The position numbers and the translations under genes were made by a program. This document shows positions 1 through 64,000 of a DNA stretch of 64,000 nt, piece by piece. Below the pieces are notes generated by a model that ran no database searches, had not been told where the DNA came from, and saw only the letters and a list, made by a program, of their open reading frames with translations. The stretch comes from Candidatus Obscuribacteraceae bacterium. Lineage in GTDB: Bacteria; Cyanobacteriota; Vampirovibrionia; Obscuribacterales; Obscuribacteraceae. The stretch's first letter is position 1, and the number at the start of each line of letters is the position of its first letter. The stretch spans positions 64,001-128,000 of the forward strand of contig JBGASG010000011.1 in the NCBI GenBank assembly GCA_044229845.1, read 5' to 3'.

Positions 1-145
1 CGTGTGCAAACTGTGGCGCTGAAGCGTTCGTGCGTTTTACTCCAAAGGGATACCGGCCAGTGCTTTGCATAGACTGCCTGCTCTCGCACCGTCACTCTTC
101 GGAGTTAAGCGATCTTTCTGCCGGCGTTGGCATTGACCCCGCCTG

Positions 146-883
146 CTAAGGTGAGCACGCAGCCCCGAGATACCGCTCCGCCTCCACCGCTTTTGGAAAA
201 AGAATGCTACTTTCTTTATGAATGTGCACGCGCAGATCATGATCCATGCGGCTCAGTCCATCCAACAATGCACGCCAGCTATTGCATGCGCCCTCTGGAG
301 GCGTGTAATCGTTGGACAGTTCCCTGAGTTTCTGGAGCGCCAATCCTGCTTCCTGATGCTCAAACTCCATCTGATTGATCGGATTTTGCACCGAGCCGAA
401 GCAACCGGGCTTGGGACGACCGGAGTCCATGCCACGCAGGAAGGGAAACAAGATCATCTCCTCTTTCATCATGTGCGGCTCCAGTTCCGCTCGCAAAGCC
501 TGATAAACCAAGGAGAACTCCACCATCTGTGGTGCGCGCTCGCCGTGGACGCGAGCCACCTTCTCGGCTAAGGCTGTTAATCGCGGCAGTTCCTGCTTCA
601 AATAGGTATGATGAGTTTGCTCGATATGGTCGACCAGCTCAGTCAAGCTTCTACCCAACCAAACTTCTGCAGGCTCCTCGGACCGCGCCGCTTGAGCGTC
701 GGCATCTTGCAACTCCTTGATCACACCTTCGACATTCAACCCGCGAGCGCCACATGCATCAGCGAGCGTCTTGCCGCCACCGCAACAAAAGTCGATTTTA
801 TACCGATCGAACACCGCCGCTCGTGTGGGCTGCTCAGCCAGCAAGCTGCCGACAGTCTTCGTGCCGAATCCGTTGGTATCCAT
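146..883 (-). CDS. ric: Iron-sulfur cluster repair di-iron protein (Ric/YtfE/ScdA family)
   Basis: N-terminal IDFCCGG motif, then hemerythrin-like HH, HMMKEE and HIHKES motifs; ATG at 883 has an AAGGAG RBS. Confidence 0.93.
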   Translation of the reverse strand: MDTNGFGTKTVGSLLAEQPTRAAVFDRYKIDFCCGGGKTLADACGARGLNVEGVIKELQDADAQAARSEEPAEVWLGRSLTELVDHIEQTHHTYLKQELPRLTALAEKVARVHGERAPQMVEFSLVYQALRAELEPHMMKEEMILFPFLRGMDSGRPKPGCFGSVQNPINQMEFEHQEAGLALQKLRELSNDYTPPEGACNSWRALLDGLSRMDHDLRVHIHKESSILFPKAVEAERYLGAACSP

Positions 884-1012
884 AACGACTCCTTTATCCC
901 CTGAATGAGAAATTCGCAATAGCACGATGTTAATGGTGCCATATCGGGAACCAGCTCGTATGCACCGAAAGAACGATTGCGAGCGTGAGTGTCATTCAAA
1001 CTGTCCGAAAGA

Positions 1013-1028
1013 TCATCCTTTGGGATGA
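1013..1028. promoter_or_regulatory. Palindromic operator candidate TCATCC-TTTG-GGATGA
   Basis: Perfect 6-4-6 inverted repeat between divergent ric and the NnrS-like gene; recurs across the window. Confidence 0.65.
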
Positions 1029-1086
1029 CTCGTTAAAATCGCTCCTGTTATGGACGAATGATAATGCGTCCGGTGCAACAATTGAA

Positions 1087-1107
1087 ACAGGATATTGATA
1101 ACAGGTG
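1087..1107. promoter_or_regulatory. Candidate Rrf2-type operator (GATATTGA core)
   Basis: ACAGGATATTGATAACAGGTG aligns with sites next to both rrf2 genes (25558, 45244). Confidence 0.35.
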
Positions 1108-2922
1108 AGAGCATTGGCTTCTTCAGCAACAGTTTTACTGACCGGTGAAACACTCATACCGGAAATCCTCAGACAGATACCACACAGCCGAGTTGTGTTT
1201 GACAAATATGGACTGAAGGGTTGCGGCGGGGCCGACGGACCATACGAATCCCTGCGGGTGTTTGCGCGCGCGCACGAAGTCGATCTGCAGCGCTTGATCC
1301 AAGAGCTGGAAGAATCGAACTCATCGGTGAATGAATCGAGTTCAGATCAAATAGCACCAGCCTTGGGTGATGTCATTTATCGCCGCTTTTTTCTGGCGGC
1401 TGTAGCATTTCTATTAACTGTGGGAGCAAGCTGGGGAGCTGCCATTCTATGGTCTATAGGTAGTTCCGGAACGTTTCAGACTGCATCCGTCTTCGACATA
1501 CAAGCACACGCTCAGGCTCAGGTGTTCGGCTGGATGGGGCTTGTGATCATGGGTTTTGCCTACCAGGCTTTTCCCCGCTTCTGGCATACAGAACTGAGAA
1601 ACGCCACCCGGGCTAATCTTTCCTTCTGGGCAATGGTAGGCGGCGTCGTTGCTTCGATGATCGGCATTTACGCGGCTCAATGGGCGCCGTTCGCGTTGCC
1701 GCTTACCATCTTGGGCGGGTGCCTGGAAGTTTTCGCCGTTTCACTATTCGCCCTGGAGCTCTACTGCACTTACCAATACAGCCGTAAGCAGTTTGAGCCT
1801 TACATGGCATACGTATTTATCTCCGTTTTCTGGTTTCTAATCGGCACCATCCTCAATGGCATACATAGCGCTGCTCTCGTTAGTTCAGTACATTACTTGC
1901 CGATGACGAATGCCGCCTTCTGGTTGCAAACTCCCATGCGTGATGTGCAGTTCCATGGTCTGGGAATGACAATAATTATCGGCGTGTCACTGCGCACGTT
2001 GCCTCATATCTTCGGAGTCAAACAGCCTTCGCGCGCGTTTGCCTGGTGGGCGCTTGTGGCGTTGACTGCAGCTGTTGTGGTCGAGACGGTCTTATCCCTG
2101 ACAGGTAAGTATCCCCACTGGTCGGTATCCTTGGTGCTTTTAACGGTGGCAGCGACGGCAGTTTGCAGTTTCCGCCTCTGGCAAAAGTTTCCCGACGGCG
2201 ATCGCTCGGAAAAATTTATCAAGGCAGGCTGGATCTGGGTCTTGATCTCACTTGTGATGATGGTAGCTGCCAGTGTCAACTTCCAACTAACCGGGCTGCC
2301 TGCTACTCACGCTTACATGGGCTCGATCCGTCATGCCATTACAGTCGGTTTTATCAGCTTGATGATCATGGGTTATGCAGCGAAGGTCGTCGCTACGCTA
2401 AACGGACTGGACACACACAAACTGACCTCGCTTGCCATTCCTTTCGTGTTAGTGAATCTCGGCTGCGCCATTCGGGTAATCGGTCAATCTTTGACAGACG
2501 CGTATCCTGGAGCATTTCCTGTGGCGGGCGTGAGCGGCACTCTTGAAGCTTGCGGTATGGCAATCTGGGGGCTGCACATCACGAGGATTATCCTCACCGG
2601 CAAATTCCATTCGGCCGCACCGCGCCCCGCCGGACCGTCCCCTGAGAAAGTGGCTGTCGACATGATCGTGGCAGATGTACTGACCTGGTTTCCGGAAACG
2701 GAATCTGTGTTTGTGGAATTTGGCTTCCGTCCAGTTACCAACCCTTTCATGCGCAGGACGGTCGCACGCCAGGTCACCTTGCGTCAGGCTTGCCAACTAC
2801 ATAATATTGAACCAGAGGATTTCGTCGCAATTTTAAATGAAAGCCTGCGTGGTACTGGTTGCAGCGGCAAATGCAATAGCGGACAATGCGAGGCACAGGC
2901 AATGCATGGTCACCATGATTAG
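1105..2922 (+). CDS. NnrS-like polytopic membrane protein with DUF1858-like domains at both termini
   Basis: HAQAQVFGW and HAITVG motifs, many hydrophobic segments; terminal domains VFDKYGLKGCGG...AHEVD and VFVEFGF...TLRQACQLHNI; start may be TTG 1114. Confidence 0.75.
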   Translation: MRALASSATVLLTGETLIPEILRQIPHSRVVFDKYGLKGCGGADGPYESLRVFARAHEVDLQRLIQELEESNSSVNESSSDQIAPALGDVIYRRFFLAAVAFLLTVGASWGAAILWSIGSSGTFQTASVFDIQAHAQAQVFGWMGLVIMGFAYQAFPRFWHTELRNATRANLSFWAMVGGVVASMIGIYAAQWAPFALPLTILGGCLEVFAVSLFALELYCTYQYSRKQFEPYMAYVFISVFWFLIGTILNGIHSAALVSSVHYLPMTNAAFWLQTPMRDVQFHGLGMTIIIGVSLRTLPHIFGVKQPSRAFAWWALVALTAAVVVETVLSLTGKYPHWSVSLVLLTVAATAVCSFRLWQKFPDGDRSEKFIKAGWIWVLISLVMMVAASVNFQLTGLPATHAYMGSIRHAITVGFISLMIMGYAAKVVATLNGLDTHKLTSLAIPFVLVNLGCAIRVIGQSLTDAYPGAFPVAGVSGTLEACGMAIWGLHITRIILTGKFHSAAPRPAGPSPEKVAVDMIVADVLTWFPETESVFVEFGFRPVTNPFMRRTVARQVTLRQACQLHNIEPEDFVAILNESLRGTGCSGKCNSGQCEAQAMHGHHD

Positions 2923-2990
2923 TGATTCACCGGAATTCCACTTCGATTTGCGGTCAGTGAAATAACAGGCTCGTCGCCGGGAGAACCTTT

Positions 2991-3446
2991 GTGGGCGGTA
3001 TAAAGCGACATCCAGCTCTGCAGCCTTTTTCTCGCGATCATTTGATTGGTCTGTTTCATGCTCAGAAGTTGATCAAGTTACAAACGTCAGTCACACCGGA
3101 ATTGTTGGACGATGTTGTCTCGGCATTCTCGCTGTCCTGGCACCAGGAGATATCGGTGCACTTCGCCGATGAAAATCGACTAATCGGTCCTATGCCACTC
3201 AAGGAGAGCACCTTGAAGCGCCTGCATGATGAGCATCTAGAGTTGGCGCAGGCAATAGGATCTCTACTCCAGAAACCCCACTCTGCACTGAATGCGGTGC
3301 AAGTCGGGCGGCTTCTCGAGGCACACATACGCTGGGAAGAACACACACTGTTCCCTGAGATCGAGACCACTTTATCCGTCCAAGCACTAACAGAGCTGGC
3401 TGAAAGAACACAATTGATCGAAAAGTCGAGGAGACGAAAGCTATGA
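2991..3446 (+). CDS. Hemerythrin-domain protein
   Basis: LQPFSRDH, HFADEN, EH and HIRWEE metal-ligand pattern. Confidence 0.8.
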   Translation: MGGIKRHPALQPFSRDHLIGLFHAQKLIKLQTSVTPELLDDVVSAFSLSWHQEISVHFADENRLIGPMPLKESTLKRLHDEHLELAQAIGSLLQKPHSALNAVQVGRLLEAHIRWEEHTLFPEIETTLSVQALTELAERTQLIEKSRRRKL

Positions 3447-3817
3447 TTGCCCACCTTATTTTCTACGTCACTGATCAGGAGATAAGCACCTTCTTTTATA
3501 GTCACGTTCTGCAATTGGCTCCAACACTGAATGTCCCGGGCATGACCGAATTCCAATTGAGTGAAACTTGCGTGCTGGGGATTATGCCAGAGTCGGGAAT
3601 CAAGAGGCTGATCGGCTCCTCGCTTCCAGATCCGGCGAGCGCTCAAGGCGTACCGCGCGCCGAGTTGTATCTGGTCGTCGTAAATGCCAACGACTACTAC
3701 AAGCGCGCCCTAGCGGCTGGAGGTACGGCATTGAGTGATGTATGCGAGCGCGATTGGGGTCAGAGCGTCGGCTACTGCCTGGATAAAGACGGACATGTGC
3801 TGGCTTTCGCTCACTGA
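3443..3817 (+). CDS. VOC/glyoxalase family protein
   Basis: LIFYVTD...FY and RDWG...YCLDKDGHVL motifs; ATGA overlap with the upstream gene. Confidence 0.85.
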   Translation: MIAHLIFYVTDQEISTFFYSHVLQLAPTLNVPGMTEFQLSETCVLGIMPESGIKRLIGSSLPDPASAQGVPRAELYLVVVNANDYYKRALAAGGTALSDVCERDWGQSVGYCLDKDGHVLAFAH

Positions 3818-3866
3818 TCTCGCCATTCCTGGCGGCTAACACAGAGCTGGGATCGACCAGCAATCT

Positions 3867-4091
3867 CTATTTAGAAGGCGTCTGAGTTGTGTCGCCGGAT
3901 GCCTCTTTCGATTCAGATTTCTTCTCTTTCGCTTCCTTCTCCTTTTTGGCTTTTTTCGCTGGTTTATCAGCTTTCTTTTTCTCGCTGGCTTCCTTTTTGA
4001 CGGTCTTGCCTAAGTCGTTGCTTGCTTCCTCAGCGGCAAGTGCTGGAGCAGCTATTGTAAGGACGACTGCCAGTGCAAAAAGATTTCGCAT
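3867..4091 (-). CDS. Small secreted Lys/Glu-rich protein
   Basis: Signal peptide ending ALA, GGAGG RBS, low-complexity charged body. Confidence 0.7.
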   Translation of the reverse strand: MRNLFALAVVLTIAAPALAAEEASNDLGKTVKKEASEKKKADKPAKKAKKEKEAKEKKSESKEASGDTTQTPSK

Positions 4092-4257
4092 ACAACCTCC
4101 ATGAGTAAATTAGACTCGACAGTATATTTGGACTACACTTTGCAGACATTAGAGCCAGAGCGGTTACCAGATGGTAACCAGTCCTGTGCAACTGGTAGCG
4201 GGCGCAGCAGAACTGCGCTTGCAACAAAATCAACTGCGCCGACGGTTCAGCCCTCGC

Positions 4258-5427
4258 TCAGGAGCGAGCTGCAGCCGGAACTTTGGCTTCGCCGAGCAGG
4301 TGGCGGGCGATGATGATTCGTTGTATCTGGCTTGTTCCTTCATAGATTTGGAAAATTTTTGCATCGCGCATCAGTTTCTCCACCGGGTACTCACGAGAGT
4401 AACCGTAGCCGCCGAATATCTGCACTGCATCGGTCGCCACTTTCATCGCAGTGTCGGCGGCGAATGCTTTAGCACGAGCTGCCTCGCGCGTATTGCGCTT
4501 GCCCTGGTCGATGAGCCAGGCGGCGTGCCAGCACAAAAGACGAGCCGCCGCAATTCCCTGATCCATATCAGCAAGCATGAAACTGATTGCTTGATTATTG
4601 GCAATTGGCTTGCCGAATGCCTCTCGTTCTTGCGCGTAGCGCACTGCATGTTCCAAGGCAGCTCTGGCTAATCCCACGGCGGCAGATGCGACCAACGGGC
4701 GAGTGTGGTCGAAAGCGGCCATCGAGATTTTGAACCCTTCACCTTCGTTGCCCAGACGATTTGCAGCTGGTATCACCACATCCTCAAATGAGATGGCACG
4801 AGTGTCACTGGCGCGCTGACCCATGTTTTGTTCTTTCTTGCCGAGGGTGATCCCGGCATCGTCAGCCGGCACCACGAATGCCGTCATGCCCTGGTGACCC
4901 TTAGTTTGGTCTGTATAGGCAAGCACGTAGAACCAGTCTGCGACGCCCGCATTGGTTATCCACATTTTCTGTCCATTCAGAACGTATTCCTCGCCCTGTC
5001 GCCTGGCTGTGGTTTTAATACCGGCAACATCCGATCCCGCTGCCGGTTCTGTCACGCAGTATGCAGCGAATGTCAGTTGCTCGGTGAGCGGGGTGAGAAA
5101 CTTCTGTTTTTGCTCTGTCGACCCGGCAACGATAACGGGCGCGGCGGCCAGATTGTTGGCTTCCATGGCTGTGCCGATGCCGGTGCAGCCGCTGGCGATT
5201 TCCTCGGCAATCAAACAAGCATCGAAGACGCCCAACCCCAGACCGCCGAATTCCTCCGGGATATGGACATTCATCAGTCCTTGATCGAAAGCCTGCTGGC
5301 AGATGTCTCGCGGAAACTCACCAGTTTCGTCATGGTGTGCAGCTTTGGGCACTACGACTCGTCGAGCGAAGTCGCGAGCCAGTTCTTGTATTTGGATTTG
5401 GTCATCAGTGAGGTTGAAATCGGCCAT
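4258..5427 (-). CDS. Acyl-CoA dehydrogenase
   Basis: [28 protein letters not shown] and [11 protein letters not shown] motifs. Confidence 0.95.
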
Positions 5428-5720
5428 AAAGAAATCTCCAAGATTACTGATATCAGGCTATCCGCATACGTCCCGCGCAAAATCACCCTAAAGGCTGACT
5501 TGTCTTGGGTTCGATTCAAGAGAGCATATCGATCTACGAACGGACGTAGTTCACTTTCGGAATCAATCTTCTGGAGGATGTAACTGCACCGTCGAGATGG
5601 CATCATAATGTCAGAGATACGAGATTGGCAGAGGCACAAAAAACCAAACAAGACGTAACGCGAAAGCAAGACGCTAACCACAACAAAGCATACCCGCCAA
5701 TCAAAGAGACAAGAACAACG

Positions 5721-5757
5721 TAACAGAGTCCGCCCTCAGGTAAGGCGGCCTCTGTTA
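5721..5757 (-). terminator. Hairpin downstream of nrdG, probable terminator
   Basis: TAACAGAG/CTCTGTTA plus CCGCC/GGCGG stems, followed by T-rich sequence on the minus strand. Confidence 0.55.
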
Positions 5758-5781
5758 TCGCGTTGATATGCAGCTAACGAT

Positions 5782-6462
5782 TCAGCGCACAGAAAAGCTA
5801 GCAAATATGTTGCTCAGCGCCTGGCATGTCGGCACCGAAAGAGCATAGGAAGCCAGATCTTTTACAACCGGATTGTCGCAGCCAACGTTCCTGAATTGTT
5901 GAACGACGTATCGTTCGACCCCGCTGTCAGAAAGGCGGCGTGCCAAATCAAGGAGTGTAGATTCGGCAAGATAAGCTGAGTGGACAGTGGTGCGCACTTC
6001 ATATTCGACACCGCTATCAAGGACCAGTTGCAAGCTTCGAAAGGCCGCCGCGGCACCGCCTTCCGCTCCGGCAATCGCTTGATAATTCTGTTCATCTGAC
6101 TTGATATCAAGCCCGACCCAATTTAACAGTGGCAGTATCGATTCGAGCGCCTGTGGATTGACACCAGCTGTATGCAAGCCGACTTTAAATCCCAACTCCT
6201 TGACCTCTTGTATCGCCTCCTTAATGTCCTTCTGGACGGTAGGCTCTCCGCCGCTGAATACGAATGCATCCAGGAGGTGGCGTCTACGCTCAAGGAAGCT
6301 GATGATAGCGTCCCATCTGATCGCACCTTCGCCTTTGAAGACCTGCAACTGCGGATTGTGGCAATATACGCACTGCCAGGGACATCCCTGACAGAAAGCC
6401 ACTGCGCTCAACTCACCAGGGTAATCGATGGTGCTAAGTGGTGTCAGCCCGGCAACTTTCAC
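5782..6462 (-). CDS. nrdG: Anaerobic ribonucleotide reductase activating enzyme (radical SAM)
   Basis: STIDYPG, CPWQCVYCHN and FSGGEPT motifs; adjacent to nrdD. Confidence 0.93.
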   Translation of the reverse strand: MKVAGLTPLSTIDYPGELSAVAFCQGCPWQCVYCHNPQLQVFKGEGAIRWDAIISFLERRRHLLDAFVFSGGEPTVQKDIKEAIQEVKELGFKVGLHTAGVNPQALESILPLLNWVGLDIKSDEQNYQAIAGAEGGAAAAFRSLQLVLDSGVEYEVRTTVHSAYLAESTLLDLARRLSDSGVERYVVQQFRNVGCDNPVVKDLASYALSVPTCQALSNIFASFSVR

Positions 6463-6683
6463 TTCAAGACTTCCGAATCGCTCTTATGTCTGGCAAGTTC
6501 ACCGCACCCAGCCGAACCGCATTGTTCGGTAAAGTGCTGGCGCTCCTCGTGTTCAGCGCGTTTACCGATGTTGAAGGACGAAACTGGCCTGTGGTAGCCC
6601 ATGACTCTGGTCCATACCTCACAGACTTGTCGCTCGTCATCGTTCAAACTAATCTCGCTGCAAATTGTGTGATTGTGATTCAT
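6459..6683 (-). CDS. Stand-alone glycyl-radical domain of class III RNR (NrdD C-terminal piece)
   Basis: CEVWTRVMGYHRPVSSFNIGK motif; own AAGGAG RBS; ends in a GTGA overlap with nrdG. Confidence 0.85.
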   Translation of the reverse strand: MNHNHTICSEISLNDDERQVCEVWTRVMGYHRPVSSFNIGKRAEHEERQHFTEQCGSAGCGELARHKSDSEVLK

Positions 6684-6710
6684 GTTGTCAGTCTCCTTAT
6701 CGGTTGTTTG

Positions 6711-8768
6711 TTACTGATTCTCTGCCTTGCAGCAAGCTGAAAGCCTGGCTCGTTTTTCGACGAGCAAGACTTCATCGCAATGCGGGCAAAACTTGTGCTC
6801 ACCGACCAGATATCCATGCTTCGGACATATGGAAAATGTGGGAGTGATGGTAATGTAAGGCAGGCGGAATCTTTCCAGCACTCTACGCACAAGTTTCTTG
6901 CAAACCTCTCCGCTGGAGATCTGTTGGTTCATATAGAGATGCAGCACCGTGCCGCCGGTGTATTTGCGCTGCAAATCATCTTGCCTCTCCAGCGCTTCAA
7001 ACGGGTCGTCTGTAAATCCTACGGGAAGCTGTGACGAATTGGTGTAATAAGGTGCATCCGCAGTTCCTGCCTGCAGAATATCGGGAAACCGTTTTCGATC
7101 TTCTTTCGCGAACCTGTACGTGGTGCCTTCGGCTGGTGTCGCTTCCAGGTTGTACATGTGCCCGGTTTCTTCCTGCAATTGAACGGCACGAGCGCGGATA
7201 TGATCGAGCAAGCGATGTGCCATACGCTCACCAAATTCGGTGGTGATATCATCTCGATCGCCGGTGAAGTTGCGGATCATTTCGTTGATGCCGTTGACAC
7301 CGATCGTCGAAAAGTGATTGCGCAAGGTGCCCAAGTATCTCTTTGTGTAGGGAAACAGCCCGTTGTCCATGTGACGCTGTATCACCTTGCGTTTTGTTTC
7401 CAGACTGTTGGCCGCCAGGTCGAGCAAATAATCGACACGATTGAGCAGGGCAGTTTCATCACCGGCAAACAGGTAGCCCAGTCGAGCACAATTTAGCGTG
7501 ACGACACCGATAGATCCCGTTTGCTCAGCCGAGCCGAACAGCCCGTTGCCGCGCTTCAAAAGCTCACGCAAATCCAGCTGTAAGCGGCAGCACATCGAAC
7601 GAATCATGTTCGGTTTCAAATCGGAGTTCACAAAGTTCTGAAAATAAGGCAGTCCGTACTTGGCAGTCATGTCAAACAGCAGTACCGCATTCTCGCTGTC
7701 CCAGGGAAAGTCGCCGGTTATGTTGTAGGTCGGAATTGGGAAGGTAAACACACGCCCTTTGGCGTCTCCTTCCGTCATAACTTCGATGTATGCCCGATTG
7801 ATCATGGCCATTTCCTGTTCGAGTTCGCCGAAAAAGAATGGCAATTCCACTCCCCCGATACGCGGCACTTGATCTTTTAGATCATCCGGGCAGGTCCAAT
7901 CGAACGTCAGATTGGTGAACGGAGTCTGTGTCCCCCAGCGGCTGGGCACGTTGAGGTTGTATATGAGTTCCTGAATGTTCTGTTTTACCTCCGCATACGA
8001 CATGTTGTCCTTGCGAATATAAGGCGCCATGTACGTATCAAAGGAGCTGAATGCTTGCGCGCCCGCCCACTCGTTTTGCAAAGTTCCCAAGAAATTGACG
8101 ATTTGTCCAACGGCGCTGGACATGTGCTGAGGCGGGCTGGCTTCCACTTTACCGGGAACGCCGTTCAGTCCTTCATTCAATAAGGTTCTGAGCGACCAGC
8201 CGGCGCAATAGCCCGACAACATGTCCAGGTCGTGGATGTGCAGTTCGCCCTGGCGATGAGCCTCCCCGATTTCCGGGGTATAGACATGGTTCAACCAGTA
8301 ATTTGCCACCACTTTTCCGGATACGTTCAAGATCAAGCCGCCCAGTGAATAACCCTGGTTGGCGTTGGCTTTTACTCGCCAGTCTTGCTGGTCGACATAT
8401 TCAGTGATAGAGGAGAACACATTGATGGCACTTTTCGCGTCTTCGCGCAACGTTTTGTGCTGCTCTCGATAAACTATAAATGCACGTGCAGTCTTGTGAT
8501 ATCTGCCGGCGAACAATGCAGCTTCTGCCTCATCTTGTATCGACTCGATAGAAATTGCTCCGGTTGGGTGCTCCTCCTGCAAGGCGCGAATCACCCAGCC
8601 GGCCAGAATGTTCGCGACTGCATCATCATATTCGCCGGTGGACCTGCCTGCAGCAAGCAGAGACGCCTTGATTTTTTGGCTGTCAAATTCCACTTCTTGC
8701 CCGTTGCGTTTGCAAACGACTCGCGGCACGCAAATAAATGGAGTGGAAACCGTGATTGGACTTTGCAT
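6711..8768 (-). CDS. nrdD: Class III (anaerobic) ribonucleoside-triphosphate reductase with ATP cone, lacking the C-terminal glycyl loop
   Basis: ATP cone (VCKRNG...FD..KI), HIHDL, YCAGW, RSMCCRL, LEATPAEG, CPKHGY...CPHC; ATG 8768 with AAGGA RBS. Confidence 0.93.
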   Translation of the reverse strand: MQSPITVSTPFICVPRVVCKRNGQEVEFDSQKIKASLLAAGRSTGEYDDAVANILAGWVIRALQEEHPTGAISIESIQDEAEAALFAGRYHKTARAFIVYREQHKTLREDAKSAINVFSSITEYVDQQDWRVKANANQGYSLGGLILNVSGKVVANYWLNHVYTPEIGEAHRQGELHIHDLDMLSGYCAGWSLRTLLNEGLNGVPGKVEASPPQHMSSAVGQIVNFLGTLQNEWAGAQAFSSFDTYMAPYIRKDNMSYAEVKQNIQELIYNLNVPSRWGTQTPFTNLTFDWTCPDDLKDQVPRIGGVELPFFFGELEQEMAMINRAYIEVMTEGDAKGRVFTFPIPTYNITGDFPWDSENAVLLFDMTAKYGLPYFQNFVNSDLKPNMIRSMCCRLQLDLRELLKRGNGLFGSAEQTGSIGVVTLNCARLGYLFAGDETALLNRVDYLLDLAANSLETKRKVIQRHMDNGLFPYTKRYLGTLRNHFSTIGVNGINEMIRNFTGDRDDITTEFGERMAHRLLDHIRARAVQLQEETGHMYNLEATPAEGTTYRFAKEDRKRFPDILQAGTADAPYYTNSSQLPVGFTDDPFEALERQDDLQRKYTGGTVLHLYMNQQISSGEVCKKLVRRVLERFRLPYITITPTFSICPKHGYLVGEHKFCPHCDEVLLVEKRARLSACCKAENQ

Positions 8769-8951
8769 TATTGATCCTTCAGTGGAGTAACGTGCACCCG
8801 CCACATAAAAGCTTGGCTTCGTTTGCCAGGAAACGATACTACCGGCGGCGGCAGATGGCAATACCTACCGAAGTAGCACCACGGGCGGTGCGAGCAGATA
8901 TCTGCTCGCGGCAGTTACCGCCGGGTGCTCATCCCTGCTAACCCAAAAGAA

Positions 8952-8967
8952 TCCACCTTTGGGATGA
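8952..8967. promoter_or_regulatory. Palindromic operator candidate TCCACC-TTTG-GGATGA
   Basis: Matches the recurring motif; upstream of nrdD. Confidence 0.55.
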
Positions 8968-9099
8968 TAAAGCCGACCCGGCAATTATCGGCAGTATCGC
9001 TGCATGAGCATTGTCTATATCAAAAGTAAACGTAAACGGAGATTCCAGTTGTTTGCGGAATGCTAAATTCAGATATCTGGTAACAATTCAACTCAAGTG

Positions 9100-9740
9100 T
9101 GCGAAATTCTTTGTCGTCAGATGAAGAGCGATGGATTCAGAAAGCTCGAGAACCTGACGGCAGATTACGTTTCGACAAAGACCGCTGACCTGCTGGTTCG
9201 GCGGTCCCACCCCTGTCCGGTACCGTGTTCTTAATGCTGGCAGGTTTGGCCTTGAACTTCTTGTGTGGCTTTCTGGCACCATCGCTGGCAAAATTGGCAC
9301 TTCTGTCAATGTTCCACACGGGACTACATATAGGTACTATCTGGCGCCAAAATGCCGACGGAGATAGTTGGCATACCGATTTGCAGTTGGTATAAGGTAA
9401 CAAAGTTGTTGCTTCCGGTATTGCCCGAACCAGGAGAGTCACACTGTGCGACGTCGATCTGCATAACTTTTCTTGGCATCCTGCAGAGAAAGTCACGGAC
9501 AACCTGTCCGCAGCACCACCGATTGGTCCTCGCTGCGGGTTATTCGCATAACCCTGGAGTTCCCTTGATGAGTACGGCGCTAGCTAGCTATAGCGCTAAG
9601 CGGTGCGCTGCTCATGCTAACACCGCGATCGCGAATATGGTGCCAGGTTTATCAATCGCGCATTGCAATTCGCTGGGAACCCACCGCTCCTGCCTCATTC
9701 CAGCAGCTCGCAAATATTCGCGATCTTTTAGGCTGGGTGG
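9100..9740 (+). pseudogene. Decayed paralog of the ResB-like gene at 10632
   Basis: Clear nucleotide similarity (e.g. atgaagagcgatggattcaga at 9121 and 10703; gtgccaggtttatc...attcgctgggaacc in both) but no continuous ORF; boundaries approximate. Confidence 0.8.
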
Positions 9741-9886
9741 AGTTTCTGCCGCCCAATCTTAATGCGAGACTAATCACACAGAGTCGATCCTGACAAAACT
9801 GTTGTCTGAGCACCGTTTGGTAACCAATTGCAAAAGCAATGCGATGCCTCTAGAGTCTCGGCGTTCGATGGCGAAAGGAGAAAACT

Positions 9887-10422
9887 ATGTTTCCGACAGT
9901 AGAGAAGACCGGTACGCCTATTCAGCAATTCATCGGCGTATTCAATCAAGAGCACGAACACATTCTTGACTTGATCTTGCAATTAATTTCTAGCTGTGAG
10001 GACTCGAACTTAAAAAGTATGCGTTCAATTGTGGCAGAAATGCGTGCATACTGCGGTCCCCACTTCAGATATGAAGAAGAGTGCCTCTATCCATCCCTCA
10101 TTCAATTCTTTGAGCGTGGGCATATTGAGAGTCTGATCCGCGAGCACGTACGTTGCTCGCAGCATCTGATAAGGTGATTGCGATTGCCAACCAGAGCGTC
10201 CTGAGTCAGTCCGATGCCGTGGAAGCAATTCATCTGATTCGCTCTGGCATTCTGCCACATGTGGGAGGATGTGATGGACTTTCAATATTGATTGCGCGCA
10301 TGCCGGCTGAGAAAGGCATAGAGCTTCTAGCGGCGCGAGAGTTTTCATTGAGAGAGGGTGTCGAATTGGTTGATTGGGTGCGCAAGATTCGAAAGCCAGT
10401 TTTTGCTGCCGCAAGCACTTGA
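9887..10422 (+). pseudogene. Hemerythrin-domain gene split by a 1-nt frameshift
   Basis: EH, HFRYEE and EH in ORF 9887-10177; continues as LPHVGGCDGL in ORF 10153-10422; AAGGAG RBS. Confidence 0.7.
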
Positions 10423-10631
10423 GTTCAACATTATCACTTCTGATTCCGACCAGACTTTCCACTCAAGGGAAGGTCTGGTTAGCGTACCGATAACAGCTTG
10501 GTGCTATTAGCAGTACACGATACCCGTCATCCCTGTTGCCGACCGCCTGAGTGATACGCCGCGGCCGCGTTTATCGACACTATAAGCAACCATTACCATG
10601 TTCGCAGTGAGAGCCTGACTGGAGGACGCAG

Positions 10632-11333
10632 TTGTTTCCCGAATGTGAAATTCACGTACTTAGTAATGACCCATCTCAAATACGCGACTTAGTTTGTCGA
10701 CAAATGAAGAGCGATGGATTCAGAGTGGCTCGAGAGCCTGACGGCAAATTGCGCTTCGACAAAGGCCGCCTCGGCTGGTTCGGTGGACCGCTGGCGTACG
10801 GTGCTGCATTCCTGTTGGTTGCGGGTTTGATCTTTAACTATCTATGCGGCTTCTCCGGTACCATCACTGGCAGCACAGGCACCAGTGTCAACATTCCACC
10901 CGGCACTCTTTATATAGGTACGACCTGGCGGGGACCGCGGGCCGATGCCAGCGGAGACAGCTGGCAAGCCCAGCTGCAGGTGGTCAAAGACAACAAAGTT
11001 ATTGCCTCCGGAATCGCCGCGCACCATGAACCACTGTCGTTGTTCGGAGTCGATTACTCTAACTTTTCCTGGCGCCCTGCCGAGGCGAGACATAACAACA
11101 GCCAGGGATCGTCGCCGGTAATCTTTCATGCGGATTATTCGCACAACCCTGGTCTTCCCTTAATTGCTACTGCACTATCGCTAGGGCTGATCGGTACAGT
11201 GTTAATGCTCATACCGAGAGCGCGAGTGTGGTGCCAGGTTTATCCGTCGCGCATTGCTATTCGCTGGGAACCTACAGCGCCACCATCAGTCTGGCAACTG
11301 GCAACCATTCGCGATTTGTTGGGGCACGGTTGA
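10632..11333 (+). CDS. Short ResB/Ccs1-like (cytochrome c biogenesis) membrane protein
   Basis: DKGRLGWFG-TM-GFSG and NPGLPL-TM-RVW segments resemble ResB; GGAGG RBS before TTG. Confidence 0.55.
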   Translation: MFPECEIHVLSNDPSQIRDLVCRQMKSDGFRVAREPDGKLRFDKGRLGWFGGPLAYGAAFLLVAGLIFNYLCGFSGTITGSTGTSVNIPPGTLYIGTTWRGPRADASGDSWQAQLQVVKDNKVIASGIAAHHEPLSLFGVDYSNFSWRPAEARHNNSQGSSPVIFHADYSHNPGLPLIATALSLGLIGTVLMLIPRARVWCQVYPSRIAIRWEPTAPPSVWQLATIRDLLGHG

Positions 11334-11395
11334 GCGATCGAGTGCACCAGATATCACAATGAAAGTCACATCACCGGTCTGATAACCAATGGGTA

Positions 11396-11411
11396 TCGTT
11401 CTCTGGGACGA
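11396..11411. promoter_or_regulatory. Palindromic operator candidate TCGTTC-TCTG-GGACGA
   Basis: Variant of the recurring motif, about 70 bp upstream of the radical SAM gene. Confidence 0.45.
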
Positions 11412-11483
11412 TCCAAACAATCGTCGATTCAGAGATTATGATCCCGGCGAGAAGATTTTCAGGCTCTTGCCGCAGGGGGTTGG

Positions 11484-13172
11484 TTGAGCGTTCTTTTGAC
11501 GTCAGTATTCGGACCGTATGGCGTTGATGACGAATATGGCTGCCGACTGAACGTGATGGAGTTGTTCCACAACCAGGTCACTCGGGAGCAGGGCATATTT
11601 TCGCTGCGCATGAATCACCCCAGTTTCGGGCTCTATATGATCGCCGAGAATCTGAAGTCGCCGGCGGTAGTTCTGGATTTTCCGCTCTTGGAGCGCTTTG
11701 TCGCGGAAGTTAAGCGGGGCTATGAATACATAGGCATCTCGTCGATTGTTGCTAATCTGTGCAAAGTCCAGAAGATGACTGCGCTGATTCGAAAGCATAG
11801 TCCCAAATCCAAAATTGTTGTCGGCGGGCATATTACGGCTATCCGCGACCTGAGCCAACTGGTAGATTGCGACTTCATTTGCAAAGGCGAAGGCGTCTCG
11901 TGGTTCCGTGAATTGTTGGGTGAATCGCCTGAAGATCCGATTCGGCATCCCGCGATACTGTCAACCTTGAATCGCCGGGTAATGGGCGTGCCGTTGCCCG
12001 GTACCGCCGCAGTGCTGATACCAGGTTTGGGTTGTGTCAATGCCTGCTCATTTTGCGCTACTTCGCATCATTTTCAAAAGAAGTACATCGGCTATCTGAA
12101 CACCGGTCAAGAATTGTTCCACACCATGCAAGATATAGAGCGCAAGATTGGTTGTCGCGAGTTCTTCGTCATGGACGAGAACTTCCTGAAGCATCGCACA
12201 CGCGCAGAACAACTGCTCGAAGAACTTATGAAGCACGACAAGTTTTACTCACTGGGCGTGTTTTCTTCAGCCGAGACGATCAATGCCATCGGTGTGGAGT
12301 TTATGGCCAAACTTGGAATAGATTTCGTTTGGATCGGTGTGGAGTCGAAAGCCTCAGTCTTTGCCAAGACGAAGGGCGTCGACTTGAAGGAGACGATCAG
12401 GCAACTGCGAGGATATGGTATTCAAGTCCTGGGTTCGGCAATCCTGTTTTTAGATCACCATACCAGAGAAGGGATGCAGGAAGACATCGATTTCACTTTG
12501 GATCTGGAATCCGACTTTGTGCAGTTCATGGAACTCGGTCCTTTGCCGGGAACCGCGCTCTACGCCGAGTACGAGGAGCAATGTCGCATTCTAAACGACG
12601 TACCCTACAAAGAATGGCACGGGCAGGACAAGATATGGTTCAAGCATCCCCATTTCACACGCGCTGAAACGTCAGTTTACTTGAAAGATGCATTCGAGCA
12701 AGATTACAAACGCCAGGGTCCATCTCTGCTCAGACTGGCAGACACTTCATTGCGCGGATATCGTACGGCCAGCCGGCATGGCGATCCTCGAATTCGCGGG
12801 TTATTGCCGCGTCTGCTCGAGCGATGCAGAACTCTGCGCATCGTGCTGCCGGTCGCCCTGAAGTTCGCAGAGAATGAAAGAACAACGGAGCTGGCGATCA
12901 GCCTTATGTCAGAGTACGACAAAGAATTTGGTGCTACTCCCATCACCACCAGGCTCTCTACTCATCTAATGAAAGGTTTTGCCGAGAAGGAATTGCGTCG
13001 CCTGCGCTCAGGGTATATGCAACAACCGCCTCTGTGCTATCGGCAGTTTAGGATGCCCGTCATCCCTGTGGCGGACCGACTGAAGTCCGCAATTGGAGCA
13101 GCGTGGAAGAATCTCTTTCAGGGCAAAGATGAAAGGCAAGTCGGAGATTGCCATCCTCACTTGCCGGACTGA
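11484..13172 (+). CDS. Cobalamin-binding radical SAM protein
   Basis: IGISS...VVGGH...GEG B12-binding region, CVNACSFC, DENF, IGVES, PLPGTALY. Confidence 0.88.
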   Translation: MSVLLTSVFGPYGVDDEYGCRLNVMELFHNQVTREQGIFSLRMNHPSFGLYMIAENLKSPAVVLDFPLLERFVAEVKRGYEYIGISSIVANLCKVQKMTALIRKHSPKSKIVVGGHITAIRDLSQLVDCDFICKGEGVSWFRELLGESPEDPIRHPAILSTLNRRVMGVPLPGTAAVLIPGLGCVNACSFCATSHHFQKKYIGYLNTGQELFHTMQDIERKIGCREFFVMDENFLKHRTRAEQLLEELMKHDKFYSLGVFSSAETINAIGVEFMAKLGIDFVWIGVESKASVFAKTKGVDLKETIRQLRGYGIQVLGSAILFLDHHTREGMQEDIDFTLDLESDFVQFMELGPLPGTALYAEYEEQCRILNDVPYKEWHGQDKIWFKHPHFTRAETSVYLKDAFEQDYKRQGPSLLRLADTSLRGYRTASRHGDPRIRGLLPRLLERCRTLRIVLPVALKFAENERTTELAISLMSEYDKEFGATPITTRLSTHLMKGFAEKELRRLRSGYMQQPPLCYRQFRMPVIPVADRLKSAIGAAWKNLFQGKDERQVGDCHPHLPD

Positions 13173-14011
13173 ATCACACAAATGGCCGTCGGACATTTCA
13201 CACGCAACGCGAGGGATTCATAAACCCTGAACCTGTAGTTCATGTCCGATGGTCCCAGATATGCAATTTGAAGGTCTTCGGCAACAGCAATGTCGAAATT
13301 CTGGACGCCTGTCGATACGAGTGCCGCAGTGCCGGCAGGTATTTGTGGGCTCCACATGATGCCGTCTTCGACAAGCTTGCCCAACTGTTCAAGCTCAAGT
13401 GCCGGCGACTCTTTAACTGGTTTGATTAGCGCTTCGTACATATCGACAGAAGTTACCAGCGCGTAGGGGAAGTGGTGCTTTTCTTCCAGAAGCCTGCTGA
13501 TGGCAGCATAGACATCTCTGGCCGGAGCGCCGGCAGTTTTCCAATCGCTCTTTTCGACCCGCAGAGTGCCTGGATAGTTGAGCAATCCGTGCAGGCCGAG
13601 TTCCTGATTTCCGTTAAAGATCAGATTATCTTCGGCATCGCCAACCTGATGCGCAGCCCGCACTGCGTTGGTCAAATCTAGAGGCGCATGCATCTCTTTG
13701 CTCCACTGGACATCTCGCCAATGAAGCAGAAAGTCCTTATATACAATGGGTACACGAATGTAGGTCTGCTGCTCGTGAGTCCTAATTGGCTTGGAGTCGG
13801 GCTTTCCCTCGAGATCGATCTCGGCAGGACCTTCTTCCTCAATCTTCTCCAGAGGCACGCTTTCCACTCCTGCGCCCAGCGGACCATACAACGAGATGAT
13901 GCGGCGGCCAACAACTGTCCTGCGCACCTCCTGGACCGCAGCTTGCATCATCTGAGTTGCCTGCTCTTCGCCCAGCGGCAGTTCAACTACCTTCTGATAC
14001 GATTGCCACAC
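13157..14011 (-). CDS. Family 1 encapsulin shell protein (Linocin M18-like)
   Basis: VGRRIISLYGPLGAG, AEDNLIFNG...GLL, FDIAVAEDLQIAYLG, FRVYESLALRVK; GTG with AAGGAGG RBS. Confidence 0.9.
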   Translation of the reverse strand: MWQSYQKVVELPLGEEQATQMMQAAVQEVRRTVVGRRIISLYGPLGAGVESVPLEKIEEEGPAEIDLEGKPDSKPIRTHEQQTYIRVPIVYKDFLLHWRDVQWSKEMHAPLDLTNAVRAAHQVGDAEDNLIFNGNQELGLHGLLNYPGTLRVEKSDWKTAGAPARDVYAAISRLLEEKHHFPYALVTSVDMYEALIKPVKESPALELEQLGKLVEDGIMWSPQIPAGTAALVSTGVQNFDIAVAEDLQIAYLGPSDMNYRFRVYESLALRVKCPTAICVIQSGK

Positions 14012-14402
14012 GCTGACCTCCTTTCGGCCACAAAGGGCCTACAGTCCACTGCCTACCCGTTTTTTCTGAAGATAGTTCTGTCGCCCAAATTTCGTGTTCT
14101 TCAATAAAATGATCTAACAGCTCTCGTATAAGAGCCTGTGACATAGCAGCATCTTCCTCAATCATTCTGCGAAGAAAGAAGCTGTGATCAATGGCCTTTC
14201 GAATTAGAATCGAAGGATTGTCACCCCCCATGTCCGTCAGCGCCGCGGCGGTCTCCTCTTCCTCCATCAGGATGTGATGTTTCAACCTGGTCACCAAGTC
14301 TTCAGGAGTTGACGGCTCATCAAGCAACTGCAAAAGCGTGCGCGCGTGGTCGTCAATGTTATGCAAAAGCTGAGGTAGAGTCACGACTTTCCGGGGACGC
14401 AT
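13983..14402 (-). CDS. Putative encapsulin cargo, hemerythrin-like, with cargo-loading peptide
   Basis: H, HILMEE, H, HFIEEH pattern; C-terminal WTVGPL resembles LTVGSL; overlaps the encapsulin start. Confidence 0.72.
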   Translation of the reverse strand: MRPRKVVTLPQLLHNIDDHARTLLQLLDEPSTPEDLVTRLKHHILMEEEETAAALTDMGGDNPSILIRKAIDHSFFLRRMIEEDAAMSQALIRELLDHFIEEHEIWATELSSEKTGRQWTVGPLWPKGGQRVAIVSEGS

Positions 14403-14415
14403 TTAGTATTGCTCT

Positions 14416-15786
14416 TCATTCAAGTAGTTGATCGACGTGCGTACGTTGTCCAAACGTCAAAAGCATGTTCACGACAAATACTAAGACAGCCGACAGTTCG
14501 ATCACTGCCGATACAGGGAGCAGCCGCCAGGCGGCTCCGAGAAAACCTTCGTAAGCGGCAACCTGGGAGAAGACACGCAACGCACAGCCGCCGGTGAGAA
14601 GAAGTAAGGCCGCAAACATCAGTTTGCTGCTGAAAATGTAAGTTCGCCCCAGAAATGAGGGGAGCACACGTGGACCGACAGCAAATACGAGGGTTGACAT
14701 GAAACCGACAGTGACGGCGTGTCGCGAAGCACCGGCAAAACCGGCGGCATCACCGAAGACTGCGGACAGAAGTCCGAGCAACGCTGATACTGCCAACCAG
14801 ACGTAGGCGAGGCGCACAAAAAGAGGAAACGTGCTGTGAACTCCGGTGATTTTTGCCGCCGCTACCGGCGGGTGGAATAACTTAAGAGAGGCTATTGCCA
14901 CAAGGACCGAAATAACGATACCTACCGCCGAAACTAGATGTGCTCCGGAGGCAAACGCTACGGCAGAAAAGAAGTTTAAAGTGGTGGCAGCTAACAATCC
15001 TTTGCCAGAGCATTGGCGCAACCCGAGAAACGCAGGCATCCACTTAGCAGTCAGTCCCCAGGCCACCGGCAATATAAAAGTCCAAACTGCAAAAGTGACA
15101 ACGGTCAGCCTTTCGGCAGCAGACATCGCCGGCAACTGAGCTGTCCAAGCCGCGCAGAATGCCTGCCAGAGATTGATAGTGGTTGCGCACAAAAGCCCTA
15201 CAGAACCGATAACCACAGCCAACGCGGCACTATCCACTGCGCGATTAGTGTGCTTCTGCGCTCGGTGTCCTCTAATCGAGCTGCCGATGAAACACACAAC
15301 TGCCGATAGTTCGAGCACCGCCGACAGTGGCAACAATACTTGCCACATGAAAGGACACAAAGTTACGCCGAAGCGTAGTGATACTCCCATCGTCCAGAGA
15401 ACGAGTATCGTCCAACCGTCGAAGAAGCGAGCATCAGCTAGTTTACGCAGGTTGGGAAGAGAGTAATACCCGATACCGAGAATAAATGTGGTGATCCAGC
15501 CAAAGAGCTGTGCATGCCCATGAGCTTCTACCCAGGCAGCCGAAGCTGCTGAGCTCGACTGACTGTGACTGATGCCCAGAAGGTTCCATACTCCGACCAG
15601 GGTTCCTGGAACCAGCATAAAGAAGAGCCCGGTGCCAACATACGACATGAGCAACAAAATCAAATGTTTTTCGCGCAACAGGAACTCCGGCGCGGAGTTG
15701 AGGTGCGATCGGCATTTCTTTGCAGGCAAGCTATGTTGCATTCTAGCGCCATCCGTAAGATATCGAGACACTTTAAAATATCCCAC
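14416..15786 (-). CDS. NnrS-like membrane protein
   Basis: AHGHAQLFGW and RHAVTVG motifs, about 12 hydrophobic segments; start uncertain. Confidence 0.75.
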   Translation of the reverse strand: MGYFKVSRYLTDGARMQHSLPAKKCRSHLNSAPEFLLREKHLILLLMSYVGTGLFFMLVPGTLVGVWNLLGISHSQSSSAASAAWVEAHGHAQLFGWITTFILGIGYYSLPNLRKLADARFFDGWTILVLWTMGVSLRFGVTLCPFMWQVLLPLSAVLELSAVVCFIGSSIRGHRAQKHTNRAVDSAALAVVIGSVGLLCATTINLWQAFCAAWTAQLPAMSAAERLTVVTFAVWTFILPVAWGLTAKWMPAFLGLRQCSGKGLLAATTLNFFSAVAFASGAHLVSAVGIVISVLVAIASLKLFHPPVAAAKITGVHSTFPLFVRLAYVWLAVSALLGLLSAVFGDAAGFAGASRHAVTVGFMSTLVFAVGPRVLPSFLGRTYIFSSKLMFAALLLLTGGCALRVFSQVAAYEGFLGAAWRLLPVSAVIELSAVLVFVVNMLLTFGQRTHVDQLLE

Positions 15787-15846
15787 GTTATTGCCTTATT
15801 TGTGTCCATCCTGCGATGGATCGACGTCTGCCGCAGGCGGTTTCGC

Positions 15847-15862
15847 TCATCCTAAAGGATGA
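15847..15862. promoter_or_regulatory. Palindromic operator candidate TCATCC-TAAA-GGATGA
   Basis: Perfect match upstream of the NnrS-like/cargo/encapsulin operon. Confidence 0.65.
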
Positions 15863-15906
15863 GCGGATCTGACAGACAGGCGAGCACCGCCCCACAACAG
15901 CGCGCC

Positions 15907-16644
15907 TTAGCGATTTCGTCTGACATCACACAGTGTATCTGTCATGGCTTGCCTCACGTGTTCGCGAAGCACGCGGAAGTCTCCTCCATAACTTTCGGGA
16001 TGAACAGGCGGCAAAACCTTTACGGTGATTTTCTGACGGAAGTTGATGCGTTTCGACTGTTTCGAAAAGATCTCATACGTACCATCTACAACTATTGGTA
16101 CGACTGCGACGTTGCAATCAACTGCAAGCTTGAACGGGCCATCACGAAAGCTACCCAGCTCACTGGTCTCAGATCGCGTCCCTTCAGGAAAAATCAAGAT
16201 AGAGGCGCCCCGTCGCAGCCACTGCCGGCAGGACTCCATCATCTGCTTGATACTTTTCAGGTCTCCGCGCGCTATTCGAACATATTGATTGAGCAACATG
16301 TTCCATCCGATAAACGGAATGCGCATCACCGATTCTTTCGAAACCCACTTGAAAGGTTTGAAAATACCGTAAAGAACAAAGATATCCCAGAGAGATTGAT
16401 GATTGGCGACCAGTATGTAAGGGCTCTTGCGCGTATCGATATTGTCCACGCCCTCGAAGGTGCACCGCCAAAAAGGATTGATCCAGATGTAGTGATGTCC
16501 CCACAAGCTGGCCCACATATGAAGGAGTTTGCGATTGCGATCAAACCAGCAAGTGAGCACGCAGATGATTGCTGCGCCCACCACAAAGAATGCCGATGAC
16601 AGGAAAAAGTAGACGGCATAGATATAACTGAGCAATTTGTCCAT
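15907..16644 (-). CDS. plsC: 1-acyl-sn-glycerol-3-phosphate acyltransferase family protein
   Basis: NHQSLWD (HX4D) and IFPEGTRS motifs. Confidence 0.88.
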   Translation of the reverse strand: MDKLLSYIYAVYFFLSSAFFVVGAAIICVLTCWFDRNRKLLHMWASLWGHHYIWINPFWRCTFEGVDNIDTRKSPYILVANHQSLWDIFVLYGIFKPFKWVSKESVMRIPFIGWNMLLNQYVRIARGDLKSIKQMMESCRQWLRRGASILIFPEGTRSETSELGSFRDGPFKLAVDCNVAVVPIVVDGTYEIFSKQSKRINFRQKITVKVLPPVHPESYGGDFRVLREHVRQAMTDTLCDVRRNR

Positions 16645-16817
16645 TGCGTAAGCCTTTTGTATGTATCGATCGGTTGCGACGATTGGTTGGACGCAGCCCA
16701 ACGAAAATGTAAGCACTTTTTGTTGCGCAGTTTCTAGTCACCTTTCGGTAACCATTTGTGCGCATGGGGAAAAGCAGGTTACTATGCTGGCGCAAACAGC
16801 GAGGGATAGGTAAAAGA

Positions 16818-18308
16818 ATGCAAGACAATTCGCAGCATCCTGTAGTTATCCAGGGCGGTATGGGAGTTGCAGTTTCAAACTGGCGTCTGGCGAAGGCCGT
16901 TTCGGAATGCGGACAGCTGGGAGTGGTATCAGGAACGTTTTTAGACAATGTGATGGCGAGACGGTTGCAGGATGGCGACCCAGATGGAGCGGTGCGTCGT
17001 GCTCTGGAGCACTTCCCGGTCCAAGCAGTGGCAAATAGGATTCTGGAACTCTATTTCATAGATGGTGGCAAGGCGGAGTCGACACAGTACAAACGTGTTC
17101 CGATGCATGGCATGAACGCGCCACAAAACCTGATCGATCTCACTGTGGCGGCCAATTTTGTAGAAGTGTTTCTGGCTAAAGAAGGACACGACGGACTGGT
17201 GGGCATTAACTATCTGACCAAGATCGACTTGCCCACTTTGCCCTCCCTTTACGGTGCCATGCTGGCGGGCGTGGATTATGTCTTGATGGGAGCCGGCATA
17301 CCGAAGGCGATTCCGGCAATTCTCGATCGGCTGAGTGTGCACGAGGCAGTTACTCTAAAGGTAGATGTCGAGGGTGCTGCCGCCGGTGACATGCACGAAT
17401 TGTCTTTCGAGCCATCTGCCTACTGTGTGGATCGCTCTCGGCATTTGCGGCGCCCGACATTCCTGGCTATCGTTTCATCCTTTACGCTCGCCCTTTCGCT
17501 GACGAAAAAGGCCAGTGGCAAGGTAGATGGCTTTGTTATAGAACATCATTCAGCCGGCGGACACAATGCTCCACCTCGCGGCGGCATCACAGTCGACGAG
17601 CGCGGTGAGCCTGTTTATGGTCCTAAAGACGAAGTTGATCTGTCCGAATTCCGGAAGCTAGGTTTGCCGTTCTGGGCTGCCGGTTCATCCGCTTCTTATG
17701 AGCAACTGCAAGCGGCGCGAGAAGCCGGGGCACAGGGGGTGCAGGTAGGTACGGCATTTGCTTACTGTCGAGAATCAGGAATTACAGATAAGCTGAAAGC
17801 GCAGGTAATAGCCGACGTTCTTGAGGGCACTGCAGAAGTCTTCACAGACCCGCGTGCTTCATCGTCCGGCTATCCCTTCAAAATTGTTCAACTCGACGGC
17901 TCGTTGTCAGAGGACTCAGTGTACACAAACCGGCGCCGCATCTGCGATCTGGGATATCTGCGCACTGCCTACATAGCCGAGAACGGGACGGTCGGATTCC
18001 GTTGTCCCGGCGAACCCATCGACGATTTTTTGAGGAAGGGCGGACAGCTCAAAGACACCATCGGCAGAAAGTGCCTGTGCAATGGTTTGATGTCGACAGT
18101 CGGACTACCTCAGGTGCAAACGAATGCTTACGAGGAGCCTCCCCTGGTGACCGCCGGCGATACACTTGCTTCGATCAAGAGCTTCATACCCGCCGGTGCC
18201 ACTACTTACTGCGCCCGCGATGTGCTGGAAAATCTCCTCGGTTCTTCAGAAGTCTCGGCACCGGTCCGAAGTGGACATCAGGCTGCTGTAAGCACCGCAG
18301 CCGGCTAA
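16818..18308 (+). CDS. Nitronate monooxygenase / 2-nitropropane dioxygenase family flavoprotein
   Basis: IQGGMGVAVS, MGAGIP, AGGHNAPPRG, GVQVGTAF. Confidence 0.85.
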   Translation: MQDNSQHPVVIQGGMGVAVSNWRLAKAVSECGQLGVVSGTFLDNVMARRLQDGDPDGAVRRALEHFPVQAVANRILELYFIDGGKAESTQYKRVPMHGMNAPQNLIDLTVAANFVEVFLAKEGHDGLVGINYLTKIDLPTLPSLYGAMLAGVDYVLMGAGIPKAIPAILDRLSVHEAVTLKVDVEGAAAGDMHELSFEPSAYCVDRSRHLRRPTFLAIVSSFTLALSLTKKASGKVDGFVIEHHSAGGHNAPPRGGITVDERGEPVYGPKDEVDLSEFRKLGLPFWAAGSSASYEQLQAAREAGAQGVQVGTAFAYCRESGITDKLKAQVIADVLEGTAEVFTDPRASSSGYPFKIVQLDGSLSEDSVYTNRRRICDLGYLRTAYIAENGTVGFRCPGEPIDDFLRKGGQLKDTIGRKCLCNGLMSTVGLPQVQTNAYEEPPLVTAGDTLASIKSFIPAGATTYCARDVLENLLGSSEVSAPVRSGHQAAVSTAAG

Positions 18309-18400
18309 GCTCAGCTTTGTGGAAGGCATAAATACCTCCTTAGGTGGAGGCAAGGCGAGCTGAAAAACGCAAAAATGGACATTACGCCGAAGAAGGCTTG

Positions 18401-19813
18401 ATGTTTGTGAGCACCGTGTTGTTTCAGCAGATTACAATTGGGAAAAGTCCTGATGAGAGCGTGGACCGCTGGTCACCGCCTGTAGTTGTGGTTACAGCAT
18501 TGCTGGTGGCCTTTGCCCTCTTCCTCTCGCTGGAAATCATTGAGCAGAGTTTGTTCGCTGAGCTCACGAGAAACCAGCTGCGAGCTTTTCACTTCCTGCG
18601 TGGATTTATAGCCACCGCCGGTGGCATGTTTTTCACATGGATGATAATGCGGAGAAAGGAAGCCCAGCTGGTTGCGCTGCGCAATAGTGTTGAACAGACG
18701 CTGTCGATCAGAACGGCGGAGCTGAATGAAGTCCTGCATTCGCAAGAGCAACAGCGCATGAAGCTGGATGCCATTCTGGCATCTATGGCAGAAGCGCTCA
18801 TTGAAGTAAACAAAGAAGGACTGATCCAATCAGTCAACGACGAGTTCGAGCGCAAACTCGGAATTGAACGAAAGGATGTAATTGGTCGGACAGCGTCCGA
18901 GTTCTTTCTCCAATTCGCTGCGTCGCCAAGTGAGACATCTCTTGCGCAAGCATCGCTCGAATGGAACAAACCCCGCACGGGCACAGCGACCTATGAGCGT
19001 CACTACGGACAGCGTCTGGTATTTCACTGGGCGTGCTCTCCTATACGAATCAATGCGCAAACAGTGGGAGCAGTAGTCACACTGGTCGATCTCACCGAGC
19101 GTTGCCGCCTGCAGGATGATTTGTCCTGCCAGAGAGAAGACTTTTTGGGCGTGATTAATCATCGGCTTCGTACACCCGTTTTGGCCAATATTCGTGCCAA
19201 CGTATTGTTGCTGGAAGATGCCTTCGGAGCTCTCAGTGACCAACAACGCCAGCTTGTAGAGGCTATGCGCGATAACAGCGAAGATATCGATCGACTCCTG
19301 ACCATGCTGGTAGATATCTATCGCTATAAGAATAATCACAAGCAGTTGCAGAAAGAAATACATTCGGCCAAGACTCTCATAGAGAATTCGCTGCGCCGTA
19401 TTCAAGCAAAGGTGCGGCAGCGGAACTTTACCCTTTCGGTAACTCTACCTGCGGATGACCTGCTAGTGGCAGTCGATGAGCAAGAGTTCCTGAAACTACT
19501 TGGACATTTAGCGGACAATGCAGCCAAACATGCTCGCTCCAAAATATCCATTTCGGCACACCTTGACGATGAGCAAGTGCACATCGTCGTTGAAGACGAT
19601 GGGGCGGGCATATCTGCGGAGGATATTCCGAGGTTGTTTAACCGTTTCTATCAAGTCTCAGCCAGCGGCAGCCATTCAGCGGTGACAGGTACGGGCCTTT
19701 GTCTGTGTGCTGAGATTGCCCGCGCTCACAACGGCAGGCTCTCGTGCAGCAGCGAGCCGAACCTTGGCACCCGTTTTACCGTGACGTTGAGAACAGCCGG
19801 CACAGGTGTCTGA
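18401..19813 (+). CDS. Membrane PAS-domain sensor histidine kinase (no response regulator seen in window)
   Basis: Two TM segments, PAS-like region, NHRLRTP H-box, DNAAKH, DDGAGI, GTGLCL; start may be 18344. Confidence 0.88.
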   Translation: MFVSTVLFQQITIGKSPDESVDRWSPPVVVVTALLVAFALFLSLEIIEQSLFAELTRNQLRAFHFLRGFIATAGGMFFTWMIMRRKEAQLVALRNSVEQTLSIRTAELNEVLHSQEQQRMKLDAILASMAEALIEVNKEGLIQSVNDEFERKLGIERKDVIGRTASEFFLQFAASPSETSLAQASLEWNKPRTGTATYERHYGQRLVFHWACSPIRINAQTVGAVVTLVDLTERCRLQDDLSCQREDFLGVINHRLRTPVLANIRANVLLLEDAFGALSDQQRQLVEAMRDNSEDIDRLLTMLVDIYRYKNNHKQLQKEIHSAKTLIENSLRRIQAKVRQRNFTLSVTLPADDLLVAVDEQEFLKLLGHLADNAAKHARSKISISAHLDDEQVHIVVEDDGAGISAEDIPRLFNRFYQVSASGSHSAVTGTGLCLCAEIARAHNGRLSCSSEPNLGTRFTVTLRTAGTGV

Positions 19814-19814
19814 G

Positions 19815-20144
19815 CTACTTGGTCTCAGACTCTTTCAGCACGTCATCCACCCAGGACAGCGTGGCCATCATAGCTGGGAAGCCAATGGTAGTGACGGACA
19901 GCAATACGCAATGGCGAATTTCGGCGGGCGTAACACCGGCTTCCAGGGCGCGCCGACAATGAGAATGGACAGCCCCTTCCATACGAGCACCAGATGCGAT
20001 ACCAAGCTTAACGAGGGCGCTGTCGCGCGCAGTTAACGGACCAGCGGCGCGCACGGACTTACCGAGTGCATCGTAGGCTGAAAAAACTTCAGGGTAATCG
20101 CGTTGAAATTGGAGGTAACGCCCCGGCAGCTTCAGCCCGCTCAT
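19815..20144 (-). CDS. Carboxymuconolactone decarboxylase (AhpD-like) family protein
   Basis: AGPL...LVKLGIA...AVHSHCRRALEAG...TTIGFP; GGAGG RBS. Confidence 0.85.
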   Translation of the reverse strand: MSGLKLPGRYLQFQRDYPEVFSAYDALGKSVRAAGPLTARDSALVKLGIASGARMEGAVHSHCRRALEAGVTPAEIRHCVLLSVTTIGFPAMMATLSWVDDVLKESETK

Positions 20145-20281
20145 GTCAATTTCCTCCGTCAATTCGTCCGTCCGGTGAATATACCACGACGGGGCGAACA
20201 CCGAGATCAGTCTCCGGACTGATGCCGAAAGACTGCCGATTGGCTACTGTTCTAATGTGAAAGCTAAGAGCTACAAATGTA

Positions 20282-20779
20282 ATGCAGCCATTGAAAACCA
20301 TACCCTGTCCGATCACACTGGTTATCGACCACATAAGTGCAAAATGGACGGTGGAGATTTTACGCGAAATAGCATTGGGTCCGGTTCGTACGCGCCGATT
20401 CCTTGTTCATATTCCGGGCATCAGTATGAAGAGCCTGCGACAGAGGTTGCAGTCCATGGAAGATGCTGGACTGGTCAAGAGAACGCAGTATGAAGGTCGC
20501 CCTTTGAAAGTCGAGTACAGCATCACTGAAAGGGGTAAGCAACTGTTTGATATCTTCGCCGCCATGAAAAGGCTCGGCGATCAGTGGACAGGGTCTACCT
20601 GCGTGTGCTCCTTCGAGACGTGCGGCGATGCTCAATGCGCATCACGTCTTTTGTGTCCCCACCGGCGCGAACGCACCAGGCAGCGTGGCCCGTGCTCTCT
20701 TTCCCAGCCGGACTATCCCGACCATCCGAACGAGTCATCAGACCTGGGCGAAGGTCCGGGTTGCTCAGGGTGCATCTGA
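20282..20779 (+). CDS. HxlR-family winged-helix regulator with Cys-rich tail
   Basis: CPI...KWT..IL, IPGIS.K.L, KVEYSITERG. Confidence 0.85.
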   Translation: MQPLKTIPCPITLVIDHISAKWTVEILREIALGPVRTRRFLVHIPGISMKSLRQRLQSMEDAGLVKRTQYEGRPLKVEYSITERGKQLFDIFAAMKRLGDQWTGSTCVCSFETCGDAQCASRLLCPHRRERTRQRGPCSLSQPDYPDHPNESSDLGEGPGCSGCI

Positions 20780-20795
20780 GATTCTCAATGTAGCC

Positions 20796-22250
20796 TCAAA
20801 TATCGAAATTGATCGGAGCAAACTCCTTGTCGGAGCATATAGTGGGCGTGCTCGCGCTCCGGTCATCAGTATTTTGTCTGAACTGAGCCTGGAAAAAGCG
20901 CAAGGTCTCCGGCTCGAAGGTCATTGAGAGTCCTGGAATTTGTTCCGCAGTTTCACAGCACCGTTCAACGGCATATGCGACCAGATCCATATGGGATTGC
21001 GTATAGACGCGACGAGGAATCGCTAGACGCACCAGCTCCAGTTTAGGATAAATATGATCACCTGTGACTTTGCAACGTCCGGCTGAGACGACTCCACGCT
21101 CCATGCCTCGAATGCCCGAATCCACATAGAGAGCCGCGGCCAGGCTCTGAGCTGGAAATTCGCTTTGCGAAAGATGTGGCAGAATCTGTGCAGCATCGAG
21201 ATAGACCGCGTGTCCACCGATCGGAAGCACGACGGGCACACCAGCCCTCTTGAGCTTCTCTCCCAGGTATTGAACCTGTCTTATGCGCGCGCCCAGATGT
21301 GCATCATCAACAGCTTCTTCAATGCCGCGCGCCATAGCTTCCATGTCGCGTCCCGACATGCCGCCGTACGTATGCAAGCCTTCATAGACCACCGCCATCG
21401 CGCAGGCTCTCTCGTACAAGCGTCCATCTCGCAGAGCCAAGAATCCGCCAATGTTGACGAGCAGGTCCTTCTTCCCGGACATAGTACAAGCATCGGTCAA
21501 GGCGCATATCTGTCTCAGGATTTCCGCACAACTTACATTGTGATACCCCGGCTCTCGTTGTTGAATGAACCAGGCATTTTCCATCGCGCGTGTCGCATCG
21601 AGCACCACTCTGATGCCATGGTTTTCGCACACTCTGCGTACCGCCCGCAGATTCGACAGCGAGAATGGTTGGCCGCCGGCCATGTTGACGCAGGCTTGCA
21701 CATTGATATACGGGATGCGTTCGGAACCGACGCGATCGATCAGCGCCTCGAGCTTATCGATGTCGATGTTTCCTTTGAACAGATGCTCGCTGGTAGGGTC
21801 GTGGGCCTGATCGATGATTACGTCTTCGAAACTTCCCCCGGCGATTTCTTGATGAGCACGGGTGGTAGTGAAATACATGTTGCCGGGGATGACGTCGCCG
21901 GCTTTAATCAGGAGTTGCGAGAGAATGTGCTCAGCGCCGCGCCCCTGATGTGTGGGCAGCACAAATTCATAGCCGTAGTATCTGCGCACGGCGCGTTCCA
22001 GATTGTAGAAATTGCGAGACCCCGCATACGCCTCGTCGCCGAGCATCATGCCGGACCACTGATAATCGCTCATTGCAGCAGTGCCACTGTCTGTCAATAA
22101 GTCGATGTAGACATCTTCCGAACGCAAGAGAAACGTGTTGTAATATGCAGCGGCAATAGCGGCTTCGCGAAACTCACGGGTGGTTTGCTTGAGCGGCTCC
22201 ACCATTTTAATTTTGTAGGGCTCCGCATACGGTACTACATCTTGAGTCAT
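20796..22250 (-). CDS. tpl: Tyrosine phenol-lyase
   Basis: DLLTDSGT, GNMYFTTTR, MSGKKD, MERG and LRFF, the Tpl-type variants of beta-eliminating lyase motifs. Confidence 0.85.
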   Translation of the reverse strand: MTQDVVPYAEPYKIKMVEPLKQTTREFREAAIAAAYYNTFLLRSEDVYIDLLTDSGTAAMSDYQWSGMMLGDEAYAGSRNFYNLERAVRRYYGYEFVLPTHQGRGAEHILSQLLIKAGDVIPGNMYFTTTRAHQEIAGGSFEDVIIDQAHDPTSEHLFKGNIDIDKLEALIDRVGSERIPYINVQACVNMAGGQPFSLSNLRAVRRVCENHGIRVVLDATRAMENAWFIQQREPGYHNVSCAEILRQICALTDACTMSGKKDLLVNIGGFLALRDGRLYERACAMAVVYEGLHTYGGMSGRDMEAMARGIEEAVDDAHLGARIRQVQYLGEKLKRAGVPVVLPIGGHAVYLDAAQILPHLSQSEFPAQSLAAALYVDSGIRGMERGVVSAGRCKVTGDHIYPKLELVRLAIPRRVYTQSHMDLVAYAVERCCETAEQIPGLSMTFEPETLRFFQAQFRQNTDDRSASTPTICSDKEFAPINFDI

Positions 22251-23683
22251 TGATTCCGTCCCCTCGTTGTTCCTTGTGGTTTTCCTTTTACCGGCATGTG
22301 CACGCTGCGATCGCCCGCCTCCTTGCACTCAACTTTGCCTGCAGGTTCAAAATCAGCTGTGAAATGACGCAGCGGCCCGCTCTCGTTATTGGCGATTGAG
22401 AATCCGCGAATCTGGTCTCGTCGGTGAAAGACATTGATAATGGCCTCTGCCACATAGTCATAGTGTGACTCGCTGTATACACGCCTTGGCAGCGCCAGGC
22501 GCACCAGCTCCTGACGAGGTGAGGTTTCTCCGCCCAGCATAACCGTACCGATTTCGCAGGCACGGACACCGGCCTCCAGATACAGCTCGCATACCAGCGC
22601 CTGTCCAGGTAGTTGGGCGCGCTCTAAATGAGGTAAAAACTCCAGGGCGTCAAGATATACGGCATGCATCGCTGGTGGTGTCAGAGTCGGGACATCGTTG
22701 GCAACCAGTTGCTCCGCCAGGTGCTTTGCTGTTTCCCACCTGTGAGACAGGTATTCCAGATCTGTCACTTCGTCGAAGCCGACTGCAATTGTTTCCAGAT
22801 CGCGGCCGCTCAACCCGCCATAGGTTGGAAATCCTTCTGAAACAATCAGGCTTTGCTTGAGAGCTTCCGTCAGCTGTGCATCGCGTAGAGCGATCAGTCC
22901 ACCCGTGTTGGCTATACCGTCTTTTTTTGCGGACATGAGACAACCGGCGGCTGGTTTCATCAGTGCGCCAACAATTTCCTTTATAGTGTGATGGCGAAAT
23001 GCCGGATCTCTGAGAAACACCAGATAGGCATTTTCGACGCAGCGCGCCGCGTCTATATACAGCTCTTTGCCGAATGAATTCAGCAGTTTCGCGGTCGCCA
23101 GTACATTGTCGTACGATACAGGTTGTCCGGCACAAGCATTGTTAGTCAAAGTCAACATGCCGAAGGGTACTCGCTCCGGCTGATCTCTTAAGAGTTGTCT
23201 GAGCCTCTCCAGGTCGATGTTGCCGCGAAACAGCAAAGAATCAGCTTCAGCATTTTCAACCGGCAGGTCGCAAGGTATACCTGATAACCGCTGGATGTTC
23301 GCCCTAGTGGTATCAAAGTGAGTATTGCTGGGAATGATGTCTCCGCAGCGGACTTTCGCACCGAAGAAGAGACGCTCGGCCGCCCGCCCCTGATGGACCG
23401 GCAGGATATGCGGAAAGCCCAGAAGGTCTTGTGCGGCCCGCTCGAACTTGAAGAAGCTGGTGGCGCCGGCGTACGACTCGTCAGCCGACATAAGCGCCGA
23501 CCACTGTGCAGCCGACATTGCCGACGTACCGCTGTCGGTGAGCAGGTCGACGATCACGTCTTCTGCTCGGAGCTTAAACAGGTTGTATCCAGCAGTCCTT
23601 AGCAGTCTCGCCCGCTCCTCCTTGCTGGTAAATTTAATCGGCTCAGTAACTTTGACCCGGTAAGGTTCAATCACCGTCTTCAC
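22247..23683 (-). CDS. tnaA: Tryptophanase
   Basis: DLLTDSGT, HFDTTRAN, MSAKKD, CEIG, LRHFTA; GTG 23683 with GAGG RBS. Confidence 0.82.
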   Translation of the reverse strand: MKTVIEPYRVKVTEPIKFTSKEERARLLRTAGYNLFKLRAEDVIVDLLTDSGTSAMSAAQWSALMSADESYAGATSFFKFERAAQDLLGFPHILPVHQGRAAERLFFGAKVRCGDIIPSNTHFDTTRANIQRLSGIPCDLPVENAEADSLLFRGNIDLERLRQLLRDQPERVPFGMLTLTNNACAGQPVSYDNVLATAKLLNSFGKELYIDAARCVENAYLVFLRDPAFRHHTIKEIVGALMKPAAGCLMSAKKDGIANTGGLIALRDAQLTEALKQSLIVSEGFPTYGGLSGRDLETIAVGFDEVTDLEYLSHRWETAKHLAEQLVANDVPTLTPPAMHAVYLDALEFLPHLERAQLPGQALVCELYLEAGVRACEIGTVMLGGETSPRQELVRLALPRRVYSESHYDYVAEAIINVFHRRDQIRGFSIANNESGPLRHFTADFEPAGKVECKEAGDRSVHMPVKGKPQGTTRGRNQ

Positions 23684-23739
23684 AAGAAACCTCAAGATAT
23701 CCTGTGAGGAATTTTCGCGCAATAAGCCATTTGTGGCGA

Positions 23740-23755
23740 TCATCTGAAAGGTGGA
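23740..23755. promoter_or_regulatory. Palindromic operator candidate TCATCT-GAAA-GGTGGA
   Basis: Variant of the recurring motif between divergent tnaA and the TPR gene. Confidence 0.5.
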
Positions 23756-23860
23756 TTCCTCCAGGTAACCATCCTCGGACATACAGAATGAGGTTGATGT
23801 TGAGTCGCCGGCGGGTTGGAGATACTTGGAATAAGTATGCTCCCGCTTACGGTGATCAAC

Positions 23861-24847
23861 ATGGCAACGGATAGAAACTTGAGTCATATCTGGAGTGCTT
23901 ACGTAGCCTCCGGCAAGAAAGCCTATGAACGAGGTGAACTCGATGAGGCAGAACAAGAACTGGTGGAAAATCTCGAGCAGCTTGAGCACATAGTGCACGA
24001 TCGGCAGGTGGTCATCTCGGAGGTCCTTTTCCAGCTTGCCAATGTTTGCCGCGACAAGGAGAAATTCGGATCGGCAGAGAGGCATTATGAACGGGCGCTG
24101 CGCGTCAGGAAGGAAGAGTCCGGCGAACTGGGAACTCTGCCCATACTCGAGCAGCTGAGCCTGTGTTTCAATGTGCAGTGCGAATATGAAAAGGCTTATC
24201 AAACCGAAAAGTGCATCTTTAAACTCGAAGCCCTTCACGGCGTCCAAGATGCCAGAGATGGACATTGTCTCCTTCGTATAGGCATACTGTGCTTGCTGCG
24301 CAACCAGACAGACGAAGCGGCAGACAATTTCAGGCGCTATGTGCGCTCGATGGAAAAGACGCAGCCGGCAACAGATGCGACATTGCTGACGGCTCGGGAA
24401 TTACTTGCACAATGCCTGTACCAGGCTGGCGACTCCGCTGAATCAGAAAAACAATATCGGCAACTATTGCAAGCAAAGCAGTCCGGACCGGGGTCCGATG
24501 ACGATCAGACACGAAGGGTGCTGAACGGGTTAGGGCTTGCTTTGTGCGCGCAGGGGAAACATACTGATGGACAGCCTCTTTGCCAGCGCGCTTTGCAAAT
24601 TGGGGAGAAAACAGGCGGTGACTGCGGGTTGAATGAACTAGCGGATGTGTTTTGTGAGCAGGGCCAATTCGCAGAAGCCAGACCGCTTTGCGAAGCTGCC
24701 CATGATGCCGCCTGTGGTTCTTACAAACAATCGCCCGTTCAGGCGCTTGAGAGGCACGCAACTATGCTCGAGTCGGTCGGTATGACCGCCCATGCTGAGA
24801 AGTTAAGGAAGAGAGCGGCTTCTCTGACCAGCGCTCTGGTCGTGTAA
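23861..24847 (+). CDS. Tetratricopeptide repeat protein
   Basis: Repeated LA..Y..G....AE..Y..AL helices. Confidence 0.85.
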   Translation: MATDRNLSHIWSAYVASGKKAYERGELDEAEQELVENLEQLEHIVHDRQVVISEVLFQLANVCRDKEKFGSAERHYERALRVRKEESGELGTLPILEQLSLCFNVQCEYEKAYQTEKCIFKLEALHGVQDARDGHCLLRIGILCLLRNQTDEAADNFRRYVRSMEKTQPATDATLLTARELLAQCLYQAGDSAESEKQYRQLLQAKQSGPGSDDDQTRRVLNGLGLALCAQGKHTDGQPLCQRALQIGEKTGGDCGLNELADVFCEQGQFAEARPLCEAAHDAACGSYKQSPVQALERHATMLESVGMTAHAEKLRKRAASLTSALVV

Positions 24848-24983
24848 GATTCGCGACACCCGATTAAAGCAGCGCCACCTGTCTTATCCAACAGAATGCG
24901 CTGCTGAGATTGGGAGCTGAAGGCGAGCCCGAGCAAATGTTCGGGCTCGTCGCTTTGCTCGTGCGTTTTGCGGACGAAAGGGC

Positions 24984-25427
24984 TTAAGTGCATCCCTTTC
25001 GTGGTGTCATCGGCACACTGCTGCACAGAGGACTCTTTGACTCTTCGACCAAGTCATCAAGACTGACTTTGGCAAAGGCCGACTCCACCGCCAGCGTTGC
25101 TTCGGATAGTTGCCGATGAAGCGGACAGAGATTGAATCCGTGAGACTCGATTCCCAGTGGGCAGGACCTGATCCGTTCAATCGGATCGACAGCATTGACG
25201 ACATCGAGAATGGAGATTTTCTTCGCGGACTTGCTTAACGAGAAACCGCCTCCCAGCCCGCGTTGAGAATTGACCAACTTTGCTCTGCCCAGTTGCTGCA
25301 TTATCTTATTCAGGTAACCAAAAGGCACTTTGGTTACCTCGGCAATATCTTGTCCTCGGCAAGAAGCGTCCTCCATGGCCAGATAGACCATAGCCCGCAG
25401 GGCGTACTCAGCAGTTTGAGAGAGCAT
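24984..25427 (-). CDS. Rrf2-family transcriptional regulator
   Basis: AEYALRAM, SQRGLGGGF, CPLG...CPLH. Confidence 0.92.
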   Translation of the reverse strand: MLSQTAEYALRAMVYLAMEDASCRGQDIAEVTKVPFGYLNKIMQQLGRAKLVNSQRGLGGGFSLSKSAKKISILDVVNAVDPIERIRSCPLGIESHGFNLCPLHRQLSEATLAVESAFAKVSLDDLVEESKSPLCSSVPMTPRKGCT

Positions 25428-25517
25428 TAGCGACCTGTATATATGTAGACCTTGTTATACAGATTACCATGAACACTAATGTGCAGCATGGTGTAGTTCA
25501 GAATCAAACCCGCAGAA

Positions 25518-25533
25518 TCATCCTTTTGAATGA
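25518..25533. promoter_or_regulatory. Palindromic operator candidate TCATCC-TTTT-GAATGA
   Basis: One mismatch from the perfect motif; between rrf2 and rubredoxin. Confidence 0.55.
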
Positions 25534-25557
25534 GGCATCTTCTCTGTTGAATTGTAA

Positions 25558-25578
25558 AATGGATATTGAGGTCCAGAT
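25558..25578. promoter_or_regulatory. Candidate Rrf2-type operator
   Basis: AATGGATATTGAGGTCCAGAT, imperfect palindrome next to rrf2. Confidence 0.4.
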
Positions 25579-25598
25579 ATCAATAAAGGAAATAAATC

Positions 25599-25832
25599 AT
25601 GGCAAGCGGTAAGACAATTTGTACTGTATGCAACTACATTTTTGATGACACATTAGGTGAGCCCAGACAGCAGATCGAACCCGGTGTTTCTTTCGAAACA
25701 CTGCCGGCTGATTGGCTCTGCCCAGAGTGCAATTCACGCAAGGAGATGTTCCAGCCATGCTCCTGTGTCAGCCTGCACATATACGAAATGTCGTGTGTAG
25801 AGTTCAGAACTAACACAGGCGTCCAGCCCTGA
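25599..25832 (+). CDS. Rubredoxin with Cys-containing extension
   Basis: CTVCNYIFD...LPADWLCPEC. Confidence 0.9.
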   Translation: MASGKTICTVCNYIFDDTLGEPRQQIEPGVSFETLPADWLCPECNSRKEMFQPCSCVSLHIYEMSCVEFRTNTGVQP

Positions 25833-25863
25833 TTGAGCAACGGGAGCTTCGCGAGATCTGAGA

Positions 25864-26466
25864 CTAAGCGACGTCTTCAATGCCGCTTAGTCTGTCCAGA
25901 ATATTACTTCGCTCGGCGGCGGAAGTCACAGGACTCACCCGTGTGTGTGGTATTAACGGTAGCAACTTCTCCAGCTCTGTGGTGCGTATGGAAGGGGTGC
26001 TCAAGACATGGATCACAGTTTCGTCGCCGCAACGTTCCACTATCACCACCTGGCAGGAAGTATTCAACGCAAGTTCTTCTGCTAGTTTGACATTGAAGAG
26101 GCTCATTCCGAGAACGATCACATTGTCTGCACTGGCTTTCTCCGCGAAAAATTGCGCCGGTCTGGCAAGCTGAATTTCATCATCGAGCATGACGCCGCAT
26201 CCTGCAGCCCTTGCCTCCAGTGATTGCATCAATGCACGGCAAATGTCGCACACGATTTCTACAATTCTCTCGCAGCCCTGCAGATAGATTCCGCTTCCGC
26301 ATAATCCAGCGTTCCCAGAAAAACCTGTGGCGTCAAGGATGCTGTTTTGATCGACGAATGCGTAGGCTTTCAGTCCATTACCGAGTTCTTTAGAAAGCGC
26401 AATGGCAATTCGAGCGGCGTCCAAGATCTCCGGGCTACCATCGACAACCAGGCTTATGGTAAACAT
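25864..26466 (-). CDS. Universal stress protein-like
   Basis: N-terminal ISLVVDGS...AARIAI and later VIVLG...CQVVIV. Confidence 0.6.
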   Translation of the reverse strand: MFTISLVVDGSPEILDAARIAIALSKELGNGLKAYAFVDQNSILDATGFSGNAGLCGSGIYLQGCERIVEIVCDICRALMQSLEARAAGCGVMLDDEIQLARPAQFFAEKASADNVIVLGMSLFNVKLAEELALNTSCQVVIVERCGDETVIHVLSTPSIRTTELEKLLPLIPHTRVSPVTSAAERSNILDRLSGIEDVA

Positions 26467-26548
26467 ACCCCGAACCTCCGCGGTGGACAATATTCCGCAA
26501 TGCAAGCAGGCATTAACGTAACTCTAATATTTCCGGTCCGACCCGGCA

Positions 26549-26564
26549 TCCATCAGAGGGACGA
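26549..26564. promoter_or_regulatory. Palindromic operator candidate TCCATC-AGAG-GGACGA
   Basis: Variant of the recurring motif upstream of the USP-like gene. Confidence 0.4.
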
Positions 26565-26619
26565 GATTTCAGCAAGATTTCAATCGCCGATACCTACATT
26601 GGGCGATTGTCTGGGAGAG

Positions 26620-27795
26620 TTAGCACGATTCAATTTCTTTGCTGAAGCTCTCCTGCAAGATTCGTTGCTGTGCCATGGCCTGCTCGTCGCACTCGTCGTA
26701 AAGGCAAAGCGGATCCTGGGCGAGGTAATCGTCATAGCCAGCGAAGGCACGGGCTCTAGATCCTCCACAGATTACTTTGAATTTGCATCTTCCACACTTG
26801 CCCTGCAAAAGCGATGGATCTCTCAGTGCGACAAACAACGGATGGTCCCGGTATATTTCCACTACGGACTGCTTGCGCACGTTAGCGCTGCTCACAGGCA
26901 AGAATCCGCTGGGATGAACATCGCCGTTGTGCGAAATGAACAGCACGCCACGGCCATCATTAACCGACCGGTAAGCACGCAGCGCACCCAGTCTCATAGT
27001 CGGCGATAAAGTGGCGATGTCCTCTGGAACAGGAGACTCCCTGGAGACATATTCGATCAACACGCGGCGGAAAAATGGACCCGCCGTCGCTTTAACATCA
27101 AAGGGAGCCACGCAGGCCAACTTGGCCATCTTGATCATAATCTCTTCCGCTTCGACGGGTTCGATTTGCATATCTTCCGTTGCCCGACCTGTGGGGACCA
27201 GGAAGAAAATGCTCCACAGGACGGCTCCCAATCTCTGCACCAAACCGCTCATCTCATCGAATCGATCAACGTTTCCTTTCCATACCGTAGTGTTGATCTG
27301 TATGGGCAAATCGGCCTCTCTGGCAAACCCGATTATCTGCATCGACAGCTCGAAAGAGCCGCTCACTCCTCGCATGCCGTCATGACAAAGCTGGTCAGGT
27401 CCATCCAGGCTGATCGCCATGCGTTCCACTCCCGCATCCTTGATACGTTGCACCACATCCCTGCTGGTCGAAGGCGTGGCACTGGGGGTGATCGCTACCG
27501 GAAAATCTCTGTCTCGAGCAGCTTTGATGATCTCGAACAAATCGTTTCGCTGCACCGGATCGCCACCGGTGAAAACAATTAACGGGCGCCCGAATTCCTT
27601 CATCTCATCCAGAAGAGAAGTGCATTCGGCAAGCGATAGCTCTGCAGGATCGTGCGCACGAATGGCTTTGGCGCGGCAATGCCGACAGGCCAGATTACAG
27701 GCGCGGGTAAGTTCCCAGAGCACCAGAAATGGTGCCTTTTCAAAATCGACTCTGTTTTTGGGTGGTCCGGCATTTGATGCTGCAAGTCTAAGCAT
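26620..27795 (-). CDS. Radical SAM/SPASM protein, NirJ/AhbD-like (heme biosynthesis related)
   Basis: WELTRACNLACRHCRA, FTGGDP, ISLDG, GKCGRC...CGGSRARA...DPLC. Confidence 0.85.
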   Translation of the reverse strand: MLRLAASNAGPPKNRVDFEKAPFLVLWELTRACNLACRHCRAKAIRAHDPAELSLAECTSLLDEMKEFGRPLIVFTGGDPVQRNDLFEIIKAARDRDFPVAITPSATPSTSRDVVQRIKDAGVERMAISLDGPDQLCHDGMRGVSGSFELSMQIIGFAREADLPIQINTTVWKGNVDRFDEMSGLVQRLGAVLWSIFFLVPTGRATEDMQIEPVEAEEIMIKMAKLACVAPFDVKATAGPFFRRVLIEYVSRESPVPEDIATLSPTMRLGALRAYRSVNDGRGVLFISHNGDVHPSGFLPVSSANVRKQSVVEIYRDHPLFVALRDPSLLQGKCGRCKFKVICGGSRARAFAGYDDYLAQDPLCLYDECDEQAMAQQRILQESFSKEIESC

Positions 27796-29500
27796 TGCGA
27801 AATTCCTTTGTACGCAAGTAGAAGAACCAATTAAGTAGCACGCAGACCAGATAGAATGCTGTGAAGCCGTACAATGCCACTTCAGGCGAGCCCAGCTTGA
27901 TCTGCTCGCCGAATTCCATCGGAATGATGAAGGCACCATATGCTGCTACGGCGGAAGACCAACCTAAGACCGGACCGGCTTGCTCTTTACTGAACACCAC
28001 TGCAACTGTTCTGAATGTCGACCCGTTACCGATTCCCGAGGCAAAAAACAGCACCAGGAAAAGAAGGAAGAAAGGCAGAAAATATTGCTCCGGCGTTGCG
28101 GACTGATAGGCCAACTTCATGAAGTAAGCCACACCCAGACCTGCCGCTACCATGAGCACTGAAACAGCCTGTGTTACCTTGGCGCCGCCGAACTTGTCAG
28201 CCAACCATCCACCAATCGGTCTGATCAGAGCACCTATAAAAGGCCCAATCCACGCAAACATAAGGGCGCTAGGGGCATTCGGGTTAGCGATGTGCGTCCA
28301 AGCTCCGTCTGCCCCGGGCAGATGGGAAAAGCCAAAGATCAGTTTGATTGATAAGGGCAACGCTGCCGAGAATCCAATGAATGATCCGAAGGTCATGGTG
28401 TAAATGATGGTCATCACCCATGTGTGATGATTGCCAAAAATCTTGTACTGCCTGTTGAGGTTGTCTTTCAATCCAGGAAGCATTTTGAGCAAGAATACCG
28501 TGGCAAAAATCTCGGCCGGCAAAATTATCCACTTGCTGAGATTGAATCCGGCACCCGATGCAGTGGCTGGAAGCATCAACCAGAGCGCCACTGCCGATGT
28601 AATGAACCCGATGCTCAACATGAGCGATATTCGAGCAAATGCTGCAGCCGGGCTTCCGAGGCCGGGCGACACCTGCTCGTCCTTGATATTGTTCATGCCA
28701 AACCAGGAAAATATCGCCAACGGTATCAATAAGGCGAGCCATATAAATGAGCCATTAGCTATGAAACTCTCCGCGCCAGGCGGAATTTTGCCAAACAAAG
28801 TACCACTAGCAGACTTGAGGATAAGCGGTGCCTGCCAGGCAAAACCAAAAGTCATCGCCAACGGTACCAACACTTGCATGGTCGTTACACCAAAGTTTCC
28901 CAGTCCCGCATTCAGACCAAGAGAAAGCCCCTGCATCTTTTTCGGAAAGTAGAAACTGATGTTGGACATTGAGGAAGCAAAGTTACCGCCGCCAATTCCA
29001 GATAGCAATGCCATTGCCTGGAAGACCCATAGTGGAGTAGCGGTGCTCTGCAACGCAATACCTGTCCCAATAACGGGAATCGTCAATAGCGCGGTCGTAA
29101 ACCAGATTGTGTTCCTGCCTCCCGCCAGACGAATAAAAAACGTGCTGGGAATGCGCAGAGTCGCACCAGCCAGCCCGGCGATTGAAGTTAACGTGAAAAG
29201 CTGGTCTTGAGTAAAGGGAAAACCCAGATTGAGCATCTGGACAGTAAGCACCCCCCACGCCATCCATACCGCGAAAGCACACAATAAACTCGGGATTGAA
29301 AACCAGAGATTGCGAAATGCTATTGCCTTGTCGTGGGCTTGCCACTGAGTGTCGTCCTCTGGGTTCCAATTAGTCAAATTGCCCGAGTCGATGCGCGGCG
29401 CGCCGGCCTTCCCGGAGTTGTCCAGGCTGAATTCTCTTTGCTCACCACCTGCTTGATCTAGGCTTTCTTGACTCCGATGTGAGGCTACCATGAGCTTCAT
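27788..29500 (-). CDS. narK: Nitrate/nitrite transporter (NarK family)
   Basis: GIGGGNFASSMSNIS, NAGLGNFG, GIGNGSTFR nitrate signatures. Confidence 0.92.
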   Translation of the reverse strand: MKLMVASHRSQESLDQAGGEQREFSLDNSGKAGAPRIDSGNLTNWNPEDDTQWQAHDKAIAFRNLWFSIPSLLCAFAVWMAWGVLTVQMLNLGFPFTQDQLFTLTSIAGLAGATLRIPSTFFIRLAGGRNTIWFTTALLTIPVIGTGIALQSTATPLWVFQAMALLSGIGGGNFASSMSNISFYFPKKMQGLSLGLNAGLGNFGVTTMQVLVPLAMTFGFAWQAPLILKSASGTLFGKIPPGAESFIANGSFIWLALLIPLAIFSWFGMNNIKDEQVSPGLGSPAAAFARISLMLSIGFITSAVALWLMLPATASGAGFNLSKWIILPAEIFATVFLLKMLPGLKDNLNRQYKIFGNHHTWVMTIIYTMTFGSFIGFSAALPLSIKLIFGFSHLPGADGAWTHIANPNAPSALMFAWIGPFIGALIRPIGGWLADKFGGAKVTQAVSVLMVAAGLGVAYFMKLAYQSATPEQYFLPFFLLFLVLFFASGIGNGSTFRTVAVVFSKEQAGPVLGWSSAVAAYGAFIIPMEFGEQIKLGSPEVALYGFTAFYLVCVLLNWFFYLRTKEFRNA

Positions 29501-29610
29501 CCTCTAATTTGGGCGCCAAAATTTGGCAACAATCCAATTGTCCACGTGGTGGCTCAGGCAGGCATTAGGACTGCGGTTGATTTTCTGTAATCGCAAGGGT
29601 GAGAGTTCGC

Positions 29611-29626
29611 TCAATCCAAAGGTGGA
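29611..29626. promoter_or_regulatory. Palindromic operator candidate TCAATC-CAAA-GGTGGA
   Basis: Variant of the recurring motif upstream of narK. Confidence 0.45.
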
Positions 29627-29676
29627 TACCAGACAGTGCCCAACGTCTCCGGAAATAGGGCGACATTCTGAGCGCT

Positions 29677-31425
29677 CTAAGGAGAAAGTTGCCTGACAGA
29701 CTCACCAAGTTCGAGCAGCTTCGCTTCTCGGTTCTTCAACTTTTGATGGGGTAAAGCTGACTGTGAGCCCAGGCTGTACACATCCAGCTCGCCCCGCAGG
29801 CGCGCCTGCAAAGTATCCAGAATCCACACGCCCGTGCCAGGAATATACGACGTTGATCCCTGCGCAACTCGCTTAGCAAACAACTGGGCGGCCGTCTTCG
29901 GTCGCTTGACCGGCAAGCGGGATGATGACGCAGATGGGCCCGCAGCTGCTCGCGGCGCAGGCGGTGTCGGGGCAGGTTGCTTGAAACCATAGCCGGCATT
30001 GGTCAACTGGATGCCCCACGCCATCTTGGTGCCGCCAATCGATGCATTAAACAGGCAGCGTTCCAAAAACTCCTTATCCGCTTTTTTCTTTTCAGCGGCG
30101 TTCATCTGGGATTGTTGCTTGAATACCAGATCCGCAGTCTCATAAGCAGAAACACGGGCTGCCAATCGTTCGTCGTGGGCGGTAAGCATGCCCTTCAGCA
30201 CGCTTATGTGCTCACTCAATTGAACCGGTCCGATTTTGCCGCATTCGCGATCGAGCCGTGTTTTCGCACGTTTGGCGGCATAGTTACCGGCAATGCGGCC
30301 AATAATGGGACCCGTAACGATATTGGCACCAGATATGGTGAAGCCAATGCCGGCCGGTCCAGCCAGTCTTGGGTTACGATCTGCAACCGCTAACAAACCG
30401 CAAAGCGAACCCATATAGCCACCTGTAGTGGCGGCGGACAACTGGTTGAGATATGAGACGTTGCGTGCTCCCAGGCGGCGCTTAGCCCGTACATGAAACT
30501 GGATATACTCAGCCAAAGCCATGTTGCGAAAATCTTTCAGAACGACTCCTTCCGCCGCCAGCATCTGTCGCTCCGACTCAGGCAAAGAGCTCGTACGCGC
30601 GAGTAATTGCTCACGTTCGGCCAGTGTGCGGTCGATGGCTACACACAACTCCATCGCTCGTTTTTGGGTGGCTTTGGCGTCGAGCCCTCGTTTTCGCAGC
30701 TTACAGTCGTTGACGGCATCGAGTAAGGCTTCGATGAGAACGCCTCCGGTCATGATTGAATGACTAGTCAAAAGCAAAATTGGACCAGCCTTAAGTGCTC
30801 CTCGATTGGCTGTTGCAGGTCGTTGCCACGTGCGCCATCTTTCAGCTGCAATTGTGGTGATACCGGCTGTAGCGACTCCGGAGCCGGCCAGGTTGTACAC
30901 GAACACACGCCATGGCTTAATTCGACTCTTATCAGTCGTGGACATGCGGAAGCGGGTATTTAGTATCAACAGCTCCACTTCATCTTGCAAAGCTTGATTG
31001 GCCAAACTATCAATGCGTGCTGTCACTACTGGCAGGTCGCTTTCATCAGCAGACTTACTCTCCGCCCAGTTGTTCACAGCAATCAGTTTTTTGGGGGCAC
31101 CTTTCGCCATTGGCTCGGCCGTTGCCGTATCGTCTTGCGCCAACCCTGCTTCGTGTGCTGAATCGGTTGCGTATGCTGAATCGGTTGTCGCCGTTGCCTC
31201 GTCCGTCACCGCTCCGTCCGCAACATCGATGCTGGTCATTGTTCCGAAAACTTTCGCAGCGCTCCCTGATTCCGAATCTGAAGAAGCCGCAGTAGCACTT
31301 GCACCTGAACAGTGCAACTTCTGCGAAGGTAGCGCCGAAAAATCTTGCGCTCTAGCATAGTTGGTGCTGCCAGTAACCAGACAGCAGACACTCAGAGCAA
31401 CATGAAAGGCTGGGCGGATATTCAT
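29677..31425 (-). CDS. Hypothetical exported/membrane protein
   Basis: Long ORF, signal-peptide-like N-terminus, Ala/Thr/Ser-rich linker; no family recognised. Confidence 0.7.
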   Translation of the reverse strand: MNIRPAFHVALSVCCLVTGSTNYARAQDFSALPSQKLHCSGASATAASSDSESGSAAKVFGTMTSIDVADGAVTDEATATTDSAYATDSAHEAGLAQDDTATAEPMAKGAPKKLIAVNNWAESKSADESDLPVVTARIDSLANQALQDEVELLILNTRFRMSTTDKSRIKPWRVFVYNLAGSGVATAGITTIAAERWRTWQRPATANRGALKAGPILLLTSHSIMTGGVLIEALLDAVNDCKLRKRGLDAKATQKRAMELCVAIDRTLAEREQLLARTSSLPESERQMLAAEGVVLKDFRNMALAEYIQFHVRAKRRLGARNVSYLNQLSAATTGGYMGSLCGLLAVADRNPRLAGPAGIGFTISGANIVTGPIIGRIAGNYAAKRAKTRLDRECGKIGPVQLSEHISVLKGMLTAHDERLAARVSAYETADLVFKQQSQMNAAEKKKADKEFLERCLFNASIGGTKMAWGIQLTNAGYGFKQPAPTPPAPRAAAGPSASSSRLPVKRPKTAAQLFAKRVAQGSTSYIPGTGVWILDTLQARLRGELDVYSLGSQSALPHQKLKNREAKLLELGESVRQLSP

Positions 31426-31655
31426 GACAGGGTCTCGGTGGAGATGCAGCAATGGTTAGAGTGGCACAAACAAAGGCCTTATGGCACACCCTGTAGAACG
31501 AACTGACATCGTCCCGAGGATGCAAATAAACAGATCGAAAGTGCCGAAGTAATACCTCCGGCACTTTCGATCTGGTACAAAGCTGAATTTTGCGCGATGG
31601 GTAAAGCGATACCTGTTTCTGCTTTTACGATAGTCATCGAATGCAAAACAGCGCA

Positions 31656-31671
31656 TCATCCTTTCGGATGA
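31656..31671. promoter_or_regulatory. Palindromic operator candidate TCATCC-TTTC-GGATGA
   Basis: Perfect match with palindromic A/T flanks, intergenic. Confidence 0.6.
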
Positions 31672-31706
31672 TTCCCTCTAATATAGTCGAGAAGCGCTCA
31701 ATCTAA

Positions 31707-32327
31707 TCACTGCTCGGACGTGCCGCTGTGACTCTGGTCACCTTTGATCTTGCTCTTGCGATAACTCAAGCCCATGCCTTTCAAGAGATGCACGAAGCCG
31801 TAGTCAAGCAATACAATGGCAAGAAATGCCAGACCAACGTGCGGCGCATATTTTTGCAAGTTCTGAAGAAACAATGACCAGGGGTCGCCGTGATGCGGAT
31901 TCAAAGCGTCAGTCCCCTGCGCAAACTCCTTGCCATCAGCAATACCGTCCTCGTCCAAATCACTTTGACCAAGTGCGTCCGCCAGCTTCGCCGGGTCGCT
32001 GCGCATTTCGAGAAACTTCTTCCGTCCAACTACTTTGAGTATCTCGTTGCCGAACTTATTGAGAATCGGGCTGTCAACCTCCGTGCCCGGCTCCATAGCC
32101 TTGCGGGCGGCAAGAAGCTTCTTCATCTGCTCAGGTGTTAGGCCGCCCACTTGTCCGGACTCTGTTCCCACCGGTCCATTACCGTGGGTGTGGCACATTG
32201 CGCAATTAACATTGCGTCCGGACTGCTTCTCAGCATAGCTCTGGAATTCCGGATATGCCACCGCCCCCGGTGCCAGGCAGAACAGGCACGTGATCGTCAA
32301 CAGTGTCAGAGACACATTCGTAGCCAC
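31707..32327 (-). CDS. Membrane-anchored monoheme cytochrome c
   Basis: Signal peptide, CAMCH, DLDEDGIADGKE acidic loop, C-terminal TM. Confidence 0.8.
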   Translation of the reverse strand: MATNVSLTLLTITCLFCLAPGAVAYPEFQSYAEKQSGRNVNCAMCHTHGNGPVGTESGQVGGLTPEQMKKLLAARKAMEPGTEVDSPILNKFGNEILKVVGRKKFLEMRSDPAKLADALGQSDLDEDGIADGKEFAQGTDALNPHHGDPWSLFLQNLQKYAPHVGLAFLAIVLLDYGFVHLLKGMGLSYRKSKIKGDQSHSGTSEQ

Positions 32328-32331
32328 TTGA

Positions 32332-33432
32332 TTATCCCCCTTTCACAAGGTGATAGATCTGCTCGCCCCAAATGGTCATTACAACCAAATAGACTGTCGC
32401 GGCCCAAGTCAATAATTGCAGCGTTCGCCGGCTGGTGCCCTTGAATATCCAGGGAGCCAGAAGCAGAACTGCCACCACCAGACCCGAGCCGACCAGAATT
32501 ACCCAGAACGGCAGCATCTCCAGTGGGTAATAGACAAAATAGAAATACCATTCCGGCTTGATGCCGGGCGGGGTTGAGCCAAGCGCGTTGTACGGTTCCA
32601 GAAGCGGGAAGGGCAAAAGGGAATCGAATGGAATGCAGAGACCCAACACAAAGAGGACGAAGAAGATCATGCTCCACAGCGTAAGATCTTTGAAAAAGAA
32701 AATGGGGAAGAACCGCTCAGATTTCTGCAAAGGTCTATCCACTCCCTGACTCATCCCGTGCAGCTGCACTTGCATCAAATGAATACCCAGCAAAGCAAAC
32801 GTCGCCAGAGGCAATAGAACCACGTGCAATGCGTAAAACCTGCCCAGGGTGGATTGGCCGACGGCAGACTCGCCCTGAAATGTTTCCCTCAGTATGCGAG
32901 GCAACTCGGCCAGTGCCCCAGGCAAATAGGGACCTACTTCTTCGACTGATTGAAGTCCGACCTTAGTGGCATTGACCGCAATCTGATTCCAGGGCAGTAG
33001 ATATCCCGTGAAGGCAAAGCCGAATGTCAGAAATAGAAGCAACACACCCATGATCCATGTGATCTCGCGTGGCTTCTCGAAGGCTTTCATGGCAAATGCA
33101 GTGAGCAGGTGCACCACAGCAAAGAAGACCATGCATGATGCAGACCAGGCATGCATGTTGCGAATTAGTGCACCGGCACTTACGTGATTTGTAATGAACT
33201 CTACAGACAAGTGCGCATCGCTTACCGTGGGCTGGTAATAGAAAAGAAGAAACAGTCCGGTGACGCATTGAATCAGGAAGAAGAACAGGGTCAGCCCCCC
33301 CGTGTAGTAGCCCCAACTCATTTTGTGAACCGGCACTTCCTTCTTCTCGACCATCGAGTGGAAATTCATTTTCTCCACAGGGAATCTGTCGCCGATGAAT
33401 TGCACTAATTGCGTCATCACGGTGGCTTTCAC
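32332..33432 (-). CDS. Cytochrome b subunit of a Rieske/cytochrome b complex
   Basis: RNMHAW...VHL, FTGYLLPW, LHV...IHL, PEWY Qo motif; GTG overlaps the narI-Rieske stop, GGAGG RBS. Confidence 0.92.
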   Translation of the reverse strand: MKATVMTQLVQFIGDRFPVEKMNFHSMVEKKEVPVHKMSWGYYTGGLTLFFFLIQCVTGLFLLFYYQPTVSDAHLSVEFITNHVSAGALIRNMHAWSASCMVFFAVVHLLTAFAMKAFEKPREITWIMGVLLLFLTFGFAFTGYLLPWNQIAVNATKVGLQSVEEVGPYLPGALAELPRILRETFQGESAVGQSTLGRFYALHVVLLPLATFALLGIHLMQVQLHGMSQGVDRPLQKSERFFPIFFFKDLTLWSMIFFVLFVLGLCIPFDSLLPFPLLEPYNALGSTPPGIKPEWYFYFVYYPLEMLPFWVILVGSGLVVAVLLLAPWIFKGTSRRTLQLLTWAATVYLVVMTIWGEQIYHLVKGG

Positions 33433-34748
33433 GAGACTGCCTCCGCATGCGCTTTTGCAATGTACACGTTGGCCTCGGACAGAGCGCTTGCATCCCGTTG
33501 TCCGGTTATTTTGCCGGCGCGATTGCGTTCCATCAGCACCGTCCCTTTTGTATCCATGAGTACCCACCCCAACAAGGGCAGAGGTAGTTTTGCCGGCGCT
33601 CCTTCGTTTGGTTTGCCAGTTTCAATGTCGAAAAACGAAACGTGGCACGGGCAGAGAATCTGTCCCTTGGCATTAACATCATTGCCTACGGTGCATCCCA
33701 AATGCGTGCACTTCGCGGAAAGCAAGATGGGCAAACCGTCTTTGTCCTTGAATGCCATTGCCGGTCGCATACTGTAATCGGTGAAATACTTTCCTTTTGT
33801 GCCGTTCAATTCCGACAACTTAGCAATCAGTATGTAATTGGATTGCTGCCGCTCCAGTTCTAGCTTGCGTTGCTCGGCGGTTGCCTGGAGCCTCTTCAAT
33901 CGCAACTCCATCATCTCGGCTTCTTCCTCTTTGGAGAGGCGAGGGCCAAAGAAGAACCTCCAGGTCTTATCCAGGGCTCCCACTGCCAGCAACGCGCCAC
34001 CGGCAGCGATACCGATGCCGGCGCGCAAAAAGTGTCGTCTGGACTCCTCCTCGACATAGTGCTCGCGAGCAGCCTCGGCTCGACGTTCATTCGTCCAGAC
34101 CACCTTTTGCGGCGGACGGAACAGATACTCTATTGGCACAGCGAACATGTGTATGAGCCGGGAAAATGGAATCGTCAAAATTATCAGCCAGGCTCCGACT
34201 ATGTGAGCCCGAACCAGTATTGGCATGTCTTGTATTACGCTGATGTTGGGGTTGAAGGTGAACAGGCTCCAGATATATGGTGTCATGCTGCCGGGCGCCC
34301 AGGCGGCACCCCATCTGTAATGCAGCGCCATACCCAGCCCGGTAGCCACTTGCGCAAGCAAGAGAAACAGCACCACAAAGTCCATTGTGGTAGAAACGGC
34401 TTGCAGGCGCGAACTCATTATTCGTCGAACGATAAGCACCAGTAGCCCAACGATGCACCCGACTGCCAGCGCGATGCCGGATATCTCGACTGCGTGCAGG
34501 ATGGGTTGCACGGACATAGCCGCCTTCCAGGGACCGGGTGCAACAAGCACCACGATATGGACGAGCAAAATCAGGATGATGCCGATATGCCAGGGCACCG
34601 ACCCCCACACCAGTGCTTTGCTCTCCAGAAACTGCGAGGACAAGGCGGTGTAAGTCAGACCTTGCTTGCGAATGCGGTAGATCGATCCAAATATGCAGGC
34701 CGTCAGCGCTATATAGGGCAGAACGACAAACAACAGGATGTCCAACAT
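33429..34748 (-). CDS. narI: Nitrate reductase gamma subunit fused to a Rieske 2Fe-2S protein
   Basis: NarI part (SSQFLE, WH..VH, AH..PFSRLIH), then SRRHFL + TM + CTHLGC/CPCH in one uninterrupted ORF. Confidence 0.9.
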   Translation of the reverse strand: MLDILLFVVLPYIALTACIFGSIYRIRKQGLTYTALSSQFLESKALVWGSVPWHIGIILILLVHIVVLVAPGPWKAAMSVQPILHAVEISGIALAVGCIVGLLVLIVRRIMSSRLQAVSTTMDFVVLFLLLAQVATGLGMALHYRWGAAWAPGSMTPYIWSLFTFNPNISVIQDMPILVRAHIVGAWLIILTIPFSRLIHMFAVPIEYLFRPPQKVVWTNERRAEAAREHYVEEESRRHFLRAGIGIAAGGALLAVGALDKTWRFFFGPRLSKEEEAEMMELRLKRLQATAEQRKLELERQQSNYILIAKLSELNGTKGKYFTDYSMRPAMAFKDKDGLPILLSAKCTHLGCTVGNDVNAKGQILCPCHVSFFDIETGKPNEGAPAKLPLPLLGWVLMDTKGTVLMERNRAGKITGQRDASALSEANVYIAKAHAEAVS

Positions 34749-34758
34749 AACAAACTCC

Positions 34759-35292
34759 TCAGCTACCGGCACTCATAACTTCCAAAAGACTGGCAAAGAG
34801 CTTGCCATACGGGTTGTTGGTTGCATTTTTCAGATTGTCTGCCATTTCGGCCACTGGTTTTTGCAGACAGAACTCAACCAGCTCGTCGACTTCTTCAGTC
34901 GTGGCATATGTCATGTATCGCAACATCACAGCCAGATGGTCCGGCATTTCATTGCCGCGGTCGAAGCCGGTTTCATCGTATCTTTGGATCAGCCCGGCCA
35001 TTAAGTTGCCGCGCTCGTAGTTTTCATCACCATAAATGTGTGCGCTTATGTATGGGCTGCAAATTGGTGCCATATCGAAGGTGCGGGTGAATACCTCTTC
35101 GAGCTCGCTGAGAGGCATTGCATCGATGCGCTCGCAGAACTCAGCCAGATAGCGCCCCGCTCTGGAATAGTCCGCACTTATGGAAACTTGCCTCTGGCGG
35201 GCCAGTTGCGAGTAACCTTCATTCGGATACTCGAGCAAGGCTGCGTATTCAGAAAGGGCCGGCGCTTTAGGTTTTTTCAACGGAATGATCAT
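34759..35292 (-). CDS. narJ: Nitrate reductase molybdenum cofactor assembly chaperone
   Basis: LLEYP, FTRTFD, ERG, EMPDHL, NPY; position between narH and narI. Confidence 0.88.
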   Translation of the reverse strand: MIIPLKKPKAPALSEYAALLEYPNEGYSQLARQRQVSISADYSRAGRYLAEFCERIDAMPLSELEEVFTRTFDMAPICSPYISAHIYGDENYERGNLMAGLIQRYDETGFDRGNEMPDHLAVMLRYMTYATTEEVDELVEFCLQKPVAEMADNLKNATNNPYGKLFASLLEVMSAGS

Positions 35293-35293
35293 A

Positions 35294-36817
35294 TTATGGA
35301 CCTCTCTCCGGTGGCTGGTTGAATCCAAGCCCGCATGAGCCTTTACATAACTCGGGACTGCACGAAGGTTGCCCGGCCATCGCTTGACCGGTCATCGCTT
35401 CTTCTCGCTGAATTGGCGCCAGTACAAAGCGATCGTAAATCGTTGGTAGAGCAGTAAGCGAATAAATCTCCTCAGCTTCTGAAGGAGTGACATTACCTTC
35501 GCGCATGAACTTGCTCATGGATACGAGATCAAGATCTCCTATCTCCTGCGTCCGTTTGTAATAACGCACCGCCATCAGTTTCTTCATTACGTATTCGATG
35601 TGCTCTACATTGCCGGCGCTAAAGAGTTTCGCCAGGTATTTGATCGGCAATCGCGACTTTTCCAGGCTGCTGAAAAACTGATCGACCGGATTCTCGTAAT
35701 GCCCGTTGTCGAATTTACCCATCACAGGCAAAAGTGGTGGCACATAGAAAAGCATCGGCATGGTCCGATACTCTACGTGTAAAGGCAGTGCAAGTTTCCA
35801 TTCCTTGACGTACTTATATATAGGCGACTTTTGAGCGGCATCGATAAATTCGTCGCTGATCCCGTTTTTGCGAGCCTCCTGCATGATCTTGGGATCGAAG
35901 GGGTCGCAGATGACACTGCGCTGCGCCTCGACGAGGGCATGATCCGGTACGCTCATGGCTTCAGCCACACGCTCCGCGTCATACAGCAGAACCCCCAGAT
36001 AACGGATGCGGCCCACACATGACTGGAAGCAGTTGGGAATCTGTCCTGTCTCCAGCTTTGGATAGCAAAGAATGCACTTCTCCGATTTGCCCGTTTTCCA
36101 GTTGTAATAAATTTTCTTATACGGGCAAGCGGAGATGCACGCTCTCCAGCCCTTGCACATGTCCTGATTGATCAGGACAATTCCGTCTTCGCCGCGCTTA
36201 TAAAGAGCCCCAGACGGGCAGGATGCGACACAGCTGGGATTTGCGCAATGATTGCAAATGCGGGGCAAATACATAAATGAGATACGCTCTACCTCGAAGA
36301 GTTGCTCGCGCTCTTCGTCACTGAGACCTTCGAGATTGATATCGTTTTCGGCGTAGACAGGGGAGCCAGAAAGATCATCATCCCAGTTCGGACCAGCTTC
36401 GATGTCCATTGGCTCACCGGTGATTTGCGACACGGCAATTGCTGTGGGCTGATCATCACCTTCTGGTGCATCGAACAAGTCCTGGTATTTGTACGTCCAG
36501 GGCTCATAATAATCCTCGAGCCCCGGTTGGTTCGGGTTGTAGAACAGTTTGAGAAACGCATCCAGCTTGCCTTGTGAGCGCAGCTCAAGGCTTCGCTTGC
36601 CGTTCTTGCCGTTGACTTTCCAGCCGCCTTTGTAGTGCTCCTGATCTTCCCACAAAGTGGGATAGCCGGTGCCGGGTTTGGTTTCGACATTGTTCCACCA
36701 CATATACTCAGCGCCCGGTCTATCCGTCCAGACGTTTTTGCAAGCCACGCTGCACGTATGGCAGCCGATACATTTGTCGAGGTGAAACACCATTGAGACT
36801 TGTGCGCGAATATCCAT
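35294..36817 (-). CDS. narH: Nitrate reductase beta subunit
   Basis: DKCIGCHTCSVACK, PRICNHC, CKGWRAC, KCILCYP. Confidence 0.96.
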   Translation of the reverse strand: MDIRAQVSMVFHLDKCIGCHTCSVACKNVWTDRPGAEYMWWNNVETKPGTGYPTLWEDQEHYKGGWKVNGKNGKRSLELRSQGKLDAFLKLFYNPNQPGLEDYYEPWTYKYQDLFDAPEGDDQPTAIAVSQITGEPMDIEAGPNWDDDLSGSPVYAENDINLEGLSDEEREQLFEVERISFMYLPRICNHCANPSCVASCPSGALYKRGEDGIVLINQDMCKGWRACISACPYKKIYYNWKTGKSEKCILCYPKLETGQIPNCFQSCVGRIRYLGVLLYDAERVAEAMSVPDHALVEAQRSVICDPFDPKIMQEARKNGISDEFIDAAQKSPIYKYVKEWKLALPLHVEYRTMPMLFYVPPLLPVMGKFDNGHYENPVDQFFSSLEKSRLPIKYLAKLFSAGNVEHIEYVMKKLMAVRYYKRTQEIGDLDLVSMSKFMREGNVTPSEAEEIYSLTALPTIYDRFVLAPIQREEAMTGQAMAGQPSCSPELCKGSCGLGFNQPPERGP

Positions 36818-36825
36818 ATCGACTC

Positions 36826-39800
36826 CTAGAAGTTCGGCTTGTCGAGTTTTTTCACAACGACGAAAGTGTCACGATTTACGCCAGTAGGTCCCCAGTAGTT
36901 GAACCCATAGCTGAATTGCGCATAGCCGCCGATCATGAATAGCGGCTTCAGTCGTGCCCGCGTAAGACTGTTGTGTCCGCCGGCTCGCCTGTTTTTTCGT
37001 TCCGGAGATTTCGGTACTGTCAACGTGCGCTCGGGCGAGTGATAAATGAAAGCGGTGCCGCGCGGGATACGAGCACTGACGATAGCGCGGGTGCAGACCA
37101 CGCCATGATCGTTGAAAATTTCTACCCAGTCGTTATCTTCGACACCAACGAGATCGGCATCCTTGTCGTTCAACCAGACCGGATAAATTCCTCTGCTCAG
37201 AGTTTTCATCCGTAAGGTGTCGCCGAAGGTTGAGTGAATATGCCACTTGCCGTGTGGTGTCAGGTAATTGAGCACCAACGAGCCACCTTTCACCTCAGTT
37301 TTCTGCAGGTCACGCGTGACACTCAAGTCGGCACGTGGTTTGTATGTCGGCAGATGCTCGCCGTAAGCGATGTAGACTTCATGATCCAGATACAGATGCT
37401 GCCGGCCGGTAAGCGTGCGCCAGGGAATCAATTCTTCGACGTTCTGGCAATAAGCGGAGTAGGTTCTGTTTTCAGTCGTTATGCCAGTCCAGTAGGGTGA
37501 TGTCAGCACACGACGCGGCTGCGCCCTCAAATCAGCGAATGTATAGCGGGTAGCGCGCGTGTCTCTGGCCAGATGGCTATGATCGATACCTGTCTTATGA
37601 CTTTCAGATTCATATGCGCGAAAAGCAAGTTCGCCGTTTGTCTCCGCTGCGAAGTTCAAAATCACCTCGCAAACATTGAGACCTTCCTTTAGTGACGGAT
37701 AGCTTTTGCCTGACCATGTTTGCGACGGTTGAGTCTCGATGTATTTGTCATACTCATCTTCGATATCATAGTGAGTTCCGTGTACCGCCAATCCATTGTT
37801 GCGGGCGACCGGCCCGAATGAGATGAACTTGTTATAGAGATTGACGTAATCGCGCTCCACTACTTTCATATTGGGCATGGTCTTGCCCGGAATTGCTTCG
37901 CATTCACCCTTGAGCCAGTCTTTCACAGTCGGTTGCGCGATCTCGCCGGGAGTGTCATGAAGCAAAGGCGACACCACCAGGTCTTTGACCGGTTCGTTCA
38001 AATAGCGTTTTGCCAACTCAGAGGTAGATTTCGCAATTCCTTTGAATATATCCCAATCAGTCTTGCTTTCCCAACATGGTGGCACCGCCGGTTGCAGAGG
38101 ATGAATAAAGGAATGCATGTCCGTGGTGTTCAGGTCATGCTTTTCATAGTGGGTAGCTGCAGGCAAGACCAGGTCTGAATAGAGAGCAGATGAATCCATG
38201 CGGAAGTTAAGGTCTACCACCAGATCCATCTTGCCCAACTCGATCTTGTCGTGCCAGGTAATCTCTTTGACCTCATCACCGGCCACTTCCTCGGCTATGG
38301 TGTTATTGTGCGTTCCCAAGTAATGTTTGAGAAAATACTCGTGTCCCTTTGCTGATGAGAGCAGCGCATTTCCCCGCCATATGTACCAGACGCGGGGCCA
38401 CGACTCCGGCACGTCAGGATCTTCCATGGAGAATTTCAATGAGCGATCTTTTAAAGACTTAACTGCATACTCAATGATTTGCGAGTCGGTTTTTGCTCCA
38501 CTGGCTACTGCTTCTTCGACCACTTTGAGATTGCTTCGGTTGAATTGTGGAAAGCACGGCAGCCAGCCATTTCGTACAGCCAACACTTGTTTGTCAGCTG
38601 TATGTCCTGAACTCATTGGATGCTTGTCGTCCGCTACCGCGCACATCTCATTAAATGAATTGTCATAGCGCCACTGATCCGAATGTATGTAATGGAAAGA
38701 CGGCGTATTTTGCAGACGCGGCGGCCCGTACCAATCTGTGCCGAAAGCAATGGGTGCCCACGAGGCCTGTGGCACCAGCTTTTCTTGTCCAACGTAGTGG
38801 TTTAAGCCGCCACCACTTACCCCGACACTGCCGGTGAGGATGAGCGCATTGATTGCCGCTCTGTAAATGAGGTTGTTGTGATACCAGTGGTTGGCACCGG
38901 CACCAATAATTATCGAGCACTTGCCTTTACTCGCTTCTGCGGTGCGCCCCCACTCGCGAGCGAAGTTGATCACATTTACTGCTTTGATGCCAGTAAACTT
39001 CTCCTGCCACGCGGGGGTATAAGGAAGCTCTTCGTCTTCGTAAGTCTCCGGATATGCGCCTCCCATGCCGCGGTCAACACCATATTGAGCAAGCAGAAGC
39101 TCCATGACGGTCGTCACAAGCACTTCCCCGGTGGCGGTTGTGACGCGGCGAACTGCCACACCACGATTGAAAAGTTTGTCGGCAGTGCCTTCCGAGAAGT
39201 CGTTTAACTTCACACTCACCACGCCATCATGACGCCCGACGAGGGTGAGGAGTGGATCTACCTTGGCGTTGGTCAAAGCATTCTCCAACTTCAGATTCCA
39301 TTCGCCTTTTTTGGATTGCCAGCGATGCCCAATCGTTCCTCTGAGCATTGCCGGCTGATCGGTGAGCGCGTCCCAAACGAACATTTTCCACTCGGCGTTC
39401 TCTTCCTTCGCTGTGCTTTCGACATCACTGGCCCTCAGCAAACGCCCGGCGCTGTATGTGCCATCGGCATTTTTGTCGAGACAGACAAGAAACGGAGCAT
39501 CGCTGTATTGCTTGGCATAATTGACGAAGTAAGGCACCTGCCGATCGAGGTAAAACTCTTTAAGCAGAACATGCGTAACTGCCATCCAGAAAGCGCCGTC
39601 CTGTCCCTGATTGATTGGAACCCACTCGTCAGCAATTTTCGAAGCCATCGAGAAGTCTGGCGAGAAGACCACAACCTTGGCGCCACGGTGCCGTCCTTCA
39701 ACTAAGAAGTGCGCGTCGGGTGTTCTTGTCATGAGCACGTTGGAGCCTACAACGGCAACAAATTTGGAGTGAAACCAATCCGCACTTTCGCCGACATCAG

Positions 39801-40458
39801 TTTGCTCACCCCAGATCTCAGGCGACGCCGGCGGCAAGTCGCAGTACCAGTCATAAAAAGACATACTGACGCCACCTAGCAGTTGCAGGAAGCGTGAGCC
39901 TGCTGCGTAGCTCACCATCGACATGGCTGGAATCGGAGAAAAGCCGATAATGCGATCTGAACCGTGTCTCTTGATTGTCGAGATGTTGGCTGCTGCCATC
40001 ATCTCATTAGCTTCGTCCCAGGCGACACGGCGGAAGCCGCCTTTGCCTCGCGCGCTCTGGTATCGTTTGCGCTTGTCAGGGTTCTGGACTATCGACTCCC
40101 ATGCCGCAACCGGATCATTGGGAAACTGAGCTTTGGCTTCGCGCCAGAGATCGATCAAGGCGCCCCGAGCGTAAGGGTACTTCACTCTCAGCGGGCTGTA
40201 GAGGTACCAGCTGCAGGAGATACCGCGCTGGCAGCCTCTGGGCTCGTGGGGAGGAATGTCTTTACTGATACTGGGATAATCCAGCGCTTGCAGTTCCCAT
40301 GTAACAATGCCACTTTTCACATAGACGTTCCAACTGCACGAGCCGGTGCAATTGACACCATGAGTGGAGCGTACGATGTTGTCGTATTGCCAGCGATTTC
40401 TATAGAAGTCTTCCCATTGCCGCTGTTTCGGTGCAAAAATGTCTTTGATCCAAGCCAT
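36826..40458 (-). CDS. narG: Nitrate reductase alpha subunit (no Tat signal)
   Basis: [48 protein letters not shown]. Confidence 0.96.
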
Positions 40459-40464
40459 GGTGCC

Positions 40465-41334
40465 TTATCTCCTGGTTAACTTGTCGCGGGCCGGTTTCTT
40501 CCGTGTGCGGTAGCCCACTGCCACGGCCGCAATCAGAATTGCAGCCCCGATAAACCCCATCATTTCTACAGCTCCAGAAACTGGTTTATTGGACCCAACT
40601 CCTTTAAGAGTCGACATGTATGCTGCCAGGTCAACGGCTTCGTCGTGAGTAACCGGGCTGTCTTTGTAAGCATTTTTCATGACCCGGTAGGGTGTCTTTT
40701 CCGCTGCCACCACCAGCGCTACCATATTGAATTTCGTGGCGACGGCACCGAGGTCTGGACCCAACCCTCCCTTTGTCTCTCCCGTCACGCTGTGACACGA
40801 GACGCATGCCATGCCCTGGTTTTTCAATGAGCGCTTTCCGGAGAACAATTCTTCGCCTGCAACCACAGATCCCGGCTGTTCGGTTTTTACCGGCGGCTCA
40901 GTTTCGACGTGCTTGGTAGTACCGGCGGCAGTGCTTGAGGCATCCGAACTGGTGGCTGTGCCGGTTGCGGTAGTGTCAGACGATGGTTTGGTCTCAGCAG
41001 ACGTCGTGCTCGTCGTTGGGTTCAGTGCGGCTGCGTCCGATCCGCCGCCTTTGAGATATTTGACCAGTGTGGTAATCTCGGCCGCTGTCATAGGACCGGC
41101 CTGACTTTGCATCCGGGTCACATTACCTTCGATCTGAGATTCCGCCTGCAGTTTCGCGCCGCCCAGATCTGGACCGACGAGTGGACCTTTCCCTATCGTG
41201 TGGCAGCTGGCGCACTTTTCGGTAAACAACTGCGAACCATCCTGGGCAGCGGCGTTGATCGGTACCGCCAGCGATATCGCTACAAGCACCCGAGATGCGA
41301 TCTTTGCTGTCGTCCTCAAGCGCATTCTTGTCAT
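40465..41334 (-). CDS. Membrane-anchored diheme cytochrome c (NarC-like)
   Basis: Signal peptide, CASCH and CVSCH, Thr/Ser linker, C-terminal TM; directly upstream of narG. Confidence 0.85.
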   Translation of the reverse strand: MTRMRLRTTAKIASRVLVAISLAVPINAAAQDGSQLFTEKCASCHTIGKGPLVGPDLGGAKLQAESQIEGNVTRMQSQAGPMTAAEITTLVKYLKGGGSDAAALNPTTSTTSAETKPSSDTTATGTATSSDASSTAAGTTKHVETEPPVKTEQPGSVVAGEELFSGKRSLKNQGMACVSCHSVTGETKGGLGPDLGAVATKFNMVALVVAAEKTPYRVMKNAYKDSPVTHDEAVDLAAYMSTLKGVGSNKPVSGAVEMMGFIGAAILIAAVAVGYRTRKKPARDKLTRR

Positions 41335-41384
41335 CCGGCTTCCTTCCGCGACCACCTTCAATAAAATCTGCGCTGCTCGAAGCT

Positions 41385-42866
41385 TTAGTCGCTGCATTGA
41401 TTATGAAGTGAACGAATGGTCCCGATCCTTCGGCGGATGCGCAGTTTGTTCAAAACTGCATCGGCAGCTCGCCTGGCAGATGCAAGACAATCAGGAATCC
41501 CGATGCCGCTGTATGCGTTACCAGCCAGGTACAAATCATCACAGCCGCCTAACTCTGCCTGCAAATCTTGCATGCGTTCCAGGTGCCCGACTTCGTACTG
41601 CGGCAGCGCATTGTCGTGCCTGGTCACCCAGACCTGGAGCGGCGGTCTTTCGACACCAACATAGTCTTCAAGGTCTTTCAGCAAGGCAGCAACGACGTCC
41701 TGGTTACTGGCGCCATCCAAAAGGCTCTGTCCTTCTCTGCTGAGAGACACGCGCAACAAGACTTTATCCTCCTCCGTCCTGCCACCGAATTTGATGCTTG
41801 TGAATGTACACGCACTCGTAAAGCGCCCCTCTTTTGGAGGAACAACGAACCCAAAGCCGTCCAGAGCATGTCGGATGTCTTTTCGGTAAAAAAGAAGATT
41901 GACGATAACAGTCGGTGCGTACGCGATCTGCCTGAGTTTGTGCCCGAGGGAAGCATTTATAGGGCAGAGGAGTTGTCCGGCTATGTTGGCTGGAGTTGCC
42001 ACCACCACACTGTGAGCTCCTATTCGCTTACCGCTGCACAGGCAGATTTCATACCCGTACTCTGGCAGCGTGCTGTGTACGATGTGATCTACGGGTGTAT
42101 TGAGACAAACTGAACCGGCAGGCAGGTGGCGTAAGAGCCCATCGATCAATACTTGCATTCCACGGTCGAAACTTGCAAATAGCCCATAGCGTGATCCTGC
42201 AACAGCTGAATTCCGACCATCCTTCTTTTGTAGTTTCTGCTTCCACAATCCGCGAATAATGCTTCCGCACTCAGCTTCGTACTGCACCATTTGCGGTACC
42301 GTACATTTGGAACTCAAAAGACGAGCGTCCCCACCATAAATTCCTGCGATCATCGGCTCGGCTAGCTGCGTGAAAGCCTCCTGCCCGAGACGTCGCTGCA
42401 CAAAATCGGCTAAACTCTCGTCCACTGCATCGCCTTTGCGAGGAATAACGAGATCCATAGCCATGCGAATTTTACAGGGCACACTGACCACACCGGTAGT
42501 GAGCCAGGGCCGGAACTTCGTAGGAGCAAACAAGACGAATCCATCCGGCATGGGATGCAGTTTGCTCCGGCGAGCTATAAAGGTGCGTCGATGCTTTTCG
42601 TTGGTGGATATTACACTGTGCGTCAGTCCCAACTCCCGCACCAGATCGACAACCTGGGGCTTCGCCGTTAGAAATGCTTCGGGTCCTTTATCTATCACGG
42701 CACCGGCAGCGACCTCGGTCGCTATCACGCCTCCAGCGCGACCACTGCCTTCCAGGACGATAACCTCCACCTGTGCGCAATCGCTGCCGCGATGAATGAA
42801 ATATGCTGCCGCAAGGCCAGATATCCCCGCTCCGATCACGACAATTCGAGTGCGACTCTCAACCAT
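41385..42866 (-). CDS. hemY: Protoporphyrinogen/coproporphyrinogen oxidase (HemY)
   Basis: IGAGISGL, GPEAF, GIYGGD, DGFGFVVP, LPQYEVGH, GIGIPDC. Confidence 0.9.
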   Translation of the reverse strand: MVESRTRIVVIGAGISGLAAAYFIHRGSDCAQVEVIVLEGSGRAGGVIATEVAAGAVIDKGPEAFLTAKPQVVDLVRELGLTHSVISTNEKHRRTFIARRSKLHPMPDGFVLFAPTKFRPWLTTGVVSVPCKIRMAMDLVIPRKGDAVDESLADFVQRRLGQEAFTQLAEPMIAGIYGGDARLLSSKCTVPQMVQYEAECGSIIRGLWKQKLQKKDGRNSAVAGSRYGLFASFDRGMQVLIDGLLRHLPAGSVCLNTPVDHIVHSTLPEYGYEICLCSGKRIGAHSVVVATPANIAGQLLCPINASLGHKLRQIAYAPTVIVNLLFYRKDIRHALDGFGFVVPPKEGRFTSACTFTSIKFGGRTEEDKVLLRVSLSREGQSLLDGASNQDVVAALLKDLEDYVGVERPPLQVWVTRHDNALPQYEVGHLERMQDLQAELGGCDDLYLAGNAYSGIGIPDCLASARRAADAVLNKLRIRRRIGTIRSLHNQCSD

Positions 42867-42935
42867 AACTTGAGCTGTTCACAGCAAGGTTCCCATCAAC
42901 CAACCCAAAGATACGTCAAGCCAGCACCTTGGACG

Positions 42936-42951
42936 TCAACCGAAAGGACGA
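42936..42951. promoter_or_regulatory. Palindromic operator candidate TCAACC-GAAA-GGACGA
   Basis: Variant of the recurring motif between the divergent hemY-nar operon and narK. Confidence 0.55.
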
Positions 42952-43075
42952 TTCACTTCCGAATCAATCTCGCCACTGTCCGATCGATGGATAAAAGATC
43001 AATGGACTATCAATAAACTGTGCAGCCGGCAGCGCAAGCAATGACTAAGGAGGATGTTGAACGTGAAGGTGACCA

Positions 43076-44617
43076 ATGAATAAATCCAGCGACTCACAGC
43101 CGCCATCCGTCCTGGCAAACAACAACACCAGAGCTGTGCAAGTCCTGGCGGCCAATACGGCTTCCTTTGCTGTTTGCTTCGCCTGCTGGATGCTGTATGG
43201 CGTTTTGATCACTTTTCTAGTCGACAACAACGTCTTCAAATGGAACCCATCGCAGATGGGATGGTTGATCGGCATTCCCGTGTTAACGGGCTCCATCATG
43301 CGCTTGCCGGTCGGAGTACTCACCGACAGATATGGCGGTAGAGCGGTCTATGCCGTCTTGATGCTAATTTCGGCCGCGTCCATGTTCATGGTCGGGTTCT
43401 GCAATTCCTTTGTTGAATTTCTTGTTGCCGGACTTTGCTTCGGACTGAGCGGAGCGGCCTTCGCCGTAGGAGTTGCGTACACGTCGATCTGGTTCCCTAA
43501 AGAAAGACAGGGCTTTGCTTTGGGCATATTTGGAGCAGGCAACGCCGGCGCCGCTATCACCAGCTTCGGTGCACCACAGCTTTTGTCTTGGCTAACGCAC
43601 AACATGCAGAACATAGAAGGGTGGCGACACTTACCTCGATTGTACGCCGCTGCATTAGTCGTAATGACAGTCATATTCTGGTTGCTGACTTCGACGAAGA
43701 AAGTGCAAGGTAAAGAAGGCATGACCATCATGCAACAGCTTGCACCATTGAAAAACGTACGGGTTTGGAGATTCGGACTCTACTACTTCCTTGTCTTCGG
43801 CGGATTCGTTGCTCTCTCACAATGGTTGATTCCGTATTACTTGAACGTCTACGGCATGAGTTTGGCTCTGGCCGGTTTCATGGCTGCGCTTTTTAGTTTG
43901 CCCTCGGGAGTGATTCGCGCTCTCGGCGGCTGGATGTCCGACAAGTGGGGAGCGCGCAACGTAATGTATGTGGTACTGGTATCGTGTTTGGTTGCCTGCG
44001 CACTTTTGTGTGTACCGCGCATGGACATTCAGTCACCAGGTCCAGGAGTGATGGCCATGCAAAAAGGTATAGTGACTGCAATCACCGCCGATTGCGTCCA
44101 AGTTGACGACAAACGATATGCAATCAAACCCAGGCATCCAGAAAATGTTGTCACCATCGCCGATAAGAACGACAGTATGCTGATTTGGCCAACCCTGGTG
44201 TCATGGCAAGAACCGATGGTGAAGGTCGGTGATACAGTTCAGCGCAAGCAGGTTTTGGCTCGTGGAGTGACGCACATCTTTTTCCAGGCAAATGTCTGGA
44301 TATTCACCGTCCTTGTATTTATCATCGGTGTCATGACCGGCATTGGCAAAGCCGCGGTTTACAGGCACATTCCCGACTACTTCCCGCACGATGTCGGGGT
44401 CGTGGGCGGTATCGTCGGAGTCATCGGTGGGCTGGGAGGCTTCGTCGGACCGATACTCTTTGGTTATTTCTTGGACGTCAGTGGAATCTGGACCACCTGT
44501 TGGGTGTTTTTCGCCATCCTCAGCGCGGTCTGCCTGACCTGGATGCATTGGACTATTTCACACATGATGAATGAGCACGCACCGGAACTGGCTCGCCAGA
44601 TGGCAACGCGAATCTGA
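43076..44617 (+). CDS. narK: Nitrate/nitrite transporter (NarK family) with inserted soluble domain
   Basis: GAAFAVGVAY, FGAGNAG, GIGKAAVY, GGLGGF; soluble insert at 44021-44280. Confidence 0.9.
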   Translation: MNKSSDSQPPSVLANNNTRAVQVLAANTASFAVCFACWMLYGVLITFLVDNNVFKWNPSQMGWLIGIPVLTGSIMRLPVGVLTDRYGGRAVYAVLMLISAASMFMVGFCNSFVEFLVAGLCFGLSGAAFAVGVAYTSIWFPKERQGFALGIFGAGNAGAAITSFGAPQLLSWLTHNMQNIEGWRHLPRLYAAALVVMTVIFWLLTSTKKVQGKEGMTIMQQLAPLKNVRVWRFGLYYFLVFGGFVALSQWLIPYYLNVYGMSLALAGFMAALFSLPSGVIRALGGWMSDKWGARNVMYVVLVSCLVACALLCVPRMDIQSPGPGVMAMQKGIVTAITADCVQVDDKRYAIKPRHPENVVTIADKNDSMLIWPTLVSWQEPMVKVGDTVQRKQVLARGVTHIFFQANVWIFTVLVFIIGVMTGIGKAAVYRHIPDYFPHDVGVVGGIVGVIGGLGGFVGPILFGYFLDVSGIWTTCWVFFAILSAVCLTWMHWTISHMMNEHAPELARQMATRI

Positions 44618-44722
44618 TCATTCAACTACTCCTCAAGGCAGGCAAGCCGCGCCCAGCTACGATCAATACAGACGCCAATCGTCCAGACCGCAAGAAAGGC
44701 ATCAACGCCAACGCGTCGAACT

Positions 44723-45166
44723 TTATTGCAGTTTCAAGTTTGGAAAGAGACAAAGTCGCGCATTTGCGGGAGTTTGTAGCAGCTCGCTTATTTTTGTCTG
44801 TGCAAAGGCTTCCTCGATTAGCCCAACAGCGTCATCCAGTCTCTTATGAAGCGGACAGAGGTTGCTTGCGTGCTCTTCTAAACCGAGCGGGCAGACTTCG
44901 ATTCGCTGAATCGGGTCGACGGCGTTGATGACTTCCAAGATTGAAATTTCCTCTGGCTCTCTATCAAGTGAGAAGCCACCTCCTAATCCTCTTTGTGATT
45001 GAACTAGCCTGGCCTTGATAAGTGGCTGTAGAACCTTGGAGAGGTAAGCTGCCGGCACTTGGGTGGCTTTCGCGATCTGATCAGCTGTATACGCCGTATC
45101 GCTATGATTTGCCAAAAATACGACCGCGCGCAGAGCGTATTCGGCAGTTTGCGAAATCATCGACAA
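44723..45166 (-). CDS. Rrf2-family transcriptional regulator (paralog of 24984)
   Basis: AEYALRAV, SQRGLGGGF, CPLG...CPLH; divergent from qNor. Confidence 0.92.
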   Translation of the reverse strand: MSMISQTAEYALRAVVFLANHSDTAYTADQIAKATQVPAAYLSKVLQPLIKARLVQSQRGLGGGFSLDREPEEISILEVINAVDPIQRIEVCPLGLEEHASNLCPLHKRLDDAVGLIEEAFAQTKISELLQTPANARLCLFPNLKLQ

Positions 45167-45243
45167 GGCTCACTTCCTCCGTGGACTCCATTGACAGCCA
45201 CTATGAGATTACATGACCGTAGTACCTATGGCTTAGTCAGATA

Positions 45244-45264
45244 TCCAGATATTGATATCGGTTT
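45244..45264. promoter_or_regulatory. Candidate Rrf2-type operator
   Basis: TCCAGATATTGATATCGGTTT imperfect palindrome between rrf2 and qNor. Confidence 0.45.
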
Positions 45265-45318
45265 TCTCGTCTGCTAGCATGCGTGTCACCCTGGAGTGTG
45301 CAACCGATGGAGGTTTCG

Positions 45319-47565
45319 ATGTCCTGGAGATGGAAGCTAGCAGTGCTGTTTGTGTTAATAGCGGGTTTTTCGACCTTAATTTTTATGGGACATGAAACCA
45401 GTAATCAAGCACCACCAATTCCAGATCAGGTCGTCACTACCGAAGGAAAGGTCATTTTTACCGGCAAAGACATCCTTGAGGGACAGGGAGTCTTTCAAAA
45501 GTATGGGCTCATGGACGTGGGCTCCTTTTTTGGTCACGGTGCGTATAACGGTCCTGACTTCTCCGCTGATTACCTCCACCGTGAAGCCGTGATCTCGTTA
45601 GATCGAGTCGCTCAGAGCCGGTTCGGCAAACCATTTGCACAACTGGAGGCTGGCGCCCAAGGTGATCTGACCAACAGCCTCAAACACGAGTTCAAAGAAA
45701 ACAGATACGATCCGAAATCGAAAACGCTTACCTGGACGGATAACCAGGTGGAAGCATACCGGCAACTCCAACAGTACTATGATACCGACTTTGGTGCTGG
45801 TCGCAAGTTACCATTGCCCGTCGACTACATCAAAGACTCCCAAGAGCGCCTACAACTCAGCCGTTTTTTCTCCTGGGGGTCCTGGGTGTGTTCAACAAAT
45901 CGCCCGGGCAAGGACTACACCTACACAAATAACTGGCCTCCGGAACAACTTGTCGGCAACGGACCGAACTGGCATATCTTCTTCTGGAGCGCTATGAGTC
46001 TTGTGATGCTCATTGGTGGTATCGGTCTGACTCAGTTCTTGCTGAGCGCATTTCCGGGATTGGGCTGGATGCCTGATGGCGGCGGCATGACTGACAATGT
46101 CAAAGAGTACAAACCATATCGTTCTCAGACCTCGCTATATCCCTATTTTGCTGTTGTCGTGCTGCTGTTTTTGTTTCAGACTGCATTTGGTGTCGTAACA
46201 GCGCACTACATTGTGGAGCAAGGCTTTTACGGCTTCGATATCCGCAACATCTTCCCATACAGCATTACGAGAAGCTGGCATTTGCAGCTTTCCATTTTTT
46301 GGATTGCTACGGCCTGGCTTGCGGCAGGTATGTTCATGGCGCCAATGCTTTCAAAGCACGAGCCTAAAGCGCAACACTGGCTAGTCAAAATTCTGTTTGT
46401 CGCCATTTTGATTGTTGCAGTCGGGAGCATCGGCGGCGAATGGCTTGGTGTCAAAAATATGCTTGGCAATCTTTGGTTCTGGTTCGGGCATCAAGGTTGG
46501 GAATATCTAGAGCTAGGACGCTTCTGGCAAGCCCTTCTGACCATAGGAATGGTGCTCTGGGCCGTCATTGTTTTTCGCAGCATTAACCCTTTGCTGAAAG
46601 GAAAGGATCTCGGAAGTCTCCCCTACATGCTGCTCTACGGCGTCATGGCAATTCCGTTGTTCTTTAGCTTCGGCATGATGTACCATCCCGGCACGAATTT
46701 TGCAGTTGCCGATTTTTGGCGCTGGTGGGTCGTTCACTTGTGGGTGGAAGGCATCTTTGAACTGTATACAACAATCATTGTTGCTTATTTCTTCTGCAGT
46801 CTCGGCATGGTTTCGGAAAAATCCGCTCTATCTGTCATTTACGTTGACATCATTTTGTATCTGGGCAGCGGCATTGTTGGAATCGGTCACCACTACTACT
46901 GGACGGCACAGCCCGCAATCAACATGGCATTGGGTTCAATGATTTCAGCCTGGGAGGTGGTACCGCTGACGTTACTAACGATGGAAGCGTGGAAATTTGT
47001 AGAACTAGCCAAAGTCAAAGGTTCGATAAAAAACTTCTCTCACTATTGGGCGATGATGTTCCTGATAGCAGTAGGATTTTGGAACTTTCTCGGGGCAGGT
47101 GTGTTCGGCTTCTTAGTCAACACGCCGATCGTCAGCTACTACGAGCACGCGACTTATCTGACCTCAAACCACGGACACGCGGCTCTCATGGGTGTGTACG
47201 GAATGCTCGCGGTAGCAGCCGTTTTATTTTGCACACGCTACCTGATGATTGAAGATGCTTGGAGCAACCGATTGGCAGCGCTTTCTTTCTGGGGCTTGAA
47301 CATCGGACTCTTGCTCATGTTAGTGCTCAACATATTCCCGGCTGGCGTAATCCAAATGGTGGAAAGCTATCAAAACGGCTTCTGGTCTGCTCGCAGCCCA
47401 GAGTTCGTCCAGTCGCACCTGTTTCAGGTGTTTACCTGGCTACGTGTCGTTGGTGATTTAACTTTTGTCGTAGTGGGCGTATTCCCGCTAGTTTTCCTAG
47501 TTCTCAGAGGCATATTTCATTTGCGACCAGCGAGGCAGCCCGAAAGTCTTCCGCAAACTACCTAG
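45319..47565 (+). CDS. norZ: Quinol-dependent nitric oxide reductase (qNor)
   Basis: GHGAY.GPDFSADYLH, YTNNWP, WWVVHLWVEGIFE, GHH, NHGHAALMGVYG; GGAGG RBS. Confidence 0.93.
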   Translation: MSWRWKLAVLFVLIAGFSTLIFMGHETSNQAPPIPDQVVTTEGKVIFTGKDILEGQGVFQKYGLMDVGSFFGHGAYNGPDFSADYLHREAVISLDRVAQSRFGKPFAQLEAGAQGDLTNSLKHEFKENRYDPKSKTLTWTDNQVEAYRQLQQYYDTDFGAGRKLPLPVDYIKDSQERLQLSRFFSWGSWVCSTNRPGKDYTYTNNWPPEQLVGNGPNWHIFFWSAMSLVMLIGGIGLTQFLLSAFPGLGWMPDGGGMTDNVKEYKPYRSQTSLYPYFAVVVLLFLFQTAFGVVTAHYIVEQGFYGFDIRNIFPYSITRSWHLQLSIFWIATAWLAAGMFMAPMLSKHEPKAQHWLVKILFVAILIVAVGSIGGEWLGVKNMLGNLWFWFGHQGWEYLELGRFWQALLTIGMVLWAVIVFRSINPLLKGKDLGSLPYMLLYGVMAIPLFFSFGMMYHPGTNFAVADFWRWWVVHLWVEGIFELYTTIIVAYFFCSLGMVSEKSALSVIYVDIILYLGSGIVGIGHHYYWTAQPAINMALGSMISAWEVVPLTLLTMEAWKFVELAKVKGSIKNFSHYWAMMFLIAVGFWNFLGAGVFGFLVNTPIVSYYEHATYLTSNHGHAALMGVYGMLAVAAVLFCTRYLMIEDAWSNRLAALSFWGLNIGLLLMLVLNIFPAGVIQMVESYQNGFWSARSPEFVQSHLFQVFTWLRVVGDLTFVVVGVFPLVFLVLRGIFHLRPARQPESLPQTT

Positions 47566-47584
47566 ACTAAGCGCGTGGCACACA

Positions 47585-49459
47585 ATTGAGCATAGGTAGG
47601 ATCTCACGATCTTTCCCTGCCACACCACCGTGCGTACGGGTCCGTACACGGCGGTTCGGTGGCGCATTACGCGGCGAGCTGGATCAGCCCCAGCTCGCTG
47701 AAGTACTTGTTGGGAAATGCCAGAGTGAGCGCTGGACTGTTGCTGAGGCGCCAGGCACCGTGTGGGCTGCCAGCGGTCTGTGCAGCGAGGTTCGCGTTTA
47801 CACCTCGTGCCCGCAGCTCCACATATCGCTTACGCCCTCGCTTCCACTGGAGCCAGATGCAACGTCGAAGTCGCCGCCGAATCCAGCTATCCAGTTTGGC
47901 AAGTACCGTAGGCGTTTCGCAGAAACCGAAGTAGCCGCGCCAGCCGGTCAGGTAGCGCGAAAGTTGCTCGACTATCTGTGGCAGGCTCATTCCTTTGGTC
48001 TTGCGTGTGGTCTCTCGGACTCGTTGCTTTAGCCGAGCTATCGCCACGGCGGCGATTCGCCGCCGCGGTTTATTCTCCGCCGTAAAACTAAATCCGAGAA
48101 ACCGTCGGTGGTGGGGTCTGTCAACCGCACTCTTCGCTTTATTGACTTGGAGCTTCAGTTTACGTCCCAGAAACCTTGTGATGCTCTCCATCACGCGATT
48201 CCCGGCTCTCTGAGTCGTGACGTACACGTTGCAATCATCCGCGTAGCGGACGAATTTGTGCCCGCGCTTCTCCAGCTCCTTGTCCAGCACGTCGAGCATG
48301 ACATTGCTCAATAGCGGTGAAAGTGGACCTCCTTGCGGTTGCCCTTCTACGGTCGGTTGAACCAGTCCGCCCTCAAGTACACCGGCGTTGAGGAAGCGAC
48401 GCACCATGCATAGTGCACGCTTGTCTTCAATTCGCTTCGCTAACAACCCCATTAGAACGTCATGGTTGACTCGGTCGAAGAACTTCTCCAAGTCAATGTC
48501 AACTACCCAACGCAGCCCGCTGCCTACAAGATTCTGCGCTTGCCGAACTGCCTGGTGTGCCGAACGTCCTGGACGGAAGCCGAAGCTCGATTGCGAAAAC
48601 GTCTCGTCAAAATAACTCTGCAGAATCTGCTGCATCGTTTGCTGTACAAAACGGTCGAGCACAGTGGGAATGCCAAGCTTCCGCATTCCACCACCCGCCT
48701 TGGGTATCTCAACTCGTCTCAGCGGCTGCGCCGCATAGTTTCCTTCGAGCAGATCTTGCCGAATCTCTTGCCAGTGCGCTTTCAGGTATGCGGGTAGTTG
48801 TTCGACTGTCATCCCGTCAACTCCCGCTGCACCCTTATTCTGAAGCACTTTCTGCAGTGCTCGTTTCGCGTTTCCCTTTGCCACCACCATCTCCATTACT
48901 CGCGAAATGCGTGGGATTTCGGTTTCGGTCGACGGTGTTTGCAATTCGGTCCCTTTTCCGGCTTGCCTCATGGCTTCACCATTTGGCGCCTCGGCGAAGG
49001 TCTCTTTGAGAATTTTCTGCCGCTTCTTGCTCATTAGTCTTCCGTTGTGTGGCGTCCTACTCTCCCTTCCTTTAAGCCCTTGCGGGCGCCGTTCGGACCT
49101 TCGGCATGCTTGCCTACTACGTCCTCTGCTGACTTCTACATTGCGGTCAGATCCCCTTGCGGCCTCAGTCCGATTGCGGACACAATGCAGATCTCCCAGG
49201 GTAAGTTCGATCTCCTTCCTCACATCCTCGCCGGATCTACACCCCCAGCCCTTGATGACTATGCGCTTTGCGTCATCTGCCTGCTCGCGCGGCTGGGTAT
49301 GCCTCAGTATCCGATTCCTGTTCGTCGAGTCGTGAGTTTGCACCACGCTTCCTTCAGACATTGCCTCGCGACTTTACCCTTGCGCGTTGCTAGCACTTCA
49401 CCGTCATCAGGTTGTGTAAAGGACTTTCACCTCCTAGATATCGAACATGCCTGGCACAC
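47585..49459 (-). mobile_element. Group II intron, class IIC-like, inserted downstream of a terminator
   Basis: 5' GTGTGCCAGGCATG at 49459; DV GAACCGCCGTGTACGGACCCGTACGCACGGTGG; 3' end ...CTCAAT; RT ORF inside. Confidence 0.9.
47667..49034 (-). CDS. ltrA: Group II intron reverse transcriptase/maturase (no endonuclease domain)
   Basis: GAAGVDG, LGIPTVLDR, PQGGPLSPLL, RYADD; start uncertain. Confidence 0.92.
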   Translation of the reverse strand: MSKKRQKILKETFAEAPNGEAMRQAGKGTELQTPSTETEIPRISRVMEMVVAKGNAKRALQKVLQNKGAAGVDGMTVEQLPAYLKAHWQEIRQDLLEGNYAAQPLRRVEIPKAGGGMRKLGIPTVLDRFVQQTMQQILQSYFDETFSQSSFGFRPGRSAHQAVRQAQNLVGSGLRWVVDIDLEKFFDRVNHDVLMGLLAKRIEDKRALCMVRRFLNAGVLEGGLVQPTVEGQPQGGPLSPLLSNVMLDVLDKELEKRGHKFVRYADDCNVYVTTQRAGNRVMESITRFLGRKLKLQVNKAKSAVDRPHHRRFLGFSFTAENKPRRRIAAVAIARLKQRVRETTRKTKGMSLPQIVEQLSRYLTGWRGYFGFCETPTVLAKLDSWIRRRLRRCIWLQWKRGRKRYVELRARGVNANLAAQTAGSPHGAWRLSNSPALTLAFPNKYFSELGLIQLAA

Positions 49460-49490
49460 AGAAAGAGAGAGGCATTCAATGCCTCTCTCC
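49460..49490 (-). terminator. Rho-independent terminator of the hsp20 genes
   Basis: GAGAGAGGCA stem with TGCCTCTCTC, then TTTCT on the minus strand. Confidence 0.8.
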
Positions 49491-49512
49491 TGGTTTGCGT
49501 CTCGGTGTAAAC

Positions 49513-50022
49513 TTAGACCGATTTGACAGCGATGCTCTTCGTTTCCTTTCCGGCCGTCACAGCCTTTGGCATTTTGATTGTCAGCACGCCGTGCTTATAC
49601 AGAGCCTCTGCCTTGTCGTCCTGAATTTCGTACGGCAGCATGAGCGAGCGGCTAAACGAGCCATATTGACGCTCCATTCTGTACCAACCTTTCTCGTTCT
49701 CTTCTTTTTCCTGTTTCTTTTCTCCCTTGATGGTCAGAAGACCATTGGCAATCGACACTTCAACATCTTTTTCAGTCATTCCGGGCAACTCAACTTTTAC
49801 AAGCAATTCTTTGTCCGTCTCGCTCACGTCAACACGTGGAGCAATTTCACCGAAACTTTGCTCGCCGCCAAATCCGCTCCGCTCCGGATATTGAAACCAA
49901 TCTCCGGCTCCGAAAAAGTTATCAAACAGACTATTCATCTCGCGTTGCAACGTGTAAACGGGATGCTGCTCTTCATGCCGGATCGGCAAGCGTTTTGATT
50001 TCCATGGTGTCAGATTGAACAT
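49513..50022 (-). CDS. Small heat-shock protein (Hsp20)
   Basis: PRVDVSET, ELPGM, ERQYGSFSR, GVLTIKMPK. Confidence 0.93.
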   Translation of the reverse strand: MFNLTPWKSKRLPIRHEEQHPVYTLQREMNSLFDNFFGAGDWFQYPERSGFGGEQSFGEIAPRVDVSETDKELLVKVELPGMTEKDVEVSIANGLLTIKGEKKQEKEENEKGWYRMERQYGSFSRSLMLPYEIQDDKAEALYKHGVLTIKMPKAVTAGKETKSIAVKSV

Positions 50023-50402
50023 ATTGAAATTCTCCTTTTGCTTGAAATTTGTACTTCACTTTTGGGAAGCATGAGCCTCAGCAGTCCATTTGAAAACTGC
50101 GCTTCAATCTTTTCCTCATTGACGCCATCGCCAATAGCAAGGCTGCGCTGGTAATCGCCGAGGGCAAACTCTGAATACTGCAGTTTTGCGCCCTCAGGCG
50201 GAAGCTCTACAGCCAGAGCCGCACTAATCATCAGGATTCCTTCTTGTACCTGCACCTGCAGGCTGCGCGGATCGGCCCCCGATAGTTCCACATAAATCCG
50301 ATAGGCATCATCGGTCTCGTAAACAGAAATGAGTGCGCGGCAAGATGATTTCGCCGGCAATTTATCGACTGGCTTTGTTTTGTCCAATGCGGCTCCGTGC
50401 AT
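50010..50402 (-). CDS. Small heat-shock protein (Hsp20-like)
   Basis: VYETDD, DYQRSL, NGLLRLMLPK; AAGGAGG RBS. Confidence 0.85.
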   Translation of the reverse strand: MHGAALDKTKPVDKLPAKSSCRALISVYETDDAYRIYVELSGADPRSLQVQVQEGILMISAALAVELPPEGAKLQYSEFALGDYQRSLAIGDGVNEEKIEAQFSNGLLRLMLPKSEVQISSKRRISICSI

Positions 50403-50586
50403 AAACCATCCTCCTTCCTCTCAATAACTTTCCTGCATTCCCTGTGATCAGGAACGCTAAAAATGTATCGCGACATAGAGGGTGCGCGTATCAGCCGATA
50501 GAATGAAACTCGGGAGTAGTCTGTGAATCGGCCTTTGTAAGGATGTATCCGATACCGCCTCTATATGACCGACGGGTTCCAGGAGG

Positions 50587-51936
50587 TCATTGCAATTGTG
50601 CGCTTTCCCGTTGCTTCGCGTTCAGCGTCGCCAGGTATTTTGCAAGACACCGGGCTTCCTCATCGTTGACTGCCAGCGGAGGCATAATTCCTGAATAGCT
50701 GTTCTTTTTCGGGTCGGTTTCTCGCAAGATATTGAGAAAGCTGGCAATTGCATCCTCGTCACGGGCTCCCAATAACTTGCGCATGCTTCGATAACCACTT
50801 TCAGTGTGACAGGACATACATTGATAACGGAAGATTGGCTCACCGCGCTTCTCTTCGCTCTCCTGCCCCTGTGCCATCGCGCCAGCCCATTTGCCAGATT
50901 GGAGAAATCCTGCCTGGCTGATGGCAGTCACATCCGACTTGTGAATGCCGTTTGAATACAAATAGTTGTAAACCACGTAAGGTTTGCGCAGCATCTCGCG
51001 CATCCACTCGGTGGTGCCGGTGACAGCCAGTCCGCAGACCATGAAGAGCAATGCGATGCGAAAAGTGAAAGCCCGAGGATTTAAATAAGGCCCGAAGAAC
51101 GCGAACAAAAGAATGGTGCCCGATAGAACCAGGGAGAGATACAGCGCACGCGCCAGGACTGAAAAATTGCCGACACCGGAGGCTTGAATGCCGGTGAAGA
51201 TGGTCTCGATCGACGCTTGCGGCACTTGAGTCAAGAACCAGATGGTCGCCAGCGGTCCCAGAATGAAGACAGGTAAGAGCCACTTGGCGCAATAGCGCAC
51301 CATCACGGTGCGAAACTTAGTTTCTTTAATCAGCGATGAAGTGAGCAGCGCATACATCCCTGCAATTGCCAACATAATCAGCAGGCGAATGCACAGCGAG
51401 GGGAAGTAAGTCGGATTGAACACTCCATCGAACCAGTTGTGGCTGGTCAACCATTTCCCGGGCGTCAGCATAAAAGTCAGCACGCCGTTGATGATTACCA
51501 GCGTGAACACCGAGAATACAGCATAGAACCTGGCTAGCTGCAGATGCTTTTCGCGAGAGACTTTGTCCCAGGTATAGTAATAAGCAAAAGCTGTTGCCAG
51601 CTCAGCCACGAAGAAAAGATATTCTTCGGCCCAGGCCAGTGTAAAACTCTGTATCAACGAGGCGATGCCGTCCGGGCTGACCAGGCTAATTGAAAACCAT
51701 ATTCCCACTCCGGTCACCGCGCCTGCAACAGTCGTCAGCAACACAAAGAAGCGCGAATGCTGCTTCAAAAACGCGTACATGCGATCGTCCTGGCGACGAT
51801 AAGCCAGTTCTTCGGCAATCGCCAGATAAATACCGCCACCGACAGCAAAGTGCGAGATGAAGATGTGGATGATTGAGATTATCCCAATTATCCATGTGCC
51901 GCCGAGGTAAGGCACCACCCATAGCGGATAGTTCAT
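50587..51936 (-). CDS. Cytochrome bd-like (CydA-homologous) subunit fused to cytochrome c
   Basis: HIFISHFAVGGG, GAVTGVGIW, FMLTPG, EWMREMLRKP, C-terminal CMSCH...MPP. Confidence 0.82.
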   Translation of the reverse strand: MNYPLWVVPYLGGTWIIGIISIIHIFISHFAVGGGIYLAIAEELAYRRQDDRMYAFLKQHSRFFVLLTTVAGAVTGVGIWFSISLVSPDGIASLIQSFTLAWAEEYLFFVAELATAFAYYYTWDKVSREKHLQLARFYAVFSVFTLVIINGVLTFMLTPGKWLTSHNWFDGVFNPTYFPSLCIRLLIMLAIAGMYALLTSSLIKETKFRTVMVRYCAKWLLPVFILGPLATIWFLTQVPQASIETIFTGIQASGVGNFSVLARALYLSLVLSGTILLFAFFGPYLNPRAFTFRIALLFMVCGLAVTGTTEWMREMLRKPYVVYNYLYSNGIHKSDVTAISQAGFLQSGKWAGAMAQGQESEEKRGEPIFRYQCMSCHTESGYRSMRKLLGARDEDAIASFLNILRETDPKKNSYSGIMPPLAVNDEEARCLAKYLATLNAKQRESAQLQ

Positions 51937-53030
51937 GACAGGGCTCCCCAGATAGTGAATGCCACAAGCGCGATCAAGACTGCCACACCAAATATGGTGG
52001 CCGTCCTGGCGCGGGCTTTTGTTTTGCCATCGTCAATTATCGGCATGATCACAAAACCCAACGCCACAAGCATCATCAAAATAATTCCGAAGAGTTCCCC
52101 TTCAATCGGTCCGACCATGGGGGGAATCAGTTTCAAAAACTGGAACGGTGCCAGGAAGTACCACTCAGGCTTAATACCAATGGGGGCGGCCGCAAACGGA
52201 TCGGCTTCCGGTCCCAGTCCCCACGGATATAGCATCACCAGGGCGAAGAGAACGTTGAGAGCCAGAATCCAGACCAGTATGTCCTTCAAGAAGAAATTCG
52301 GAAAGAACTTCTCATAAGTCTTCTCATTGGGAGGTTTCTTGCTGAATGCCTCAGGTTCTGAAATACCGTGCACCTGTACTAGCATCAAGTGTGCGCCCAA
52401 AATTCCCAGGAGCAAAGCCGGCAGCACAGCGACATGGATCATGAAGAAACGGGAAATTGTCGCTTGCGATATCGCGTCGCCGCCGCGCAACATATATGCC
52501 ACCAGATGACCTACCAGAGGCATTTTTTCGGCTATGTCCAGTCCAATTTTGGTGGCAAAAAACGAAACGTCGTCCCAGGGCAGCAGGTAGCCGGTAAAAC
52601 CAAAAGCCAGACATAGAACCATGAGCACCAGTCCACTCCACCATGTAAGCTCCCGGGGCTTTCGGTATGCCTTCATGAAATACGTGCTGAATAAGTGCAC
52701 GAAGACGGCAGCGATCATCAGGTTGGCGCCCCAGCTATGCAATGAGCGGATGAACCAGCCGAAGTTTATTTTCGTGTTCAGCTTCAGAATGCTGGAGTGC
52801 GCCGAACTGAGTTCAGGCACGTAGTAAACCATAAGCAAAATGCCTGTGACGATTTGCACAGCCAGGAGCATGCCGGCAATTCCGCCCAGGTAGTACCAGA
52901 GCGAATGCTTGTGCAACGGCACTTTTTTCTTCGCGGCTACCTGGCGCAGTTCTTCTAGTGGCAGTCGCTCGGTTAGAAACGAGACGACACGCAGACCGGA
53001 GCCTTTGGATGATGCTGATTCGGATACCAT
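51933..53030 (-). CDS. Cytochrome b subunit of a Rieske/cytochrome b complex
   Basis: RSLHSW...VHL, FTGYLLPW, IHV...AHL, PEWY. Confidence 0.92.
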   Translation of the reverse strand: MVSESASSKGSGLRVVSFLTERLPLEELRQVAAKKKVPLHKHSLWYYLGGIAGMLLAVQIVTGILLMVYYVPELSSAHSSILKLNTKINFGWFIRSLHSWGANLMIAAVFVHLFSTYFMKAYRKPRELTWWSGLVLMVLCLAFGFTGYLLPWDDVSFFATKIGLDIAEKMPLVGHLVAYMLRGGDAISQATISRFFMIHVAVLPALLLGILGAHLMLVQVHGISEPEAFSKKPPNEKTYEKFFPNFFLKDILVWILALNVLFALVMLYPWGLGPEADPFAAAPIGIKPEWYFLAPFQFLKLIPPMVGPIEGELFGIILMMLVALGFVIMPIIDDGKTKARARTATIFGVAVLIALVAFTIWGALS

Positions 53031-53033
53031 GAT

Positions 53034-53615
53034 TTACGCCTTCGATACAATTACTTTCCCTTCCACTACAGCCACTTTTAAAGGTGGCAGAGGTTTCGGC
53101 GGCGGACCCGCCACATTTTTTCCGGTCTCGGCGTCATACTCACCACCATGGCAGGCGCAATAAATGCACTGCTTGTCGGCTCTAAACTGGACCGTGCATC
53201 CCAGATGCGTGCATATGGCTTTGAAAGCGTGCAGCTCTCCGTCATCGGTGTGAATAACGAGGGCTGGCACGGATCCGAACCGAAAGTTGCGTCCGGCCCC
53301 TTTCGGCAAGTCGGACAGCTTGCACACCTCGACACTGGTAATCGTGGAAGTTTCATTTTCTTCTCCTGCCGGTGGTATCAGATAAGCCACTACGGGTGCC
53401 AGCGCAACGCCGCCCCAAGCTAAGACCGTGCCCGCGAATGCAGTCCTGATGAAGCGGGAGCGGCTGACGCCCTCAACATCGCTGTCGGCATCTTCTTCCT
53501 CAGGGTTTCCGTTCGGACAACCATGGCAACCGTGCTGTCCTGAGCACTTTCCTTCTTCACCAGGTTGCCGCTTCTCACCAGGTTGCGGTCCATTATTTTC
53601 GTGTTGCTCTTCCAT
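53034..53615 (-). CDS. Rieske 2Fe-2S subunit
   Basis: SRSRFI + TM, CTHLGC, CACHGGEY, GPPPKPL. Confidence 0.92.
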   Translation of the reverse strand: MEEQHENNGPQPGEKRQPGEEGKCSGQHGCHGCPNGNPEEEDADSDVEGVSRSRFIRTAFAGTVLAWGGVALAPVVAYLIPPAGEENETSTITSVEVCKLSDLPKGAGRNFRFGSVPALVIHTDDGELHAFKAICTHLGCTVQFRADKQCIYCACHGGEYDAETGKNVAGPPPKPLPPLKVAVVEGKVIVSKA

Positions 53616-53624
53616 GGCAGCTCC

Positions 53625-54797
53625 TCACGCAGAACCAACGGTATTAACGGTGCTACCGGTTTGGGAAATGACCGGCGGATGATATGCAGACCAAACAAGC
53701 CGGCAAAGCCAGACCAGATAGAAAATCAGGGCGACTGCCGAAACAAGAAAGATCGCCAGCAAATCCCATTGTGTTGATACGGCAACCAGGTCTGGTTTTA
53801 CATGCGGGTTTAGATAAAGTAACCGCAATTGATGCCGATTGATGATCATGGCTAGAATCAGCACGGCATTGGCGACCAGTCCGGCAATGAATGCAGCTTT
53901 ATTGCCGCTTGTCGAAGATACGGTTGTCGCCAGCAACGCCACCAGCATCAGAACCATCGAGGTCATAAAGACGCCTGTAATCAATGAATCTCCTCCCATG
54001 AACGCCGACATGAATTGGCGAGGGAGAGATTGCAGAAACCACAGGCCTACTGGAATCTGCAGCACCGTGGCGACCAGAAATATCCGTGAGCCCAACTTGA
54101 TCGACCACAACGAAAAATCCTGGTTACGCTTACGCAGGTACAATCCAAAACAACCAACAGTCATGCCGGTGACCGCGATCGAAGCAATAAAGAAATGCAA
54201 GTAGCGCGGCAGAATCTGCCGCTCGGAAAGATTGAGGTTGAGCCCTTGCGGGCTGGACTGATACAGCGAGAACCATTTTTCCGGCGACTGCATAAGGGTG
54301 AGGTTGTTTGAAAACACATACCCGATGAGTCCAAACCCGATGCTCATAAACAGCATGCCGAGCGCTGCTTTCATCGCGGCTGCGCCTGACAGGTTGCCGT
54401 TGAGGACTTTGTATATCACCAGATAAGCTGCGTAATACGAAATTAGCAGTATGGCCAACACACCGATCCAGGGCACGGCCATGACTATTGATGAAGTGTA
54501 GAATGCAGGTCCGTACAGGAGCTGCAAGAACAGCAACGGCACAATTCCCTGTGTGATGGCAAAAGATATGAAAAGGGGGAGCGAGATTGCCAGTGCTCTG
54601 GCAGTCTTAAAACTGTAAGAGCTATGGTCACGCCTACCGAGCGTAAAGAGAACCGCAGCAATGACAGTTCCACCCCAAACCACATTCATTGGCAGAACAT
54701 GCAAATAAAAACCAAGCACCAGCAGAGTCTGCATGAGCCATACCGGCAGCGGAAACGGCAGCGGTTGATAAGCTGGTATCAGTTGCGAGAATTCCAT
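53625..54797 (-). CDS. Polytopic membrane protein, probable second subunit of the bd-like oxidase
   Basis: LHVLPMN, GIVPLLFLQLLYG, PRYLHF; first gene of the Rieske/cyt b/CydA-like operon. Confidence 0.65.
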   Translation of the reverse strand: MEFSQLIPAYQPLPFPLPVWLMQTLLVLGFYLHVLPMNVVWGGTVIAAVLFTLGRRDHSSYSFKTARALAISLPLFISFAITQGIVPLLFLQLLYGPAFYTSSIVMAVPWIGVLAILLISYYAAYLVIYKVLNGNLSGAAAMKAALGMLFMSIGFGLIGYVFSNNLTLMQSPEKWFSLYQSSPQGLNLNLSERQILPRYLHFFIASIAVTGMTVGCFGLYLRKRNQDFSLWSIKLGSRIFLVATVLQIPVGLWFLQSLPRQFMSAFMGGDSLITGVFMTSMVLMLVALLATTVSSTSGNKAAFIAGLVANAVLILAMIINRHQLRLLYLNPHVKPDLVAVSTQWDLLAIFLVSAVALIFYLVWLCRLVWSAYHPPVISQTGSTVNTVGSA

Positions 54798-54956
54798 CGT
54801 CGATCCGTTGTCTCCAAACGCCTGCATCTCCAGCACAGGCATATGCAGACTAGCTTTCGGCGTCCTGGCTTTTCATCGGCCTTGCGGCTTTGCGCAAAGA
54901 TGTGTCACACACGCAAATAGCCAAAAGAGCGCGTCTTTTTCGCGCTAGCGCAAAGA

Positions 54957-54972
54957 TCCTCCGAAAGGATGA
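54957..54972. promoter_or_regulatory. Palindromic operator candidate TCCTCC-GAAA-GGATGA
   Basis: Matches the recurring motif; between the divergent oxidase operon and hcp. Confidence 0.6.
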
Positions 54973-55921
54973 TTCCAGTCGCCAGAGCTGCTCAAATCAG
55001 CCGTTGGGACAATGTCGCCATCTGCTAAAACCAGCTAATCTGGACGATCTATTGAAGTTTGACGAGGGATTCATAATGTCGATGTTCTGCTATCAGTGTG
55101 AGCAAACCGCTCAGGGCACCGGATGTAATACCATGGGTATCTGCGGCAAAGACCCAGACACCGCCGCACTGCAAGACCTGATTGTGAACATAGTAAAAGG
55201 CATTTCCTGCTATGCGGATGCAGCTCGTTCCCTCGGCGAGAGCAACAGCGAGGTCGACGACGTCACTTTGGAAGCACTCTTTATGACTTTGACGAACGTC
55301 AACTTTGATGAGAAAGAGCATGTCGTCTATATGAAGAAGCTTTCGGAAATTCGCGACAAAGCACGCTGGATCTATCTAGATGCGGCTAAACAACGAGGGC
55401 AGCAGCCAATTAGTTTCACCGGTCCCGCCGTCATGCAAATTCCTCAAACAGAAAAGGAACTTCTGGAAGTTGCCGGCACTGTCAGCATTCTCCTGGAAAT
55501 TGCCCGAGATGGAGCTGATGTTGCTGGTCTGAAAGAAATGCTCATCTACGGTATCAAAGGATTGGCTGCCTACGCCCACCATGCAGCCAAGTTCGGTTAT
55601 CGCGATGACTCAGTATTCGCCTTTGTGCACCGAGCCCTCGCAACTCTGACGCGCAGCGGCGTTACCGCCGACGAGCTGCTGCAATTATGCCTGGAAACAG
55701 GCAAAGTCAACTTCGATGTGATCGCTATGCTTGACAGAGCTCATACAGAAGTCCTGGGACAACCGGTTCCTACACAGGCGAAAACTTCACACGTAGCGTG
55801 TGCGTCCGGTAGTCCACGTCGTGGGAATTTGTGCAGGGGTGTGGTTTGCTAATTGCACATGCGGCGCGGCTAGTTCGAAGCTACGAAAAGCGCTTGCACA
55901 CCGAGTCACTGAGGGCAAGTC

Positions 55922-56395
55922 GTGGCACGAGCAAGAAGAACAGATACAACGCACTACACCAACAGCGAACTTTTAACACGGAATGAAGCTGCCCAGTATC
56001 TAGGCGTTTCTCCTAACACATTGGCGATCTGGAGTTGCACCGGGCGGTACGACTTACCCTTCGTGAAAGTTGGTCGGCTTGCAAAATACCAGAGGTCAAC
56101 ACTGGATCATTTCCTGCAGCGGCGCACGAAACACTGGGACGGAACGGAAACCGGGCGTGCAGACCGGCCTTGTGTAGCACCAGCATACACACCGTCTAAA
56201 AAAGCGCCCGCCGTGCGGCCGCAAGAGGTCGAATTTCGGGAAGTGAGGCTGGTCGAGCCACGCAGAGAAGAGGACCTGCCTCCATCGAACGGTGTGCTGG
56301 AAATCGCTCTACCCAGTGGTATCACTCTTCGACTGCCGGCAGGTTGTTCTCCGGACTTTCTCGCCTCGGTAATCGCCACATTGGAGAAATCGTAG
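55922..56395 (+). CDS. IS66 accessory protein (TnpA position) with excisionase-like HTH
   Basis: LLTRNEAAQYLGVS HTH; C-terminal LEIALPSGITLRL as in IS66 TnpA. Confidence 0.7.
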   Translation: MARARRTDTTHYTNSELLTRNEAAQYLGVSPNTLAIWSCTGRYDLPFVKVGRLAKYQRSTLDHFLQRRTKHWDGTETGRADRPCVAPAYTPSKKAPAVRPQEVEFREVRLVEPRREEDLPPSNGVLEIALPSGITLRLPAGCSPDFLASVIATLEKS

Positions 56396-56802
56396 TGTTT
56401 AACTTGTCACCATCGGTGCGCATTTTCGTTTGCACAAAGCCGGTCGACATGCGGCGTTCGTTCGACGGGCTGTTCGGGCTTGTTCAGACGCTGGTGCACC
56501 AAGACCCGTTTTCCGGATCGCTCTTTCTCTTCCGCAGTCGACGCGGCGACTTCATCAAAATTCTCTGGTGGGACCTCGACGGCTTTGCCATTTTTGCAAA
56601 GCGTCTCGAAGTCGGAACATTCCGTTTTCCAGAGGTGCGGTTCGTGAACGGCCAGTATGAAGCACTGGAGATGGAACGATCCGACCTTCTCCTGCTTCTG
56701 GAGGGCATCGACACCGATTCTGTGAAGAGACTGAAGCGCTACCGCCGGGAAAGCCCGGGATCAAGCCAAAAGGCCACCCCAAAAGTACCCGCCGTGAGGT
56801 GA
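56395..56802 (+). CDS. tnpB: IS66 accessory protein TnpB
   Basis: PVDMRRSFDGL, LFLFRSRR, KILWWD.DG, KRLE.G.F. Confidence 0.9.
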   Translation: MFNLSPSVRIFVCTKPVDMRRSFDGLFGLVQTLVHQDPFSGSLFLFRSRRGDFIKILWWDLDGFAIFAKRLEVGTFRFPEVRFVNGQYEALEMERSDLLLLLEGIDTDSVKRLKRYRRESPGSSQKATPKVPAVR

Positions 56803-58290
56803 GCAAATATCCGATCGCCATCCGGTGGCACTTCCGAGAAACGCGGAGTAAAACATAATACCTCCTTTTCGGACGCTGGCAGGTAATGTCGCCACCACGT
56901 GTGGTGTAAGCTGGATCAGCTAGATCTAAGCTGTAATTTACCCACCGGAGTGGTACCGTATACGGTGTCACTCTGGTATTTGCGTTGCCTAAATCACCTA
57001 GCGAAAACGAGCGCCTCAGAAAAGAAAATGCGCAGCTGCATACCATCATCGCCGAGCTGGGAAAGACCGTTTCGCAACTGCAGGAGCAGCTTAAGCAAGC
57101 CACCGAGGGCAATGCCGAGCTGCGCGCCCTCCTCGTTGAGGTGCAGTCCAAACTGGACAAATTGCTTCAACAGAAGAAGAAACGAGACCGTAATGACTTC
57201 GGTCCAAAGACGGAGCGGCATAACCCTCGCCCTGCTCGCACCAAATCTGAGCGCTCTTTCAACACCGACAAGGAAAAACCTGGCGGCATAAAACATATTC
57301 TCGACAACGCCAGCAAACTTCCACACCAACCAGTCCAGCACACCGTCAAGCCGGAAGATTCGACCTGTCCCAACTGCGAAGTCGACACCGTTTTCGTTAG
57401 CCACGCGATTACGCATCAGCTCGAGATGGTAAGCGCTAGCTTGAAGATCCTCGCGCATAGCCAGGAGACGCGAGCCTGCCCAAAGTGCAGACAGTACGTC
57501 GTCACAGCAGACAAGCCCTGCGCACCAATCCCTGGCAGCTATGCCGGACCACGCCTCTTGGGGGAAATTATTGTCGGCAAACTCGACGACGGACTTCCCA
57601 ACAATCGACAACAAAAAATCTTTGCGCGCAACAATGTATCGATTCCGCGCTCCACGCAATGCGACTGGATGCAAGCCACCGCTAACACTCTCTCTCTGCT
57701 CTACGACTTGCAAAAGAGAGAGTTGTTCAGATCTGCCATCATCAAGACAGACGACTCGTCCATCAAAGTTCAAGATCGCTCGCAAAAGGGCAACATCCGC
57801 AAAGGCAAAATTACTGCCTACGTCGGTGACTCCAAGCGCAAGATCACAATGTTCGACTACTCGAAAAAGCTGTCCTTCGACAGAAATCTTGAATTTCTCA
57901 AAGATTACCAGGGCATCGTTCAGGCTGACGCTGCCGGAGGTTTCGACGCTCTGTTCGAAGACGGTCAGCGAACTGAAGCTGGTTGTAGTGCCCATTCCAG
58001 GCGCAGATACTTTGACGCCCAATCCAATGACGAGGATATTCGCAACACCGTTCTCGACATTTATCGAGACCTGTATAAGATCGAGAAGGACATCAAAGAT
58101 CAACCGAAGGAGTTCCGGCTGGCGGTGCGGCGCAAAAAATCGAAGCCGCTCGTCAAACAGCTGCGCACCATAATTTCGTGCGCGAGGACCAAACTCAATC
58201 CGAGCCATGAACTCATGAAAGCGATCAACTACACATTGAATCACTGGCTCGCGCTCACCCGATTTCTCAAAAATCCCGACATTGCGATTG

Positions 58291-60291
58291 GTAGAGTCAA
58301 CGACCGGCGCGGTGGCTTTAGGTTTGGGGAGTGTCTGTTTCCGGCGGCTTTCGCTTGAAGTGCCGGTGTCTCAATCCAGTCCATCGCTCCGTTTCCGGTC
58401 GCTGCTCGTCAAACCGGACATGCACATTTCGCGCATCCGGCTTTCACCTGCATTATCAAGCCTTCGCTCTCGGCAGGTCGGCACGCGTTCGCGGCAGTTT
58501 GAAGAGACCGAGTTTCTCATAGAGATACTCGTCTGAATATTGGCGGTATCCAGTGCCTCTCTGCTTGCATCTGCGCATCAACCATCGCCTTATCCGCCGT
58601 TCGGTGTATTCCCTGATCAGTTTGTACGTCCTGGTCACAGGTCCTTGGTCGAAGTATCCTGCCCAGCCTCGCAGAAACAAGTTGATCGCGCCAACCCGTT
58701 CTTCTGGACTGGTGTAATTCCACCGGCTCGACGTCTCGTCGTGGACCTTCTTAAGCGCGCGCTTGATTGCTTTCTTGGATGGTCGGGTGCCTATGTATGG
58801 CACACCGCCTTTCCCATAGAAGAGACCGATTTCGTATCCCAGGAACGCAATCGTGCCTTCTGGAATCTTCACCAGCCGCGTCTTCGTTTCGTTCACCGAG
58901 AGTCCTATCCTTTCCATCAACTGCCTCATTCCACGCATTGCTGCTACGCCGTTACCGGGTTTACAGCAGATGACGAGGTCATCGGCGTAGTTGACCACAA
59001 AGGCATTGTATCGGTCTCGGTACCCGTGCTGTTCCCATGCAAGTAGGAACCGGCGGAAATAAAGGTTCGCTAACAAGGGCGAAATTGGTGACCCTTGCCC
59101 TGTTCCTCTATTACCGTCGCGGGCTTCCGTCGTCCGCCTGCACCCGTTCTGTGTTTTCTCCACAACAGGTGCGGTCAGCCACGCCTTTATTACCGACAGA
59201 ACAGTTCCGTCAACTACTCGGCGCGCGACACAGCGCATCAGCTTTCCATGCGGGATCGTGGAAAAGTAGTCGCTCAGATCGGCGTCTACCACTTCCCTTC
59301 TTCCGTTTTCGCTAACGTGCCAGAACACTCGGCGTACAGCCATCTTCGCATCAACTTTCGGACGGAACCCGTACTGGTTAGGCAACAGGTCCTCCTCAAA
59401 GATGGGGTTTAGCACCATTAATGTTGCGGTTTCGACTACCCGATCACGGACCGTCGGTATCGACAACGGACGCTGTTCCCCATTGCGCTTAGGTATCCAC
59501 ACACGCAGAAGAGGTTGTGGTCGGTAATCTCCAGAACACAACTCTTCCCTCAGCTCTACCAGCCATGTCGCCAATCCTCGGGCTTCGATTGCTTCGAACG
59601 TTTCGCCGTCGACTCCCGGCGCGCCAGCGTTTCGCTCGCAGCGACGGTAAGCCTCCTGCAATATGTCCAATCGACAGATCTTGTCCCAAAGACTGTAGAA
59701 GCGAAATGCCGGTTCAGCCTTCGCTTTCGCTTGCAGCGAGTTCTGTAACTTCTGAACTGTTTCTTTCGGCGTTGGTAGGCTTTCAGCCAATCCCCTAGCT
59801 CTTGTCACTTTCCTCACCTCATGCAGGTCAGGGACCCTTCCCTCCGCCGGCATTACCCGGCTTCATCGGTACTACGATCCCATCCGCCATCTGCACCAGC
59901 CGCCGCCATCCCTTACGGGTTCGTCGTTGATGGTTGGTTGCCAGCCACCACCACTGGTGCAGACTTCCCCTGTTGCGCACAGGTTCTCTGCTATGCGTGC
60001 TGCCACCACTACCCCGGTGGAACCGATGGAGCTAGTCGCTCATTTCCCCATCAGCATCGACCTTCCTCGTTATTATGGCGAGTCGGCTTCCACGTTGGCA
60101 CTTTTCGGAGCCTGCTCAGTGTTCGCTCGCGCTGCGGCCCGCATAGCCCGCTGCCTCACTTAAGAGGCTTTTCCCGGAGTGCTTCAGACCATTTGTCACC
60201 TCCTGATCCGCCCCGGGTGTTTCCGGCTGGAGCGATAGTTGCCGGGTGGGACTTGGTACCCACGGAACCCGTGCACCTTGGCAGGGCACAC
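58291..60291 (-). mobile_element. Group II intron inserted antisense in tnpC
   Basis: 5' GTGTGCCCTGCC at 60291; DV AAAGCCGGATGCGCGAAATGTGCATGTCCGGTTT; 3' ...GACTCTAC; removal restores the tnpC frame. Confidence 0.92.
58456..59853 (-). CDS. ltrA: Group II intron reverse transcriptase/maturase
   Basis: GAPGVDG, RPLSIPTVRDR, QGSPISPLLAN, NYADD; true start may be downstream. Confidence 0.92.
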   Translation of the reverse strand: MPAEGRVPDLHEVRKVTRARGLAESLPTPKETVQKLQNSLQAKAKAEPAFRFYSLWDKICRLDILQEAYRRCERNAGAPGVDGETFEAIEARGLATWLVELREELCSGDYRPQPLLRVWIPKRNGEQRPLSIPTVRDRVVETATLMVLNPIFEEDLLPNQYGFRPKVDAKMAVRRVFWHVSENGRREVVDADLSDYFSTIPHGKLMRCVARRVVDGTVLSVIKAWLTAPVVEKTQNGCRRTTEARDGNRGTGQGSPISPLLANLYFRRFLLAWEQHGYRDRYNAFVVNYADDLVICCKPGNGVAAMRGMRQLMERIGLSVNETKTRLVKIPEGTIAFLGYEIGLFYGKGGVPYIGTRPSKKAIKRALKKVHDETSSRWNYTSPEERVGAINLFLRGWAGYFDQGPVTRTYKLIREYTERRIRRWLMRRCKQRGTGYRQYSDEYLYEKLGLFKLPRTRADLPRAKA

Positions 60292-61554
60292 ACAATAACG
60301 AATGTGAGCGCGCAATCAAATGCTGGGTGCTGGTGCGGAAAAACAGCCTCTTCGCCGGCTCCGACGAAGGCGCGAAAGCCACTGCCATCCATCTCTCCTT
60401 TATCGCTTCCGCCAAGCGCAACGGCATTAACCCGGTCGATTGGTATGCCGATGTCCTCTCGCGCATCAACAGCCTAAAAACGAACCAACTTCAACAACTT
60501 CTTCCTCAGAATTGGTCTCCACCATAAGGCTCACGTCTTCAGTGGTAACCGTCTTAGGAAATCAGATTGACATTCGCTGCGCTACGACGTAGAGCAGCGG
60601 ACGGACACCACGTAGCCGGCAAATGCATTCTCGTCTCCGGACACGATATGAAAGTATTGCTTGAGTTGCTCAAACAAACTGAGGGCAAAGGCATAAACAT
60701 ATACACTCACGGCGAGATGCTGCCTGCCCACAGCTATCCGCAGCTCAAAAAGTTTCCGCATCTAATCGGCAACTATGGAACAGCATGGCAAAACCAGGTC
60801 AGCGAATTTGCCGCTTTCCCCGGCGCCATATTGATGACCACCAATTGTTTGAAACCACCTGCGGAACCGTATGCCAATAGATTGTTCACCAATGATGTGG
60901 TGGGTTTTGCCGGACTGAAAAAGGCAATCGGGTTCGACTTCCGCGAACTGATCGACTGCGCCCTGCAGTGCGAAGGTTTTAAAGAAACCGAACCGGAACG
61001 TTTCACGACTATAGGATTCGGGCATAACGCGGTGCTTGGCGTCGCAGACAAGGTCGTCAGTGCCGTTAAAGGTGGAAAGATCAAGCACTTCTTTTTGATC
61101 GGTGGTTGCGATGGCGCGGAGTTCTCACGCAATTACTTTACTGAAATCGCGGAACTGATTCCGAACGACTGCATGATCCTCACTCTCGGCTGCGGGAAGT
61201 ATCGCCTCAATCACCTGGATCTGGGCGAAATTGACGGACTGCCTCGTTTGCTCGACATGGGTCAATGCAATGACTCCTATTCGGCAATCATCGTAGCCAG
61301 TGCTCTGGCGCAAGCTTTTGACTGCACCATCAACGAACTGCCGCTTTCGCTGATCATCTCCTGGTTCGAACAAAAGGCTGTGGCGGTTTTGTTAACCTTG
61401 CTGTACCTGGGCGTTCGCAATATACGGCTCGGTCCCAATCTGCCGGCTTTTTTGACACCGCCGGTTCTGCAGCGGCTTGTTGACACATTTGATCTGAAAC
61501 CGGTGACCAGACCGGCACATGACTTAGAGGCAATATTGTCCTAGCCCGGCGCAG

Positions 61555-62139
61555 TTATTTCTTCGCTATCTCAATTTCAATGTCGGGAGCTAGATCCTGA
61601 GGCTCCACGAACGAACCGTATCGAGTGACTCTCTGTCCGTCTCGGCTCACCAGAAACTTGGTGAAATTCCACGTGACCTTCTCTGTGTCGAGAGAATTTA
61701 GCGCTCTCTTTTTCAGAAACTTGTACAAAGGATGTGCCTTGTCACCATTGACGTCGATTTTCTGGAACATCTGAAACTTAATGCCATTGCCGTGATAAAA
61801 CCGAGCAATCTCAGCATTCGTTCCGGGTTCCTTGCCGCCAAGTTGGTTGCAGGGAAAGCCCAGAACGACCAATCCCTTTGCAGCGAATCTCTCGTGGAGC
61901 TTCTCCAATTCAGCCATTTGAGCAGTCATGCCGCACTGGCTGGCAGTATTGACTACGAGAACGACTTTGCCTTTGTAGGAGGCAAAGTCAATGCTCTCTC
62001 CGTCAAGAGATTTGGCGCTCAATTGATAGAGTGAAGCACTATCGCCAGAAGAGTTTGGCTCACTCCAGATCGGCGTACCACTCAAGAAATTGGCGCAAAG
62101 CAAAGCGCCGACTACATTCACAATGGTCTTTGAGTGCAT
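61555..62139 (-). CDS. Glutathione peroxidase family protein (Cys-type), possible signal peptide
   Basis: VNTASQCG, LGFPCNQ, WNFTKFLV. Confidence 0.92.
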   Translation of the reverse strand: MHSKTIVNVVGALLCANFLSGTPIWSEPNSSGDSASLYQLSAKSLDGESIDFASYKGKVVLVVNTASQCGMTAQMAELEKLHERFAAKGLVVLGFPCNQLGGKEPGTNAEIARFYHGNGIKFQMFQKIDVNGDKAHPLYKFLKKRALNSLDTEKVTWNFTKFLVSRDGQRVTRYGSFVEPQDLAPDIEIEIAKK

Positions 62140-62258
62140 GACGAGTTGATCCGTTTTGGACTTCTAACCTGTGACTGAGTTTAGAACAAACGGGTGAACG
62201 TCCGGTGAAAACCGAACCGTGAATGCAGCGGATGAATGCACCGCGTTGGAATGTAGAC

Positions 62259-62289
62259 AAAAAATAGGCGGCAGTTCTAACTGCCGCCT
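62259..62289 (-). terminator. Rho-independent terminator
   Basis: AGGCGGCAGTT/AACTGCCGCCT stem followed by a T-tract on the minus strand. Confidence 0.85.
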
Positions 62290-62425
62290 TCAGGCTCTGA
62301 GTTTCCTCTGGTGCCTGCTGCCCTTGGAGGTTTATCTCGACTGTTCTTCGAGTACTTGGTGCTCGATTGAATTGTCTTGAATGCCCCCCTTGGGTTTCTC
62401 TTGTGCTTATATACTAACTCTCGTT

Positions 62426-63157
62426 CTACTCTTGCGCATCATTCTTTAGGCTGATCTCCTCCGACCTCGCTGGTGACTGCAACTGCTGCAAATGCTTGAC
62501 GAACCAAGCAGCGGCCATCTCTCCCACAAATTCCAGTCCCTCGGAATCCGCCAGGATATCTGACATCCGATCAAATGTCCGCAAACCTTTCTCACAGGAC
62601 AGAGAAGCTAGTACCTTTTCACTGGTTTCGCAGTTCGAATCATTTTGGCTTAGCAATAACAGGGTAGGAGCCTTGATGAACGGCCACGTGGCCTCCGTCT
62701 CCTCTAAGCACCCGCTCCGCGCGACTACCGCCTTAACCACATCAGGCAGCCGTGCAGCCGCAACAAACGCAGCCGCCGCGCCCTTATCGTCTCCGAAAAG
62801 TCCCAGTGGTAGAGAACGCAAGTGGCGTTGCTCTTCCAGCCAGATGATTGCGCTCACCAGACGATCGCCCAGCATCACCGTGTCGCGGCGCAAGTCCCCT
62901 GTTTTCTCATCGTAGTCAGCCTCTTCGTCGGTCAATAAATCAAAAAGCAAAGTGCCGACTTTGTATTTGTTGAGCACACTCGCCAGGTGAACATTGTCTT
63001 TTCCGCAAACTCCACTACCGTGAGCAAAGATGACGAGACACTTTGCACCTTGCGGGATAGAAAGCATTCCGCTCACTGTAACATTCCATGCCAGTTTGAC
63101 GAGGACGGGCTCACCCGGTCCCAGAGTGGTTGGCTGCGGTAGTACTCTGCGCTCCAT
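62426..63157 (-). CDS. Alpha/beta hydrolase (dienelactone hydrolase-like)
   Basis: VIFAHGSG, TLLFDLLT, AVVARSG, APTLLL; AAGGAG RBS. Confidence 0.75.
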   Translation of the reverse strand: MERRVLPQPTTLGPGEPVLVKLAWNVTVSGMLSIPQGAKCLVIFAHGSGVCGKDNVHLASVLNKYKVGTLLFDLLTDEEADYDEKTGDLRRDTVMLGDRLVSAIIWLEEQRHLRSLPLGLFGDDKGAAAAFVAAARLPDVVKAVVARSGCLEETEATWPFIKAPTLLLLSQNDSNCETSEKVLASLSCEKGLRTFDRMSDILADSEGLEFVGEMAAAWFVKHLQQLQSPARSEEISLKNDAQE

Positions 63158-63261
63158 ACGTCCGTCTCCTTGTGGCTTCACTTTGCCAGTGCCGGACACG
63201 CCGTAAAGTAATCAGCGACACCGACATGCGCCTATCGTACACATGGTTGACACGCGGTGCA

Positions 63262-63277
63262 TGACCCTTTAGGACGA
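63262..63277. promoter_or_regulatory. Palindromic operator candidate TGACCC-TTTA-GGACGA
   Basis: Variant of the recurring motif upstream of the hydrolase gene. Confidence 0.4.
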
Positions 63278-63814
63278 TTACGGGGATGGTTCGTCGTCAC
63301 CTGGAAGTTCTGCTCGAATGCCGAGATGAGAAAAATCGGACGCCTTAATGTTTTGAACAAAATCGCGAAAATCGGGAGGTGGTGTCATATCCAGTACCGG
63401 AAAACTTTCCTCCGTTTCAGCACCTTTAATCAAAAGGTCGTCGGCAACATAGATGGGAACCTCAGCAGCAAGTGCCAGCGCAAAAGCGTCCGAGGGACGA
63501 GCATCGAGTTCGATGGGCGCGCTGCGCGGGTCGCCCGCACTCAAGAAGACAGTGGCATAGTAGAGTCTGTTTTTTGAATGCGTGACCGCTACTTTCTCCA
63601 CTTTATAGTTCAATTGGTTGATGGCATCCAATAAAAGATCGTGAGACAGAGGTCTGCTCGCGCTTTTCTTCGAAAGCAACCTGCTGATCAAGACTCCCTC
63701 TTGCATGCCTACCCAGATAGGCAGCGAAGCTTCCTCTTGCAGATTGCGCAAGATCACCACTGACAAACCGGAGTGAGTGTCGATGCCAACGTCGGTTAAT
63801 TCCATCTGCAACAT
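63278..63814 (-). CDS. Bifunctional nuclease family protein (DUF151)
   Basis: LPIWVG, RPLSHDLL, DARPSDAFALAL, PIYV. Confidence 0.9.
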   Translation of the reverse strand: MLQMELTDVGIDTHSGLSVVILRNLQEEASLPIWVGMQEGVLISRLLSKKSASRPLSHDLLLDAINQLNYKVEKVAVTHSKNRLYYATVFLSAGDPRSAPIELDARPSDAFALALAAEVPIYVADDLLIKGAETEESFPVLDMTPPPDFRDFVQNIKASDFSHLGIRAELPGDDEPSP

Positions 63815-63892
63815 GAGGTTAGGCCGCTGAGAGCGACTAGCAATAAAGATATTCAATGCTTTTGTAGCATAAACGCACACAAAGCCGCATAT

Positions 63893-63917
63893 AAAAGCGG
63901 CAGCCGAAAGCTGCCGC
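63893..63917 (-). terminator. Rho-independent terminator
   Basis: GCGGCAGC/GCTGCCGC stem followed by TTTT on the minus strand. Confidence 0.7.
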
Positions 63918-64000
63918 CGTACATACCCGAATTTCTTGCTGCATTATTCTACGCGTCTGAGGAACGCGGACGAATCAGTCCAAAGACTGATTCTCAGGCG

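Follow-up and report, generated by a model that had tools for sequence, protein, structure and literature searches.

In a Candidatus Obscuribacteraceae bacterium, the gene for the membrane subunit of a respiratory nitrate reductase, narI, runs without a stop into a Rieske protein. This raises the question of whether the reductase is wired to a complex III of its own. In ordinary NarGHI, the textbook example of a redox loop, the yield is fixed at 2 H+ per 2 e-. We analysed the 64,000-nucleotide stretch that holds the gene (the window; positions 64,001 to 128,000 of contig JBGASG010000011.1, assembly GCA_044229845.1). At 31707-41334 of the window, the minus strand carries tightly packed narC, narG, narH, narJ, narI::Rieske, cytochrome b and monohaem cytochrome c genes with intergenic spacers of 12 nt or less (Table 1). 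The nar, Rieske, cytochrome b and cytochrome c genes form one operon, which is common to many uncultured bacterial phyla. A scan of 301 bases gave three terminator-like sites where 0.2 were expected. Two of them, minus-strand hairpins after the monohaem cytochrome c gene (31672-31655 and 31574-31531, 19 pairs), mark the operon end. The NarK gene is accessory and lies outside the operon here; NarK homologues come after the module in many loci. The HemY-type flavoprotein is only loosely linked to the module, a homologue being found near it by tblastn in 3 of 80 loci (L017, L018 and L039).

Table 1 Features of the nar operon and its immediate neighbours in the window.
Feature	Position	Strand	Basis
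narC, membrane-anchored periplasmic dihaem cytochrome c, 289 aa from ATG 41334	40465..41334	-	Pfam, motifs by script
narG, catalytic Mo-bisMGD subunit, 1210 aa, without Tat signal	36826..40458	-	TIGR01580
narH, iron-sulfur subunit, 507 aa	35294..36817	-	TIGR01660; Pfam Fer4_11 and Nitr_red_bet_C
narJ, chaperone; likely start ATG 2 nt past narH stop	34759..35292	-	TIGR00684, junction sequence
NarI domain of the fusion, aa 1-225, five TM helices	34074..34748	-	PF02665 full length, TIGR00351
Cytoplasmic linker (aa 226-240) with R237 R238, then TM6 (aa ~241-262)	33963..34073	-	Alignments, AF2 model
Periplasmic part of the fusion: long helix aa 273-302, Rieske [2Fe-2S] domain aa 305-431	33429..33962	-	PF00355, AF2 model
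Cytochrome b, 361 aa	32332..33417	-	PF00033 and PF00032
Monohaem cytochrome c, 206 aa	31707..32327	-	Motifs by script
Two terminator-like hairpins past the last operon gene	31531..31672	-	Terminator scan
NarK-family nitrate/nitrite MFS transporter, divergent	43076..44617	+	TIGR00886, E 6e-52, below curated cut-off
Protoporphyrinogen-oxidase-like flavoprotein (HemY type), directly upstream of narC	41385..42866	-	TIGR00562, 270.7 bits vs cut-off 97.85

The fusion ORF (33429-34772, minus strand) is stop-free and gives a frame of 447 aa. Its likely start is the ATG at 34748, which stands behind a GAGGAG, 12 nt past the narJ stop, and yields 439 aa. Performing the Pfam scan that the preliminary description had suggested, we found both expected domains: Nitrate_red_gam, matched over 2-216 of its 217 profile positions (E 3e-60), and Rieske, at residues 315-394 of the 447-aa frame (E 1e-7). 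Translation and a motif script likewise reproduced the earlier reading of narI as continuing stop-free, with its four haem His, through SRRHFL and a TM helix into two Rieske boxes. In the 439-aa numbering, the haem-b ligands lie in PWH54, LVH64, RAH182 and LIH200, on TM2 and TM5, and are invariant in two alignments (A1 and A3). SRRHFL occupies residues 236-241 (nt 34026-34043; R237 R238 at nt 34035-34040), CTHLGC residues 347-352 (nt 33693-33710) and CPCH residues 366-369 (nt 33642-33653), with an S..F signature after it. The NarI domain scores 117.7 bits against the TIGR00351 cut-off of 105.55 and aligns with residues 4-220 of E. coli NarI (1Q16_C), including the four haem His. The Rieske domain is bc-type, and its best solved matches were bc1/b6f Rieske proteins; besides its CTHLGC and CPCH boxes, the fusion has the Tat motif and the TM anchor expected of such a protein. 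The twin arginine is invariant in 13 and in 27 sequences, and both boxes are invariant in the fusion alignments.

A joined frame of this kind might come from assembly or sequencing error, or from a decaying gene in this genome. We regard this as having a negligible chance of being true, and for practical purposes it is refuted. Using the best 80 loci from species genomes, we find both halves in one stop-free frame in 80/80. All these loci come from metagenome-assembled genomes (MAGs), whose different phylum-level labels number at least 13. Both Pfam domains occur together in more than 120 protein clusters of ~438 aa. DNA contigs from two other studies are identical to the window over 31500-41426, and an RNA-library contig covers 33744-34151, across the fusion junction, with zero differences. 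The catalytic residues are invariant. The synteny that the preliminary description had proposed to look for was also found: the order narC-G-H-J-I::Rieske-cytb-cytc is kept among the best 80 loci wherever the contig leaves room (NarC 54/54, NarG 62/62, NarH 65/65, NarJ 72/72, cytochrome b 76/76, cytochrome c 72/72). The fusion is far beyond chance. Two DNA contigs have 55 extra letters at 41426/41427; this sole assembly difference lies outside the fusion and lends the artefact reading no support. Our literature searches found no paper describing a NarI-Rieske fusion, in line with the earlier statement that it had not been characterised.

The reductase itself is of the cytoplasm-facing type. 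NarG scores 1548 bits against the TIGR01580 equivalog cut-off of 1084, matched from profile position 27, and aligns with residues 12-1206 of E. coli NarG (1Q16_A; 1265 bits). NarH (TIGR01660 equivalog, 625 bits vs 524) and NarJ (TIGR00684, 64.7 bits vs 59.35) also exceed their cut-offs. With NarI, all four proteins thus lie above curated equivalog cut-offs, as expected of a cytoplasm-facing NarGHJI. As the preliminary description had said, NarG has no Tat signal: it starts MAWIKDIF..., then HGVNCTGSC, with no twin arginine, and by its sequence it appears cytoplasmic in type. In passing the equivalog models and in its aligned haem His, the window's enzyme is like E. coli NarGHI (1Q16), which differs in having neither NarC nor a fused Rieske. 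Haloarchaeal pNarGH is genetically linked to NarB (Rieske) and NarC (cytochrome b), with a proposed Q-cycle feed. A model of the same kind, with a Rieske/cytochrome b complex linked to Nar, was put forward in the excerpted account of Methanoperedens (PMC5244752). In these haloarchaeal and Methanoperedens systems, an outward-facing NarG carries a Tat signal, no charge separation comes from Nar itself, and there is neither NarI nor a fusion; in the window, NarG lacks an RR motif and NarI is there in full.

The cytochrome b gene begins 12 nt past the fusion stop. The preliminary description had placed a PEWY-containing cytochrome b in translational coupling with the fusion; the motif (at 288) and the closeness held, and the overlap that this wording might imply did not, the two frames being separate. 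The protein joins a b6-like N-terminal part to a subunit-IV-like C-terminal part, and its best solved match was cytochrome b6 (E 9e-45). It has His pairs at 89/103 and 198/213, the second with b6-like spacing, and the haem-ci position has no Cys. A bc-type complex needs a cytochrome b with a Qo motif and two His pairs, and both are there. The CAMCH cytochrome c noticed earlier after cytochrome b was recovered by the motif script; a signal peptide precedes the CAMCH, which is at 42, and a TM helix lies at the C-terminus. One CXXCH was found in 51/51 ORFs. It is presumed to be the c1/f equivalent of the bc module. In four relatives (G010, G011, G017 and G025), the Rieske-cytochrome b-cytochrome c trio stands free, with no nar genes adjoining and cytochrome c as the third gene. 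This indicates that the trio is a complete complex III, whose c subunit normally donates to another c cytochrome. In the operon, narC is the only other c cytochrome gene.

NarC is the dihaem cytochrome c that had been noticed before narG. Behind its signal peptide come CASCH at 41 and, past a low-complexity linker, CVSCH at 177; the C-terminal TM helix has a basic tail. Its Pfam matches are Cytochrome_CBB3/Cytochrom_C. Across 27 sequences, neither CXXCH motif varies, nor do Met75 and Met219. NarC is predicted to bind NarI. Modelling NarC (148-289) with NarI (1-232), we obtained an ipSAE of 0.66 in 3/3 runs, against 0.00 for the best of three controls; the mark is reached by 116/157 solved complexes and 2/215 mismatches, counts that are only rough with our own alignments. 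The partners had pLDDT of at least 75, and the runs agreed in at least 76% of contacts. In the model, the CXXCH-177 region contacts the periplasmic loops of NarI and the NarC helix packs on TM3. Searches of PDB sequences turned up no structure in which a NarC-related chain binds a NarI; natural cytochrome c::NarI fusions do occur (P0132 and P0163). The Thermus thermophilus narCGHJIKT operon, as described in extracts of PMC7694296, is similar in that a gene for a membrane-bound periplasmic dihaem cytochrome c comes first, then narGHJI, then transporters, and NarG is cytoplasmic. There, NarC is the fourth Nar subunit and binds NarI in two-hybrid assays, a contact that is only predicted here; a dihaem, C-terminally anchored cytochrome c before narG is found in both. 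Unlike the window, the Thermus operon as excerpted there has no Rieske, cytochrome b, monohaem c or fusion. The NarC profile also matches actinobacterial QcrC across both domains (E 4e-5). In the actinobacterial bcc-aa3 system (QcrABC; PDB 6HWH, 7RH5), a dihaem cytochrome c likewise hard-wires complex III to a terminal enzyme, which is an oxidase, unlike in the window.

How could a folded Rieske domain reach the periplasm behind NarI? The C-terminus of E. coli NarI is cytoplasmic (1Q16). In the fusion, an invariant twin arginine comes next, then TM6, whose mean hydropathy (1.34) is the lowest of the six helices (1.5-2.4 for the others), and then K/R residues, DKTWRFFFGPRLSK. In the AF2 model, pLDDT is below 50 in the linker (211-228), and the helix spans 225-267. 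TatC is encoded in the same genome. The topology of the fusion thus fits, and the sequence features of a class IV Tat substrate are present: a conserved internal RR leads into a weakly hydrophobic last helix, positive charges come next, and the cofactor domain lies outside. The five NarI helices would be inserted by Sec/YidC, and TM6 with the folded Rieske domain would then be exported by Tat through the internal twin arginine. Polytopic QcrA, in the extracts of PMC5449189, has the same arrangement: its Rieske domain follows additional helices, inserted by Sec, and an internal Tat motif, the last helix is weakly hydrophobic, and positive charges come next. In QcrA the additional helices carry no cofactor, whereas those of the fusion are a complete dihaem NarI. 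To judge from its sequence, the fusion may represent a new class of membrane protein that is inserted by Sec plus Tat and bears cofactors; the NarI::Rieske family is not listed in the literature on dual Sec/Tat proteins that we examined.

The fusion probably wires two respiratory enzymes together, and it is very likely that a physical Nar-bc complex is used for nitrate respiration. The structural part of the earlier Nar-bc proposal is borne out by a conserved, operon-encoded unit of Nar and Rieske/cytochrome b/cytochrome c, by the covalent NarI-Rieske link and by the predicted seat of NarC on NarI. Our main reading, to which we give a probability of about 0.5, goes further: Nar and the bc module form a hard-wired supercomplex, and the oxidation of quinol at Qo supplies nitrate reduction via c haems and NarI. 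Here, a Thermus-type cytoplasm-facing NarCGHI would be tied covalently, by NarI::Rieske, to a dedicated Rieske/cytochrome b/monohaem-cytochrome-c complex. The Qo site of cytochrome b would oxidise quinol. One electron would pass from the Rieske to the monohaem c, the two NarC haems and haem bD of NarI, and onward through haem bP and NarH to NarG, where nitrate is reduced in the cytoplasm; the other would be recycled via the b haems to Qi. On this count, the Q cycle (2 per 2 e-) and the transmembrane transfer in NarI (2 per 2 e-) would separate ~4 charges per nitrate against 2 for ordinary NarGHI, and nitrate respiration may conserve about twice the usual energy. The Q-cycle feed through c haems that the preliminary description had put forward, with more H+ per nitrate or with reverse running, is a plausible candidate path. 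We give even odds that this serial path is the main route. A closely related precedent is Thermogutta terrifontis, a cultured planctomycete whose complex III genes adjoin narGHI and for which the authors suggested a complex III role in nitrate respiration; compared by description, the excerpted report mentions no NarC and no fusion (PMC5673643).

Is such a path energetically possible? The S..F signature predicts a Rieske potential of ~+260 mV, and menaquinone lies near -80 mV, in the extracts of PMC4122944; nitrate lies at +433 mV in those of PMC5244752. Given these values, both legs would be downhill enough for one charge each. A menA model search, which bears on the type of quinone, gave no match. 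The Rieske value is well above the haem potentials of E. coli NarI, presumably ~+20 and ~+120 mV, so entry into NarI against the membrane potential would be uphill unless the haems are tuned. We hold the fullest form of the proposal tentatively, at slightly less than even odds: NarI as a transmembrane electron wire fed periplasmically by a dedicated Q-cycle complex via three c haems, with ~4 rather than 2 charges per nitrate, near equilibrium and hence reversible, and the fusion as a new cofactor-bearing Sec-plus-Tat class.

Direct quinol oxidation at NarI would short-circuit the longer path, and the NarI sequences bear on this. Over its whole length, the fused NarI is 41-43% identical to true unfused NarIs of 224-225 aa (L101-L105); in two of these loci, L101 and L102, a NarK homologue and not a Rieske comes after the unfused NarI. 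The fused NarI has all the conserved positions of the unfused ones (Glu88, WGSxPWH and the periplasmic loop motifs), so nothing suggests that its own quinol site is lost, and this likeness would count against a bypassed site. Lys86 of the E. coli quinol site is not conserved in the clade; the position is hydrophobic throughout and Glu88 is invariant instead. It therefore does not tell fused from unfused NarI. These observations favour a tethered but parallel arrangement, in which NarI oxidises quinol itself as the main donor to NarGH, at 2 charges per 2 e-, and the bc module is co-assembled and co-regulated, with NarC and the monohaem c branching to other periplasmic acceptors or oxidases; or else both entry routes work, and the cell shifts between fast low-yield and slow high-yield respiration. 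That the trio acts as a free-standing complex III in relatives agrees with this. So does Thermus, where NarC bridges electrons from Nar to nitrite and NO reductases, replacing a complex III that is repressed during denitrification; electrons there are thought to flow outward from NarI through NarC, which calls the direction of our path into question (PMC7694296, in extracts). We nevertheless find the parallel arrangement rather doubtful. If the bc module serves other acceptors, it is hard to see why a second, dedicated complex should lie within the operon and be joined to NarI, and the genome has a separate cytochrome b pair beside an oxidase on contig C22. No c-dependent N-oxide reductase turned up in this 88%-complete genome, in which NirS, NirK above cut-off, NrfA and NIR_SIR were searched for. 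Around 22 loci (117 of 130 flanking ORFs searched), NirS, Cu-oxidase, NosZ and COX1 families gave 0/117, and NrfA 1/117. The adjoining NOR is quinol-type, in the long form that has an extended N-terminus.

The operon might also run in reverse, as a cytoplasmic nitrite oxidoreductase that passes electrons via NarI and NarC to c cytochromes and an oxidase, while the pmf drives the bc module backwards to reduce quinone for NADH synthesis, as in Nitrobacter. We know of no report of a bc module in the Nitrobacter NXR cluster, which works in the oxidative direction in an autotroph, unlike the nitrate reduction proposed here. We consider reversal improbable, even though the c-haem-to-nitrate leg is estimated to be near equilibrium and hence reversible. 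In the extracts of PMC7694296, a narC-type cluster very much like this one, which encodes NarGHJI homologues and a NarC-like cytochrome c, functions as NXR in Nitrobacter, and PMC6349859, as excerpted, gives such melainabacterial enzymes the label cytoplasmic NXR, with petB and narK coming next. Against this, the four Nar proteins all lie above the NCBI Nar equivalog cut-offs, though sequence alone cannot separate Nar from Nitrobacter-type NXR, and no RuBisCO large subunit was found in the same 88%-complete genome. The usual neighbours across the 22 loci are NarK, Moco synthesis, CRP/FNR-type regulators and ScdA-type repair proteins, the module's neighbours in the window include qNOR and an Hcp fragment, and the labelled carriers of the fusion are mostly heterotrophic lineages.

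Annotation pipelines label the fusion just 'nitrate reductase subunit gamma', so the module is invisible in metabolic reconstructions. As read from the sequences, this large new family with a haem-binding Sec-inserted part would join the small set of proteins known to depend on Sec as well as Tat for insertion. If the main reading is true, the module is a natural, genetically fused model of a respiratory supercomplex, in which the benefit of hard-wiring is directly testable. A Nar fed by its own bc complex would, if true, change the assumed energy yield of nitrate respiration in lineages that are common in activated sludge, drinking water, groundwater, soils and lakes.

Scanning the narI reading frame with Pfam models, we recovered a NarI domain at full length and, without a change of frame, a Rieske domain, as the preliminary description had proposed. 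The fusion protein is 439 aa long from its likely start (ATG at 34748, preceded by GAGGAG), the same length as its relatives. Its haem His residues (54, 64, 182 and 200 in the 439-aa numbering), twin arginine (237-238) and Rieske boxes (347-352 and 366-369) do not vary in either of two alignments, of 13 and 27 sequences. In the AF2 model (mean pLDDT 80.9), the five NarI helices are followed by a disordered linker (211-228) and by a long helix (225-267), within which a sixth membrane span lies; then come a helix in the periplasm (273-302) and the Rieske fold (305-431). Since the N-terminus of E. coli NarI (1Q16) faces outward and the C-terminus inward, the RR motif should be cytoplasmic and the Rieske domain periplasmic; by this analogy, the Rieske domain would lie where a bc complex requires it. 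The sixth helix has the lowest hydropathy of the six (1.34, against 1.5-2.4 for the others), Lys and Arg residues follow it, and TatC was found in the window's own genome. Tooke et al. give a weakly hydrophobic last helix, an internal RR and positive charges as features of dual Sec/Tat substrates (PMC5449189), and the sequence of the fusion shows them. The accounts of dual Sec/Tat proteins in that paper and in a 2026 Tat review (PMC13673990) do not include a NarI-Rieske family.

We searched for the same fusion in other genomes. Among 8000 candidate proteins scored, at least 526 matched at E 0.001 or better. All 120 proteins listed were 433-443 aa long with both Pfam domains, and the source databases label them just 'nitrate reductase gamma subunit'. 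At least 519 stretches of the species-genome collection matched the fusion; in the best 80, which we analyzed as loci, both halves lay in one frame without a stop between them (80/80). The record titles, from which taxon labels were read and whose bin labels can be wrong, mark all 80 as MAGs and place them in Obscuribacterales/Melainabacteria (18), Verrucomicrobiota (18), Hydrogenedentota (10), Acidobacteriota (6), Proteobacteria including Myxococcales (6), Planctomycetota (4), Bacteroidota (3), Omnitrophota (3), Sumerlaeota (2), Clostridia (2), and Gemmatimonadota, Eisenbacteria, Nitrospiraceae and FCPU426 (1 each), with 4 carrying no label. Comparing the own genome with 40 relatives, we found a full-length fusion match in 12 of the 41, with one stop inside the match in 4 of those 12. 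The names of the closest protein hits point to an Obscuribacterales-type bacterium as the organism of the window.

The junction itself was recovered in other assemblies. Over 31500-41426, the window shows no difference from two contigs (21.5 and 60.5 kb) of DNA runs from other studies; these runs may themselves be its source. A 409-nt contig from an RNA library, a kind of library that can hold DNA, matches 33744-34151 with zero differences and spans the linker and the RR motif; in each run, 11 of the 30 bins had no RNA-library contig, and these gaps carry no weight here. A pseudogene or an artefact is ruled out by the 80 in-frame loci, the two-domain proteins and the identical contigs. Literature searches of open-access main texts found no paper on a NarI-Rieske fusion, which agrees with the earlier remark that it is uncharacterised. 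Other natural fusions exist in the same NarI clade: cytochrome c::NarI (P0132 and P0163, 474 and 478 aa), NarI::multihaem cytochrome c3/c7 (P0245, 401 aa) and NarI::MFS transporter (P0149, 644 aa).

The fusion gene belongs to a run of eight successive minus-strand reading frames with spacers of at most 12 nt, seven of which are named in the table. Two terminator-like hairpins lie 3′ of the last gene. A HemY-type protoporphyrinogen oxidase gene stands directly upstream of narC on the same strand, and beyond it, divergently, lie genes for a NarK-family transporter and a long NorB. NarG, NarH, NarJ and NarI pass the NCBI equivalog cut-offs, and the window NarG matches E. coli NarG over nearly its full length. 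Two further points of the preliminary description held: NarG lacks a twin-arginine signal, and a dihaem cytochrome c gene precedes narG. Two DNA contigs of other studies carry 55 extra letters between flanks identical to the window, which may have a 55-base deletion or represent a strain variant; the site falls within the HemY-like ORF near its 3′ end and lies upstream of the likely narC start. The difference would alter the end of the HemY-like protein and its apparent overlap with the long narC ORF.

Features of the window, with the occurrence of the module genes among those of the best 80 fusion loci that have room for them
Feature	Coordinates	Strand	Remark	Loci with gene/loci with room
narC	40465-41334	-	two CXXCH motifs	54/54
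narG	36826-40458	-		62/62
narH	35294-36817	-		65/65
narJ	34759-35292	-		72/72
narI::Rieske	33429-34748	-
cytochrome b	32332-33417	-		76/76
monohaem cytochrome c	31707-32327	-		72/72
beta-eliminating-lyase genes	20796-24265	-	two, adjacent
591-aa protein gene	29677-31452	-	secreted-looking product
55-base difference	41426/41427
long norB	45283-47565	+	760 aa
group II intron reverse transcriptase/maturase gene	47667-49361	-
second bc-type cluster	50587-54842	-	four genes
hybrid-cluster-protein (Prismane) fragment	54890-55852	+	320 aa
IS66 transposase gene	56985-58358	+
group II intron reverse transcriptase/maturase gene	58456-59853	-

Performing tblastn with the window proteins on the best 80 loci, we found an identical gene order everywhere, with NarG 66-77% identical across labels. 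In the 51 loci having all parts, the NarC ORF has two CXXCH motifs in 50 and three in one, which is probably over-extended, and a single CXXCH is present in the last gene at 51 of 51. Recurrent neighbours at 22 loci are NarK, Moco synthesis genes, CRP/FNR-type regulators, ScdA-type di-iron repair proteins and porin-like proteins. The 591-aa protein belongs to no Pfam family. Among the tblastn matches listed, at least nine Obscuribacterales-type loci (including L009, L010, L011, L014, L019, L020, L029 and L030) have a homologue close to the module or to its NarK, and an Atlas search returned only Melainabacteria clusters without names. In other phyla, unannotated 520-545-aa ORFs or alginate-export/OprB-type porins follow NarK; the 591-aa protein is a candidate outer-membrane channel for nitrate or nitrite. 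The long NorB has an N-terminal cytochrome-c-like extension and is a quinol-type NOR by architecture. Together with the hybrid-cluster-protein (Hcp) fragment near the operon and the ScdA-type genes of other loci, it suggests that NO detoxification accompanies the module. The group II intron and IS66 genes lie within the 20 kb beside the nar region, and one of these elements may have cut the truncated Hcp ORF. Elsewhere in the window, the two lyase genes are of the tryptophanase/tyrosine phenol-lyase type (510 and 672 aa), the second with a long N-terminal extension.

NarC is anchored at its C-terminus and carries two class-I cytochrome c domains, in each of which a Met is conserved. Its profile matches include the membrane-anchored cytochrome cy and, over both domains, the dihaem QcrC, which wires the actinobacterial complex III to its oxidase. 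Predicting the complex of NarI 1-232 with NarC 148-289 in three runs with three controls, we obtained an ipSAE of 0.66 in 3/3 runs against 0.00 for the best control, with partner pLDDT of at least 75; the runs had at least 76% of their contacts in common. Of the solved complexes, 116 of 157 reached the same mark, as did 2 of 215 mismatched pairs; with our own alignments, these counts are a rough guide. In the model, the NarC helix rests on NarI TM3 (residues 85-100), its basic tail contacts the cytoplasmic end of TM2, and the CXXCH-177/Met219 region contacts NarI periplasmic loops 75-81, 141-157 and 170-176, which sit above the haem-bD His. The model thus supports a predicted binding of NarC to NarI, in agreement with a two-hybrid result for the Thermus pair (PMC7694296). 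The physical coupling of Nar and the bc part is well supported.

The bc part also exists on its own. In four relative genomes (G010, G011, G017 and G025) a Rieske-cytochrome b-monohaem c trio stands free with no nar genes adjacent, and the fusion as query found no NarI match in G010, G011 and G025. The trio Rieske protein begins at the RR motif and is 50-62% identical to the window's, cytochrome b 57-72% and the monohaem c 44-51%. Thus, the trio is a complete complex III of the lineage, to which the nar-linked copy adds a second, dedicated one. The N-terminal part of the module cytochrome b is b6-like, with its second His pair spaced as in b6 and a Tyr at the position of the b6 haem-ci Cys. 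The own genome has four cytochrome b genes: the module's, one elsewhere in the window beside another Rieske gene, and two on contig C22 beside a haem-copper oxidase. The second, unusual bc-type cluster in the window encodes a polytopic 405-aa protein, a 193-aa Rieske protein (SRSRFI), a 365-aa PEWY cytochrome b and a 449-aa protein whose N-terminal half weakly resembles cytochrome bd subunit I (PF01654, E 2e-9) and whose C-terminal part is a CMSCH cytochrome c domain.

These observations raise the question of how electrons would reach nitrate. As the main route, at a probability of roughly 0.5, quinol would be oxidised at Qo with an electron passing to the Rieske centre, then through the monohaem c to NarC, and from NarC through NarI and NarH to NarG. 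We favour this route because the bc copy is dedicated, co-transcribed and fused, because the operon encodes no c cytochrome other than NarC and the monohaem c, and because no NirS, NrfA or NIR_SIR was found in the own genome (88% complete). There, the NirK model reached at most 77 bits, its cut-off being 296. Scanning 117 of 130 flanking ORFs at 22 loci (the other 13 left out for size), we found no NirS, copper nitrite reductase, NosZ or COX1 family member and one NrfA match. A reversed module, working as a nitrite oxidoreductase, is improbable: RuBisCO was not found in the own genome, and the neighbouring genes look like those of nitrate respiration.

Less probable than the route through Qo, but more so than a reversed module, is that NarI instead works in parallel at its own quinol site. 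The true unfused NarIs (loci L101-L105; 224-225 aa, NarK coming next in L101 and L102) show 41-43% identity to the fused domain and share its conserved residues, including Glu88, so the fused NarI probably keeps whatever quinol site they use. The haem potentials of E. coli NarI are much lower than +260 mV, the value predicted for the Rieske centre, and the flow proposed for Thermus runs from NarI outward; like the kept quinol site, both count against the route through Qo. The E. coli Lys86 position is not conserved across the whole clade and is therefore uninformative on the fusion. P0123 (237 aa), a candidate for the closest unfused NarI, was rejected as probably a fragment, since in its relatives L095 and L099 the frame continues to 442 aa and includes a Rieske part; a wider set of unfused candidates contained such fragments, and the final comparison used ORFs with their own stop.

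For the route through Qo, a potential near +260 mV is predicted for the Rieske centre from its S..F signature, which is invariant behind CPCH (signature from PMC4122944), with menaquinol at about -80 mV (PMC4122944) and nitrate at +433 mV (PMC5244752). A Q-cycle leg from menaquinol would span about 340 mV and leave about 170 mV for the leg to nitrate; with one charge per electron on each leg, about 4 charges per nitrate would be feasible. This split would put the last leg near equilibrium. We infer both the electron path and the energy gain. The menA model had no match.

The core enzyme is shared with E. coli NarGHI and the layout with Thermus NarCGHJI, where the bc module is absent. The outward-facing Nar of haloarchaea and Methanoperedens shares the idea of a Rieske/cytochrome b partner, but its orientation is opposite and it has no NarI; the haloarchaeal pNar type is ruled out by the missing Tat signal of NarG and the presence of NarI. 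In the actinobacterial bcc-aa3 supercomplex, hard-wiring is likewise provided by a dihaem c together with a polytopic Sec/Tat Rieske protein. Complex III genes are reported beside narGHI in Thermogutta terrifontis (PMC5673643), and the melainabacterial passages of Matheus Carnevali et al. describe an 'NXR' followed by petB and narK, with no mention of the fusion (PMC6349859). In summary, the module is a real and widespread variant of two well-known respiratory enzymes, and apparently an undescribed one.
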